From Amphiscolops sp. MND2022 (taxonomy: Eukaryota): 64,000 bases of DNA. Position numbers and translations under genes: made by a program. Positions 1-64,000 of this stretch are shown here, one piece after another. The first letter of the stretch is position 1. The number at the start of each line of letters is the position of its first letter. Where the stretch lies: NCBI GenBank assembly GCA_964187785.1, contig OZ076417.1, positions 22,878,001-22,942,000 on the forward strand. Reading direction: 5' to 3'. A model generated the notes under the pieces. That model ran no database searches. It was given only the letters and a program-made list of their open reading frames with translations, and had not been told where the DNA came from.

Positions 1-1080
1 TCGAGTAGCTTTTTAATTTTTATCACTATAATGAATTGGGACTTTAGTGGGTCGTTGATTTTGGAGTTTAGCGCTTGCTTTTAGGCGAATTCTAAAAGGA
101 GTGTCCATTTTACCAACATCATTACGATGAGTAGCATAACAATGTTGATATTTCACCAAAATGGAGCAAAGTTTTAAATATTCGTCATCAATGACGTCAG
201 AGTATTGAAAAATATATTTTTTTGAGAAATTGATGAACATCTGGAAAATATGGTAAAGATGGAAGAGGGTGTTTTGAAAATTGATATGGTCGTAAATTAT
301 TATTCTCAACAGTGGTTCTTTTAAGAGAGGAACGGCGAACAGGAGGTTTCGGTTCGAAAGATCATGGAAGTATGGATGAAATATAGTGTGTATCAAAAAC
401 TTGACATAATTACCTTTATAGTGTGGTTGTTTAATGATAATTGCGGGGACTTCAATATTACTAATATCCTGGTGATAGGGTAGCTGGATGATGAGTAATG
501 TTTTGAATTGAGACAGAGCAACTATTGGGTTCAGTTTTAAGATTTTGATAAACTTGGGGGAAATTAAAAGTGGAGTTGAAGCCAGTTTTAAAATATGGAT
601 GTGTGGGTTGATGGAAATATGATTTCGTTGTCAGAATTGTGAAAGGTTAATGGGGGAGTAGGTGGGATTGGGAAAAGGAATGCTTGAGAGGCGTTTGGTT
701 TAAAGTAGATTTTTTGTTTAACCTTAATTGTATAAATATAGGAGATATAAGGGTAGTCTTTTTCTTTATGGGCTATAAAAGGAAGAGTAGTTACGCGAGA
801 TTCATGAGGTGTATTAAAAGTGGGGGACGTTTGTTAAATGTCATGTGTTCTTTAATATTTTTCAAAGAAAGGAGTTCCAAGATTGTTATTATTGTTATTT
901 GCAACCGCAAATGGGATGACAAGGTTACGAGTACTTCCATGGATAGAGGTTTGAAGTCTTAGAAATACATTAAATAAAAAAGGGACCTTCAGTAGCTTTA
1001 TTAGCAACTGTAAAGACTTTAAGCTCATCGTTTTGAGGAATTGTTTTGGAACATTTGAGAAAATGATCAGCTACGATTGT

Positions 1081-1140
1081 GGAAGTGGGTAGATTTGAAA
1101 CACAAAAAGAGGCACCGATATCTATCAGGAATAAAAGTTC
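1081..1140 (-). pseudogene. Retroviral-type aspartic protease active-site remnant of G1
   Basis: Reverse complement translates ELLFLIDIGASFCVSNLPTS, a decayed LID(S/T)GAS motif, between gag and RT. Confidence 0.7.
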
Positions 1141-1464
1141 TAATTTTGAAGTTAGAGAGTTGTCTTCGGGTGGTTTGAAAATTTTGCGATTGACAAACCA
1201 GGTAGAAGGAGCGATAGCGTTAGCTTGAATATTTGAACTTTGAGAACATGAGGAGGTGTTTGGATGTTACATATTCATTTCAAGTTTACGTTCTGTTGAG
1301 GGAGAATGATGAATATTGGGGCTGGTTGTTGAGTAAGATTGACAGTAGGCTTATATTGAGAATTTGAGTAATTTGAGTTTGAGTTAGAGTGAGATCGACT
1401 TCGTTAGGGATTAGAACGTGGTTTAGAAGGAGAACGGTATGGTGTTTTATAGCGTCTAAACGGG

Positions 1465-1664
1465 NNNNNNNNNNNNNNNNNNNNNNNNNNNNNNNNNNNN
1501 NNNNNNNNNNNNNNNNNNNNNNNNNNNNNNNNNNNNNNNNNNNNNNNNNNNNNNNNNNNNNNNNNNNNNNNNNNNNNNNNNNNNNNNNNNNNNNNNNNNN
1601 NNNNNNNNNNNNNNNNNNNNNNNNNNNNNNNNNNNNNNNNNNNNNNNNNNNNNNNNNNNNNNNN
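1465..1664. other. Assembly gap (200 N)
   Basis: Run of exactly 200 N; X-containing ORFs spanning it are artefacts. Confidence 0.99.
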
Positions 1665-4600
1665 TAAGATTTATATGGACTACGAGATGGTGTTGAATTG
1701 TGATAGTGGGGAGAAGGATAAAATGAGGGTGAAGAGACGTTTTTGTAATGTGGATCATAACAAGATCGATTAGGATCATAATATGGAGATTGGTTTTGAA
1801 AAGGGTGGTTATGATAATATCTTGGGCAAGAATTTGAACGAGAATGAGAACAAGATTTCAACGAGATTCTCGCGAGAATCCTTCGATAATGGTTACTATT
1901 GCTACGACTACGAAAACGAGGAGTTTGGTTATCATAATTATTGGAAGGTGTTTTAAAATGTTGATACAAATGGAGTAGGTGATTTAGATTGGAGTCTAGA
2001 ATCTTTTAGCATACTGAATATTCAATAACATGTTGAGACAGAGTGATTATTTTCATGACAACAGGAGCAATATTTTTTAAATTGGGGTTTAGGTTTATTA
2101 TTAGGATCTACAGCTTGTATTTGTGGAATTTCAGAAGGTTTATCGGTAAGAAAAGTGTTTTGGTTAAAAGTATCGGAAACAGTACTAATTTCGAGAGAAA
2201 CTCCTCGTGATTTAACTTTGTCAAGTGTAATACCTTCCGAATCACCCATATTGACAAGAGAGTGAAAAAGAGTGAAAGGTTCAAAGGAACTTGAAATATG
2301 TTTGACTTGCTGTTCATTGGCAAAATTTTCAAGTTTTTTTTCGGAAGACCACGAGTAAAAATTTCATTGCATTTATTGTTTATGGTTGATAGATATTCAT
2401 TAGACCAGCCTTGTTTGACAAGAGTTTCAACTTTTAAAGCATAATGCCGAACAATCTCGTTGTCTTTTTTTAACAATAGAGAGTAATTCGAATTGGATAT
2501 GATATGCATGCTTTTGAGAATAAAATTGTGTTTTGAAACCTTGAACAAAGGAAGACCAACCGTTTTTATACACTTGAGGAAGGCGATTACACCAGTTAGA
2601 AGCAGTTCCTGTGAGGGAACAAAAAAGAAGAGACATACGTCTTGAGTGCCAGGATAAACATGATTGTATATAAAGGGGTTGAGGTCCAAGTTGAAATGTT
2701 ACAAGTACACTAAGATGTGCTAAAAATTTTTCAGGAGGATACGTATGATCCAAGCCAAGCCATGATCTGAGAGAGCAGCAAAAGGAACCGAAGGAGTCAT
2801 TTGCAAAACTGGAGGGGGAGCTTGAGAAACATGTGGGTTGAATAGGTTAGTAGATGTTTGAGGTGGTGGGTAAATATAAGGAGGTTGAAAAGAAGAAACA
2901 AGAAAAATATGAAAGCAAGGATGGATTAATGCATATTATATTGCAGTGGAGAAAGAGAAGAGGAAGGTTGGGTGGTGATAGGATCATTAGAAAGAGGGAG
3001 AGATTCACTAGAAGAAGGTAAATAAGGTGGATATGAATTGGGAGGAGGTTGACCAATAGGGCTTGTGTTTACTAAAACAATAGAAGCAGAAAAAATGAAT
3101 TGAAGTGAGACATCAGAAGATGTATCTGAGGTAAGCATTTGAGAAAGATACGTGGAATCTGGTCTGATAGGAGGATAAAGTTCAAGGCTTTCATTAATAC
3201 TGAGATTTTCAAAAGTGAGATGATGAGTGATTCAAAATGAGTCATTGAGGAATCACGGAGGTCATAAAAAGAAGGGTTTTGATTTTCAGAGGTAGCGATA
3301 AAAGAGAGTAGTTAATCTTTGGAAACTTGGGAGGGAAAATTAGTACAAGCGTCTTGGAATATAGAATCCCAAATGAGTTGGTAGTTATGCCTCAAAATAT
3401 TTCTAAGGAACAAAGAGTAGATTCGAAGGTGTTCTTTAGTTTGATTGGTTAAAGTAATATCTTGAAAGAAATTATATTGGAAATGGTGAAGCATATCTGT
3501 AATAAGCCAATGATGGGGATTATTCTCAACAGTATGGAGTTGTTCAAAATTGGGGAGTTCAAATTAGATTTTTTTTGTGAGGAGTGGTTGTATAGCAGAG
3601 GGAGTGAAAACATGTTGAGGTATGATAGTATTCTTCTCCGAGAAGTTTTTGAGAAAAGTTGTGAAAACATGGGCGATATTTTAAATATTGGAGAGGGTAG
3701 ATTTTTTTCACGAAAGATATCAGTAGAATTAAGAGGAGAGGTGAAAGGTATAGAGAAAGGGGGTTCATCAGGTGCTCAAGTTAGAGAATGGGAGTCAATG
3801 TAATGAAGATAGGAGTCGAGATGAATGAGAGAGGTTTTATAAAGATCTTCAGGGTAGGTTTCTAAAGAAGGAGGAACAGTAGAGTTATGGATAGGATTTT
3901 CAAGGAATGTGGTTAGAATATGTGCGTTTTCGCGGGAAAGGCCAAAACGGGAGGAATCAAGGGACAAGGGGAGGGGAAGAAGAGGAGGAGAGGTTGATCA
4001 GTCACTGCGAAAGACGATGGGGGTCATAGATGAGTGAAATACGATCGACGAGAACGTCAGGATCAACACGCGTTTCATAAAGAGGTGGAGGGTTGATATA
4101 AAGATGGAGTTTTCAGCGAATATCAAGGCAATAGGGAAGGAGTGTATGGTAGATGGAATGGGAGGAGAGAAATAGAATGAAAGAAATGAGTATGATTTGG
4201 AAAACGCTATGAAAGGATGGGGACTTGAAAGAAAGATGAACATAAAAGAGAAAATTGTTAAATTTAGTAGTGGTTTGGTAAAATAAGATAAGATTTAGTA
4301 TAATATTGGTGAGTGATGAAAGAGAAGAGTGTGTAGATTGATGGGAATAGGTGAAGAGATTGGGTAAGAAATTTATAAGTAGTGGTTAAACAATATGGGG
4401 TATTTGTTAATACTGATGGAGGAGTGTGAAAGGAAGAGTGTGAGAAAGGTTGTGGTGTGAGAAAAGGAAGAGTGTGAGAAAAGAAAATGCGGAATGTGGG
4501 GAAAAAGATTGGTGTAGAAAAATTACCGTTAGTTGAAAAGAATGGTGATTATTTTTTCTACAAGAAGCATGAATACAACAAGCATAGCAAAGATGTATGA

Positions 4601-4824
4601 GACAAAAAGAACAATTGTAGCAAGATTTTCAGTTAAAGTTATCGGGGAATAAAATCAATCATGAATTTGTCGACGACGAGAAAAACAATTGCAAGTAGGC
4701 CACAAAGATACAATGTAATCATTAGAGCACAGACGGAATCATTTATAATGAGCATGATAATTCTTTACAAAATTATAGAAAAAGAGTTGCAAATGTACGA
4801 ACAAAATGTGGAATCGAAAGGAAT

Positions 4825-5215
4825 TTATTGTTGGTACAGAAATGAGAGTATGCAAAAGGTGTACCGTCAAAAAGGTCGAATCAAGAGGTTAGCTCTATTG
4901 AAGTACCGACGAATATCGAACCAAATGATTAGTACGGGAAGAGTTGGTGTAACAGCACGTAGCTGAATCACTTCGATTGTGATTAGTACAGAAAGAATGG
5001 TTGCACCAGTTTCGAGGTTGATTCACTTTTTTGTGGTTAGTACAGAAAGATGTGATGTACTGACTACGAGGTCGAACCAATTTGAATGGTTAGCACAGAA
5101 GAATTGATGTACCGAGTTTATGTCGAATCATTTTCGTGTTTAGTACAGAAGAAATGTTGAATTGTGTACGGATATGAGATACAACGATTTACGTGTGTGA
5201 TTTGTACAGAAAGAA
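4825..5215. repeat. Degenerate ~54-bp tandem repeat (7-8 units, core TTAGTACAGAA) in the G1 leader
   Basis: Cores at about 4831, 4879, 4929, 4983, 5037, 5090, 5140, 5201; the minus-strand translation repeats SFCTNH. Confidence 0.75.
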
Positions 5216-5255
5216 GAAAAGATTTTGTTAAGTAGAAAAGGGAGAAAAGAAAAAA

Positions 5256-5271
5256 GGTCTTGGTCGCACCA
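5256..5271 (-). promoter_or_regulatory. Putative primer-binding site of G1 (TGGTGCGACCAAGACC); 5' LTR begins immediately to the right (AGTTAAAG..., far end unresolved)
   Basis: TGG-initiated sequence upstream of the leader on the element strand, preceded by ...TTTAAC; cognate tRNA not identified. Confidence 0.5.
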
Positions 5272-7229
5272 GTTAAAGTACTTAATTTTTGTAAGGAAGA
5301 TTTGCTGGATTTTAGTTATCTTATTTCGGAAGAACAGTACTTTAAAGAAGACTCTTACAGAGCTGCAGTATTAGGTCTGAAGGGAAGACAACTTGATGGT
5401 TAAGAGTAAACTATCGTTGTGAAGAGATATAAATCAGTTTAGTGCTTTACAGTATTGGCAATGGTATTGGATACAAATTAGGTATAGCTTGATTACATCA
5501 AAATTCAGAGTATATAATTCTAGTCTAGACATTGAGCAAGGAGGGAGAGGATGATTGATCGAATATAGATTACAGGTACATCACTTCACTTGCCGATGAT
5601 TGACAATCACATTTTCTTTCTTCACTTGCCAATGATGACCTCTCTTCATCATTTTCATATTGTCTTCCTCTGACGTCGCGCAAGATGACTTCACTCCGAT
5701 GAATTCTTCTCGACCTCATCTCACCACTGCCCTTCTTTGGCACAACCGAAACCTCAACATTCCAGTTCACTTTCATCACTTCATCACTTCCGCAGACTTC
5801 CAGACTTCAAAGTATTTCAAACTCTAGACTCTAATCATTACTTTAAAAGTTCATTATTTTATTCTCTTGTAATCATAAACAGTTTATTCTTGTGCTAATC
5901 GTGATATAAACTGTTATAGTATAGTGCTATGATATTGCAATCTGCCCATTTTATTCGTGTAGTCTCGTAAACATACCTATTTTATTTGTGTTATCTTGTA
6001 ATCTTTTAAATGTCACAATATTCAGTCTATTTAATGCTTAGTATATTTTAGTGCTTAGTACAAAATCTCTTCTTATTCCAATCCATTATTGCTTATTCTT
6101 CTTTTTACAGAACAGGATATTCACTTCTGGAACACTTCTACCTTGCAAATTTTGAGTTTGAAACACTTGTCAACGACTATTCTTCACTTTTCCAAATAAA
6201 ATAGACCTTTGAATCTTTTGACTTCTTCATATTTGGTTCACTACCCGCCAATGTTGGTTCATAACCCATTGACAACTTCTAATTAAGATTCTTCAACTTC
6301 AAAAAGTTTTCAACTTTGAATGGTCATGTTGAAGAACGTGCACTTTTTCAAGGCCGACGAACAGACACTAGATAGATTTCTAGAAGAATTTGAACTCTAG
6401 AAGAGATTTAGGACATAAATAACAAGTTGTCAAACAATAACTTGAACGAAACTGTCGGTCAAACTTTTAAACTGAAGAAAGGTTGTACCAATGTGAACCG
6501 TCAAAAACAAGGAGTTAAAACCGTCATAGGTTGTTCTCACTCCTTGAATATCGTACATGCTCTTTGGAACAAGAAGATGAAACTGTAGAAAACATTCCCC
6601 TCTGAAACAAAACCTTCTGAAACACAACATACTAAAGTGAAAATTTTTGTGAAATTTTTTTAACTCGCGGTTGATTGTGATGCCATGATGCATGTCCTCG
6701 AGTATTTTTCTAATCTTGAAATACAGATTAACTCTTCGACCTAATAACTTGACAGATGTCACACTAATCAGAAGTTAACACTTTATTATTAAGATGCTGA
6801 CATTTACTAATGATTTCATTATAGAAGTAATCTTCCTGTAAATCTATGAATGAAATATAATCAAAGGTAATCATTGAAGTAGATACTGTAACTCTATAAT
6901 CAGAAGAATAACTCGAATCTTGTTTTCAAGAAGTCTTCTCATCTAAGAAGAGAAAGACCAGAAACTGAGATCTCAGTCATACTAGAACTTGTAGAAAAAT
7001 AGATAAGCTAGCTACGAAAACGGTTTTGCTCAAGACTTAGAAAGTTCTTATGAAAAAACTGAAAGACCTAAAAAAACGCATACACAGTTTTAGGCAGTAC
7101 ACTTGAAAACTGGAAAATTATCAATTTTTTCAAAAAATTCACAGAATTTTCATTTTGTAAGAACTGCTGCTGTCAGCTAGTAAAGTTACATCTGATAAGG
7201 ACGTTACGCAGTTTAAAGAAATATATCTT

Positions 7230-7885
7230 GCATTCGCATTGTTTTTCACCATAACGATTGAAAAGTTCCTTTAAAAATTGAGTTTTAAAACATTTATTAG
7301 TCTATTGGAAACTCGCTTGCGATGTACTTTGCAAAAGTTTCTCAGGGTCGAACTATCTTAGGTGGAACTGAACGTTCCATTGAACTAAATAATTCAAAGA
7401 GAAGGAGTTGTTTGCTTCTGCTCACGGAACGAATCGTTTGACTCGAGGATTTCTCCGAAAACATGTGTTTCACAAAAGTGAATGGGTCCATCAAGCTTGC
7501 TTATCATCAAGATTCTCCCTAGTGGCTTGGGATTTTGTTTGCAGTGAACTACCTCGTGCTCCCCTGGCAATGAGTTGTTTCCAACAGTAGCACATCTCTG
7601 GCAGCCGGACGATTGGGTTTCACAGACATCCACAGTTGCTCCTTTCAGGTCAACTGGAAGAAAGATGAGTCAGTACCTTATTGTTACGACGTGAAAATTT
7701 TTTCTTCAACAACAAGCATCGAAAAGTAAAAGAATTATGAAAGTATATTGAAAATTGCATCTTGAGATCTTGAATCCTTGTCCATATTAGGCATTCATTA
7801 CACCATCAAATGCTTCCATATTTCGATCCAATGAAAATAATTTGAAAAGTCAAATTTTATTCGATTCCAATAATTGTTGAGTATC
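7230..7885 (-). pseudogene. Old Gypsy pol G2, left part (RNase H to integrase), target of element A
   Basis: CQRCATVG...VVHCKQNPKPLGR...KLDGP (integrase Zn finger/core start) and a degenerate RNase H; begins at the GTATC TSD. Confidence 0.6.
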
Positions 7886-8425
7886 TGTAAGGAGTAGTGC
7901 CCGTATGTTTCCGTAGATCACAGGCGAAACTAGAGTCCTTTTTTGTAAATTTTGTATTTGTCTTTTTCCACACAATTCCAAAACCATCCTCATTTAAGGA
8001 CGTACACAGCTCAACGCCATGATGGTTCAAAGCAAATTTTCCACCATGTTTTGTATTTCTGGTATTATTCTCTCACGTATAGCGGAACTAAAAGCCCTAC
8101 TAATCTGAGTTTGCATGAAGTCCATCATTGTCTCCATTTCCGGGGACATCCTAGCATTCATTTCACCTGATAGCATATTAATTGACTCTATCGGTCTTCC
8201 TTTCCTAACAGGCTCATTTCTAATACTGATGTCTCTGATCTCATTCTCTTGAGATGAATTTTTTCTGTTCGGAAAAGACTGAAAACCCTGATTCTCTTTC
8301 TATAGAGTTTGAATTTCCATCCCCTAACATCACGTCCATGTTGCCGTAATCGGACAACAAATCTAGTTCTCTCGACTTTCTGGCCTTAGCCTTTTGCTTT
8401 CAGGTGGAAGGCTTAAAATAGTCAT
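7886..8425 (-). pseudogene. Gag N-terminal segment encoded inside the 3' LTR of A
   Basis: KQKAKARKSRELDLLSDYGNMDVMLG...MMDFMQTQISRAFSSAIRERIIPEIQNM, homologous to ORF 56717-57514; frameshifted. Confidence 0.75.
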
Positions 8426-9448
8426 ATAGAAGAAAATATTCAAATTATTCCTGCAACTATATATTGTGGGAGGGTTTTACAGAGTAATTTGCATGACTGT
8501 ATTTCAACAAACTGTCCCTTGCAAAAGCCCGAATTGGGTCTATATACCCAAGTGGGCACGACGCGCAATAAAATAGTGATCATGCTTTTATAAATAACCC
8601 ATGAGCTAAAAATAGACTGCATCATTACTATAAATAGCAACATTACGTTAGATCAAAAGTCCCGTCAAGGACACAAGACGTATAGGTCAAATTATTTACG
8701 AAGTAAATTTCATGTATATGTCAACTTTACATGTATAACAAAATTCATGTAGGCCCTCCACGGCCAATGACTGACTTTTTTCTGACTTCACTTCATCATG
8801 CAACACTACATACTAGCAGTACATGAGATTAACTATATCACAACTCAGACGATGCGTTTTACTAACTTGTATTTAAATGTAGCATCAATTTCTTGTCGCA
8901 ACTTCAAAGAATAAAAATGCTCAATTAGTCGATTGGCCGTATTAGGCCTTATTTCATAGCATAGCATCGACAGTATTAGTTCATCAAAAAAGGACGGCTA
9001 AGCCATAAGGCCGCTTCCGTCCTATAATAACTGTCTAGCAACATCATATTATGGCACCAAAGCAAAGTAAGACCGGCTAGGCCAAGCGGCCGTATTGGTA
9101 CATTCCGAATATTATCAAGTACAATTCAGCAACTGCAAATAAAGCAAGCAAGGCTCTGATTGGCTAATACGCCGTACACGGCTATGCTAGCTATACTGGA
9201 CAGGCAAACATTTGAACTCGTTTCCTTTCTGCCTGTCAGTATAGCTTGCTGTCGGATAGTAATTTCACTTAATACACAAGTACAAAAAAACTAATTTACA
9301 TGTTTTGAAAATACCGGAAATACAGAGAAAGTTTTCAAGTTTGTTAACAATTGCGAAGTTTGTCAAAATGACAATGCGCCGGGTAAGACAGTAGATACAC
9401 TTTGGTCGATGGTGTAGAGGTTGCCAGTACAGGCGGCAGCCTGCGACC
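7886..9448 (-). repeat. 3' LTR of element A (1563 bp)
   Basis: Preceded on the element strand by PPT GGGGGAG (9449-9455); matches the 5' LTR remnant at 35500-35893; ends CCTTACA next to the TSD. Confidence 0.8.
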
Positions 9449-10196
9449 CTCCCCCAGGTAGTAATAAGAACGTTAAAACTTGCATTCCCTCTATGAAAAA
9501 CCCTCTTGCGCACCTGGACTTGTACGGCTGTTTCCCCGGGATTCCCGTCTTGTCCAAATATTCGGATATTGCTTCACGTTGAATTTGCATTGTTGATTTT
9601 CCACAAATTACGCAATTGGAGCAATTCGCTAATGGGCTGTTTCCATTAAGTTCCATCCCTTGGAAATGACTTGTAATTATATCCAAGGACTGCTGTGGTT
9701 CCGAGTACTCAGTGTAATTTGGGAAGGAATTATAAGTTGATCCTCTATCCTCGGGTGGTGGCGACATATGAGTGTCTACCATAGGACTGCACAACTTCAC
9801 TGCACAACTAAATAGGATGATTATTTCGTATGCGGTCGTGTCGCTGTTTTGGGCCATTTCCTCTTCCCAGAGAAAAGAAGCACTGATCTGGAATGGGTTG
9901 TAGGCTATAACTTGGCTTCGGCTTCCCGCATCTCGATGGCCTATTTTGTAAGTTGGTACTCCCGAATTTTGATGTTGATGGACAAGGGACGGGAATGGGC
10001 GCTGATAGGTCCATTTCAAGACAATGGGCCATTATCATGTCATCATCGTATTCTTCATTATCTGATGACAATTGTAAGTATAGTACGGACGTTATGCTGA
10101 CGTCGTCCATTTCGTCTTCTTCATCGCTAGATATATATACTATTTCTACGCCCAGAGTGCGGCACCTTGAAAATTTTGAGGAAATCGTTCCGCCAT
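9363..10196 (-). pseudogene. ORF X of element A (acidic SIM-like N-terminus, CxxC, SQAAAC C-terminus overlapping the LTR start)
   Basis: VEIVYISSDEEDE (frame of 9808-10110), then NCVICGKS...GGSQAAACTGNLYTIDQSVSTVLPGAL (9363-10019); homologous to 58702-59484; frameshifted. Confidence 0.8.
9449..9455 (-). promoter_or_regulatory. Polypurine tract of element A (GGGGGAG), inside the ORF X coding sequence
   Basis: Directly abuts the LTR start defined by the TSD-bounded 5' LTR copy. Confidence 0.7.
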
Positions 10197-10831
10197 GTAT
10201 CTAGCCTTTTATAGTTTCTTCGCAATTTTGAGAAGGAAAATATGTTTAGGCTTTTCAAAATTTTAAGCTTGAACGAACCAACTGAACTTGCAGATTTTAA
10301 AAGAGAGAATGATGATTTTTCGTTTTGAAAGCTTTAGGACATCCTTGTGACCCGTGATTCTTTTCCCGGTCGTTCATATAGGGAAACTCTTCTAAACACT
10401 CTTTGATGATTCCAATCAGCCGCTTTGTTTACGTCTTCTTTACTTTCAAGTGCCTAAGACGGCAAGATGTCTTCCAGGACTTCATCAAGTGTTTATCATC
10501 TCTTGACTGCCACTCGAGAGTCTCAAGAGGTGTTATGTAGGCCTGCTGACGTGATGGCCATTAGGATTCTCCCATTCTGCTGACGCTCCAAGATGGCGGA
10601 TTAAAAAGTAACAGTCCAAATAAGTAAATAAATTGAATATTTGTAAAAATAATACATCTATGGTAAAACAAAAGCTTCGAAAGATATAGTTCCTGTGGAT
10701 TTCTCTGGCAGATTCCATCCACAAAATATTATTCATAATTGTATACATATTTGACATCAAATCCAGTTTGCCACGAACTCCGAACTTTTCTGTTCTCGCA
10801 TTTTGTTTCTATTTCTCTATTTATTCATTGT

Positions 10832-11722
10832 TGTAACGGGTGCTTGATCCCTTCACTTGACCAAACTTTACGCCGCCCTGAAATCGGTGTTCGGCACTGC
10901 GGATCGTTACCGAACACTGCTTGCTTCTTAGATTAAAAGGACTGTATCTTGACTTAGTAGGATCCAATGATACCGAATTGCACTTCTTCCTTGTCTCTTA
11001 ACAAGTCCAACTCCGCACATTTTGAGAGTAACTAACTTAGTCGCCCTAAGTCTTTGGCAAAAAGTCGAAAAGATGTCAAGAAATGAATTGAGAATTGAAA
11101 TGATCCTGAGACTCATTTTGAGTACAACTTTCCAATCAATTTGTGCCGAATAAGCTATAGTATACATATCGTTTACAATTATTCGATCAATACAAGTCAA
11201 AGTATGAAGTATAAATGAATGACATTTAAGGCATAATATGAAGTTATTAGCTATGTAAACAAATTATGTGGTGGTTCTGACCTGAATTTTAGGTAGGCTA
11301 GAACGTATGTTCATACAATGTAAATATCACCAATTCCAATAGCATTTCATATCCTTCAAGGTCACATGAGAAAATGACATTATAATTTGTATATCAAAAT
11401 TGGGCTTTCATGGGGTCTGACCTAGGTCAATTTGGTTGTTAAATGCTCTGAACCCTAGGGGAGATACGGGATTAGATGAATAGAGTGAAAAATTGAGTTA
11501 ACACATCCAGTATATCCATGCTAAGTTTCACGGTGATTGAAAGAAGGCTTCTAAAAAGGGGGTGGTGTTATCTTCCTATTTTGGTAGATCATCACTATTT
11601 TTGCAGAAACCTGTAATTTTCCAACTAAAATCTTGACAAATTTTTCAAGTGTTTTGATTTATAGGTTCAATCAGTCACAATCAAAATTCGGTTTCTCGTC
11701 ATGCAATTGACTGGCGCCAACA
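10832..11722 (-). repeat. BEL 3' LTR (891 bp)
   Basis: Direct repeat of 25250-26148; preceded on the element strand by PPT-like GGGAGAAAAACTGGGCCGGCAA; starts TGTTGGCGCCAG. Confidence 0.95.
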
Positions 11723-13949
11723 TTGCCGGCCCAGTTTTTCTCCCGAAAAACACTTTCGTAGAAGAGAGGTGCAAGTTTCACAACTGGTCTTTTGAGTTTT
11801 CCATCTTTTGTTACAACTGTCACAGATCTAACTCTGCTGTCTCTTCCTTCTTGCACTTCCAAGACTCTCGCCATCTTGTACTTGGACCGCTTAACATTTT
11901 CATCCACGACCCAAACCAAATTGTTGACTTTCAGCTGTCTCACGTCATCTTTGATCCATTTATTACGCACATTCCATTCCGGCAGATCTTCTTTAGACCA
12001 TCTGGTCCAGATCATATCTGAATAAGCTTGCGACACTCCAAACACTCGTCTCAAATCTGTGTAACATTGAGCGTCTGGTAGGAATGGTGCGGCTAAACTA
12101 GCTCTTCCCAATAAGAAGTGATTTGGTGTCAAAGCTTCCAAGTCATCAGGATCGTCACTAACACTAGTCAGTGGTCTGGCATTCAACGTCTGCTCTACTA
12201 AAAACATAGATGTTATGAGGACGTCGTCTTTCAAGGATCGTCCATCCAATACAGCTATCATTACTTTTTTACAGCTTCGAACTAGACGTTCCCAGATTCC
12301 TCCAATTGTGGAGCCCCAGGATGGTTGAACTTCCACTTGATGTCCTTTTGAGCTAAAGATTTCTCAATATCTGACTGGTTTCATGCATTTAAAGAATCTC
12401 TCATTTCTTTAGCTGCACCCACGAAGTTTGTCCCATTATTACTCAAAATTGTAGCAGGTTTGCCTCTTTGGGCAATAAACCGTGTTATAGCATTTAACCA
12501 GGTCTCTGCTTCCAAGGATGGAACAACTTCAATGTGTACTGCTCTAGTCGTCAAATATGTGAAGAGACAACACGATCTCTTCATAGTCTTACGCATGAAC
12601 TTCACTTCAAAAGGACAAAAATAGTCAACTCCAGTGTTGTTAAAGGGGAACACTCGTTCCTGCAATCTTTCGCGGGTTAAAGCAGTCATCAATGGTTGAG
12701 ACACTCCAGCTCGTTGCTTTCTATATTAGACACATTTCGCTTTGACGCTTCTCAGTGCCTTTCGCAATCCAGTAATCCCATATTCTTGCCTCAGAACACT
12801 TCTGACGTTTTCTGTGCCTTCATGACACTTCGTCTGATGAGCATCTTCAATCAACTTGATGACAACAAAATGCTTTGCTGACAACGAGATCGGGTGTTTG
12901 ACTTCATAACTTAATTTTGAATGCTGCAGTCAGCCTTGTAGTCGCCGCAATTCCTTTTCATCCAGAAACGGCGTTAAATTATTCAAATGATCTGAAGCCG
13001 GCAACGGCTGCCCTTTAAAGATTTTCTCGTAGGAATCATGAAAACTCTCCTTCTGACAACGTTTCAAAATGCCCGGTATTGCCGCATTATTACTTCAACT
13101 GTCAGATTTCCTCCATATTTCCTTTTCTTCCACCTTAAGCAGTATGAGAACACTCGAATCATTTTCTTGAAAGACCCAAATCTTCCCCATTCGAATGCGG
13201 GTTCCATTACAGCAGCTTCCATGACTGGTTCTGGCACTTCTTGAACGTTAAATTGCAATTTTTCAGGCGCCTTAGCCCAAGCCTCCTCTGTCTCGGTGAG
13301 CCATGCCGGCCCTGTGAGCCACTCACTCTCTTTCAGAGCTTCAACTATCATTTTTCGAGTTCCGATATCAGCGGGGTTTAAGTTTTTCTTCAACATGCAG
13401 CAACTGATCGTTAGTTGAATATCGAAAATTTCTGCAACTCTGTTCGCTACGAAGACCGGTTGCTTGTTGTTGCTTGCGTGAAGCCATTGTAGGACCGTTG
13501 TTGAATCCAATGTACGATTTGGTCTTTTACAAAATCATGTTCTTCCAAAACAAGTTCTCGCAGCCTCAATCCAAAAACTGCTGCTTGCATTTCCAACTTG
13601 CCAACTGTCATGTTTCTAATTGGAGCTACTGTACACTTCCCGATCACAAAAGTCACCTCGCCATTGTCTTGTTTTCTCAGAAAGGCAACCCTACACACTG
13701 CTTCCAACGAAGCGTCTGAGAAGATATGTGGTATCTCTATGCGCTATCTTCACCGGTTTTCTCCTTCTGCATGCCTCTGCAGACTTCCAGATTGTCTGCG
13801 TCAACGTTCCATTGCAGTCCCTAGATGGTTGGAGAGGTCGGCTCTGCTTCAAAGGTTTTACTAGAGGACGGTGACTTGTCTGCTTGGTCGATAGATGTCA
13901 TAGGTCTGTTCGCAGTTGCTAATCCATTTTGTTAACTGAAAACTTCCCC
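11723..13949 (-). pseudogene. BEL pol 3' part (end of RT, RNase H, integrase), single copy, with frameshifts and deletions
   Basis: ORFs 11671-12336, 12381-12704, 13064-13510 and 13447-13707 carry BEL integrase and RNase H motifs (NPADIGTR, LNARPLT...LTPNHFLLG). Confidence 0.9.
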
Positions 13950-16900
13950 TTGACAACATTACTCGCAACAATTTGTAGATTTCAATAGCCTGCTCAGCGC
14001 TGGGCACAGACTGACTTGACAAAGTCATCCAATTAGAAGTTTCGCTGTATCAAATTTGAAAATTGTGGGGACTCCTGTGCGATATCTTTTGCAACTTGTT
14101 GCAAAGTATAATTAGCGCTAGTTGGCGAATGTTTGGCTCGGAAGATGTCTTTCATACTCAAATACCTTAACGGGTTCATTTGGATTGTCTCTCCATTGAA
14201 ATTCTAACACTTTACAATCTTCCGGCGGTACTTTCACTTGTAGGAACCACGCTTCAAAGTCAGCAATGATGGCGATCTTTTGTTCTCTGAACCTGAATAC
14301 TATTCCAATCAGATTCTGCAGTAGGTCCGGTCCTGTCAAGAGGTTATCGTCCAGTGAAATTCCTCTGAATGTAGAGGCTGCGTTGCAGACTCGCCTCTCT
14401 TTCCCAGGTTTGTTTGGGTGTTCAACTGGGTGATGTGGTACACATCACTGTCTTTCCAATTTTGTGGCTTCTAAATCTTCCTGCTTTAGGATTCTGACGA
14501 ATCTCTTGACTACATGTACTTTGATGGATTCTTGATAGAGTTTCTTCAACTCCGACTTCTTTTTGAGTCTATACTCCAACGATTTCTTTGGCTCAATGCC
14601 GAAGAATAATTGTTCGGCAAGAAGGGGTCCCTTCTTTTCCAGAGAAGGCCAACTTCGTATCTTTCGCAATCAAACTTTGTGGTTTGTTCTAGCATCTGCA
14701 ACGCCTTCTCATTGTCCTTGGACCTTCCAGATACATCGCAGCGGGATGCATATGATTCAATGTCCCACCAGGTTTTTATCTGTTCTACCAGCACACCATC
14801 TTCAGAAGCTGTTACGCAAGATGCAGTCATCTGCACAGCTTCTTGTTGTGGAAGTGGTCCACAGAGGGTCCATCCAAGTTTCGTTTTCAATGCCCAAGGC
14901 TCACCATTCGTGCAGCTTTTATATTCTTCAGGCGGATGTATATGGTAGCAGTTTTGTCCCAATATCATTTTTACATTTTTGAATTTCAATGTTTCTTCGT
15001 TTAGAACCGACAAGTGGGGATAGGCATGTTTGAGCTCCCGATAGTTGTAGATCTTTTTTACGGCGTCTAAGTTTGGATGAGTGTAGACTGTCATGTGGTG
15101 AGTATTCTAGCCATACTCAGGTAAATTTCTTCCCTGTGAGCATTTAATTTTTCAGCCAATGTATTGTCTATGAACTATAGGCTGGCTTCAGATTCGCACA
15201 ACGCCATAGTGGATTCTTTGTTTTTTTCCAACTTGGATGATTATAGGAATAAGCGGAAGAATCCCACTGCTCTTCAATGAGCGAAATGCAGAGTTCACCT
15301 CCGCCTTCTGTTGTGGGTCTGCCACTCCACTATCTTTCGGCCGTCCATTTGCCTCGCGATGTAGCAACCGATGATGCCGCCTGCTACAACCTTTGACTCC
15401 AAACACTTTGTATGTGCAACCTTTCACTACATGTTTCCCAGCCACACAACAAAAGCAGAGTTTCAACTCTTTGACTTTCTCATATCGCGCTTGACATGTC
15501 ATCTTCAAAAACTTCTCGCATTTCCACAACGCATGTTTACCATCTTTCAATAGACAATCTTGGCCAGTCTTCTTGTCGGTTTTATGGTGGGCGAAAGTTT
15601 AAAAAAATTCTTTGGCTTGTCTTTACTTGTCCATTTCGATTTGTCGCGTTGACAATGCCTGTCATAAGAACATCTTCCTGCACCGCTGCTACCTCTTGCA
15701 ACCATAAGCTGAACGCTTCCAGCCCTATGTAGTAATTGGCATTATGTCTCGCGTACGTCAACCATTTCGTATTCATGTTCAGTGGCAGTTTTCTGGTCGC
15801 ACTACACAGGACGCATTTTAACTGCAAGTCTCCAACAAAATTCACATGCGTCAGAACTTGTACACAACTTGAAACTATTCTCGAGTATTTGACCAATGCT
15901 ACCGAATCGAACACTTTCATGGCTGGAAAGGTGTATATTCTTCTCAGTTGTGCGTTACCTTCCACTTGTGGTCTCCCAAAGTGCGCGACCAAGGTATTCC
16001 AGGCAATAGCATACATGTCTCTAGTGTAGCATAGTCCAGCTATCATTTCTTTTGATTTCCCAGTGACCAGTGTTTTGAGGTGATTCATCTTCAAGCTTGC
16101 GTTGATGTTTGCAGCGTGCACGGTCGAGAGGAACAACCCTGACTACTCAGGCCATTCCAATGGGTCACCTGAGAAGTCTGCCAGCTTCAGTTTCGGCAAA
16201 GGCTCACTAGGCTCACTGCTCCATTTCTTGTTTGTCGCGAACTGACTGTATGGGGGCCGAGTAGTTAGCTCAGGGTACCATTGGTGGTGGTAATGTACCA
16301 CTTTTCGTCTGGGTACTTAACAGTGGTTCATTTGGGGGTTCGAAGATCACAAACTGCACTTCTGTTGAACTGTCTTATTCATTTGCATCTTTGCTGATGC
16401 AGCTTTCGACGCGAATCGACTAGCCGACGTGCCATCCTTTACCATGGTTGGCTGCGCCGTTTTAGCAGCCAGGTGGGGCATATGTGCTGGGTGTGGCAAG
16501 GGGTCAGATTGGGTTCGATAGGTTCGCTGACCAGTGCGATTCTGGATACCTCTTTTCCAACGTTCGTTTTTTTTTGTCACATCCAATTTCATCAAGCCAA
16601 GAAGGTACCTTTTCGAAGGGATTGCTGCGAGATGTTGCGCAAACTGTGCATGCTCTGCCTCCCTCCGCTCCAGCTATTTCCATTTCCTTCTCTGCTATTC
16701 GTTTAGCCCTCGCGTTTCCTTCTTCGCTTTTGGCAATTTCTAGTTCCTCCGCGAGTATCCTCATGTTCATCTACTCCTGTTTCTGCCGGATCTCAGATTG
16801 AAACTTCTTGGCAGCAAGTTGCTCATCCATTTCTTCTTGTTTTTTTAATGCTGCTAATTCTAGAAGTAGTACACGCTTTGCATTTGATTACTGGGATCTA

Positions 16901-19900
16901 ACTGTCGTTCTGTTGCCCTTTGAATGTGCCTTGCTTGCACACCTGTCTCTTTCTTCGGGTAGCGATGTCACCTCATTATTCCAACAATTCACAAACGAAC
17001 TAGGTCCAACGGTATCCTGTGCCACGTCTTCATTCGCATCCTTCTGATGTTCTTTTGTCGTGTATCCGAGGAATCTCATCCGTCCCGATATCTGGAAAAT
17101 CTGTCGCCGTTTCTATCATCCCATACTGATTGATACTTGGCTTTCAAGAGTGCTTTGTTCGCCGCGACGAGTCTCTTCCATCAGGTGAAAAGGTCTTGTC
17201 GGTTCGGTAGAAGATCTGCAAGTTTCTCCGTTGTCGCGTCTGCTTCGCGCAGCTCTGCATGTATTTCATCCATTTTTGTCTCAAAGTTTTGAATTGCTCT
17301 CATGTTGCTCTCCCATTGTGGTTTGTCCTTCATAGAACTCTTGAAATGGTTGTCAATTCTTTTGTAATCAATTCTTTTAGGTTCAGCCATTTTGAACTAC
17401 CCAAAACCCAGAGTACACTAAATGAACATAAGAGTGCCAATTGTTCCACTGCGAATACAACTCCCAACAAGACGATGAAGTAACCCAAAACACAAGAGTA
17501 CAACTCATACCCAAGAGCTCTAGTAATACCACTTTGAATACAATCTCCCAGAGCCTGCGGAAGTAGCCCAAGCCGCAGGGTACAATATACACAGAGGCGA
17601 GCCCAGATGAGACCACTTTGCAGCGCACATGGTGGTTCAAAAAAGCTGTCGTTTACTGTATACGTTCACTTGTTGGCAACTTGTTACTCGCAACAATTTG
17701 TAGATTTCAATAGCCTGCTCAGCGCTGGGCACAGACTGACTTGACAAAGTCATCCATATAGAAGTTTCGCTGTATCAAATTTGTGGGGACTCCTGTGCGA
17801 TATTTTTTGCAACTTGTTGCAGAGTACAATTAGCGCTAGTTGGCGAACGTTTGGCTCGGAAGATGTCTTTCATACTCATATACCTTGTTATGAATAACGG
17901 GTTCATTTGGATTGTCTCTCCATTGAAATTCTAACACTTTACAATCTTCCGGCGGTACTTTCACTTGTAGGAACCACGCTTCAAAGTCAGCAATGATGGC
18001 GATCTTTTGTTCTCTGAACCTGAATACTATTCCAATCAGATTCTGCAGTAGGTCCGGTCCTGTCAAGAGGTTATCGTCCAGTGAAATTCCTCTGAATGTA
18101 GAGGCTGCGTTGCAGACTCGCCTCACTTTCCCAGGTTTGTTTGGGTGTTCAACTGGGTGATGTGGTACACATCACTGTCTTTCCAATTTTGTGGCTTCTA
18201 AATCTTCCTGCTTTAGGATTCTGACGAATCTCTTGACTACATGTACTTTGATGGATTCTTGATAGAGTTTCTTCAACTCCGACTTCTTTTTGAGTCTATA
18301 CTCCAACGATTTCTTTGGCTCAATGCCGAAGAATAATTGTTCGGCAAGAAGGGGTCCCTTCTTTTCCAGAGAAGGCCAACTTCGTATCTTTCGCAATCAA
18401 ACTTTGTGGTTTGTTCTAGCATCTGCAACGCCTTCTCATTGTCCTTGGACCTTCCAGATACATCGCAGCGGGATGCATATGATTCAATGTCCCACCAGGT
18501 TTTTATCTGTTCTACCAGCACACCATCTTCAGAAGCTGTTACGCAAGATGCAGTCATCTGCACAGCTTCTTGTTGTGGAAGTGGTCCACAGAGGGTCCAT
18601 CCAAGTTTCGTTTTCAATGCCCAAGGCTCACCATTCGTGCAGCTTTTATATTCTTCAGGCGGATGTATATGGTAGCAGTTTTGTCCCAATATCATTTTTA
18701 CATTTTTGAATTTCAATGTTTCTTCGTTTAGAACCGACAAGTGGGGATAGGCATGTTTGAGCTCCCGATAGTTGTAGATCTTTTTTACGGCGTCTAAGTT
18801 TGGATGAGTGTAGACTGTCATGTGGTGAGTATTCTAGCCACACTCAGGTCAATTTCTTCCCCGTGAGCATTTAATTTTTCAGCCAATGTATTGTCTATGA
18901 ACGATAGGCTGGCTTCAGATTCGCAAAACGCCATAGTGGATTCTTTGTTTTTTTCCAACTTGGATGATTATAGGAATAAGCGGAAGAATCCCGCTGCTCT
19001 TCAATCAGCGAAATGCAGAGTTCACCTCCGCCTTCTGTTGTGGGTCTTCCACTCCACTATCTTTCGGCCGTCCATTTGCCTCGCGATGTAGCAACCGATG
19101 ATGCCACCTGCTACAACCTTGACTCCAAACACTTTGTATGTGCAACCTTTCACTACATGTTTCCCAGCCACACAACAAAAGCAGAGTTTCAACTCTTTGA
19201 CTTTCTCATATCGCGCTTGACATGTCATCTTCAAAAACTTCTCGCATTTCCACAACGCATTTTTACCATCTTTCAATAGACAATCTTGGCCAGTCTTCTT
19301 GTCGGTTTTATGGTCGGCAAAAGTTTTTAAAAATTCTTTGGCTTGTCTTTACTTGTCCATTTCGATTTGTCAACGTTGAGAATGCCTGTCATAAGAACAT
19401 CTTCCTGCACCGCTTCTACCTCTTGCAACCATAAGCTGAACGCTTCCAGCCCCATGTAGTAATTGGCATTATGTCTCGCGTACGTCAACCATTTCGTATT
19501 CATGTTCAGTGGCAGTTTTCTGGTCGCACTACACAGGACGCATTTTACCTGCAAGTCTCCAACAAAAGTCATATGCGTCAGAACTTGTACACAACTTGAA
19601 ACTATTCTCGAGTATTTGACCAATGCTACCGAATCGAACACTTTCATGGCTCGAAAGGTGTATATTCTTCCCAGTTGTGCGTTACCTTCCACTTGTGGTC
19701 TCCCAAAGTGCGCGACCAAGGTATTCCAGGCAATAGCATACATGTCTCTAGTGTAGCATAGTCCAGCTATCATTTCTTTTGATTTCCCAGTGACCAGTGT
19801 TTTGAGGTGATTCATCTTCAAGCTTGCGTTGATGTTTGCAGCGTGCACGGTCGAGAGGAACAACCCTGACTACTCAGGCCATTCCAATGGGTCACCTGAG

Positions 19901-22900
19901 AAGTCTGCCAGCTTCAGTTTCGGCAAAGGCTCACTAGGCTCACTGCTCCATTTCTTGTTTGTCGCGAACTGACTGTATGGGGGCCGAGTAGTTAGCTCAG
20001 GGTACCATTGGTGGTGGTAATGTACCACTTTTCGTCTGGGTACTTAACAGTGGTTCATTTGGGGGTTCGAAGATCACAAACTGCACTTCTGTTGAACTGT
20101 CTTATTCATTTGCATCTTTGCTGATGCAGCTTTCGACGCGAATCGACTAGCCGACGTGCCATCCTTTACCATGGTTGGCTGCGCCGTTTTAGCAGCCAGG
20201 TGGGGCATATGTGCTGGGTGTGGCAAGGGGTCAGGTTGGGTTCGATAGGTTCGCTGACCAGTGCGATTCTGGATACTTCTTTTCCAACATTCGTTTTTTT
20301 GTCACATCCAATTTCATCAAGCCAAGAAGGTACCTTTTCGAAGGGATTGCTGCGAGATGTTGCGCAAACTGTGCATGCTCTGCCTCCCTCCACTCCAGCT
20401 ATTTCCATTTCCTTCTCTGCTATTCGTTAAGCCCTCGCGTTTCCTTCTTCGCTTTTGGCAATTTCTAGTTCCTCCGCGAGTATCCTCATGTTCATCTCCT
20501 CCTGTTTCTGCCGGATCTCAGATTGAAATTTCTTGGCAGCTAGTTGCTCATCCATTTCTTCTTGTTTTTTTTTAATGCTGCTAATTCTAGAAGTAGTACA
20601 CGCTTTGCATTTGATTACTGGGATCTAACTGTCGTTCTGTTGCCCTTTGAATGTGCCTTGCTTGCACACCTGTCTCTTTCTTCGGGTAGCGATGTCACCT
20701 CATTATTGCAACGATTCACAAACGAACTAGGTCCAACGGTATCTTGTGCCACGTCTTCTTTCGCATCCTTCTGATGTTCTTTTGTCATGTTTCCGAGGAA
20801 TCTCATCCGTCCCGATATCTGGAAAATGTGTCGCCGTTTCTATCATACCATTCTGATTGATACTTGGCTTTCAAGAGTGCTTTGTTCGCCGCGACGAGTC
20901 TCTTCCATCAGGTGAAAAGGTCTTGTCGGTTCGGTGGAAGATCTGCAAGTTTCTCCCTTGTCGCGTCTGCTTCGCGCAGCTCTGCATGTATTTCATCCAT
21001 TTTTGTCTCAAAGATTTGAATTGCTCTCATGTTGCTTTCCCATTGTGGTTTGTCCTTCATAGATCTCTTGAAATGGTTGTCAATTCTTTTGTATTCAATT
21101 CTTTTAGGTTCAGCCATTTTGAACTACCCAAAACCCAGAGTACACTAAATGAACAAAAGATTGCCAATTGTTCCACTGCGAATACAACTCCCAACAAGAC
21201 GATGAAGTAACCCAAAACACAAGAGTACAACTTAAACCCAAGAGCTCCAGTGATACCACTTTGAATACAATCTCCCAGAGCTTGCGGAAGTAGCCCAAGC
21301 CGCAGGGTACAATATACACAGAGGCGAGCCCAGATGAGACCACTTTGCAGCGCACACAGTGGTTCAAAAAAGCTGTCGTTTACTGTATACGTTCACTTGT
21401 TGGCAACTTGTTACTCGCAACAATTTGTAGATTTCAATAGCCTGCTCAGCGCTGGGCACAGACTGACCTGACAAAGTCATCCATATAGAAGTTTCGCTGT
21501 ATCAAATTTGTGGGGACTCCTGTGCGATATTTTTTGCAACTTGTTGCAGAGTATAATTAGCGCTAGTTGGCAAACGTTTGGCTCGGAAGATGTCTTTCAT
21601 ACTCATATACCTTAACGGGTTCATTTGGATTGTCTCTCCATTGAAATTCTAACACTTTACAATCTTCCGGCGGTCATTTCACTTGTAGGAACCACGCTTC
21701 AAAGTCAGCAATGATGGCGATCTTTTGTTCTCTGAACCTGAATACTATTCCAATCAGATTCTGCAGTAGATCCGGTCCTGTCAAGAGGTTATCGTCCATT
21801 GAAATTCCTCTGAATGGAGAGGCTGCGTTGCAGACTCGCCTCACTTTCCCAGGTTTGTTTGGGTGTTCAAATGGGTGATGTGGTACACACCACTGTCTTT
21901 CCAATTTTGTGGCTTCTAAATCTTCCTGCTTTAGGATTCTGACGAATTTCTTGACTACATGTACTTTGATGGATTCTTGATAGAGTTTCTTCAACTCCGA
22001 TTTCTTTTTGAGTCTATACTCCAACGATTTCTTTGGCTCAATGCCGAAGAATAATAGTTCGGCAAGGAGGGTCTCTTCTTTTCCAGAGAAGGCCAACTTC
22101 GTATCTTTCGCAATCAAACTTTGTGGCTTGTTCTAGCATCTGCAACGCCTTCTCATTGTCCTTGGACCTTCCAGATACATCGCAGCGGGATGCATATGAT
22201 TCAATGTCCCACCAGGTTTTTATCTGTTCTACCAGCACACCATCTTCAGAAGCTGTTACGCAAGATGCAGTCATCTGCACAGCTTCTTGTTGTGGAAGTG
22301 GTCCACAGAGGGTCCATCCAAGTTTCGTTTTCAATGCCCAAGGCTCACCATTCGTGCAGCTTTTATATTCTTCAGGCGGATGTATATTGTAGCAGTTTTG
22401 TCCCAATATCATTTTTACATTTTTGAATTTCAATGTTTCTTCGTTTAGAACCGACAAGTGGGGATAGGCATGTTTGAGCTCCCGATAGTTGTAGATCTTT
22501 TTTACGGCGTCTAAGTTTGGATGAGTGTAGACTGTCATGTGGTGAGTATTCCAGCCACACTCAGGTCAATTTCTTCCCCGTGAGCATTTAATTTTTCAGC
22601 CAATGTATTGTCTATGAACGATAGGCTGGCCCCAGATTCGCACAACGCCATAGTGGATTCTTTGTTTTTTTTTCCAACTTGGATGATTATAGGAATCAGC
22701 GGAAGAATCCCACTGCTCTTCAATGAGCGAAATGCAGAGTTCACCTCCGCCTTCTGTTGAGGGTCTTCCACTCCACTATCTTTCGGCCGTCCATTTGCCT
22801 CGCGATGTAGCAATCGATGATGCCGCCTGCTACAACCTTTGACTCCAAACACTTTGTCTGTGCAACCTTTCACTACATGTTTCCCAGCCACACAACAAAA

Positions 22901-25127
22901 GCAGAGTTTCAACTCTTTGACTTTCTCATATCGCGCTTGACATGTCATCTTCAAAAACTTCTCACATTTCCACAACGGATGTTTAATATCTTTCAATAGA
23001 CAATCTTGGCCAGGCATTTTGTCGGTTTTATGGTCGGCGAAAGTTTAAAAATATTCTTTGGCTTGTCTTTACTTGTCCATTTTGATTTGTCGCGTTGAGA
23101 ATGCCTGTCATAAGAACATCTTCCTGCACCGCTGCTACCTCTTGCAACCATAAGCTGAACGCTTCCAGCCCCATGTAGTAATTGGCATTATGTCTCGCGT
23201 ACGTCAACCATTTCGTATTCATGTTCAGTGGCAGTTTTTTGGTCGCACTACACAGGACGCATTTTACCTGCAAGTCTCCAACAAAATTCATATGCGTCAG
23301 AACTTGTACACAACTTGAAACTATTCTCGAGTATTTGACCAATGCTACCTAATTGAACACTTTCATGGCTGGAAAGGTGTATATTCTTCTCAGTTGTGCG
23401 TTACCTTCCACTTGTGGTCTCCCAAAGTGCGCGACCAAGGTATTCCAGGCAATAGCATACATGTCTCTAGTGTAGCCTAGTCCAGCTATCATTTCTTTTG
23501 ATTTCCCAGTGACCAGTGTTTTGACGTGATTCATCTTCAAGCTTGCGTTGATGTTTGCAGCGTGCACGGTCGAGAGGAACAACCTTGACTACTCAGGCCA
23601 TTCCAATGGGTCACCTGAGAATTCTGCCAGCTTCAGGTTCGACAAAGGCTCACTAGGCTCACTGCTTCATTTCTTGTTTGTCGCGAACTGACTGTATGGG
23701 GGCCGAGTAGTTAGCTCAGGGTACCATTGGTGGTGGCAATGTACCACTTTTCGTCTGGGTACTCAACAGTGGTTCATTTGGGGGTTCGAAGATCACAAAC
23801 TGCACTTCTGTTGAACTGTCTTATTCATTTGCATCTTTGCTGATGCAGCTTTCGACGCGAATCGACTAGCCGACGTGCCATCCTTTACCATGGTTGGCTG
23901 CCCCGTTTTAGCAGCCAGGTGGGGCATATGTGCTAGGTGTGGCAAGGGTACAGGTTGGGTTCGATAGGTTCGCTGACCAGTGCGATTCTGGATACCTCTT
24001 TTCCAACATTCGTTAATTTTTTGTCACATCCAATTTCATCAAGCCAAGAAGGTACCTTTTCGAAGGGATTGCTGCAAGATGTTGCGCAAACTGTGCATGC
24101 TCTGCCTCCCTCCGCTCCAGCTATTTCCATTTCCTTCTCTGCTATTCGTTTAGCCCTCGCGTTTCCTTCTTCGCGTTTGGCAATTTCTAGTTCCTCCGCG
24201 AGTATCCTCATGTTCATCTACTCCTGTTTCTGCCGGATCTCAGATTGAAACTTCTTGGCAGCAAGTTGCTCATCCATTTCTTCTTGTTTTTTTAATGCTG
24301 CTAATTCTAGAAGTAGTACACGCTTTGCATTTGATTACTGGGATCTAACTGTCGTTCTGTTGCCCTTTGAATGTGCCTTGCTTGCACACCTGTCTCTTTC
24401 TTCGGGTAGCGATGTCACCTCATTATTGCAACGATTCACAAACGAACTAGGTCCAAAGGTATCTTGTGCCACGTCTTCATTCGCATCCTTCTGATGTTCT
24501 TTTGTCGTGTTTCCGAGGAATCTCATCCATCCCGATATCTGGAAAATTTGTCGCCGTTTCTATCATCCCATTCTGATTGATACTTGGCTTTCAAGAGTGC
24601 TTTGTTCGCCGCGACGAGTCTCTTCCATCAGGTGAAAAGGTCTTGTCGGTTCGGTAGAAGATCTGCAAGTTTCTCCCTTGTCGCGTCTGCTTCGCGCAGC
24701 TCTGCATGTATTTCATCCATTTTTGTCTCAAAGTTTTGAATTGCTCTCATGTTGCTCTCCCATTGTGGTTTGTCCTTCATAGAACTTTTGAAATGGTTGT
24801 CAATTCGTTTGTAATCAATTCTTTTAGGTTCAGCCATTTTGAACTACCCAAAACCCAGAGTACACTAAATGAACAAAAGAGTGCCAATTGTTCCACTGCG
24901 AATACAACTACCGCGAATACAACAAGACGATGAAGTAACCCAAAACACAAGAGTACAACTTATACACAAGAGCTCCAATAATACCACTTTGAATACAATC
25001 TCCCAGAGCCTGCCGAAGTAGCACAAGCCGCAGGGTACAATATACACAGAGGCGAGCCCAGATGAGACCACTTTGCAGCGCACACAGTGGTTCAAAAAAG
25101 CTGTCGTTTACTGTATACGTTCACTTG
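13950..25127 (-). repeat. Three tandem copies of a ~3.73-kb BEL block (leader, gag, PR, RT to YMDD): 13950-17672, 17673-21399, 21400-25127
   Basis: The same ORF fragments recur with periods 3723/3727/3728 (e.g. MAEPKRI at 17390/21117/24837); both junctions read CACTTGTTGGCAACTTGTTACTCGC. Confidence 0.95.
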
Positions 25128-25231
25128 TTGACACAGTGTTCTCTTGCCGTGTAGCAATTAGATGATCATCCAGTTGTCCGCCCGATTGATGATGTCCGTC
25201 CAAATGATGAGGTCCGCCCAAATGATGATGT

Positions 25232-25249
25232 CCGGGACGGCGGACCGAA
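25232..25249 (-). promoter_or_regulatory. BEL primer-binding site, tRNA-Tyr-like
   Basis: Element strand TT-CGGTCCGCCGTCCCGGA right after the 5' LTR; same geometry as the tRNA-Tyr PBS TGGTCCTTCGAGCCGGA, with the first base mutated. Confidence 0.55.
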
Positions 25250-26148
25250 TGTAACGGCTGCTTGATCCCTTCACTTGACCGAACTTCACGCCGTCCTGAA
25301 TACGGTGTTCGGCACTGCGGATCATTACCGAACACTGCGTGCTTCTTAGAATAAAGGGACAGTATCTTGACTAAGTAGGATCCAATGATCCTGAATTGCA
25401 CATCTTCCTTGTTTCTTAACATGTCCAACTCCCCACAATTTGAGAGTAACTAACTTAGTCGCCCTAAGTCTTTGTCAAAAAGTCGAAAAGATGTCAAAAA
25501 TGAATTGAGAAATGAAATGGTCCCAAGACCCAAGTTGAATACAGCTTTCCAATTGTTTTGTGCCTAACTAGCTATAGTACACATATCGTTTACAATTATT
25601 CTATAAACATTAGTCAAAATATGAAGTATAAATAAATGACAATTAAGGCATAATATGAAGTTATTAACTAAGTAAACCAATTATGTGGTGGTTCTGACCT
25701 GATTAATAGGTAGGCTAGAAAGTATATTTTTACAACGTAAATATCACCAATACCAATAGCATTACATATCCTTCAAGGTCACATGACACATGAGAAAATA
25801 ACATAACAATTTGTAGATCAAAATTGGGTTTTCTTGGGGTCTGACCTGAGGTCACTTTGGATTTTATTTGCTCTGAGCCCAGGGGAGATACGGGGTTGGG
25901 TGTATCGAGTGAAAAGTTGAGTTAACACCTCCAGTACATACATGCTAAGTTTCACGGTGGTTGAGCAAGTGCTTCTAAAAAGGGGGAAAGGTGTTATCTT
26001 CCTATTTTGGTAGATAATCACTATTTTTGCAGATTTTTGTAGATTTCCAACTGAAATCTTGACAAATTTTTCAAGTGTTTTGAGTTGTAAGTTTCATCGA
26101 TCATCATCAAAATTCGGTTTCGCGTCAAGCAACTGACTGGCGCCAACA
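25250..26148 (-). repeat. BEL 5' LTR (899 bp)
   Basis: Direct repeat of 10832-11722, flanked by the ATTGT TSD. Confidence 0.95.
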
Positions 26149-26557
26149 ATTGTTACATTGCCATTTTCATATTTCAAATACTAACTTATCAGTATCTTAC
26201 CCTGTTCTTCAGTCTTTCCTTTCCGTCTTTCACTACCTTTTGTTAGACCTTTCTGTTCTTTGGCTTACAGTCGACTGAAGATCCCGGATTTTACATCTGG
26301 ACCACGGGACCGCTATTTCCTCCTTCAATAGGCCAGGCGCCAGAGTCTTCTCCTACAATATCCAACTCTCGGTCTAACAAATCCCTGTCAGCAGTGTTAT
26401 TGTTCAACTGGAACTGACCACATCTCTCTCTATCTCTCTCTCTCTCTCTCTCCAACTCTCATCCTACATTTGTCGAACAGCCCTAGGTAATCTATCTGGT
26501 CTTTTTTCATTTTGAACGGAAAAGAGCTTGATGAAAGCTCCTAATCGCTTTCACAAA

Positions 26558-26618
26558 CTTCCTGTTTCTTTTGTTAAAAAAGTCGTAACACTCTGTGTTT
26601 TCATTTCACTTCCGGAAG
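26558..26618 (+). promoter_or_regulatory. Conserved motif pair upstream of ORF1 in A (CTTCCTGTTTC; TCACTTCCGGAAG, ETS-like)
   Basis: The same two motifs occur in the same order and similar spacing at 60512-60578 in element B, amid otherwise diverged DNA. Confidence 0.65.
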
Positions 26619-26688
26619 GTTTTAACTGCGGTTTTTGGATTGATTTCCAGAAAGATACGGGCAAATTTTCATTTCCTTCTGTTTAGAC

Positions 26689-26750
26689 ATGTCAAGTCAG
26701 AAGGATCTGCCAGAATCCACTCCTCATCCAGCTGATGCCGTCAATGATCA

Positions 26751-26786
<36 letters not shown>

Positions 26787-27834
26787 AATTGAAGGAATAC
26801 CAGAGAAGCCGTCCCTAATCGGTTTTCTCCTAAGGATTCACATGGTAGTAAGTCCACTGACGAAAGCATCACTGCTTTTATCGAAAGAACGGTCTCTTCC
26901 ATTGCACTTTTCGAAACTGAGGCCGTCAAGGCTTTCCTGCCGCCAGCTGGATCTGCGATAGCCATCCGTTCCTAAACTTTAATTTTCCAAAAGGTGTCCG
27001 TCTCGGATCCTATTACTGTGCCTCAAGATTTCCAAGCAGACCAGCCAGGAACGTCTGCCGAGAATGACGCCATTCCCCGCACAGAAGCGAAAGCCCTGTA
27101 TGCGGATACCAGTGACGTCGAGGAGCAAATTGACAGTTCCAGTGTTGAAGCCTTTCCACCTGCCTCGGCCGCTCTGGCTTTTGATCCCGCATCATTCCCT
27201 GGTTACGAAGGCGATTTCCACAGTGAATTTGGGCACAGTGACGCTGAGCAGGATCAGTATCGGGCAAACCTATCCACGGCTGATAGACAATTGACTGGAA
27301 AGGGAAAGGCAGTCATAAAGAAGTACTTTAGCCAGATCCGTCCGTCCCATATCATTGACAGTCGGACACCCAACCATTGCCCTTAATGCAGAGGAAATGC
27401 ATGCCATCCTCAGGACCATCGCTGACGAGTCGGTCATATCCTACTATCATATGATGAAGTCCTTGTTACTCCATGCTACACAGAGGGCTCCACGTGATAA
27501 ACGCAGCAAAGGAAATCCACGGCGTTGTGCCACACCGGACCGAACTTGCCCTGAAAATTCTGGTGACGAAACCAGCATGGGAGGTAACACAACTGATGGC
27601 TACACTAGTGGGGCTATCAATTCAGACGAGGAGCCCTACAACTTTGGCTCATTATCAGGGGCTAAGACTGCCAATGAAACTGATCCCCTTCTCAGAGTTG
27701 CGGAGAGACAAGCGTGGCAGCCTGCCACTTTGGCCCACATTGGAAATGTCACGCCAGCATCAGGAATGGATTCAGCAGTACTGACCACCAGCCACTGTCT
27801 CCTCTTGGACGAATGCTCTGTAAGGCCAACGTGA
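26689..27834 (+). pseudogene. ORF1 of element A (acidic, disordered, with a conserved helical core), antisense to pol
   Basis: LTGKGKAVIKKYF...PTIALNAEEMHAILRTIADESV aligns with LSGRSRAILKTYF...PTVAFTEPQIYHLLRVLTDETL in 60509-61816; frameshifts; possible intron about 26845-26993; (GA)n insertion. Confidence 0.75.
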
Positions 27835-27884
27835 CAATATCTTCAAAAGGTGCTTTAAAATCAGTCCACCTTTTCTTGTTGTAG

Positions 27885-29482
27885 GCCGTTGCCGACTGTA
27901 ACGTGGAGCTCAAGCGGATACCTTCTTTATGCGCAGAACTTGAGACTCACTGGCCGTCCATTCGGGACTACATAACTAAAACAGCCCCCACACAATTGAT
28001 GCATGGAATCAAGAACAATGTAATCATTTTCGAATTTATTCTAGGACTTTATTTTGTAGGGCACATTCGACCGTCGTTTCGTTAAGACAAATCAGTATCT
28101 TCTTTAGATTTGCGTCATAAGTTTATCGTTTCCTTTTCAGCCGCAGAGTCTGGAATAGACTATTATAATGGACGACTTCTTCACAATCAAGCTCAAATTC
28201 CTCTCCCTCCTTGTTGAGGATTGAAAGTTGCTTTTTTATACACTTTAAGATTTTATTGATTCTTATCTCCTCTGAAGGCCCATTTCGGCTTTATAGCTAA
28301 GATAACTAAAGTGCCCCACGTTGTTCCAGGACAACTTTTCCAAAATTGATTTTCCTTTCACTTCACGTCATGTTTAGACGCAAAATGCATCGACCGCAGT
28401 CTGGCTATTTGACGAGACGCTACTCTCTTCATCTACGGACAGTACTGCCGATTTGTGAGAAAGCTGTGTTGTCGTGTCATTTTGCCCGAATTCATACCTG
28501 ACAAGGTTAACTGGACTGGGTTGCTTCATCTGTGCCCAGACGATCTCAGGCAGTTGTCTACCCGGAACTTTGCTAATCGAGTCAAGCTCAAAACAGATCT
28601 CGAGACAGCCTGCCGTTCCAAAGTCCGCCGCCTGGACTCCGACAAGAAAACTGGGCCGCCTAACTTGGAAGAACTAATTGCTGCTAAGAAGGAGAGTTTC
28701 CAGATGAAGCCCCCAATAACGTCGTAACGTTACTGGAATCCCTATTGCGAGCCATCCACTTCACCGCCAATATTGTCCACGGTATGGGTTGTTTCGATCC
28801 ATACGTACTACTTTCCCTACCTCTAGACCAGGTCGCCTTCTGCTTCAATGCCCTCTTTGAAAGTTTCCGGCTTCGAGGTTGGGTGACCGGGGCGTCGATG
28901 AGCGACTGCAGGGACGAGTATTTTTAGTTCGTCGATTACTTCCGTAACGCTTACTCTGGTATCAAGGGTGCACCCGGCTTCATTCCTGATGTTCTCGAGC
29001 TTTTGACTCCAACGCCAGCTCTTCGTACCCGCTCTAAACTATTTCACTTGTACCGCCTAAGTTGTAGTTGCATTACTGAGAGCCATAAAGAACTCCCCGC
29101 TTTCAACTTCCAGGATATGGATACTTCGAGTCATCATTGCCGCCTTTCAAGTGTCATATTGCATGCTCAGTCCTAGTTATCTAATTGTCCTAATGCCCCT
29201 GCAGTCTGTACATCTGAGTCTACATTAGGTAAATACAAAGAACCGAAGTTACGATTCAATTCAGGCCAGTTGTCCGGAGACGCATGGTCTCATGTGGACA
29301 CCTTCGGTCGTTCTTCATTTTTCAAAACATTGACCGCTTCTTTCAAGGGTCTCAAGGTTTCCTCTCCTGGGAGTCAGTACAGCTTCTCGAACTTCCTCTG
29401 TGTCAATCTCTGCTGGGAAGAAGCTCAATTCGTGAAAGTAGCTCTAAAGACTAAATGTACATACAGTACTTTTGTTATCTAG
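27885..29482 (+). pseudogene. ORF2 of element A: hAT-transposase-like C-terminal half, spliced; zinc-finger half deleted
   Basis: VELKRIPSLCAELETHWPSIRDYIT (cf. B LDLRSLPTLCQELIDEWKPITTYLT); TANIVHGMGCFDP (cf. B SSNIVKGLAA); RSKLFHLYRLSC (cf. D RSHLLHVFKLCC). Confidence 0.7.
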
Positions 29483-29650
29483 ACTTTGCTTTTTGTAGAT
29501 TTCTGTTTTCTATTATTTGTACCATTTCCGTTTTTATATACGTATTCTGTCATATAAGTCAGTCAGATTAGTCCCAGTAAAAAACATCCTTTTTCGGACG
29601 ATAAGAGAAAAGGGACCGCTTTTAACATTTCTGAGTATTATCTGTAATCG

Positions 29651-32600
29651 TCAGTAAAGTTGGGTGTTAGGCCGAAGGTTATATTTCCCTCGTCTAGGGC
29701 TAGATGTTTCATTAGTCTTTTCATATTTTCCATTATCCGATATTACGAGCGCGGGATTATCCTCCCTTTTGTTAGGAGAAACACTAGTACCATCATCTAT
29801 ATCGGTTGGTGAGTCTATAGGCGTGTCGCCTATCTTTTGGTTAATCTCGGCTAGTGGCCGTGTTCGGCCATTCTTTTTCGCTGCGTTGTTCATCTCTTGC
29901 AGCATTCTCGTTCACGTCATCTTCATCGTGTAACAATAATGCGTCTCGGCTAGTGGCCGTACGCAGCCTTACTTCGTATTCATTTGTATTGCATCGGTAA
30001 TTTCCTTCAGTGACGTCATCTGCATCACGTGAAGTTATGCCGTCGCGGCTGGTGGCCGGTTTCGACCTTACCGCGTTGGCATCAGCCTTGTCGTAAATGT
30101 CGTAATCGCCAGTCGCACCACTTGCATTGTTGTCTGGTGCTTGTGTTGCTTCATTCGGATTATCGTCCTGTCTCGGCTCAAAGACTTGGTAGTCAAAATC
30201 GGCTTCCCATGAAAAGGTATATAATTCGTCTTGTGGCATGATTATCTCATCATCAGGTTGTAATTTCTCTTAGATTAATCGTCCTCTTGATGTGCATTAG
30301 GGACGATCTTTTAAGTCTGATTCGGTGTACTATCTGCGTTTCATTTGTATTCAAAGGCCTGACAATATGATTGTCGTTAGGTATTACTTTTTCAATTTTA
30401 TACAGACTAATCCAACGGTAATCCCTGAACTGTATTTTTGCTCGTTGATTATCTGCTTTACGCTGCAAAATGAAGCAAAATTCTTCTTCGTTCAGGGGAT
30501 CTGCCTTGGTTTTGCGGTCAAATTACTTTGTATTTCAAATATGACTGCATAATATTTTTCTTCGTTTTATCAGTGAGAATTTGTGTTCTCTGTTGTATTT
30601 GTTCTGCAAATTCCGTCGTAGGCAAGAAATTTTCATTGGGAATCTTTCCAAATTTATGATCTAGGACATTGTAGGGAATTCATCCATAAAAGAGTTTGCT
30701 CAAGTCACAGCCAGTACTGGAATGGTAAATAGTTTTGTAATTGAGCATAGTCAGTGGCAAGTATTTGTGCCATTGACGGCGATACTCCCTGAGGCCATTT
30801 TCAAGCCTGCCATTTGTTTGCGCACGATTACTGGTTGCACATGTTAGCATGATTCCGAGAATTTGCGTAACTGCTGCCATAATTTTTGAAGTGAATGCAT
30901 TTTTTTATCAGTGATGAGCGTAGTCGGCAGCATTGCATGTTTTGTCATGATGTGGATTAAGACCTTTGCCGTATTCGAAGCGTTGGCCTCAACTAACGGG
31001 TAGGCAAACAGGTGTCTTGAGAAGACATCTATTGCCGCCATCGCTCTTTGGTAGCCTCCGCGTGTTGGTAGATTTGATAGCAAGTCTATTTGCATTGCGT
31101 CCTCTGGTCCAAGGACCCATTCGGGCATATTGAGCAGTTCATGCGTTATTGAGTTATTTGGAACGCGCTTATCTTTTGCACATATTTCACATCCTTCTAC
31201 CCATCGTTCCACATGTTTAGCCATTCAGAGATAGTAATATTTCTGACGAATTTCCTGCAACATTTTGGATATGCCAGGATGTTGGTTAGCGGTTCCATGT
31301 GCGCTTGTAAAAGCTCTCTTAGCAGGTGCTTCGGTAGGAGGATCTGGTGGTATTTTACTTGTTCAGTTTCATCATAGTATTGTCGCGTGACTATCCCGTC
31401 CTTAAGGACTATTCGGTCCAAATTGTTGAGATAGTGTTTATAGCGAATAATATTTTGGAAAATTACTTCAGAGTAGTCTCCGTTCTGAGTTTTGGCTTTT
31501 AGTTGTGTAAGATAGGATCTTTGAATGCTCAAGCCGAATTTGATTGATTCTGCGTAACTTCTGATTAAAAATTGTGATTTCGTCAACTATATTTTCAGAT
31601 AACAAATCAGTTTGGATTACGACTTCTTGGTAGATCGGGTAGTTACGGCTCTCGTTTTTACGTTCCCAAATGTGCGCTTCTGTTTCGTCATCGTCGCCAG
31701 TGAAAAAAATCTGTTCTTCTTCTGATACGCCTGCCGATTGGACATTTACCTCAATGGGCCGTGTTTCGACATTTTGGCGGCTTTTGAGGACTAGTTTCTC
31801 CTTGAGGTCCACTTCCAAGCGAGATAGGTAGTCGGACGCACGACGCACTATTGTTCTTTCCTGGAATATGTGCTATGACAAAGTTGACTTTTATTACATA
31901 GTCACAGGCGTTCCAGAGTGCCGGAGGTAATTTTTGCGTCTGGAAAAAACCTCGGTACCGATTTGTTGTCCGTAAGGATAGCGATCGGCTTCGGCGTTTC
32001 ACAGATTATGTATCCATATTCTTTAAATACGTAGAAAAATAGCTAAGAATTCTTTGGCGTATATGGACAGACATTTTGAGCTGTGATAGTGTGGAGGTCT
32101 TTGAACCATATGCGATAGGAGCATATGATTTTTTGACAGAAGTGTTTTTCTGATTTGGGTCGTGTTCCTGGTAGCATACCCCGCTGCCATAAATATAGCA
32201 TCTGTCATTAGGACTAATTGCCTGTTTGGCAGCGGTTGCTTTAAGGCCAGTTGAATGCATTTGTCAAGGTCTCGATTAATTTCGTTGAGTTACTCTGTGG
32301 TCACTAAGACTTTCTCGTCCTTTTCAAGGAGTTGGAAGAAAGGGGTTGGTTTTTCAGACAGCCTTGGGATGTAATTCCTGTAGTAGTTCAGGAAGCCAAG
32401 ATATTTCTGTAAGACCTTTTTATGATTGTCCCTCCAGAGAAATCTATTTCGGTTGCCCCAAAGTGGCAGTTGTGTATTGTCAGTTTCAGGAGAGCGTTTC
32501 TGACGCATTCAAATGTCACCTTCAAATTTTTGATGATGTGATTGGCATCGTTGTGAGCTATTCCTATGCCGTCCACATATTCGGCACCGTGATCCGCTTC

Positions 32601-33960
32601 ATTAACCTTGTCAAGGTACACGCGCATAAAGCTTGAGAAGGCCAATAATGTTCTGCTGAGGCCCTGGGCATGTCTTCTATAGGCGAAGGCGCGGCTTGCA
32701 AAATTGAAAACAGTCATCTCTATGGACCTTAGGTCCGCTATTTGAAAACAGTGATATACTTGTGAATAGTCACGTTTACAGAACAGTTTCTTTTCGCCCA
32801 AATGTTGCGTGGCATCCGTTAGGGTGCTAACTGGGTGATTGTTATTTTGGTAATCATCCGATATGAGGTTGTTGATTTTCCTCAAGTCGACCAGTGGTCT
32901 TAATTTTCCATTGGGTTTTTTCTGCGCAAAGATGGTGCTGGCATACTTTGAGAATGGCAGTGTTGCAATTATACCATTATTGTGTAATAATGCCATTTCT
33001 ACCAGTATGTCTCCTTTTAAGTTGACTGGAGTTGGAAGGCCTTGTCTATAGGCGGGCAAGTCGTCCTTTGGTGTCAGTTTGACCGTGAGCTCCTCGTCAG
33101 CCCTATGTCAAACCTCTGCCTCGCAAATAGATCATGGTTTTCTACTAGCAGTTCTTCATTTTTTTAATTTCGTGTTACTGTAGTACTGAGTCCTTCCAAT
33201 CGACGTTACTGAGGAATTTGCAGTGTGATTTTTCTTCGCTCTGCATGTTTAGCTGTTCTGCCTCTTGTAGGTTACGTGATTCCTAAAGAATCCGTCGTTG
33301 AATGGGGATGTGGGCGTCTTCGTCCCCTGGGTTTTCAGGTGTTGGGCCTACTTCGTGCAGGAGATCACTAGGTTGCAACACCCCTGTTTTCATTGTAGAT
33401 TTGGTATTTGATCTCTACTATGATACTATCATTGGGTGGTTTTGTTATATCGCCCGGGTTAACTATGGGTTCCATGACGTTGGAGTATTTGTGATCAGCT
33501 GTTTTGAGTTGCCTAGAAACATGTGGAAAATTGATTATGCCTTGTCGCATGCCCAAGACTGTATAATTCCTATGGAGGAACATTAGTTTTTTAACAGGCC
33601 GGTCTTTTTTTCCATTACTATAAAGTTTTCATGGACTTCAATGTCCCCTACTTCGAATTTGAGTTCATCGGTGTTCTTTGGGGTTTCCAGTTGTCCATTT
33701 GCGACCATGATTTGGAGCGTCGGAGCGGGTCCCTCTTTGACTAGGGGCGCTAAGAGTAGTGCGTATTTTCCTGAGGTCTGCTTCTGATATTGTTCAGTAT
33801 AGTGCTCTGGTATTGGCAGTAGATAAGGCTCCTGTGTCTTTAAGGCCGTCTATGGTTACTTCCCCAAAGTCCATCGGGAAATATAGCATCCGTTGTTTGT
33901 ATTTTAGTCCGAGGTTTGTGGATAATGGTATGTATGCTGGTCTTCCTCTTTGGTTACGAG
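29651..33960 (-). pseudogene. Gypsy pol of element A (PR-RT-RNase H-IN order)
   Basis: GLKDTGA-type protease (~33850); RT PFSKYASTIFAQKKPNGKLRPLVDLRKIN...YVDG (32388-33059); RNase H; integrase QIDLL...AIDVFSRHLFAYP (30844-31224); tail RGKYNLRPN. Confidence 0.92.
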
Positions 33961-34092
33961 GAGACGTATGAAAACCGTCTCCTCGAGTAGGCCGGGTGTG
34001 GTCTGTGTCTCGTTATTAGATGCTTCTTCATCTATTTATTCCTTATTGTTCATTTGTGGATTCGGTTGCCATGAATCGATAAGGTCCTGAGA

Positions 34093-35489
34093 TCATCGAT
34101 TATTTGGAATTTCAGGGTAATCCTCATCATCAGTTGGTGGATAGTCTTCACATTTGAACTGTGAGGTTTGTTGGTCGTAAGGGGAATTGTCCCAATACGG
34201 ATCAATGCAAAAGTCAGGATCATTATATTGAGGGTTATTACCTTCGATTAATGGAAGTGGTCTGAATTGGGTGTCAAGGTTTTCAGTATAGTCAACCGAG
34301 TAGTTTATGTCCGTTTTGTCGTGATGGACAAGGTGGTATGTTTTGATATATGCTTTATCCATCTGTTGCTGCCAGACAACTGATGGTATTCCTGTCGTTT
34401 CGTATTGCGATTGATTGTAGGTGAAGTTGGCTGGGTCGGATATGACATATTGTCGTATCGACATTTGGTCTCATATTTGGAGTCGTGCCAAAACTAGTTT
34501 TTTGAATCAAGTTTCTTTGGAGTCGCTTGACCTAATGTGGACGTCGTGGATTTGTCATTTTTGGTGGAGTTTCCTTCATCCTCGGAGGCGTCTGTGGTTT
34601 TGGTGTCCTGCCTGGTCCTTTTGCGAAGAAGGTGTGCTCCTGCACCACGCCAAGATTTCTGTGCCGGATGATTAGTTTTGCTGCAAGTTAGACATTCTGG
34701 GTATGTTGGACGTTGAGGCTTTTTGCTCTTTTGGTGTCCATTTTCTTTTTTTTTTTGGACAGACTCCAATTTTGGACAGTACTTCCAGAAGTAGTCGTCA
34801 GCCTTCTTGCATTATGAGCATTGGCTATCCTTTTTGGTATCAATACCGTTAGACAGCCGATTTCGCCCCTTACAGAACGATGTCATCGGAAATCGATGAA
34901 GAAAAATCATCGGACTCTTCTAAGGCTTTGAGTTCGAGTTCTCTTTCGAGGTGTGCCACAATCTCCTCGTAGGTCCCATTTTCGAGCCTGGCCATGTTGA
35001 CCGATTTTTTGAGTTTGGGTGGCACTTTAGCATATAATAGGCTATCCATCATGCTCTTGGCGTTTTCCCGAAACACCTTCTCGGCACCCTGATTGAGTTC
35101 TTCGAGAACAACCGGTAATTTCACCGTGTTGGGATCAAAAATAAGTCTGTGCCACTTGTGTTTGCTGTTGCTTGAGATTCGGGTTTGTTTTTTCTACGGA
35201 ATTTGACCAATACGTCTTCCAATGTTTGACGGTTCATAGAATTCATATTGCGAAAAGTTTGTAGGGCACCCTTTCTGAGCAGTTAATGAAATTGGTTTAC
35301 TTTCAATTGTTCAGTCATGGCGGGCTGCGTCTTTGTCATTGTATGAAATCGATCATCAAACAATTCGAATTTCTCTGTTTTGCCATTAAAAGTTATGGGG
35401 TTCGTCGTGACTGGTCTGATTGTCACCGACTGTGGTTTATTTTGGAGATTTACCGGGACATCTGCCACTCGATTAATAAAGTGTAGCAT
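34093..35489 (-). pseudogene. Gypsy gag of element A, N-terminus deleted
   Basis: FNGKTEKFELFDDRFHTM...YAKVPPKLKKSVNMARLENGTYEEIVAHLERELE; knuckle CLTCSKTNHPAQKSW. Confidence 0.88.
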
Positions 35490-35499
35490 TAAAGTATAG

Positions 35500-35893
35500 C
35501 ATCAAAGCAAAGTAAGACCGGTTGGGCCAAGCCGCCGTATTAGTCCATGCCGATTATCAGTAAGTACACCTCAGCAACTGCAAATAAAGCAAGCAAGGCT
35601 CTGATTGGCTAATACACCGTACGCGGCTATGCTTGCTATTCTGGACAGGCAAAAATTTCAACCCGTTTCCTTTCTGCCTGTCAGTATAGCCTGTTGTCAA
35701 ATATTAATTTCACTAAATACACAAGTACAAAAAAGATAATTTACATGTATTGAAAATACCGGAAATATGAAAAATGTTTTCAAGTTTGTTAACAATTGCG
35801 AAGTTTATCAAATTGGCAATGTGCCGGGTAGGGCCGTAGATACACTTTGGTCGGTGGTGTAGAGGTTGCCATCACAGGCGGCAGCCTGCGACA
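35500..35893 (-). repeat. 5' LTR remnant of element A
   Basis: Diverged direct repeat of about 9050-9448; starts TGTCGCAGGCTGCC beside the GTATC TSD; joined to internal gag by a deletion near 35490. Confidence 0.85.
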
Positions 35894-36300
35894 GTATCAT
35901 AGTCTCTTCATGACATTTTTGGACGTTTTTGGGTGGTAAATAAAGGCATCACAAAAGTTGATGTCTCTCAAATGCTTCAACTCCGTGAGCACGACCAACA
36001 GAACAAGGGAATGATGACTTTTCAAGTGGAAAAATTTGTTTGGAAATGACATGCAGATGATTTGGGAAAACAGCGGTTGAGAAATATCTTCATTTTTTCG
36101 AGAAGACAAAAAAACATCTTCGAGAGAAGTGTGTGTTATGAGCTTTGGATATACGTTTCAAGCTTTCTTATAGATTGAAACTTCAGTTTTGTCTGAAATC
36201 TCTCTCTCTCATCGAACCTGTAACCATAAATTTGAAACTCAGCAAATTTTACTAATTTGTTTTTGGAAGAAAAAATCAAAGATTTTTTTGTTTCATTTTT
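35894..36300 (-). pseudogene. Old Gypsy pol G2, right part (RT C-terminus to RNase H start)
   Basis: Degenerate ...QIYGYRFDE... and HSLVLLVVLTE...IYHPKTSKNVMKRL; continues into 7885 across the TSD. Confidence 0.5.
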
Positions 36301-36610
36301 AAAACATTCTTTTGGGAATAAAAAGCATGAAGTGTTTGAAAAAGTTCACGAACTCTCTGAAAACGAATGAGAAATTATTGAAGTATATCTGCTCAAATCT
36401 AGAGAAAAGAGCTCAATACGAATCTATTTACAACATACAAAAAAAAGTTCTCGACTGCTCTGGGATCTCTGCACTTAGATGCGGTGAATCTCGATCATTT
36501 TTTCTTCATCGAACTTAAGCATCCCTTCAATACTCGTTAAAAATTAGTGCTTGAAACAGTACAACAGAGTTCCCAATTCACACCTCAATAACTATCGTAC
36601 CGATACCTAC

Positions 36611-38399
36611 AAGTCGTATCTTGATCTCGTAAGAAAGCCACTCGGTGTACAGCCAGATAGTTTTTAAACTTAACGACAGCCCAGTTTTCGCCATCTAAAT
36701 CAGAGACAGGACAAAAGCGTGGAGAAGCGTAGCCAAACCCCAGAATTCCATCGTTTTGGCTGGTTAGCATACCACCGAGGCCTGGTAGATAGGAAACTTC
36801 TCGTTCTTCATCGACGGCAGTAGCTGTCACGAAGACCTCAAGATGACTCACTACACCAACTCCGGGAGCTGAATCAAAATAACTTCTTACATAGGTTTCA
36901 AAATCTTACTGCCAATGAATTCAGTTTTTTTTCACTTTTTATAGTACTTTCTCGAAAGAGCGAAAAACGAGGTCAAAAAACAAAAAAGCGTTTGACTAGA
37001 AGTTGGTATGTTGGTGCGTGGGTCCCAGACTAGTCCAAAAAGTAAACTCGGTAAGTAACATCGAAGCTACCGACTAAAACTTCACAGCAGATTTTCCTCA
37101 AAACATCGAAAAAGTTGTTTTTTGTGACCTAGAGGTTGGAAATGAAAGCATGAATCAGTTTGTCTCGATTGTTTCCGTTTGATCGATGTCAAAATCTGAA
37201 TAATTTTTCCTTGTTTTCTATACTTGTGTTGATGTGAGAAAACTTCTTTGTCACAAAGACATCCACAGAACCTCAGATCCGAAGATTAAAGAGTAGCGGA
37301 TCAACAACTTACTTAATGAAGTCCTTTGGGAAATTGTATTTGGACTTCTTCATGTAACGTTCCATTTAAACTTACTAAATTGAAGTCCATAGACTTTGAC
37401 GTCACAGAATTGTAGTCTTCGATACGAGTGAATGAACCTCACTAAGTCACCCTCAATTTTGCCCCCTGTACAGTAAATAGCTGTCCAAGAAGCTGCACTA
37501 GTCTTTCTTGCCACACCACATGGATAGCACGAGGTCTTCAGCCCAATTTGACAAACAAAGACGTACATGCCTTCAATAGTATCTCCTAGCAATCAGATTT
37601 AAAACAAAACAAATGAAAACCAACAAATTTGATTTCAGTTTGCGAATTTTCCTCTTCAATTTCTAAAAGATTTCCTTCTACATTGTTGCGCTTTGGCTTT
37701 TATTGTTTTACTTCTATTGTTTATATTTCCACAATCATCAATGCTGCAGAGAAGGATTGAGAAGTGTCTGAAACGGTCACTTGATTCACCTGTTTCCGAA
37801 GCAACGGACAGAACGTCGATGTGGGGTACGGCAGACCAGGGAAATTGAATGTTAGCCCAGCCATTGTTCTTTTGACTGGAAACAAAACATTTTTCTTTGT
37901 CGGTCATCACGAGAGAATCAATGGAATTGCTGATGTCGTAATCAACACCATTAGTTTTGCGGCTGTTGTCTGCTTCAGCAAAATACGGTTCAATTTCTCT
38001 GACAGCAACTTCAGTAAAAACTAAAACAAAAAATTACCAAATCAATAAACGTGTTGTCATTGCATGCTTTTTTGGAATGATATTGCTTCTACATTAGTTG
38101 TTTATTATTGTGTAAGGCGAGGAAAATCATCATATGTGTTGCGTTTTTACCAAATTCTGTCAAATTTCCACAATCTCCATTCACAGTAAGTGGCTAGTTT
38201 AGTTACGACGGCTCAGTTGGTAGTGTATCTTAAGATTCCTACCTTTAAGAATTCCTACCAAAAAGTAGACAGTGGGTTCGAATCTCGCATTCGCTTGACA
38301 TTTTTGACTAGACAGAAAAATCCCGATGCTTAGCGGGCGTCTTGTTTTCTTGTTAAGTTCTATTGTTTGAACAGAAACAGGACCCATTGTTTGGAGTTC

Positions 38400-38486
<87 letters not shown>

Positions 38487-41340
38487 GCATGTGTTTTTGT
38501 TTTAGAAATACAAAATACACCAAACGGACCGCGGTATCAAACGTTCGTGATTGTGTTTCAACTTCTTTTGTTGACCTCATAATCATCTTCTGAAGAACAG
38601 GAAACAATTCGTCTACGTAGAACCGGATTGTTCTGATTTACGAGGAATCATATAGGAAGAACGCTAAAATACAGAGACACCAAAAACGATGATGGTTGAT
38701 TTCATGTTTCAATACTTTTACTGTCGAATTTTGAGGAAGATATTTTTAGTTCTTTCCATATTCCAAAGTTAATGAAACCAACGCATTTGAATGAAAAAAT
38801 AGAGCTGTTGCTCATAATTGTATATTGTTAAATTCTCTGAAGACTGTCGAAGAATCATTGTTTTTTTCACCTTTTTCTAGGTTTGGTATGAAAAGAAGGT
38901 TTTAAAAACGGTTGATATGCTAAAATCTCGACCAAGCCCAAAGAAGAGATCAAAAACAAGAAACAATTCATTAATGTTTTTAGTGATATAGGACATTAAT
39001 CACCCCAGTCGAACTCTCATACACTTCTTACAAGAAATTTGCAGATGTGGTTAATATCAGACACTATCTGCAAGAATCTTGCAAGTATCTTACATTTCAA
39101 ACAAACCTGTCAGATTCTGGCAGATCAGAATTTCTTGCAGATTCAGACGTTTCTTGCAAGATTCTTGCAGGTCAAGAAATTTCTGGCAAGATTCTTGGAC
39201 TGATGTTGCAAGACAATGTCTGAAAATTGAGAAATAAATTCTGCTAGAAAATGTCTGGAATGTACGGAAAAAGTCCAGATTGCTTTTTCAATGTTAAACC
39301 AAGAATATGTTCAAAATGAATGTAAATGTCTCGTATATGGAGTCGCGCGGACCGAAATTCTTGAAAAATGATTTGTTTATTTTAGAAGGTTTTAGGAGCT
39401 GCATGTTTGCCACGATGGTAGCTTGAGCCGTGTCCTATCTTGCGAGGATCTTGATGAAGGAACTACTCAAGTGTACATGTACAGTGAGATGAAACATACG
39501 TCAGTGCATCCAGAAAACATACAGGTGTAAACAATTTCTGCTACTGCTATACAATAGGTACAGTCCAGAAGGAAATCTTATTCTCATGAAGACGGAAGCA
39601 GCAGACTACCTCCAGAGTAATTCGTCAAGGTTTGAATATTCGGTTCACTTGACAGCAACAAACGTGAATCACATTTTTCGAACCATCTCGTATGCTGTAA
39701 TCTTTAAATACGTGTTTCATCTTCATCTTTGTTTATCTTGATCTATATTTGTTTCGCTGATTCTGTAAAAATCTTTCAATTGGTAAAAGTTCAACTTGCT
39801 TTCCAATTTACTTCCAAGATTCGGGAATTTGCTTGCAACTTACTCGCAAGATTCTGGCATTTTCTTCCAAGTTAATTCTAAATTCAGGCAGTTTCTTCAA
39901 AGTTACTTCAAAGATTAGGCATTTTCTTCCAAGTTACTTCGAAGATCAGGCATTTTCTTCCAAGTTACTTCGAAGATCAGACATTTTCTTCCAATGTACT
40001 TCCAAGATTCACACATTTCTTGCAAGATCTCGCAAGATCAGACATTTTCTTCCTAGATCTTCTAAGATACCTGCAAGATTGATACATTGTCTTGCAAGAT
40101 CTTGGAAGTGAAATCTGACAGATTCTTGCAGAAAATGTATGGAAGTTCGACTGGGGCGCCCACAGCATTCGTGAAACTTGATGTTTGCAGAAATAAATGT
40201 ATGATCGGGAAGTCTTAAAGAACTGACAACAACTTCCAGATTTTTGTCGAAAAATAGGCCAGAGTAAAGGTTTTGTATGTCACATTCAATCCACGACAAG
40301 TTTTGAGATCAATGTAATGAAACCAACTTTTGAATCTGCTCCCGGAAAGATGTGAGAACAAGACTATGCGAAAGGAGCAGTTGAAAGTAAAAAAAATGTT
40401 TCCACTTACAAATCCAGAGAGAATCCAGATACAAAATGCTATTTTCGGCCCAAAAATGGGTCAGTAGATCTTTATTTTGAGAACTGCTATGCTACCCTAG
40501 CTATGGGAGAAAATGGATTCTTCTAGATGAGCGAGAAGCTCACGAAAAATAATCTTCGAAAAACACAAATTTTTTGAAACTTTAAATTTTCACTAAATAA
40601 ACACCACATTGTTTCACTCTTCAACTTTTTCCTGGCACTTTTCACATAACTTTCTAGATAGAACTTTGTTTTCTCATGGAGTTGGAATGAAAAAAAAACA
40701 AAAGTTTATCTCACACAAAAGTCGATTTGAAATACCTTCGTGACATACTTTACTCATCGGGGGATGAAATTCAATCACAAATTTTTTTTTTAAGTTGGGA
40801 TTTCCAAAATATTGCACTTAGTAAAGATTAACTGAAAACCAAATGTCAATGCATCTTCCCTACTTTTGCCGTAGATTTTAATGTCACATATTTTGATCGG
40901 TTTCCCGGGATGTATAATCCGAATTTGGTTCCCTTCTCTGCCATTCATACAAACGACGCTGTTTGAACCCAATTTGAGCTTCGGATTCACAGTATTGCAC
41001 AAAGCACAGCCGGCTTTCCTGTCACATATCTCAACCAAAATAACCGAAGGGTCAATGAGGGGTTGGGAGCCCTCAGTTACTGATTGGTTGGGCAACGGTG
41101 ACAGTGGTTGCAAGACATTATTCTCTGATTCGTTTCGGTACGTCGCTATAGAGATATTTTCCACCCAAGACCATGGAAAACTTATGATAGCAACTCCCTG
41201 ATCCCAGTCGTGATCACCTTTTGAACACCAAGCGACGAATTGTGCTGGTCCCATTTGTACATCTTCAACATGATTATCTAGATTACATGAACTGCAATGA
41301 TCAACGTAGGCTGATGTAACAGGTATTTGTTCAGTTAATC
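36611..41340 (-). CDS. Partial spliced host gene with at least 3 tandem F-type-lectin/F5/8-type-C-like domains; exons 40864-41340, 37790-38020, 37376-37585, 36611-36868
   Basis: All four exons have AG/GT boundaries in phase 1 and join into one open frame. Repeated signatures: FPWS; C..G.(E)G..(I/V)R.IH....L/I.(F/I)CD(V/I)K(V/I)YG; third domain NDG...FCPVS...ENWAVVKF...VHRVAFLRD. Start and stop exons not found. Confidence 0.75.
38205..38292 (+). ncRNA. tRNA-derived remnant (tRNA pseudogene or SINE head)
   Basis: A-box-like GGCTCAGTTGGTAG (38210-38223) and B-box GGTTCGAATC (38275-38284), separated by an internal TAAGA(A)TTCCTACC duplication; acceptor stem not convincing. Confidence 0.4.
38396..38484. 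repeat. Compound microsatellite (CTTT)n(CT)n; smaller (CT)n near 26422-26452 and (GA)n near 26752-26783
   Basis: Read directly; explains the RERERE/SLSLSL ORFs. Confidence 0.95.
39003..40156. mobile_element. Non-autonomous TIR DNA element in a lectin-gene intron, with GCAAGATCTTGC-type subterminal repeats
   Basis: Perfect 13-bp inverted repeats CCCCAGTCGAACT (39003-39015) and AGTTCGACTGGGG (40144-40156); ~35-bp degenerate repeats at 39060-39210 and 39800-40130; no TSD recognised. Confidence 0.55.
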
Positions 41341-42979
41341 CTGAAACGAAACAAAAAACATTGTTTATAGAAGCTTTTGCAATAGAATACGTGTAACGTC
41401 CACCAGCTTGGTAACGAAATACAAAAATGGCCAGCCTAGCAGGTACCTAAAATCTGTCTGAAAGACTAAAAAACACACACACAGAGAGAAACAGAACAAG
41501 CGCACAGAGACACCCTGAAAAACCCAAAAACACCCCCATGTTGTGCCTGCTCGTGTCGGAAAACGTCCCGATTTGCTACAGAACCAGAAGAATTGCCCAG
41601 GGAATGTGAAAACTCAGCAGAAGAAACAGACATTTTTTTCACAGCCTGCCTCGCAAGTTAAAGACTCACTGAGACTGTGTTTAGATGTTTTTTGGCGTAT
41701 TTCAGTGCATTTGTACCAAATTTCAGGTATTTAGATGATTTGGATTTGGCCTTATAAAAGGTATCTCAGCTAGATTGCGTTTTTGACCTCGGAAGTGTGT
41801 AGGAAATCTCAGGTACCTTGAAAATAGGTTCTTACAGGCTTTTGGGACGTGTCTGGACTTTGTATGAGCCAGCACGTCAGTCACCGCGGAGCTTTAAAAT
41901 GAGGACACTTCTAGACGATAGGGAAAGTCCCCAGGAAACCGTTTAGGGGTAAACACTGGTATTTAGACTTGTAATAGGTCTCCTGTCTAAGCAACCTAAG
42001 TACTGTCCCCGCTCTAGCACGTACGCCCAATGCTGGTCGTTACAACGGAAACGTCCTGACTCTTGCAAAAAAAATTTGCAAACCAAACTTGTTCATAGGC
42101 AGTGAGAAAATTTTTCTTGTCATTCGCACGAAGAAACTGTTTTGATGTCATTAGCTAAAAAGTCGAAAGTGTAGAATAATTTTACAAAGTAGCCATTGCA
42201 AAAGAGTATGTAGAACTTCTTGACTTTCACAAAAAGTTTTGCAAACCAAAGAAGCGATCGTTTTGTATCACTAGCATAAAACGTCACAATAAATAACTCG
42301 TTTAGAAAAAAAAACGAAATTTGAAACCTGAATTATGCAATCCACGAAATTGAGGTTAAAGTGAAATGGTGAAAAGGAAGATGGTGCTTCAAAGCAGCTA
42401 GGAATCAAAAAGGTAAAGTAACTTTCTTTTCTGACAAACTACTGGCGCAAGTAGCTCAGGTAAGAAAAGTATTACTAACCGGAGTATGCAAGATTTTCAT
42501 TCAGATTGGTGATTTCTTTTTCCTGCAAAAACATCAGAAACTTCTATTTATTGAACAATGTTTTGGTGTAAATCAATGCAATGTCAGTGCAATCACCCTA
42601 CAGGTCGACGAACACACGCTGTAGATTAATCACAGATTTACTCATTCGTGCGAAACAATTGAGGTTGTAACTCTCGTTTTTCGTAGGTTGAAAATGATAT
42701 ATATTTCTTGAACAAATCTTGCAAGACGTCTTGCAAGACGTTTGCAAGATCTTGCAAGATTCTTGCAAAAATCAATCAGAAGAGCGTTTCCAGACTTCTC
42801 TTTAGATTTTTTGAAAGATGTTTATAGACAGAAACCTTGCTAGAGACAGCTAGACAGATACGGAACTTCAATTCTTGAATGTGAAAAAACCGAAAATGGA
42901 AAATCTAGAAGGAATTGATTTGTAAATTTAATTAGGCAATTTTATTAAAGCGAGCTGGAACCTTATTTGGTGAAGCTTT

Positions 42980-45292
42980 TGTCGCGACCCGTTCCCTGTC
43001 ACAATTTCACTTGCTGTTCCGGCATCCCAGCATTCTCCCAAGGACGAGGTCACGGGCACGTTAAGTATTTTTAAACTAACTTTAAACTAACAAAGTTAAT
43101 TGACCAATTCTACTTACAGTACAGTTAAGTGTTTGACAAACGATTTTTTTTAAACAATAAACTTAGACGTACACATTACGGAACACTCTTTGGAAATAAG
43201 TTTGAACTAGTTACAACTTACGGTCCGGCGACTCTACGCGTGATTATTTTACTTCCGGTTTCGTCTTCTGAGATTTTATACTAATCTAAATAGCAAAACA
43301 TGAAGAGAGTTCTAAAAGGAAATCTCTTCTTCTTTCGACAACCTGAAAAAAAAATAATTGAAAATGGTATCCAATCCGCAATTTCAACGGAAATCCTACA
43401 ATCTAAAATATAAAGGACATACAAAGTAGTATAGTGCAGTGTTTTTCCAGTGCAAAGAATAGTTGTTAGAATTCACTTAAATTACAGTCAAGCAATTTAA
43501 GCAAACAATTACATTGTTATGGCAACGTCACTCAAATAGAAAGTAACTGGTGCTTCTTTTTTAAGGACCAATAACGTTGTCCTTTGGCCAAGATATTTGA
43601 GCTCAGTCCAATAACAACGTCGCATTTGCGGCGCCGCTCAGTTGACAGAAAGTGAATGGACGCCTACGCTCTCCGCTGTATTTCCGCCAGCTTTCGTTCA
43701 ACTATACCTAATCTTATTATGTACGGAGCGCTTACGGAGCGAATTGTAAAATTGTAACAGAAAGGAGTGAAAATCAGTGTAGAATTTTGGGATTTTCTTT
43801 TGGGAAACGGTTTTAAAAGCATTCTAGAGTTTAAGATACACATAACAAAAACTGTTAAGAAGGAGTGGGAAATCATGTTGGCAATGATGTACACTCAGAT
43901 TCGTGTTGTGCCTTTAACAAGAAAGTACGCTGATCTTACGTTGCACACTATATTTTCGGATGATGATATCACATGTTTTAGTGTTTCTGCATATTTATAT
44001 ACATTAAAAGCAACGTAAGGATTCTGTTTTCATTGTTCGGGAAGTTGTGAACTGCTTCTATCGTAAAGTGCCCAACAGATATTTTCTGTTGTTGATGTGT
44101 TACACTTTATTTTGACGCATGTAAAATTCTTAGATTATTGTATGAACTTTGGTCAAATAATGGATGAATTTGTGTTTCTTCTTGCCGGTTTCTACAATTT
44201 TGCAGTGTTTTTACATATACGTAACCGGACCTTTCAGTTCTAGCATCATTTGTTCCTTCCTGAAAAGTATTCGCTCCGTTCTGTCAACGCTATATATCAT
44301 TTTTGCTTGTCATAGTTTCGTCTTGAACATCAGAATCATTGACTTGGAAACCTTTTAGTTGATTACGCTGGCGTACTTTTGTCAATGAATATGTCAACTT
44401 GACTTTTATTTTGCCGGATTTTCGAGTTGAAACAGGGAATGAGATGGACTGAACAAAAATAATTTCAACAAGAATCACGGAATGATGACGCGACTAGGAG
44501 TTTCGATACCTGATTATTTGACGCAGGACTGAAATAATTCAAAACATTTGGGATTTTTCGTGAAGAAACCCGACTTTATGATATCTAGGAACTTTTAGGT
44601 GAGGAACAAATGATGCTACATTACGATACATATGCCGCAACGATTTTGCAAGATCTTGCTAGTTCGATTAACAGCCAATGAAAACGCGTTATTATTCTGA
44701 AATAACGCGTTTTCATTCGCTGTTAATCGAACTAGCAAGATCTTGCTAGTCCGTTGCGGCATATGTATCGTAATGTAGGAAGGTATACATAGTTAGAAGA
44801 TGACATGTAAGTGTTGTTAATCAGTTTTGTTAATCGCTTCGTTCCGTTGATTCAACGTAAATCTTTTCTTCGAAGAATTCACTCTTTGCCGAAGATTTCA
44901 ACTTTTAACTAGCATAAAATGACAACTACAAGCCAGAAAAGAAAGGCAGTAGCTGAGCTAGTTTCCGGGGAGTTCGAAACTTCAACAGTACAAAATAATC
45001 AATTTGAAAACTTGATTGCAGGTCCTAGCAAATCTCCTAGAGTATGACCTGAGAACCTGGAAGAGGTTAAAACATCTCTACGAAAGAAATAATGTTTGAT
45101 CTAGCAAAAATGTTAGCAGAAAATCTAAAAAAGCTGATGAATTTCACAGTACTAATGGCTAAAAATCATCTGCTCATCAAAATGTTCAAGACTCTGCTTC
45201 CGAAAGAGAAAACATCTCCGTAGCTCGAACGTCCACCCCTGTAAAAACAAACACGGCTACATCCAAAACTACTCCAAAGAATAGCCGAAACA
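42980..45292 (+). repeat. 5' LTR of element D (2313 bp, including a 163-bp palindromic insert)
   Basis: TG start, ends GAAACA immediately before TGGTGACAGGAGT; first ~1.1 kb repeated at 55739-56922. Confidence 0.85.
44616..44778. mobile_element. 163-bp near-perfect palindrome (MITE/foldback-like)
   Basis: Arms CTACATTACGATACATATGCCGCAACG...AACGCGTTATT and their reverse complement around a short loop; contains GCAAGATCTTGC. Confidence 0.7.
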
Positions 45293-46420
45293 TGGTGACA
45301 GGAGTCTTCAATGATACCACGAATCAACCCACCAAAAAGCCAAAACAACGACGTTCACACAGCTTACAATGCAAGGACCGGCCCTCAACATCAAGACTAC
45401 TGTTCGCGCCTCAAACGCAAACTTTCCAGCCACGCAAGATACTCCCAATGCCGAAAGCACTCACTGCTTCGCTACCCGTCTTCGACGGTAAGTCCGAAAA
45501 CTTGGAACTTTTCGAGGACCCGTTTAAAAACAACATAAAAAAGTACCCACACTAACTGAAATACAAAAAATCAACTATTTCCACTCGCTCCTAAGAGGAA
45601 ACGCGCTCCAAGCGTACTGCAACCTTGACGACTCTAAAAAAGACTAACCTGAAGAAGTATTTACGGCATTCAAACAGCGCTTTGGAGATTTCGAATCCTC
45701 TGCGAAAGCCAGATGCGAATGGGATGCAATGCATTTCGATCCAACTAAGCAAAAACTTAGTGAATTCTCAGATGTGCTACAAAAAAACCACAGAAGAAGC
45801 GTTCGTGCAAGAGGCGCAAAAATTCAATGAAAAAGCTATCTACGCAAAAATGCCGCATAATGTCAAAACGATCCTCAATAGGGCATATCTCGAAGACAAG
45901 CCTTACAATGATATCGTCCTGCATCTCGAACGCGGAAAGCGACTAAACGGACTAGGGGCGCCCGATGAAACAACGTTAACCCCTCTTAACGCAGTTGACA
46001 CAGCCCCTCCGGAAGAGACAAAGGACCAAAAACAACGCGGTCACCGTTTCCACTGCGGCAGATATGGCCACTATAAGGCACAATGCAGGAAACCCAAAAA
46101 GGACAGTTTTTACGAAAACAAAGTAAAAAGCACGAATTAAACACGAATAATCCACACAAATCGAAATGCCGAAATGACACATGCGGAAAAAGGCACAAAA
46201 CTGAAAACTGTTGGGACGAATATTAAACACGAATATTAAACACGAATATTAAAGCACGAATATTAAACACGAATGATCGACACAAGTTGAAATGCCGAAA
46301 CGACACATGCGGAAAAATGCAAAAAACTGAAAACTGTTGGGACGAGGCCAATGCGGTGAATGATCCTAGAAGTAAAAGACGAGAAATTGCAATCCCACTA
46401 ATAAAATCAACGAACACCCT
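44919..46420 (+). pseudogene. Gypsy gag of D, initiating inside the 5' LTR
   Basis: MTTTSQKRKAVAELVSGEFE...SRNMVTG...LPVFDGKSENLELFED...INYFHSLLRG; knuckle HCGRYGHYKAQC plus two DTCGK..KTENCW copies. Confidence 0.88.
45293..45305 (+). promoter_or_regulatory. Primer-binding site of D (TGGTGACAGGAGT), tRNA-Leu-like, inside the gag frame (M-V-T-G)
   Basis: Follows CA; one mismatch to the tRNA-Leu(CAG) PBS TGGTGTCAGGAGT as I recall it. Confidence 0.7.
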
Positions 46421-47149
46421 TTGCCCGCCCTACCAGCCCAGCCAAAAAACTAAAATCGCCGCGCATATGATTCGGGGAAAAAGGAAAAAAGTAGACGCGA
46501 GGGCATATACATTCGAACATCCCTTCAAATCGATGTGAACAAAAATTTTTGATTGGGTACAAAAAAAGAACCAACTCAGGACTGGCAACGACGATGGAAA
46601 GTCGGCATGACCCTCCGAAATAATGCTAGTCATCAAGACGACCCAAACCCACTCCCCTAATGGATAACGGAGTCACCAGACAACTATGCTTCGCTTAAAC
46701 GACCATTGCCAGAATAAAAATCTGACAGAATCTACGTCTACGACACGGACTATCGCTGCGATCCATGGGACGAATCGACAATTTACGATGCAAACACACT
46801 TCTTTGGAAAATAGGTCCCAAACCCACAGAAACACACCGACGCGGTACCAGATTTTCCCCACCGCTGTCACCCATCCTGAAAAAGTCAGATCCAACTCTG
46901 ACAGCGCCCGTCACTGTCACGTCTACACCAATAGATGCAGGGGACATCCTTTGTGTCGGGGACAAAACGATTTGGTCACGACAATTAAAGAACCAAATGG
47001 TAGCTACCCCTTCTCCACCACCACCACAAACTGTACCCGCCGCAGAAGCAACCAACAGCAACGAAGACACAACGGAATGCCCACTACCTCTACCACACGC
47101 TCTACACGTCATCAAAGAAATCAAACAACACGACAAAGATGACGATTAC

Positions 47150-50100
47150 ATTCAGTTAATCTCAACCATAGCCCCCAAGAAGAAAAGGATGCTTTTCTTA
47201 CCCATCGACTTCAACAACGTCAAAATAGACGCGTTAGTAGACTCGCTGCGTACATCAATGCCATTAGCAAAAGGGATGCCGAAACAATGAAGCACAATGC
47301 CAGTCCGTGCATCATTAATAAAGCACTGCCTCCGCCTTTCAGAGGACAACGCGCTAACGCTAACGCTGGAACAACATCTCGCAACGTACACGTTGAGATT
47401 CAAATTTGGCGACTACATGTTTGAAGAAACGTTCATCATTGTGAACCAAACCTATTTCCCAATATTCGGACTGGCGTTCCGTCGGAAACATGCCGCTATA
47501 CTTGACACAGCACAATGAACAATAGACTTCCCGAAGATCCAAATCACGATGGTACTCACGGATGAGATGCAGAAATGTAACCCAAAACCGATTACCATCA
47601 CTACGGAAAGTAAGCACACCATACCTGAACAGTCCACCCGTATCAAACACGCGTCAATACCTGTGAGCAAGGATCACCCAATAACTGGGACAAAACAGCC
47701 TCTACCACAGTTTGACGAGTGTGCGAAACCCTTTGTGACCCCTGCAATAACAACCGCCAGAGACAAAAGAGTGGCCATCAAAATCGCAAACACAACGGAT
47801 TAAATGTCCCTACGCATTAAATGCCGACATGAAACCCTGAAAAAGAAGATTTTCCTCCCAGTTGACATAGCATTGCTAAACCTACTAACAGACCATGACG
47901 ACGTCGTCATGTACATCAAAGCCCTAATGCAAGTTGAACGCCCTGAAGACAACGAAGAAAAGTTTTGGTTCCCAACCCCAGAAAACCCTGGTAAGGAGGA
48001 TGGAAATTCATATATACAAAAACGAATCCTCGAAAAACTACGCGAACTGTCTGAACTTGAAAAACTTGATCCGACTAAAAACGAAGATTCTCGAACAAAA
48101 TTCTTTTTGATGTTAAAATGGACCGACTCACTAATCACGGGGAAAGGTCGTGAGAACTTAGAAGCCCCAATTGTAGAGTTGAATGATATCTTCGCCCGAC
48201 CTAGACTCGATATCAGCATGAATACGCAATTCAAAGTCAGCCCAACACCAAAAGATGGCATACACGAAGATGATACAGGAGTGCAGAACAAGAAGTTACT
48301 ATCCAAGACTAGCACTGAAAATTAGCAAAATCAACGCACTCATTGCGGATGACTACATCAATATTAACCAACCCATCAGCACCCTCTCAGATGCCGCCCA
48401 ACACCTAGCGGCGAAAAATCTGTTCTGCAACTCGACTGCTCCCAAGCCTACTAATGCCTTCAACAGGCAGACCAATGGTCAGTAGAACTCCTTGCGTTTA
48501 ACTTTGCCAGTAGGACGTTTGGCTATCGTAGGTTAGCCCAGGGACTTAGTAGGGCCCTGTCAGCATTTTCAAGCTTCATGAGGGACTACCTGGCCTCGGT
48601 CATCAAAACAGATCAGTGTGCGCAGTACGTTGACGACATAGGAATTGCCGCAAATACCCCGGAACAACTAATCAAAAACATCAGAGCCGTCTTCAAGTGT
48701 ACCAAAACAGCTTGCCTCACACTCACAATTGAAAAATGCCATTTTGGGGTCACCCAAGTTGAATTTCTCGGCAAAAAATTTTTGGCCATCTACCGTGCCT
48801 TTCTTGAATATAGTCACATCTTATGGGAAACAACAACACCAACACTGGTCCTGACAGAGAACCGATCAATAACCAGATTTTTCCAGACAAAAACTACGCC
48901 ACCTGCACTGGGGAAAGCCTGCAACTACGTCCTCCAATTCAAGTTCCGTGTCATGCACGTAGCAGGCTCCCAGAATACAGCAGCCGATTTCCTCTCAAGA
49001 CTCGAACTAACTCCCAAAGAAAAAGTACAATTGAAATTGCGAGGCGACATCCTAACGTCACCCATCGAAGTCAACCTACATACATCGGAGTAACGTTCCT
49101 GACGAAGAACAACTTTGCTTCCTACCAGATGAGGAGGATGAATCCAAACAAGAAATATTTGCCAGGAAAGCACCTAGCAAACAACGAGCGATAGACGAAC
49201 ATGAGAAAGAAATGTCCACAAAAGTAACTGAAGTAATCAAGATACCATTCAACTCCGCAGTCTGCACATATGGCGCAATCAAAGAAAATGCAAAAATCAG
49301 AAACGAACAAGATGCGGATCCCCTCCTCAAAGCCCTAAAACTACGAATACTCCACGAAGAATATGACAAACATCTCCTCAAAACCGAACTACGCAGGAGA
49401 AATCTACTCCGCCATGAGGAAAGAATAATCATGAAAGATGGAGTACTTATGCAAAGTTATTACGGAGAAGATGGATCAGTCACCCACAACCAGGTGATAA
49501 TCCCGAAACACCTACTCCCTGAACTTCTGTCTACATTACACGGAAAAACGAATAAAAACCGGGAATAACGAAAATGATACAAGAATGCAGAGCAAAATAT
49601 TATTTCCCGGGCCTAGCACGGAAAATCGGAGCTTGGGTACAGAACTGCCCTGACTGTATTGCCAACAAGAGAATTGACGCAAGACAAATACGTCCCAAAA
49701 TGCTGAGCAATACTGAATTTACAATGGGACCGGAAGACTGTCTGGAAGTAGACATACTACCAAATCTACCTTCCTGAAACGGATACCAACACATCATCAC
49801 AAAGATGGATGTCTTTTCACGCTATCTCTTCGCATACGCAACCCCAGATATGACTGCAAAACTGTCGCATGATGCATCATAGACGTAATGACAAGACACT
49901 GCTATCTACCAACAGTTATTTCGACCAATAAAGGATCACGATTCAGATCAGAAGTGGTCAACCCGATAGCGCAGACACTCGAAATACGGATAAGCCACGC
50001 ATCAACTAAACATGCTCAAACAATCGGCATCCTAGAAAAAACCCGTGCTTCTTTACAATTTTCACCGAAAATATCAACGAGAGAGCGACGTTCGATGTGG

Positions 50101-50650
50101 CGGCACAAATACGCGCAAATAGCAGTCAAGAATTACAATACAAGCTACCACGAAAACTTAGGCTGTCAACCTACATCCGCGGACGCATTCCGTACAATAG
50201 TCTAGACATCAAACTTTGACTCAAGCCACAATGGAAGAAGGACGACAACGACACCTAACAGATGAATTGCAAAAACAAAAAACATTAAAACGTCAGTCTG
50301 CCGAGGACAACCTAATGCAGTCCCACCTCAAGTATAAAAGATACTACGACAAGAAAACGATTGCTGCACCGCTCAAAGTTATCGACTACTGCTACGCCCT
50401 TAACCCGAAGGTAGACAACCAGTCAATGAATTTTGCTTTCAAAGATTGTATCTGGACTGGACCTTACAAAGACGTCAATGTGCTCTCCAACAACAACTAC
50501 GTCGTAAGAAGAACGGTTACACACAAACCCTTCATAGAATTCGTCCAAGGCTATACGCGCCCAATCAGCGAGTACCTGACGTAAAAGTCAGAGGGGAAGA
50601 TTATTTTAAAGATCCAGAGCTTGAAACAACCCACAATGATTGGTACGTCC
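47150..50650 (+). pseudogene. Gypsy pol of D (PR-RT-RNase H-IN), with deletions and frameshifts
   Basis: KIDALVDS protease; CAQYVDDIGIA RT; NTAADFLSR RNase H end; MIQECRAKYYFPGLARKI..CPDC and EVDILPNLP integrase. Confidence 0.92.
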
Positions 50651-50801
50651 ATTTTCTTCTCTACTAAAGCTACATCATAATAACATGTAGCGAACATGCC
50701 CAAAAACATCAAAAAATACAAATATATCAATAAGAAAACATCCAAACAATAGAATCAAAAGTCCAAACAAATTACGTCTTCAGCAAAACTACAAGAAATC
50801 T

Positions 50802-53480
50802 ATCTTTTCTTTATCCGATGCACAAAGTCAAGATCATCATCGTTCTTAGTGCCCTTTGGCTTGGAACTACTGGCTTTAGAACCGCTGGCCTTGGAGCTTT
50901 GACCTTCCGCCTTCGATGATTTAGGCTTCTTTCTGCTTTTCTCAGTTATACAATTCGACTCCTCAGACCCGCTGCTTTGCCTCGCCTATCTTGCGCTCTG
51001 CTCACTACGAGACGGCCGATTATGTTTATTGCACTCAACGTAATGCTTCTCGTAGTCCTTACATCGCTGCAGCGAAAGCCGAACACACAAATCTCTCTGT
51101 TTCGACAAGGAACTATACACAGGCCCAACAAAATTCCCCACAGATTGATCTCACCACTCACAAAGAAGACTCCCGATTGATCCACGGCAACTCGAACAGC
51201 ATCCAGCGTCTGGGCAGTGACAAAGGACGTATGAATATACACTGGCCTTAATACGAACGACTGTATCATACGTATACAGTTCTGGAGTGCCTCCTCACGC
51301 AAAGAACTACCATCCAAATTGATCTTCACAGAAGGATAAACGATCTTAGGAGTCTCAACTGCAAGGCAACAGAGCTTGAACACGTGCAACAAATGACTCC
51401 GTGATTGGAAGCTGAAATCTTGAATCAAGTAGTCTACATTGTTTTGAATGTTGCAAGCGGACTGACCGGAGCTACACTGCAATCCTCGCCTTTTATCACA
51501 TAGCTCCCAAACTCATCCTTAGCGCGTCCTGATTCATCAGCAGTTAACGAATTACACACTTTCAACAGACGGCACAGATCCGCAAAGTGACCGAATTTTC
51601 TATTGTCATCACCTTCAAATAAAATCTCTGGACAGAAGCTGTACAAACAACGTGACACTCCGGAAGTCACATTGGCGCTTCCAACAATTATCACAATCAG
51701 CCTATCAATAAACTGGCGAGACCGTACAGGGAATTCACTCGTCTTCTTCGTCATCAATGTTTTGCCAAAGTCATCGTTCACCAGGAATCCTCGATAATCA
51801 CCACGGGAAAATCAGCGACTGACTCGACAGACATATACTTGTCCCATTCATGGATGCCTGGGAGACATCCTGTGACCCGAGTCTTCATCAACAAGCAATA
51901 CACGAAATTGCACAGCTCACCGTGTGAATGAAAACTGTAATCAGTCCGATCTACCAGCAACTTCGTGAAACTGTTGTAGACTAAAACACAATGAAGACTT
52001 CACAAATAACTCATTTACAGAAAAGGAAACGAATAGACAACAAAACAGAAACAGATATAACAAATGCGGAAGCACAATCAAAGCCAAATATAACACAGTC
52101 AACAGAGGACACAAACTGATCTACTCACACGTATTGAGTATCAATTGCAAAAGCCCAAATCGATACGTAAGCATGTCATCGGCAATGATGTTCCAATCAG
52201 CCCCTTTCAAATGAAACAACGGAAAAGCACATCCTAATAATCAGTAAGCAACACACCGCCAGCGCAACGACAGCTCTACTAATTGTGTCGGCAGTGTCTT
52301 TTGCAGGAGGCAGTCCCGTACAACGGATGTATGGTCTTATAGATGGCTAGACATCAATCACGTCACCGAGCAAGCTCCGTAGATCGCCAAAATCCACGAT
52401 CCCCTTCTGGATACAACGTCGTTGAGCAACTTTATCTTCTGTCCACCCTTCGTGTAGAGCGCCATCTAAATCGCCATCAAACTTCTGCGTAACAATAAAT
52501 TGTCGAGAATTATCTCGACGATCGTTCAACACACGCAGCTATAGAGAACTACAACCACGTATGGCGACTGGCAACAACTGATCCTCCATACAGCACACCC
52601 TTTTAACACAAGGGACCAATTCAACATTAGGAAAAATCTGATCCAATGGCTGACTATCGATACATATCTTCTTTAAATGCTCATCATCACAATAAACGAC
52701 GTAACAATACTCGACGAAGCCTGTTCGCTCAAACTCAAGACTGTACTTTCGTGACACAGAAATGGAGCCCAGGACCAGACGTAGCACTCGCGGAGCAAGG
52801 CCCTGACAGAGAAATGACTAAACCAAACAAGTAAATAGCACGATCCCAAAAATCAGAAAAAAAACATGACAACAATCACGCTCTCAAACAGAAGACCAAT
52901 ATAACAACAATCAACAAAAACTACACGACTACGCTAACCACAGTTTCAGAACGGCCCAATTTACTTGAAACTCGGGCTGTCGTGCCGCCAACGACGAAGT
53001 AAAGTGCGCCCAGAGATGACGCAGCAAAAGGAAATCGCCCCCTCGGCGAAACAGCCAACAAAATGCTGGAAACCTGAAAGTCATGAATGGCACCATTGAT
53101 TTCAAGTCCTGGAAAAACTTCCCCCAAGTCTTCAAATACCCCCCCAAGACTTTCGGAAAGCTGTTATGTCCGGAAAGCTGATTCCGTCAGTGTTATGGGT
53201 TCTAGCAGCTTATTTCACAGAGGCAGATCCATGTGTACTCTGTACGTCACATCACGACGCCAATGTCCCATTGACACGAAATGACGCACAATCTCTGATA
53301 CGCCGTGAGCTTTAATCGACACGTCACGCTTACACACGCGACAAAAGAAATACTCATCAGATCCACACTTTGCACCAGTGACAAAATCCACAAATGCGGA
53401 TTCTCGGACAGCATCCGTCGATTGAGAAGATTACGTTTGCTATTTTTTCGTCTCTTCTCTTTGAAAATCAAACGCTACTT
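50802..53480 (-). pseudogene. ORF2 of D: zinc finger plus hAT-transposase-like body, antisense to pol
   Basis: My translation of 53240-53400: FFCRVCKRDVSIKAHGVSEIVRHFVSMGHWRRD (cf. B VWCHMCKKNFSIKSKGPFEILRHHRTEKHLRRD); LYSFCPEILFE...RAKDEFGSYV and RSHLLHVFKLCC...LQNCIRMIQSF match A's ORF2. Confidence 0.8.
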
Positions 53481-53499
53481 CACTCTCTCTGACAGATCA

Positions 53500-54640
53500 T
53501 GGAAACCTACAAAACTATACAAGTCACAAGCAAAAGACGACAACAATCTTCCAAGCAATATAAACGCAATCAGGAGACAGGCATCACAATAATCAAACAG
53601 ATTCCTCAACTCGAACACAAACAAATAAAAGAACCTACCGCTCTGTATGGTCCGGGAAGTTCATCCTTCTATCTCCTGCACCAATTGCCGAGACAGTCTC
53701 ATCCAGTCTTGAGGACTAAAAGCCAAATCTCGACATCATCTTGACCTAAAGCATACGGACACATTACGTCCCAGGATCAGCATGAAGACCTCACCGAAAT
53801 CCTACCTCCCCACTATCAACCGAAAACAACAATTCAAACACTAACTAATACAACTGCCTTGACCAGGCGTCACGGGAGAAAACTCGATAACTGTCTCAAC
53901 TTTCTTCCCCCGCTTAGAAGGTGTCACAAAGCTCACAGCACGTCCTCCACGCGTTTTCCTATTTTAACCTGCGAGCAAATTATATACATATACACAAACT
54001 AAGCAACAAACCCGCCTAACCAAGCCAAGTCTGTCAACGAGGATAACCTTCTTTTTCTCGGGAGGCCGGATCAGTCTCACCTCCTTGAGACTCACTTTCA
54101 GTGCAATCATCCTCCGAAGAAACCTCGTCGGTAGGACATCGGGAAGTAGTAGGAACTTCAAACTCACATGCACCAAGGACAGTTGTCAAAACATCATTGA
54201 CCGAAGTGGGTGGAACAACGGGCAATATGGTTGAAACTGAAGGCAACGCAGTCCCAGCAGAAGGAGTTACTGCCGAAGTGGTTACGGAGACGACAACAGC
54301 TGAAGTTGTGCCACGTTCAGGAACTGAAAATCAAGATCTGGTTTCAGACGCGTCAGGTAATTGTGTATGACTTGGAAAGGCTGATCACCAAAACAATAGT
54401 CCAATTACCCATGAAAGTCTGAAAGATTTTACCAATCTGAAGTGGATCGACCAAAATCGATATCAGACGTAATCATATCGGCATCGGAATAACCATTAAC
54501 AGTCTCATTTCCACTGATGAAACATGTATTGGCCACTACTGGAGGACTCGACTCTTTCTCCCCCACTGATGGCATCAAAAGAAACCAAAATCTGCACTGC
54601 AATCTGAAAAAGAAGGAGAACAACTAAGAAGGGATACCCA
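53500..54640 (-). pseudogene. Probable ORF1 of D (acidic, S/T/E-rich, spliced, degenerate)
   Basis: Same position and orientation as ORF1 in A and B; low-complexity acidic fragments (54034-54246, 54429-54623); only weak similarity (PYALGQDDVEIWLLVL) to the conserved core. Confidence 0.45.
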
Positions 54641-55117
54641 AGAAAATCATTCTTAAACAAAAACGTCCCTATAACGTAAAACTTTGAAGAGAAATCAACA
54701 GCATCAAATTGACGTAACAGAAGGAAACATCATTCATTACAAATTTCTATCCTATGGTCCTTATTGACATTGACGGAAACCTAACGCTCGCAAGAACTAA
54801 AGGTGGATAAAATCTACTAGGAATCCTAAAAAAAGAATAGCCTTTTTAAAATATGACGTCCCATGAATACATTCCCTTCGGAAAAAAATGATGACGCCAT
54901 AACGAAGATAAAAAATCCGAAGATTTTCCTTTTCGGTTCAGCCAATCACAGCGCAGACGGAAGGAAAACGCTTTTCCGAACTAAGTCGGACCGGAACGAT
55001 GGAAGGAATTGGACCAATAGGAATGTAGTGAAAGTTACGAAATGGGAAGATTGACCTCTTCATTTAATAACTGCATTCAATCAAACTTCGCAACTTAAAA
55101 TCTCAGTTGCCTTGGAA

Positions 55118-55833
55118 ATGGACAATTACTCTTTCGTAATTGACATCTCTTCCGATGAAGAGAACAGTAGATATAGTACGCCTATTAAAACGCTGCCTTT
55201 AAACATGGTGGTATAGTTAAACTTGAGCGATTCTTCCGCGGAAGTCTGGAGAGTCAGTGAAGCCGAACTTAATTCATCTTCAACATCTGTTTCAATGTTT
55301 GAGTCCGAAGCCTCTCCGCGCAAATTAGGAGTGGTTGCGTCTCCTGAAATGACAACACCTAATGAGAAGGGCGAGACGTTCTTGGTAGAAAGGCACGAGG
55401 AAAAAGATTCTACGTCTAGCTACTTCGAAGAACCAGATTCGCCCCGAGCAATGCCGCCCCTACAACCTGCACCCTCTCTGAAGGACATAACAACCTTGCT
55501 TCCTACGTGCCGCCTACGAAAATAAATAAATTAAACGATCTATCAGATGACGAGCCGTCGATTGCAGAAATGGAAGAAGTCTGGGCCTCAACCTAAAAGA
55601 TTTGTCAAACAACACACACAGGACGTGGTAACAGCTTCACCTCCACGAAAGTACAGAGGCTACGAAATCAGTCCGTAACAGTACTCAAAGAGATTTCTCA
55701 TTGCTCTGGCCTGCCAGCGTTTCGTGCGAGAGGGTCCCTGTCGCGACCCGCTCGCGGTCGCAGTTTCACTTGCTGTTCCGACATCCCAGCATTCGCCCAA
55801 GGACGAGGTCACAGGCACGTTAAGTATTTTTAA
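55118..55833 (+). pseudogene. ORF X of D (MDNYSFVIDISSDEE...), final frame reads into the 3' LTR
   Basis: SIM-like VIDISSDEE; acidic/Ser-rich; the last frame GSLSRPA crosses the TGTCGC LTR start in the same codon phase as VSQAA in A and B; internal stops. Confidence 0.7.
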
Positions 55834-56922
55834 ACAAATTTTAAACTAACAAAGATAATTAACCAATTCTACTTACAGTACAGTTAAGTGTTTGACCTAC
55901 GACTTTTCTGAACAATAAACTTGCGTACACATTACGGAACACTCTTTAGAAATAATTTTATAATAGTCAAATCAAAACTTCCGGTCCGGTGACTCTACGC
56001 GTGATCACTTTACTTCCGGTTTCGTCTTCTGAAAATTAATACTGATCTAAATAGCGAAACATGAACAGAGTTCTAAAAGGAAATCTCTTCTTCTTTTGAC
56101 AACATGAAAATTATTATTGAAAATGGTATCCAATCCAAAATCCCTACGAAAATCATACAATCTAAACTGAAAAGGACATACAAATTAGTATAGTGGAGTG
56201 TTTTCCAGTGGAAAGAATAGTTGTTAGATTCACTTAAATTACAGTCAAGCAATTTAAGCAAACAATTACAACGTTATGGTAACGTCACTCAAATAAGTTA
56301 GTAACTGGTGTTTCTATTTTGACGGACCAATAACGTTGTCGTTTGCCAAGATAAGTGAGCTCAGTCCAATAATAACGTCGCCTTTGCAACGCCGCTCAGT
56401 TGAGAAAAAAATGAATGGACGCCTTCGATCTCCGCCGTATTTCCGTCAGCCTTCGTTCAACTATACCTAATCTTAAAACGTACGGAGCGCTTGCGGAGCA
56501 AATTGTAAAATTGTAAAGTTATACCTGATCTTAATACGTACGGAGCGCTTACGGAGCGAATTGTAATGTTGTAAGAGAAAGGAGTGAACATCAGTGTAGA
56601 ATTTCAGGAATTTCTCTTGGAAAACGGTACTGAAAGCATTCGAAAGTTTAAGATACACATAACAAAAACTCTACTGTAAAGAAGGATTAGGAAATCATGT
56701 TGACAATCATGTACATTCAGATTCGTTTTGTGCCTTTAATAAGAAAGTACGCTGATCTTACGTTGCAAACTATCTTCTCTGATGATGACATCACATGTTT
56801 TATTGTTTCTGCATATCTAAATTCCATAAAAGCAACGTAAGGTTTCATTTTTTTATTTTTCGGGATGTTGCGAACTACCTTTATTATAAAGTTCCCGTGA
56901 GATACTTTCTGTTGTTGATGTG
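55739..56922 (+). repeat. 3' LTR of D, truncated by insertion of B after ...GTTGATGTG
   Basis: Aligns with 42980-~44099; homology stops exactly where B's terminal TGTCGTAA starts (56923). Confidence 0.9.
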
Positions 56923-57514
56923 TGTCGTAAGCACGGGAGTTAGTGCTTTTGAATCCGTCTTTGGAACGGTCGTTAGCCTGTTTATTCTTAGAATTGTTCC
57001 TAGGTTCTAAGTTTTGCAGTACTTCAGAATATCCTTCCGGTCTCTCGTCCGGAACGTTCCATCCCTCTTTGGTCAATTGTCCCGATCCGGCCATAACTGC
57101 ATTTTGGATTTGAGGCAAAATTTGGCTACTAATTGCCTCATTTATGGCCCTTTGAATCTGAACACTGACGCTATTCATCATTTCATCCATCTCTCGAGAT
57201 ATACGTGAATTTAACTCACTCGACAATCTATTGATCTCAACGCTTGAACACTCCCTGATCGAATTATGGCCTAATTCGGTATTTGGACTTGGTCCATCAT
57301 TTCTCGGATTCTGGAATCTATTTTCATTTTCATCTTCAAATTCATCCCCGAACAAGCTTTCCGGTCTACCGACCTGATTACTATTCACACTTTCATTTCT
57401 CTCATTTCTTTCAAAATGGTTCTCACCTAACATAATGTCCAGATTTTCAATATCTGATAACATCTCGAGTCCTCTAGACTTTCTCGCTTTCTTTTGCTTT
57501 CTAGTGGTAGGCAT
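56717..57514 (-). CDS. Gag N-terminus encoded in B's 3' LTR (~197 aa), read through into flanking D-LTR DNA (265-aa chimeric ORF)
   Basis: MPTTRKQKKARKSRGLEMLSDIENLDIMLG...RISREMDEMMNSVSVQIQRAINEAISSQILPQIQ...SRAYD, where the LTR ends; open frame. Confidence 0.75.
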   Translation of the reverse strand: MPTTRKQKKARKSRGLEMLSDIENLDIMLGENHFERNERNESVNSNQVGRPESLFGDEFEDENENRFQNPRNDGPSPNTELGHNSIRECSSVEINRLSSELNSRISREMDEMMNSVSVQIQRAINEAISSQILPQIQNAVMAGSGQLTKEGWNVPDERPEGYSEVLQNLEPRNNSKNKQANDRSKDGFKSTNSRAYDTHQQQKVSHGNFIIKVVRNIPKNKKMKPYVAFMEFRYAETIKHVMSSSEKIVCNVRSAYFLIKGTKRI

Positions 57515-58790
57515 TAAGACAGAACCGGGTTGAATAGTTCAATTATTAAAACCGGAAAACTGACAAAAGTCGTTGTGTTATTTCAATCTTTATCAAAGTG
57601 CGGGTATGAGATTAATAATCTTTTTACAGAAATATGGCTATATATACTCGTAAAAAGGATGACACTCACATTCCACAAATTCTTTGATCAAGAAATCATC
57701 ACATGTCTATGGCCTTAACAGGTCATGTGACAGGTATTATTATGGCATTGAGTTGGGTATTCAACACTTCAAAGCGGATACTTTAGGGTGGTGTCCCAAT
57801 TGGGAAAATTCCTAGTTTCAGGGTGGTCCTTAGGAATTCGACATCAAAAGAATGATGATTAACGGGGCACACAAGCAGCACCTTCAAGTGTCATGTTTAT
57901 AAACATCATCAACATTACCTTGTCAGCAAATACCAATGTCTATTAAAGGAATGCAAAAGGCATCTCTTCGGAATGCACATGCGGCACGTGTCACCACGCG
58001 CTTATTATTCAACGTAAGGGGAAGCAACTTTAAATAATACATGTCTAATCTATTTAAACATCACTGCATCATTAAATAAGAGCATAAAAGGGCCGAAATC
58101 GGCCAAATCCTGATTAATGGTACAATACTAGGGGGAGGAAGGGTAAAAGACCTTATTCGGCCTTTGATCAGCATCTAGTTTATTTGGTCCATTTGGGGTG
58201 CGTTGGTACTATTTTAATATTAAAACACCTTTGAAATGATCCCCAACTAATATGGTTAATTATAAGGTACAGATAATACAGCATCACTCATTGCATCAAG
58301 ACGGCCTAAACCGGCCATTTGACCAAGGTACAAAACAATTCGTGGACATTAAGTTAATTGGCCGTATTCGGCCGCTACCAAATCAAAGCTATACTGCACT
58401 TGTGAATTGGAACGCTGTGATTGGTTGAGGGAATGAGCTCAAGTGACGTTTTTGGATTATCGCTGAGCGTCACTTGAACTCGTTTCCTATACCGCTTTAC
58501 AGTTGCTTATACAAGTATTGCTTTCCGATTCAACTGACTTACATTTCAACTGCACTTTCGCAAAGTAACTTAATTTGGACATCTCTAAATTGTACAAACT
58601 TTAACAGACTAATTTGAACATCCAGTATAAATAACCAAATAAAATAAATATAAACGAAATACATGACGTAAACAGTTTCCAAAGTTTTAGCAGTTTTACT
58701 CTTAAAAGGTCGGCAGCGTTCCGGGTATGACTTCTTGGTCATTGTTTGTTGTCGTAATCATAGTGCCGTCACAGGCGGCAGCCTGCGACA
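56923..58790 (-). repeat. 3' LTR of B (1868 bp)
   Basis: First 22 nt identical to the TSD-defined start of A's 5' LTR; end defined by the break in D's LTR; TATATATAG about 125 bp upstream of the gag ATG. Confidence 0.8.
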
Positions 58791-59484
58791 CTGCGGGTGC
58801 AAGGAAAAGAAACGAACCTGCGTTCAATCCGTTTTCATAGGCTTCTCTCCTCAGCTTTGTTATGAATTCCGGCTCGTCTCCCGGTGTAGATCTGTCCATG
58901 TACCAGTCTACTCGTTGTTTCTTGATCGCATCTACTGAGCGGCCGCAGACCATGCATCCGGTATAACGTGTTTCGCTGACGTTTTCGTACGGCCTCGTGT
59001 TTTGGATGTGGTATGAAGCCCTGAATCCAGAATCGGCCACTACTAGCGGGGTATTCACAGACGGTCCTCTCTCATGAGGGGGCGGTGACAAAGGTGACTC
59101 CATGACAGGAAGTAGGGTTTTGCATAGCTCTATCCGAGATTTCCCTATCTTCTTTGGGGGAGCATAACACATTTCTTTATCGAAATATTTGCGGTCCAAC
59201 TTCGGGGTCACGTCTGCCTGCATCTGCTTGGAGCTCGGACCAGCTTCTATATTTTCTTCTTCTTCGGGCAAATCTACAGTCATAATGCGGCCCCCTATTA
59301 ACATGGGGCTGGAGACTACTTCTCTCTCGATCCTGGCTACTAGTTGTTCAGTATCAGTGGAACAGTCGGTTTCCCAGTCTGAGGCTTCACTCTCACTACT
59401 AGATATGTAGATGACAGATTCGTTGGATTCATCAGAATCATAGTCTAAGTCGAATAACTTTCTCGCCAGATTGTACTTGCTCAT
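58702..59484 (-). CDS. ORF X of B, intact 260 aa, unknown function (acidic SIM-like N-terminus, CxxC)
   Basis: Open ORF; VIYISSSESE, GCMVCGRS, AVSQAAACDG; homologous to 9363-10196. Confidence 0.8.
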   Translation of the reverse strand: MSKYNLARKLFDLDYDSDESNESVIYISSSESEASDWETDCSTDTEQLVARIEREVVSSPMLIGGRIMTVDLPEEEENIEAGPSSKQMQADVTPKLDRKYFDKEMCYAPPKKIGKSRIELCKTLLPVMESPLSPPPHERGPSVNTPLVVADSGFRASYHIQNTRPYENVSETRYTGCMVCGRSVDAIKKQRVDWYMDRSTPGDEPEFITKLRREAYENGLNAGSFLFLAPAVSQAAACDGTMITTTNNDQEVIPGTLPTF

Positions 59485-60511
59485 TATGAGTTTTTTAGCT
59501 ATCTTGAAGCTTGAGGAGGCAACTAATTAGAGTCAAAGTTTGAGATAGAATGAATCCAACAAATTTGAGAATTTAGCCGACTCGGGCCTTTTCCCGGCAA
59601 TTCGTCTTCGGCGGTTGAGTCTTCGGTAAATTGTCCTGATCCGACATAAACATTCCTGAATGGAATTCCATAATTAGGTGGCCGCCTTTGATATACTGCT
59701 GTTTACCCGTCATCAATACCATCACTTGAAGAGGTGTGAACGACGCTTGAGCTGTTAACGTCAACTCTCTCCATTTCAAGTGGGTAATTAACGGGTCGCT
59801 TGAAAGCTATTAACGACACGCGCCGCTAAATTCTTTCAACATGGCTTCAACCAATCAGAGTTAAGCTCCGATAAAATGAAAAATTAAGTAATAAAATGGC
59901 GAAAATGATAAATTGAAATAATTCAAAATGGCGGAAATAACAATTTGAGTAACTATAATAACAGAAGTCCCAATTAGGATAACAAACGAAATGGAACAAG
60001 ATGATAAACCGAAATAGGGTAAACGGCCGCAGTCGGCCAATAATTCCATAAGTTGTAAATAATGAAGTAATCTTTGCACATTTCGCTGGCAGACTCCATG
60101 TACAGAATAAATATGTAAATAATCCCATAATATTAGTCTGGTAATAATCTTCAGCCACGAACTCCAACTCTTCAATTCCTTATTTTGAATTCCAATTCAA
60201 TTCCTTTTATTTTAAATTGCATTTCTCCGTTCATATTCATCTTCGATCTTCTTTTATCCAATTCCATACTTATCAATTGTTCAACCACTCGTCTGTGTTT
60301 CGGCTACAATATTGATCCTCTTTCCCCGGATTCATCCAAACCCGTCTCTTTCTCATCGCTAAGTTTGGCTCTGCCCCTTGACCGATTCATCCAATTGGGA
60401 GAGTAATCAAGAACGTCGCTTCAGCAGCAGGATGTCTTCCAATACAGGTGGGTTTTCTATTTATTTGAACTAAATTCTAACTTGATCAGAGTTAGTTTTG
60501 TTCACTAAGTG

Positions 60512-60578
60512 CTTCCTGTTTCCAATGTTGAACACGTAACCACATGTTCCGTTCAAATTTCTAAGTCACTTCCGGAAG
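60512..60578 (+). promoter_or_regulatory. Conserved motif pair upstream of ORF1 in B (CTTCCTGTTTC; TCACTTCCGGAAG)
   Basis: Shared with 26558-26618; lies just before the ATG at 60596. Confidence 0.65.
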
Positions 60579-60595
60579 ATTTCAAACGCGGTAAA

Positions 60596-61816
60596 ATGGA
60601 TTTCTTTCAAGGAAGCTCACCGCCAAATTTCATCTCTTTTTGTTTAGAGAATTATCCACCTGAAGAGGAAACGTCCTCAGTTGATCCCCCTCAATTACTG
60701 CCCCCTACAACTGAAAATGCTGCTCAGGAAACTTCCGTGGCTGCTAATGCTCTTTTCTCCCCTCAGAGTATTACCAGTGAAGTCGATGTCAACTCCTACG
60801 CTGACGCTGTGGTCCAACGCATGGAAACTCAGCAGTTTGCAAGCCAAGAAAACCAGGCTATGGGAGAAAAGGACAGGGAGTTAGAATCTACAGAAATTCC
60901 TGGAGGACAAACGACCCAGACAGATCCGATCCCTAGAGGTACCAGTACCCCAATTCCCATCGAAGAGGCAAGCGATCCACACTTGAATCTGACAGCCTTA
61001 GAGTCCGCGCTAGTAATTGCTACCACTTCCAACTCGCAATATCCTGAGCTGTTGACAGCGACAAAAGACGACGGAAATGACCTGTCAAGGACCGCCCTCA
61101 ATTCTGAGGAAGATAATGCATCTTCTGTTTATGAAGTACCTGCTCTACCCAATAACGAGCCTAAAGTGCGTTTCCTGGCCGATCTAAGTGAAGGAGAGAA
61201 AACTTCGGAGGAGACCAGCAGCTTCGTGAGACCATCATTGTACGGACACATTCCTGGCCTTAGCGAAAGTGAAGCGAATGCAGGGGACGAATCCGGCATT
61301 AGTACTCCACTCCCTGAGGACCTCATTGCCTCCACTTCCAGAGGACCTGATGACCAGCTGCCCGAATTGTCAGGGAGATCACGTGCTATTTTGAAGACTT
61401 ACTTCCTAGAAGAAAAGGCCTTTAATTTACCTCGAGGTAATCCCACAGTGGCTTTCACGGAACCACAAATTTATCATTTGTTGCGGGTCTTGACAGATGA
61501 GACCCTAAGGATGTCCCATACTAACATGGAACAGATGATTTTGGACGCCGTGAGAGGTAAACCGACAGCACTACCCTCGCGAACTGAAAGTTTCCGTTCA
61601 AGAGCTCGAGCTTCAACTCCTTTCAGACCAGCGGACAGTGATTCGAGTGATACAGAAGTTGAGCGATTTACATCCGGAGAGTCAGACGACCAGGATACGC
61701 AATGCCGAACTAACACGGGAGATTCTTCCTATTCTGGGGAGAGTGACAGTGCAGGGGAAATGGCTCTGATTACTGCTACGTACAAGCCGTACACAACAAA
61801 ACCGCCCACTGTCTGA
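60596..61816 (+). CDS. ORF1 of B, intact (~406 aa from MDFFQ), acidic/disordered with a conserved helical core
   Basis: Open frame 60509-61816; core homologous to A ORF1. Confidence 0.75.
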   Translation: MDFFQGSSPPNFISFCLENYPPEEETSSVDPPQLLPPTTENAAQETSVAANALFSPQSITSEVDVNSYADAVVQRMETQQFASQENQAMGEKDRELESTEIPGGQTTQTDPIPRGTSTPIPIEEASDPHLNLTALESALVIATTSNSQYPELLTATKDDGNDLSRTALNSEEDNASSVYEVPALPNNEPKVRFLADLSEGEKTSEETSSFVRPSLYGHIPGLSESEANAGDESGISTPLPEDLIASTSRGPDDQLPELSGRSRAILKTYFLEEKAFNLPRGNPTVAFTEPQIYHLLRVLTDETLRMSHTNMEQMILDAVRGKPTALPSRTESFRSRARASTPFRPADSDSSDTEVERFTSGESDDQDTQCRTNTGDSSYSGESDSAGEMALITATYKPYTTKPPTV

Positions 61817-61853
61817 GCACGTTACTCCTTTCATAAGTGGGGAACAGAGAGGA

Positions 61854-64000
61854 TTGGATACCGATCTCAGCAGTCAAGATGCCACCCTCTCTGAAGTCAG
61901 GGAGCAAACTCTGAACAGCAAGTCGAAACGCGCTTCCCGGGATAAGAAAATCCCCAGGCCCAAGAGACAGATCCAGCGAGGGGTGCCCATGCGCGAGGAA
62001 TTCTTCGCCAAGATAGGGTGGACCAGGTCCTTCATTTCTGGACCCGCTGACCCGATCCACAATCCACATATGGTCTGGTGCCATATGTGCAAGAAGAACT
62101 TCTCGATTAAGTCCAAGGGTCCTTTCGAGATTCTTAGGCATCATCGGACCGAAAAACACTTGCGACGTGATCAGCGGTGGAGGTACGAGCACCTCAGGAG
62201 TGTCGATCCAGTGAGTGGAGTAATTCAACATCGTGTTAGAGGCCGTAATGGCAAGATCCTGAATAAAATGGAGCTGGCCAAGGAAATGCCAAAGTTCATC
62301 CATACGGAATTGGTTGACATCGGAGAGCGCTTTCCGTTTTATGATGATTTCATCCGAGGCCGAAACCCCCTTTAGTGACACCTGAGTCGAGAGCCCGGAC
62401 GCAATTGTGCCTGATCGGGGAGTACATCCCTACACACGGAGACTTGTCAGTCCTTAGGAGCATGTGGGCAAAAATCAGTTCATTTACCGACTACCAGGCT
62501 GCACTCTGCGACTTCGACTGGGGAGAAGAGAGAATAACTGTAAGTATTCCTTACACATATCTTTTGATTGATGATTTACTCTCCATTTTGAGTACCGTTT
62601 TCCATTTCAGGCCATCTTCCAACATTTTTTCAATTGCGCTCTAAGGGACATAGGCGAACATGTGGCTTCAGAACAGTGCTTCGGTCTGGAGTTCGAAGAC
62701 AGTGGCTCCAGTAGATTCATGTCCCTGCGGTTTTGGAAAGGCAACGAACTTTGCAGAGTGACAGTATGCAGGAGTGGTTTACCATCTTCCGATCTAACAG
62801 GAGAACTGGGATCTTTAGCCCGATTGCTTTCAGTCGTTTCTACCAAAGCGGACATAGTTGCTTGTTCTGGATGTCCGGCCGGCCTGCTTCAAGCCATAGA
62901 TGGGATGCCGACTACTATCAGAGCTGTGCAAAGCTGTTTCCGTTTCACCCAGTTGGATCTGCCTCACCTAATGCACAAGATAAGCTACAGCGTATTTGGG
63001 CATATTGATTTCTTTTCTGTTCTCAAAGGCCTTGTTATCTCTTTGGGCAGTTCGCTCCGAGAGGAATGGGTACAGAGGAGTCCTGAACTTGTTAGGGTGA
63101 GTATCTTTCAGTTCTATGGTGTGACTCTTATACGGGGAGGGTTTGAAGTTCCGCCAACTAAGTGGGTATAATTTCTGAATTTTCCTTTCTAAGCCATTTC
63201 CAGTTGTAAACTGGACCTCCGGTCTCTCCCCACTCTCTGCCAGGAACTCATAGACGAGTGGAAGCCAATCACGACCTACTTAACATCCCACGTTCCCCAG
63301 CAACAAGGACAGGGAGTCAGGACAAGGGTGAGTTGCATCGTCTGTCCTATTATTGGCGAGATTCGTAATCCCCATGTCTGATATGGTGAAATGGTTAAAC
63401 TAATGCAGTAACCATATTTGTGTTTTTGTTCCAGGTTCAGAGTTTCGAGTGGGCTCTCATCTGCGATGAGTTTTTCCCTGTCAAACTGGAGTTCTTCTAT
63501 CATCTGATTAGTGATTGTTAGTACTCCATAATGGGTTCCTTAGGTTTTTCTTAGGACCAGAATAGGCCACCGTCTTGTTTCAGACAATTCCAGTTTCATC
63601 GTCAATCAGCAGCAACGACGTGATTCCTCCTTTTATCTTTGTGGGGAGGTTTCCCGCTACATTTACAAATTATGTTTTCGCTGCTACAATTCTGATACGG
63701 TTCCCCTTGAGAACTCATGGCTCCATCTGCTGGGATTCCAAGTCACTGAAGGAACTTTCATGCCTGTGGAGGAGTTCCTGACCCGGCTCAAGATGACAAA
63801 TAAGGTCTCTAAGGCTTGCAAGCTGAAGTCAGAAGGTGTCCACTCTGGGAAGAAGGTAGACAAGGCCCTTGTTCAGAAGACCGCTTCTACCATACGGAGT
63901 GAGTTTGTCTACGATGCCCAGACGTATATACAGTACCTGATAGGCGAAGTCCTTCGGCAAGCGGGGCTAAGCTCAAACATTGTTAAGGGGCTCGCAGCCT
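61854..64000 (+). CDS. ORF2 of B: C2H2/BED-like zinc finger plus hAT-transposase-like fold lacking recognisable catalytic residues; spliced, with some frameshifts; runs off the window
   Basis: WCHMCKKNFSIKSKGPFEILRHHRTEKH; introns GTAAGT 62540..CAG 62610 and GTGAGT ~63098..AAG 63194; FGLEFEDS...SLRFW, PHLMH, ELIDEWKPITTYL and NIVKGLAA resemble hAT blocks. Confidence 0.7.

Follow-up and report, generated by a model that had tools for sequence, protein, structure and literature searches.

What is the reading frame at positions 9363-10196 of the minus strand, which appears to run from the interior of a retrotransposon directly into its LTR? The frame lies in a 64,000-nt stretch of contig OZ076417.1 of Amphiscolops sp. 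MND2022, referred to here as the window. A preliminary description had read it as one of three copies (A, B and D) of an accessory gene, ORF X, that passes through the polypurine tract (PPT) into the 3′ LTR and encodes a CxxC-containing protein with an N-terminus resembling a SUMO-interacting motif (SIM), possibly acting against silencing.

As a single open frame, 9363-10196 (−) does not survive comparison with an unbroken relative. Copy A aligns in three pieces (10196-10158, 10149-9790 and 9800-9372; 63-69% identity), and two frameshifts, near 10150 and near 9795, part the ATG, the IVYISSDEEDE piece and the CVICGKS...SQAAAC piece from each other. This decayed remnant keeps its SIM-like motif (IVYISSD then EEDE; 10123-10143, −) and its CxxCGKS (9594-9614, −), and it sits at the 3′ end of an old LTR element, element A, which spans 35893 to 7886 and has the TSD GATAC at 35894-35898 and 7881-7885. 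The 3′ LTR of element A (7886-9448, −) carries at its start the hairpin that encodes SQAAAC, and a 5′ LTR remnant (35487-35893, −) is 88% identical to the 3′ LTR over 406 nt; decayed gag-pol (29434-35477, −) and a decayed antisense gene region (26485-29356, +) also belong to the element. A nested LTR element of ~15 kb, BEL/Pao-like by eye (10832-26148, −), interrupts element A and parts its antisense gene from ORF X. Inside this insertion, at 13959-25133, a 3.7-kb internal piece is present three times in tandem at 97% identity, through expansion or an assembly effect.

The sole unbroken ORF X in the 64-kb window is copy B (58702-59484, −), which encodes 260 aa and has its final 28-29 codons within the 3′ LTR (56923-58790, −; 1868 nt; TSD CACAT). 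Its SIM-like motif is at 59395-59415 (−), and the 5′ part of an antisense gene with a zinc-finger-like motif (60596-62641, +) stands back to back with it. Element B is young, with LTRs that are 99.7% identical (the 5′ LTR lies outside the window) and an open pol of 1737 residues. The three SIM-like N-terminal peptides reported earlier were recovered in A, B and D, as was CxxCG(K/R)S in A and B, and the LTR junction is crossed in the same codon phase in all three copies (xTG TCG Cxx). The 22 nt at 35872-35893 and 58769-58790 are indeed identical, and the match stops there; the TGTCGC ascribed to the start of the 3′ LTR of A is actually GGTCGC at 9448, and 35893 is the start of A's own 5′ LTR. 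As a third ORF X, the D frame (55118-55851, +; LTR start crossed at 55739) is only partly borne out: the SIM-like motif (55136-55156, +) and the junction phase are present, but the frame is broken by a frame change near 55500 and by stops, CxxC is absent, and detectable homology to A/B does not extend beyond 13 columns.

ORF X is carried by ~16-kb Ty3/Gypsy elements whose unbroken relatives are abundant in the host genome; searches with five queries gave at least 147, 150, 150, 148 and 148 matches, lower bounds on overlapping sets. Fourteen A/B and three D elements share a single layout: LTR (1.7-2.1 kb), primer-binding site (TGGTGACAGG), gag, pol, antisense gene (~4.5 kb), spacer (~1 kb) and sense ORF X, the last ending 28-38 codons within the 3′ LTR. 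In elements of clades A, B and D, the primer-binding site TGGTGACAGGAG directly follows the 5′ LTR. Paired LTRs of the form TG...CA were found in 14/14 A/B and 3/3 D elements and in window elements A and B, and both LTR ends with a 5-bp TSD are legible in eight B and three D elements. One pol was found to carry Pfam domains in Gypsy order, RVT_1 (E 6e-24; 85 bits), RT_RNaseH, Integrase_H2C2 and rve; a protease match upstream of RVT_1 fell under the cut-off, and no chromodomain was matched in Pfam for the one pol checked. Clade D stands apart from A+B with support 100 in a quick integrase tree of 42 rows, which omits six loci without an integrase match and has one A row (L158) mislabelled B.

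Between the protease and RT (L081:6246-8000) there is a weak dUTPase-like Pfam match (E 0.075, under the cut-off); rotifer Gypsy lineages are described as having a dUTPase (PMC5408684). The gag ATG lies within the LTR, ~590 nt from its end, in clades A, B and D (window 56717-57514, −; L081:4516-6255), and the gag frame passes the LTR end and the primer-binding site, so that reading frames cross both LTR junctions. The antisense gene between pol and ORF X consists of several open pieces (window 60596-64000, +; L031:3681-7918, −), gave no Pfam match above cut-off and has ORFs with omega values of 0.032 and 0.051. It has been exchanged independently of ORF X: at loci L031 and L035, ORF X is 96% identical and the antisense part 49-60%.

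Whether ORF X is a gene was addressed through codon substitution. The search found 110 frames, 108 of which were unbroken and analysed; these reduce to 29 representatives below 93% nucleotide identity. Outside the LTR, omega under the GY codon model is 0.065 in clade B (15 rows), 0.141 in A (7) and 0.111 in D (7), values that are approximate because synonymous sites are saturated between most subfamilies, and that describe unbroken ORFs only. The corresponding 2ΔlnL against omega = 1 is 1737, 473 and 503, and integrase at the same loci gives an omega of 0.047 (12 rows). Counting on the few unsaturated pairs is in agreement, at 0.096 (B, 3/105 pairs), 0.143 (A, 4/21) and 0.081 (D, 1/21). The dN/dS comparison across copies that had been suggested earlier thus finds purifying selection outside the LTR overlap in all three clades (0.065-0.141). 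Few parts of ORF X are as constrained as the SIM-like block (omega 0.019 in B, 0.075 in A and 0.008 in D), which in D is the most constrained of all. The 21-30 LTR codons past the junction are likewise under protein-level selection (0.042 in B, 0.112 in A, 0.063 in D).

An alternative is that the frame is no gene at all, being a by-product of cis-acting conservation of the LTR end. It draws on the junction codons, where a single codon is used at 5/10, 9/10 and 4/10 invariant columns in B, A and D, and on the broken state of window copies A and D. Outside the junction, however, only 1/72, 3/87 and 5/75 invariant columns keep a single codon, omega is far below 1 in every ORF X region, and 28/30 B and 20/29 A loci are unbroken, albeit among top-ranked and hence biased matches. 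Codon usage and omega refute the by-product explanation outside the junction, and we give it practically no credence for the frame as a whole. ORF X is almost certainly a real protein-coding accessory gene.

The ORF X protein diverges faster than the integrase. Clades A and B are 28% identical in ORF X and 85% in integrase, and two further pairs have 94-96% integrase identity against 59-60% for ORF X. Over 40 non-independent pairs, the Spearman correlation of ORF X divergence is 0.87 with that of the adjoining LTR, 0.37 with that of the 5′ antisense part and 0.27 with that of integrase; ORF X and the LTR are neighbours, and linkage alone could suffice for the first of these values. In the mechanism proposed below, the overlap would tie each ORF X to its LTR.

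At the junction itself, the SQAAAC block had been suspected of being kept by the LTR terminus rather than by protein function, and the LTR terminus does in fact freeze its nucleotides. The LTR opens with 23 nt that form a hairpin of 9-10 bp, with z values of -3.8, -3.0 and -2.3 against simple shuffles for a region chosen by eye. Hairpin-bearing LTR starts lie at 9448, 35893, 58790, 42980 and 55739; that of element B (58768-58790, −) has a 9-10 bp stem and a 4-nt loop. All nine pairs are intact in 22/22 A/B representatives and the changes are solely from G-C to G-U, which indicates the sense-strand RNA. Clade D has a stem of different sequence, with three pairs changed on both sides (in a register set by hand). 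The outer nucleotides of the LTR start mirror the LTR end, as expected if they form the integrase attachment site.

The claim that the frame runs through a PPT holds for clade A, the only one with a short purine run at that position (GGGGGAG; 9449-9455, −, in element A), but not for clades B and D, which have no proper purine tract. The 14 nt before the 3′ LTR hold 5-7 purines in B, 7 in most of D and 7-10 in A. A missing purine tract is atypical, yet it does not outweigh the other Ty3/Gypsy features. Its absence, with a conserved hairpin in place, bears on how plus-strand synthesis is primed, and the hairpin may help to set the plus-strand start.

ORF X probably has an internal promoter of its own, judging from two motifs upstream of it. 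TCATTC or a near variant lies 55-115 nt before the ORF X ATG, and the five-base RG(A/T)(C/T)(A/C/G) follows exactly 27 nt past its adenine. This Inr-like motif with a DPE-like motif at exactly +28 is found in 20/29 representatives, or in 18/29 with a narrower initiator pattern, the Inr pattern having been widened by one letter after clade D had been seen. Any other offset from +20 to +36 gives at most 5, and shuffles give a mean of 0.08 and a maximum of 2. The DPE position is taken from PMC4748587, where the same layout, with the DPE at +28 to +32, is described for insect retrotransposon promoters. The pattern is present in window copies A (TCATTC with AGTTG, a predicted core promoter; 10279-10312, −) and B (59520-59553, −; predicted start 68 nt 5′ of the ATG) and absent from window copy D and 9/29 representatives. 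Clade D representatives have it in common with A/B despite the unrelated D protein, and the pattern had 0 matches up to 300 nt from either the gag ATG or that of the antisense gene.

These motifs could instead be a branch point and a trans-splice acceptor, trans-splicing being used by 30% of the genes of a related acoel (PMC9911081). However, 8/20 sites have no YAG (7 have AAG and 1 has no AG), and the letters past the AG are conserved. A separate observation is that 22/22 A/B representatives encode KIAKK(L/I)I in frame 5-8 codons 5′ of the first ATG (window 10212-10229 in copy A and 59488-59505, both −). The block varies mostly at third positions and has no conserved upstream ATG among A/B representatives; it may mark a near-cognate start or serve as a motif in the RNA. 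The DPE-like AG was rejected as a conserved coding splice acceptor, its distance to the KIAKK block being 19 or 20 nt and the phase differing. By eye, the ~1-kb spacer of L031 and its relatives also has CACTTGA/TCAAGTG palindromes and ATTGG boxes upstream of ORF X, and CTTCCGGAAG palindromes upstream of the antisense ATG.

What, then, does the protein do? The A/B and D proteins align over 13 columns only, those of the SIM-like motif (hhalign probability 3.7%), while their integrases are 54% identical, and the D ORF was rejected as a homologue of A/B. Either the two proteins have diverged beyond recognition except at the motif or one has replaced the other; on both readings the SIM-like motif would be the core of the function. 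It consists of four hydrophobic positions, the third being Tyr, Cys, Asp or Asn, followed by S-x-S/D and acids, in an N-terminus with a net charge of -9 to -14 in 60 residues. Of 20 diverged library members, 9 have a forward SIM pattern (shuffles: mean 2.0, maximum 7). A tighter, family-shaped pattern finds 10/20, but it was drawn from the family itself, which makes its shuffle test circular. The pattern has shifted to an internal site (VVVVSDDEDS) in P0224, and the full-length diverged members P0149, P0167, P0173 and P0198 are without a forward SIM core. A reversed SIM as compensation was discarded, its 4/20 occurrences not exceeding chance (shuffle mean 2.0). An [ST]PxSP site is present in 17/20 diverged members (shuffles 0.5), none of the three proteins has a psi-K-x-E site, and the D protein has no clear basic signal.

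In the structure model, 143/260 residues fall under pLDDT 50, including residues 1-26 and 28-36, and confidence is confined to helices 184-199 and 206-226 behind the CxxC (pTM 0.43). The protein is accordingly predicted to be mostly disordered, with the SIM-like motif in a disordered, accessible region. A small, helical C-terminal unit may bind zinc through some of five conserved candidate ligands, C121 (59/66 rows), H159 (72/89), C177 (82/88), C180 (83/88) and C238 (86/88), the last of which is fixed by the LTR hairpin; the best Pfam zinc-finger match is weak (E 0.004, 9/89 members). An env-like ORF3 was ruled out, with no transmembrane stretch in the three proteins (highest 19-residue hydropathy 1.31, 1.15 and 0.77) and no Pfam family. 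The clade D ORF (L126, L163 and others) has the motifs STPIK, [ST]PRK and PVLRDITN and a C-terminal RGRGHGR within the LTR, and three older clade D copies (L109, L113 and L166) cross the junction in another frame.

Searches for a known family or fold led to no assignment. Pfam searches with single proteins and with 89 aligned members reached E 0.002-0.004 at best, too weak for a family; a sequence profile had 0 matches in the PDB at E 10, Foldseek had none at E 0.001 against PDB and BFVD, the VIA wide fold search reached Z 5.2 for a helical hairpin only, and the protein atlas gave a first match of 0.80 and nothing usable. Such blanks are no proof of a new fold. A profile search of 1.84 billion representatives found 408 proteins at E 0.001, and the homologues looked up (the best 120 of 216, the best 150 of 408, 27/27, and 20 clusters) are all unnamed; some are on short metagenome contigs, and the family possibly occurs in other hosts. 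The literature search, which covered few subscription papers, found no description of the ORF X family or of a SIM-bearing retrotransposon accessory protein; repeat libraries in the supplements of acoel genome papers could contain these elements. Extra ORFs near the 3′ LTR are known as a kind, and the ORF X family itself appears to be new.

Accessory frames that overlap U3 are familiar from bel2 and HIV nef, and ORF X does likewise. In position it is like the extra sense ORFs between pol and the 3′ LTR of other Ty3/Gypsy elements (PMC7264820; rotifer ORF3 types, PMC5408684). Unlike those ORFs as described there, it is not env-like, matches no enzyme family, brings its own promoter-like motifs, extends over the PPT position and U3, is paired back to back with an antisense gene, and gives way in the sister clade to a non-homologous protein with the same motif. 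Foamy virus tas/bet (PMC10534306) is also a regulatory gene beside the 3′ LTR with an internal promoter, as ORF X appears to be; ORF X, in contrast, has no sequence or fold match to Tas/Bet (Pfam, PDB, BFVD) and is carried by an invertebrate retrotransposon without env. CERV of the C. elegans element Cer1 resembles ORF X as a Gypsy accessory protein in which cysteines are conserved and a phospho-site is proline-directed (PMC10309623). CERV differs in having 517 aa and three folded domains and in being spliced from gag exons, and that paper does not mention SUMO.

The closest likenesses to the motif are the SIMs of HCMV IE2 (10.1101/655282) and PML (PMC4276917), which, as far as those reports describe them, also have a four-residue hydrophobic core followed by serines and acids and are predicted to be disordered. 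The SIM consensus used here was compared with that of IE2 (10.1101/655282). ORF X differs from both in its third core position and in having no nearby psi-K-x-E in the three proteins, and its binding is a prediction. CK2 phosphorylation raises the SUMO affinity of IE2 SIM1 8-fold (10.1101/655282), and a CK2 effect is likewise described for the PML SIM, although that source does not give the motif letters (PMC4276917). The host has a SUMO gene with two exons (L189:2572-3321), exon 1 being 80-86% identical to the SUMO of acoel-like relatives and 80-83% identical to that of two convolutid acoels. Weighing against SUMO are the Tyr, Cys or Asp at the third core position, the full-length diverged members without a forward core, and an acidic, Ser-rich, aromatic N-terminus with a helix at 44-58 that would also suit a plain activation domain. 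Overall, we lean slightly towards SUMO binding by the ORF X motif and, should it bind, an activating or anti-silencing role would be rather more probable than not.

The mechanism that we propose begins with a subgenomic mRNA that would start ~55-115 nt 5′ of the ATG and end at the LTR poly(A) site. Its product would act as a phospho-regulated SUMO-binding hub through the N-terminal motif, the serines behind the hydrophobic core presumably receiving CK2-type phosphorylation. Working in trans on SUMO-marked chromatin, either as a decoy or as an adaptor, it may compete with or redirect the contacts between SUMO and SIMs by which piRNA-guided silencing recruits SetDB1/Wde (10.1101/533091), so that the element promoters stay open. 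The complete proposal, an own-promoter, SUMO-binding accessory gene that keeps element promoters active, is tentative; we consider it the likeliest of the explanations weighed here while stopping short of calling it probable.

The same observations can be arranged without SUMO. ORF X could be a transactivator in which an acidic activation domain with CK2 sites is joined to a C-terminal unit that attaches to DNA or to the DNA-binding protein of the antisense gene, switching on the LTR and internal promoters in the manner of foamy Tas. The acidic N-terminus, the co-inheritance of ORF X with its LTR, the back-to-back zinc-finger-bearing antisense gene and promoter-like motifs beside the 3′ LTR that mirror the foamy arrangement (PMC10534306) all suit this explanation. 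Fold searches, however, did not find a DNA-binding fold. Activation domains are also usually loosely conserved, whereas the core motif has an omega of 0.008-0.075 and recurs in a non-homologous protein. A SUMO-independent transactivator is unlikely in our estimate, if well worth keeping in mind.

We give distinctly less weight to an RNA factor like CERV. Such a protein, rich in Cys and regulated by phosphorylation, would bind the genomic RNA, perhaps at the hairpin of the LTR start, and license export of unspliced RNA. Here the [ST]PxSP site and the conserved cysteines recall S214 and the Cys loop of CERV (PMC10309623), and the hairpin's restriction to G-C/G-U variation is in keeping with an RNA target; against this, there is no sequence family link, the D protein is without the CxxC unit, and CERV arises by splicing of gag exons, whereas ORF X is equipped with an ATG and promoter-like motifs of its own. 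A shade less probable still is a motif that binds SUMO to steer integration, by tethering the complex to SUMO-marked chromatin, or to steer particle assembly, rather than to counter silencing. It shares the SIM-like motif evidence with the anti-silencing proposal and would accord with the lack of a chromodomain match in one pol, but ORF X does not co-diverge with integrase, as the correlation and the two divergent pairs above attest.

Returning to the anti-silencing proposal, a broader and rather improbable extension of it would regard these as 'complex' retrotransposons with a two-way cassette, in which a tamed transposase-like DNA-binding gene lies opposite a SUMO-decoy slot. Proteins in the slot would be exchangeable provided that the phospho-SIM is kept, and would have their own Inr+DPE and be locked to the LTR, the hairpin replacing the polypurine tract. 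If this is true, SUMO-dependent silencing would have in ORF X an antagonist encoded by a retrotransposon, and this would help to explain why LTR elements dominate acoel genomes (PMC9911081). SUMO-SIM contacts are central to piRNA-guided chromatin silencing. Counter-defences against this step are known from DNA viruses, and our literature search found none encoded by a retrotransposon. The family is young and abundant, and its motif is more strongly constrained than most of the protein and stays so across a non-homologous replacement, which makes the SUMO question testable with a single peptide.

Two further repeats were noted elsewhere in the window, a 31-nt tandem array at 39801-40065 and a 78-nt inverted repeat with a 7-nt spacer at 44616-44778.

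Follow-up and report, generated by a model that had tools for sequence, protein, structure and literature searches.

HBZ, a small bZIP protein, is transcribed from the 3' LTR of HTLV-1. A known kind of LTR retrotransposon carries accessory or antisense ORFs. In plants, Ty3/Gypsy elements of the Tat/Retand group have extra antisense ORFs in the stretch from pol to the 3' LTR, and examples are gene23 of maize Grande, rice RIRE2, and ORF4 of Silene Retand with a Transposase_28/TRP28 domain (PMC7264820, PMC11963269). The antisense gene of Grande has its own promoter upstream and a nuclear product, and a DNA-binding regulatory role is suspected for it (PMC7264820, PMC11963269). Among animal elements, Cer1 of C. 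elegans encodes CERV, a nuclear protein that is phosphorylated and on which expression of Cer1 depends (PMC10309623).

Here, we analyzed a stretch of 64,000 nucleotides of DNA (the window) containing three elements, B, A, and D, which are members of a diversified clade of ~16-kb Ty3/Gypsy elements. The clade carries two accessory genes, an antisense zinc-finger gene and a sense gene, ORF X, and we could not find a description of this two-accessory-gene make-up for any animal retrotransposon. As in Tat/Retand, the region from pol to the 3' LTR is long, and a conserved protein gene lies antisense to gag-pol in most copies. Unlike in the plant elements, the antisense protein is far longer (1,270-1,308 aa), has a BED-like finger, and shows no sequence relation to the plant proteins; Transposase_28 (PF04195) gave no Pfam match in any exon or family member. 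Its gene has four introns, a feature not mentioned in the plant review (PMC7264820), and it is accompanied by the second, sense accessory gene, which overlaps U3. The clade resembles Cer1 as an animal Gypsy with an extra lineage-specific protein besides gag-pol; however, a spliced sense mRNA encodes CERV, the role of which is in RNA export, and Cer1, going by the abstract of its report, has no antisense protein gene (PMC10309623). With HBZ (discussed in PMC7264820), the clade would share an antisense-encoded nuclear regulator in a retroelement whose expression does not depend on the 5' LTR sense promoter, whereas the 1,270-1,308-aa zinc-finger protein, the candidate internal promoter region, and the four introns distinguish it from HBZ.

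Element B and its relatives

Element B is a young, bona fide Ty3/Gypsy LTR retrotransposon on the minus strand. Flanked by its LTR pair, it spans 56923 to about 73134 in window numbering and thus extends ~9 kb beyond the window end, and the interval originally flagged (58702-64000) covers only its 3' third. The LTRs are 1871 bp (1.87 kb) long and 99.6% identical. The 3' LTR (56923 to about 58793, minus strand) has the termini TGTCG...CGACA, the 5' LTR (71264 to about 73134) lies outside the window, and a 5-bp target duplication, CACAT in the element orientation, is located at 56918-56922. Pol is one open 1737-aa ORF with the domain order PR-RT-RH-IN, in which Pfam identified gag-asp_proteas (227-315), RVT_1 (626-791), RT_RNaseH (883-981), Integrase_H2C2 (1179-1234), and rve (1255-1350). 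In gag, DUF1759 scored above the cut-off (26.6 bits) and zf-CCHC marginally below it (19.9 bits vs 20.8). A candidate PBS, TGGTGACAGGAG, directly follows the LTR, and gag starts ~197 codons within the LTR, its frame reading through the PBS. The 3' LTR therefore carries a copy of the gag head (56923..57514, minus strand, ATG at 57512-57514); the 5' LTR copy of this frame continues via the PBS into gag, and the 3' copy runs out into the LTR of D, which explains a 265-aa ORF at 56717-57514. The LTR pair, the pol domains, the target duplication, and the gag start inside the LTR all agree with the preliminary description of B as a Gypsy element with the gag head in its LTR. In the element orientation, pol is followed by the antisense gene, which points back toward pol, and then by ORF X, which reads into the LTR.

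Element A, with an LTR repeat at 9042-9447 and 35487-35892 and pol at 29844-34470 on the minus strand, contains a frameshifted ORF X homologue (9366..10200, minus strand; SIM-like motif at 10117-10140). Its degenerate antisense-gene homologue (27346..29368, plus strand), in which exon 1, exon 3, and the last exon were recognized, lies antisense to pol. Element D is a plus-strand element with LTRs at 42980-44100 and 55739-56922. Its antisense-gene homologue (51252..53343, minus strand) is also degenerate, with the zinc finger at 53239-53343 and the last exon at 51252-51808, and a remnant of ORF X, the SIM-like VIDISSDEE (55139..55162, plus strand), is found ~600 bp ahead of its 3' LTR. B and A are homologous at the protein level without alignable DNA (ORF X, E 1e-15; last antisense exon, E 1e-35 to 1e-44), and B and D share the zinc finger and the last exon (up to E 1e-10). 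An HMM of ORF X had no match in D, where only the motif remnant was detectable. A and D thus have diverged versions of the module that had been proposed for all three elements, and ORF X of D is reduced to a motif.

The layout of B was present in all of the ten further genomic copies that we fetched. The antisense gene and pol accompanied ORF X at 11/11 loci anchored on ORF X, and both genes and pol were found at 3/3 distant ENA loci with 23-56% identity. Nine pairs of ORF X and last-exon matches in the two match lists lie ~5 kb apart on opposite strands, and no copy of either gene was seen outside a Gypsy context among the loci examined. Linkage to Gypsy pol, which the preliminary description had put forward as a check, was therefore observed at all loci that we examined, including those with as little as 23% identity. 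The copy numbers are in the thousands, with ~8,000 first-look candidates each for ORF X and the last exon. The databases searched contained no named or Pfam-annotated relative of the accessory genes, and the match to an already described family that had been named as a possible objection did not appear in them.

The antisense zinc-finger gene

The accessory module had been thought to comprise three genes, ORF X, ORF1, and a dead zinc-finger gene (ORF2). The aligned copies indicate instead that ORF1 and ORF2 are a single spliced antisense gene, giving a module of two genes. In this gene model, four GT-AG introns, the positions of which are conserved, separate five coding exons, and the product is 1,270-1,308 aa long in intact copies; the full spliced frame is open in copies at 1270, 1282, and 1308 aa, and exon 1 is one uninterrupted ORF of 653-692 codons in L014, L016-18, L020, and L021. 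The apparent split in B results from two frameshifts and one splice-site mutation, the ORF1/ORF2 boundary being a 2-bp deletion. The gene called dead is therefore broken in copy B only and is fully open in other copies.

In B, all of the predicted exons are on the plus strand of the window. Exon 1, counted from the ATG (60596..62539), corresponds to the former ORF1 and the first part of ORF2, and contains both frameshifts, the 2-bp deletion (near 61788) and one of 1 bp (near 62366). It encodes a BED-like C2H2 zinc finger (CxxC...HxxxxH, 62079..62159), the pattern of which (CxxC-x16-HH-x4-H) is kept across the aligned lineages, and conservation of the protein is highest in the block that follows it. 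Intron 1 (62540..62610, 71 nt, GTAAGT...CAG) precedes exon 2 (62611..63096), which has 162 codons, the same in every copy. Intron 2 (63097..63192) has AA in B at its acceptor (63191-63192) rather than AG. Exon 3 (63193..63327, 45 codons) is homologous to 27885-28022 of A and is separated by intron 3 (63328..63434) from exon 4 (63435..63516, 82 nt); after intron 4 (63517..63583, phase 1), exon 5 runs from 63584 to 64000 and on beyond the window end to a stop at about 64746, and encodes an all-helical domain. From the N-terminus, the protein is composed of an acidic Ser-rich half, a Lys-rich stretch, the BED-like finger, and ~700 conserved residues.

The GT-AG sites occupy identical codon positions across lineages with saturated synonymous sites. 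The L015-L018 lineage lacks intron 3, and the loss is precise, as exons 3 and 4 together measure 217 nt there (135 + 82), which argues for real splicing of the antisense gene; apart from this loss, splicing is predicted from sequence. Because the gene is antisense, its introns are not removed from the genomic RNA and thus survive retrotransposition.

Both accessory genes are, by their substitution patterns, under strong purifying selection. The dN/dS is 0.05-0.09 for ORF X, and 0.146, 0.10, and 0.124 for antisense exons between L016 and L015; between lineages, pN of the antisense exons is 0.2-0.4 vs a pS of ~0.8. Most of the 147 scored ORF X copies and of the 108 last-exon matches, which range from 61 to 100% identity, are stop-free. 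Neutral evolution, for which a dN/dS check had been suggested, is thus not borne out for ORF X or for the antisense exons (0.10-0.15).

The strength of selection on the antisense exons also bears on whether the transcript, and not its protein, is the important product of the antisense gene. The stop of pol lies on the opposite strand ~210 bp past the stop of the antisense gene, so that the two genes converge and their 3' ends may overlap, and regulatory antisense transcripts have been discussed in retrotransposons of plants and insects (PMC7264820). The transcript could accordingly limit or regulate the element via double-stranded RNA and small RNAs, with the long ORF being secondary. However, all exons have a dN/dS of 0.10-0.15, frames of 1,270-1,308 aa are open in lineages that have diverged, and the intron phases are conserved. 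These features show selection on the protein beyond transcription, and we find this explanation quite improbable.

Origin of the antisense protein

The zinc-finger gene had been described as hAT-like, and the evidence points weakly to a hAT origin. Like hAT transposases and their derivatives (Hermes; ZBED, FAM200, and GTF2IRD2-type), the protein has an N-terminal CxxC...HxxxxH finger, a large domain, and an all-helical C-terminal end, and the likeness extends to embedding neighbors and Foldseek/VIA matches. A protein-language-model embedding gave hAT-pointing neighbors for two distinct segments of the protein, and those of the finger were zf-BED and zf-C2H2_12 (score 0.86). For the C-terminal helical domain, Foldseek against AFDB clusters returned five 'HAT C-terminal dimerisation' proteins (E 1e-4 to 1e-1, TM up to 0.58), and in the Atlas searched by shape the best match was a cluster with Dimer_Tnp_hAT (TM 0.45). 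The Hermes transposase aligned to this domain with a Z of 5.2 over 178 residues, which is below the chance level for helical proteins, and Foldseek against the PDB and Swiss-Prot models gave no matches. Whereas these fold-level and embedding hints favor the earlier claim, Pfam and the profile comparisons do not: the hAT dimerisation domain (PF05699) had no match in 24 + 44 family members, zf-BED did not match the finger, no RNase-H-like match occurred in the protein, and a PDB profile search retrieved no hAT. With hhalign, genuine hATs of the same genome showed no profile match to their catalytic region or dimerisation domain, and the sole alignment was finger to finger (E 0.1, probability 0.6%).

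The many genuine hATs in the genome, together with the weak hAT-like fold signals, would also fit an antisense gene that is a mere passenger without a role, either a hAT DNA transposon nested in the element or a host gene that the element transduced. Unlike a hAT, however, the gene lacks terminal inverted repeats and is housed in a retrotransposon: no inverted-repeat pair flanks it, and its place in the LTR element is fixed across all copies, with position and orientation unchanged in each lineage, even at 23% identity. A SER-type catalytic motif was not recognizable by eye, and Pfam found no hAT domain. With the purifying selection and the confinement to Gypsy contexts among the loci examined, the fixed position and absent inverted repeats largely refute the passenger explanation, to which we give next to no credence.

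ORF X

ORF X of B (58702..59484, minus strand, the sense strand of the element) is an open frame of 260 aa, the final ~30 codons of which lie within U3. It encodes, in order, an invariant SIM-like motif, an acidic Ser-rich patch, and a Cys/His-rich C-terminal domain. The SIM-like motif (VIYISSSESE, 59389..59412, minus strand) has a core, IY-SS, that is invariant in 22 homologues, and the consensus SVIYISS matches the SIM type, a hydrophobic V/I-x-V/I-V/I core followed by a Ser/Asp/Glu run, as a motif match only. These results uphold the earlier view of ORF X of B as open and SIM-like. In the six-frame translation of the window, the motif occurs exactly three times, always at the ORF X position (B, A, and D), and it is also conserved in a relative with 26% identity from a JGI metagenome contig. 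A second conserved motif near the C-terminus, VSQAAACDG, is encoded by a 27-nt stretch across the U3 terminus, AGTGTCGCAGGCTGCCGCCTGTGAYGG (58766..58792, minus strand). This stretch is invariant at the DNA level in all lineages save one C/T site, implying that its conservation reflects the LTR terminus, a cis-acting constraint, and not protein function.

A conserved acceptor-like YAG|T(T/C)GC, preceded by pyrimidines, is located ~45 nt upstream of the ORF X ATG and is compatible with a spliced subgenomic mRNA. In Cer1, also an animal Ty3/Gypsy element, the accessory protein CERV is translated from spliced mRNA and is required to export the genomic RNA (PMC10309623). ORF X might by analogy be a Rev/CERV-like RNA export or expression factor, and the finger protein might anchor the pre-integration complex to chromatin or direct it there, as a transposase-derived DNA-binding protein could guide integration. 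However, no splice donor was identified for such an ORF X mRNA, and the promoter-like internal region and the U3 palindromes described below fit transcriptional control at least equally well. We consider such roles in other steps of the replication cycle doubtful.

Candidate regulatory sequences and a proposed role

Between the divergent accessory genes is a 1.1-kb region (59485..60595) with strongly conserved blocks. It contains an inverted CCAAT box, two CGCCATTTT motifs, and a GGCC-N6-GGCC palindrome at 60025-60038, and is a candidate bidirectional promoter of the CCAAT type. GGCC-N6-GGCC occurs 7 times vs 0.16 expected, at fixed positions in U3, the intergenic region, and the 3' end of pol, and these are conserved in 10 lineages and in L024. 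Three of the palindromes are in U3 (58091..58373, at 58091, 58303, and 58360), at positions conserved between lineages. The conserved region and the positioned palindromes suggest that the element regulates itself, although the palindromes, lying next to CCAAT boxes, could be host-factor sites instead.

Our preferred reading, to which we give about even credence, is that this Gypsy clade carries a head-to-head two-gene module, the products of which promote or protect transcription of the element. Both genes would be expressed from the internal region by the putative bidirectional promoter. The zinc-finger protein would be a nuclear, non-catalytic DNA-binding factor, probably transposase-derived, that acts on the control regions of the element itself, its candidate sites being the GGCC-N6-GGCC palindromes of U3, of the internal region, and of the 3' end of pol. 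ORF X, judged by its motif, would be a putative adaptor engaging SUMO-dependent nuclear machinery, and the two proteins together might promote transcription of the element or shield it from silencing. A regulatory or anti-silencing role of this kind is in keeping with the BED-like finger and the SIM-like motif as well as with the conserved palindromes in U3 and the internal intergenic region.

In a more specific version, which we regard as unlikely, the module would be a counter-silencing system in which the transposase-derived finger protein binds the palindromes of its element's U3 and internal promoter, its SIM-bearing partner disarms the formation of SUMO-dependent heterochromatin there, and exchange of the cassette between lineages is the trace of an arms race with the host. 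Lineages that are 82-97% identical in the LTR, ORF X, and pol share only 48-73% identity in the antisense-gene cassette.

Organization of the LTR elements

The window (G000:C9:22878001-22942000 of the 1.07-Gb genome) was examined by blastn self-comparison and ORF maps and proved to be a pile of LTR elements. Element A, on the minus strand, is bounded by a repeat pair found by blastn self-comparison (9042-9447 / 35487-35892), encodes its RT at 32391-33107 (-) and its integrase at 30847-31224 (-), and has a BEL/Pao element inserted at 10832-26148. On the plus strand is element D (LTRs 42980-44100 / 55739-56922, RT 48455-49090), and element B, on the minus strand, extends from 56923 to ~73134, exceeding the window end, so that its remainder was read from 20 kb fetched beyond the window. 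The LTRs of B are 1871 bp each and 99.6% identical, with termini TGTCG...CGACA and a 5-bp target duplication, CACAT. Its pol is a 1737-aa open ORF in the order protease, RT, RNase H and integrase, which identifies B as a Ty3/Gypsy element. The proposed gag head inside the LTR was confirmed in B, where the gag ATG lies ~197 codons within the LTR and the frame crosses the PBS (TGGTGACAGGAG) into gag proper. B's 5' LTR copy carries a stop codon in this frame, and a 265-aa ORF at 56717-57514 is the gag head from B's 3' LTR, running out into D's LTR. The 3' LTR is not directly preceded by a polypurine tract; the closest purine-rich run lies ~30 nt away.

Two accessory genes linked to pol and under purifying selection

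B carries ORF X in sense orientation to gag-pol and a zinc-finger gene antisense to it, starting at 60596 (+). The antisense gene and a pol ORF lie where expected at all eleven loci anchored on ORF X, and nine pairs of ORF X and last-exon matches from the two match lists lie ~5 kb apart on opposite strands. In a profile search with the antisense gene, the matches grouped into 663 clusters at 50% identity. The arrangement, with RVT/rve genes alongside, recurs in two relatives that share just 23-24% identity with the query, and again at a locus whose ORF X is 56% identical. The suggested linkage to Gypsy pol therefore holds at every locus examined, these three distant loci included.

Neither gene evolves neutrally. 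The dN/dS of ORF X between lineages is 0.05-0.09, and comparison of two family copies, L016 and L015, gave 0.146 for exon 1, 0.10 for exon 2 and 0.124 for the last exon of the antisense gene. Between deep lineages the antisense gene has pN of 0.2-0.4 against pS of ~0.8. Most of the 108 matches reported for the last exon, from 7744 first-look candidates, are open at 61-100% identity. Purifying selection on both genes is as strong as on ordinary host genes. Chance ORFs were considered as an explanation of the accessory genes and rejected. We regard the element anatomy, the selection on both genes and their linkage to pol at every locus examined as solid.

ORF X

ORF X of B is still open, as the preliminary description stated (260 aa, 58702-59484). 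At least 147 copies were scored among 8006 first-look candidates, at 73-100% identity, and nearly all of these 147 are without stops. In the protein database it matched 216 clusters, every one of them from ENA and without a name. The SVIYISS motif core is invariant and is followed by an acidic, serine-rich run, a combination reminiscent of phospho-regulated SUMO-interacting motifs (SIMs), for example the one in PML. Conservation extends to a CMxCG motif and to several Cys and His residues. At the C-terminus, VSQAAACDG has AGTGTCGCAGGCTGCCGCCTGTGAYGG as its coding sequence, a stretch that spans the first bases of the LTR and is invariant in all lineages, synonymous sites included, except for one C/T site. 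This invariance at the DNA level implies a constraint in cis and is no evidence on the protein. The first ~25 nt of the LTR (window 58766-58792) are DNA-invariant across otherwise unalignable lineages and form a near-palindrome, GTCGCAGGCTGC/CGCCTGTGAC, which we also observed in the fetched loci L016, L020-L022, L024, L045 and L046. The last of these, the 1.3-kb JGI metagenome contig Ga0126343_10227676, encodes a relative 26% identical to ORF X with a SIM-like motif, CxxCG and VSQAAACDG, indicating that ORF X is not confined to this assembly. This contig is from an environmental or host-associated metagenome and is too short to show neighboring genes.

The antisense gene is a single gene with introns

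ORF1 and ORF2, initially described as separate genes, turned out to be parts of one. We compared ten further genomic copies anchored on ORF X, and in L014, L016-18, L020 and L021 the whole of ORF1 and the start of ORF2 constitute a single ORF of 653-692 codons. Relative to L014 (99.4% identical), B lacks 2 bp near 61788 and 1 bp near 62366, and these two deletions create the apparent ORF1/ORF2 boundary. Downstream of exon 1, conserved coding blocks alternate with unalignable stretches bounded by GT(A/G/T)AGT and by a polypyrimidine tract plus AG, and the exon boundaries fall at the same codon positions across lineages whose synonymous sites are saturated. A three-exon model was rejected because alignment revealed two conserved exons of 135 and 82 nt within its 'intron 2'; its acceptor had also used an intronic G. 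Between L016 and L015 this former 'intron 2' is 92% identical despite a 27% difference at synonymous sites, partly because of the two hidden exons. The final model comprises five exons separated by four introns, which in L014 measure 71, 96, 107 and 67 nt. Its spliced frame is fully open, and the predicted protein has 1270 residues in L014, 1282 in L021 and 1308 in L016-18. In window coordinates the predicted junctions are 62539/62611, 63096/63193, 63327/63435 and 63516/63584.

Intron 3 is exactly absent from the L015-L018 lineage (local 6474-6691), where exons 3 and 4 form a continuous 217 nt. Precise intron loss is a product of recombination with reverse-transcribed spliced mRNA, and we take it as indirect evidence for splicing of intron 3 in vivo. 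The four sequencing runs listed for the region are DNA-like and contain short collapsed-repeat contigs, with no GT-AG joints. B has a third lesion, an intron-2 acceptor that reads AA. The description of the gene as dead is thus correct for B, with two frameshifts and the AA acceptor, but not for the family, in which the open frames of L014, L021 and L016-18 indicate a living gene.

Nature of the antisense protein

The preliminary description called this gene hAT-like, and protein-language-model and some fold comparisons point to such an origin whereas sequence comparisons do not. The protein-language-model neighbors of the last exon are Dimer_Tnp_hAT and FAM200-GTF2IRD2-like (0.91), and those of the exon-1 C-terminus are zf-BED, zf-C2H2_12 and FAM200-ZBED5 RNase-like (0.86), both scores being below the confidence range of the tool. 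An AlphaFold model of the last exon, all helical, reached pLDDT 77 from 44 diverse sequences (24 close sequences gave an unusable model, pLDDT 43). Among the AFDB clusters it matched several 'HAT C-terminal dimerisation domain' proteins with E of 1e-4 to 1e-1, it aligned with a rotifer cluster with hAT domains at TM 0.45, and with Hermes transposase residues 367-609 at Z 5.2 over 178 residues. Foldseek of the same model against PDB and Swiss-Prot models gave no match. Pfam found nothing meaningful in any exon, ORF X or 68 family members, a PDB sequence profile search with the antisense protein had no match, and its homologues in a 5.8-billion-protein set are all unnamed ENA ORFs. With hhalign, the exon-1 and last-exon families had no significant match to eight genuine hATs of the same genome, the sole alignment being finger-to-finger and non-significant. 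Inverted repeats flanking the antisense gene were not found, and a nested DNA transposon as its source in place was considered and rejected. A hAT origin is plausible but unproven, and we lean towards it; if it is true, the antisense protein is most likely non-catalytic. Zinc-finger patterns scanned in the JGI metagenome gave no match.

Homologues in elements A and D

A module common to A, D and B had been suggested. Antisense-gene homologues are indeed present in all three, and ORF X in A and B, but D retains only a motif remnant of ORF X. In A, opposite its pol, we located exon 1 (27346-27615), exon 3 (27885-28022) and the last exon (28413-29368, E 1e-35 to 1e-44), together with a frameshifted ORF X homologue (9366-10200). 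In D, a zinc finger (53239-53343) and the last exon (51252-51808) lie opposite pol, and the ORF X HMM had no match to this element. Translation of the window in six frames shows the SIM-like pattern at just three places, namely ORF X of B, ORF X of A and a point 600 bp ahead of D's 3' LTR. A and B also share a 15-mer in their LTRs, AGGAAACGAGTTCAA, adjoining short hairpins (window 8752-8948, 9220-9240 region) and followed in both by CCAAT boxes. A's GGCC palindromes lie outside the 406-bp repeat detected by blastn, suggesting that its 3' LTR is probably longer than the surviving 5' copy.

Putative control regions and exchange between lineages

The 1.1 kb between both start codons, at 59485-60595, has long blocks conserved across lineages with saturated synonymous sites. 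It carries a CCAAT box in inverted orientation (CTGATTGGCTG) and a pair of CGCCATTTT motifs, which resemble NF-Y and YY1 sites. Such sites are common in TATA-less bidirectional promoters. GGCC-N6-GGCC occurs seven times in the window against 0.16 expected, at positions kept in ten lineages and L024. U3 contains mostly two or three of them, L024 having four there, and as a rule a single one lies in the region between the genes and another in the 3' end of pol. They are candidate sites for a dimeric factor, which might be a host protein or the finger protein encoded by the element.

Identity changes sharply along the element. Between the family copies L021 and L023, identity is 91-97% in the LTR and ORF X, 82-92% in pol and 48-73% in the antisense gene; other combinations emerge when the 10-kb loci of B and L016, or of L016 and L015, are compared. 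In these pairs each of the four segments (LTR, ORF X region, antisense gene and pol) has a history of its own, implying recombination between lineages. Recombination exchanges the modules, and the antisense gene behaves like a cassette that can be swapped.

Comparison with known systems

LTR retrotransposons are usually treated as gag-pol machines, plus or minus env. Conserved accessory genes have been documented mainly in plants and, in animals, in single cases such as Cer1. Here an animal clade with thousands of copies carries two of them, one being a large antisense gene that contains introns and may derive from a DNA transposon. As had been supposed, no animal Gypsy element with an antisense intron-bearing or hAT-like gene was found in a full-text literature search. 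The nearest plant cases are the antisense aORFs of Grande (gene23), RIRE2 and Retand (ORF4/TRP28), of which gene23 has its own promoter and a nuclear product (PMC7264820, PMC11963269). The nearest animal case is CERV of C. elegans Cer1 (PMC10309623), a sense accessory protein, whereas the elements studied here have an antisense gene in addition to the sense ORF X. Any function assigned to the accessory genes is putative, and the family offers a tractable case for asking whether retrotransposon accessory proteins act in self-activation, anti-silencing or targeting. It also illustrates in nature how introns can pass through retrotransposition when they lie on the antisense strand, one intron having been lost precisely. 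For genome annotation it is a warning, since such exons will be called as thousands of uncharacterized host 'genes'.

Other features of the window and its flank

The BEL/Pao-type element in A, of a group that to our knowledge is confined to animals and hence points to an animal host, has LTRs at 10832-11722 / 25250-26148 (87% identical) and a DUF5641 integrase tail at 11674-12336. Its interior includes three tandem copies of a 3.7-kb segment (13959-25140), 91-100% identical to one another. Just inside D, after its 5' LTR, is a 163-bp perfect-type palindrome (44616-44778, 91% self-complementary). Positions 1-6000 are low in G+C (32-36%), have a GC skew that is very strong (+0.29 to +0.47) and include a run of N at 1465-1664; they are probably satellite or simple-repeat DNA. 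About 6.5 kb past B, a D-type LTR fragment (L013, window 79633-80016) is 86% identical to 55739-56130, and further RT- and integrase-like ORFs follow beyond it.
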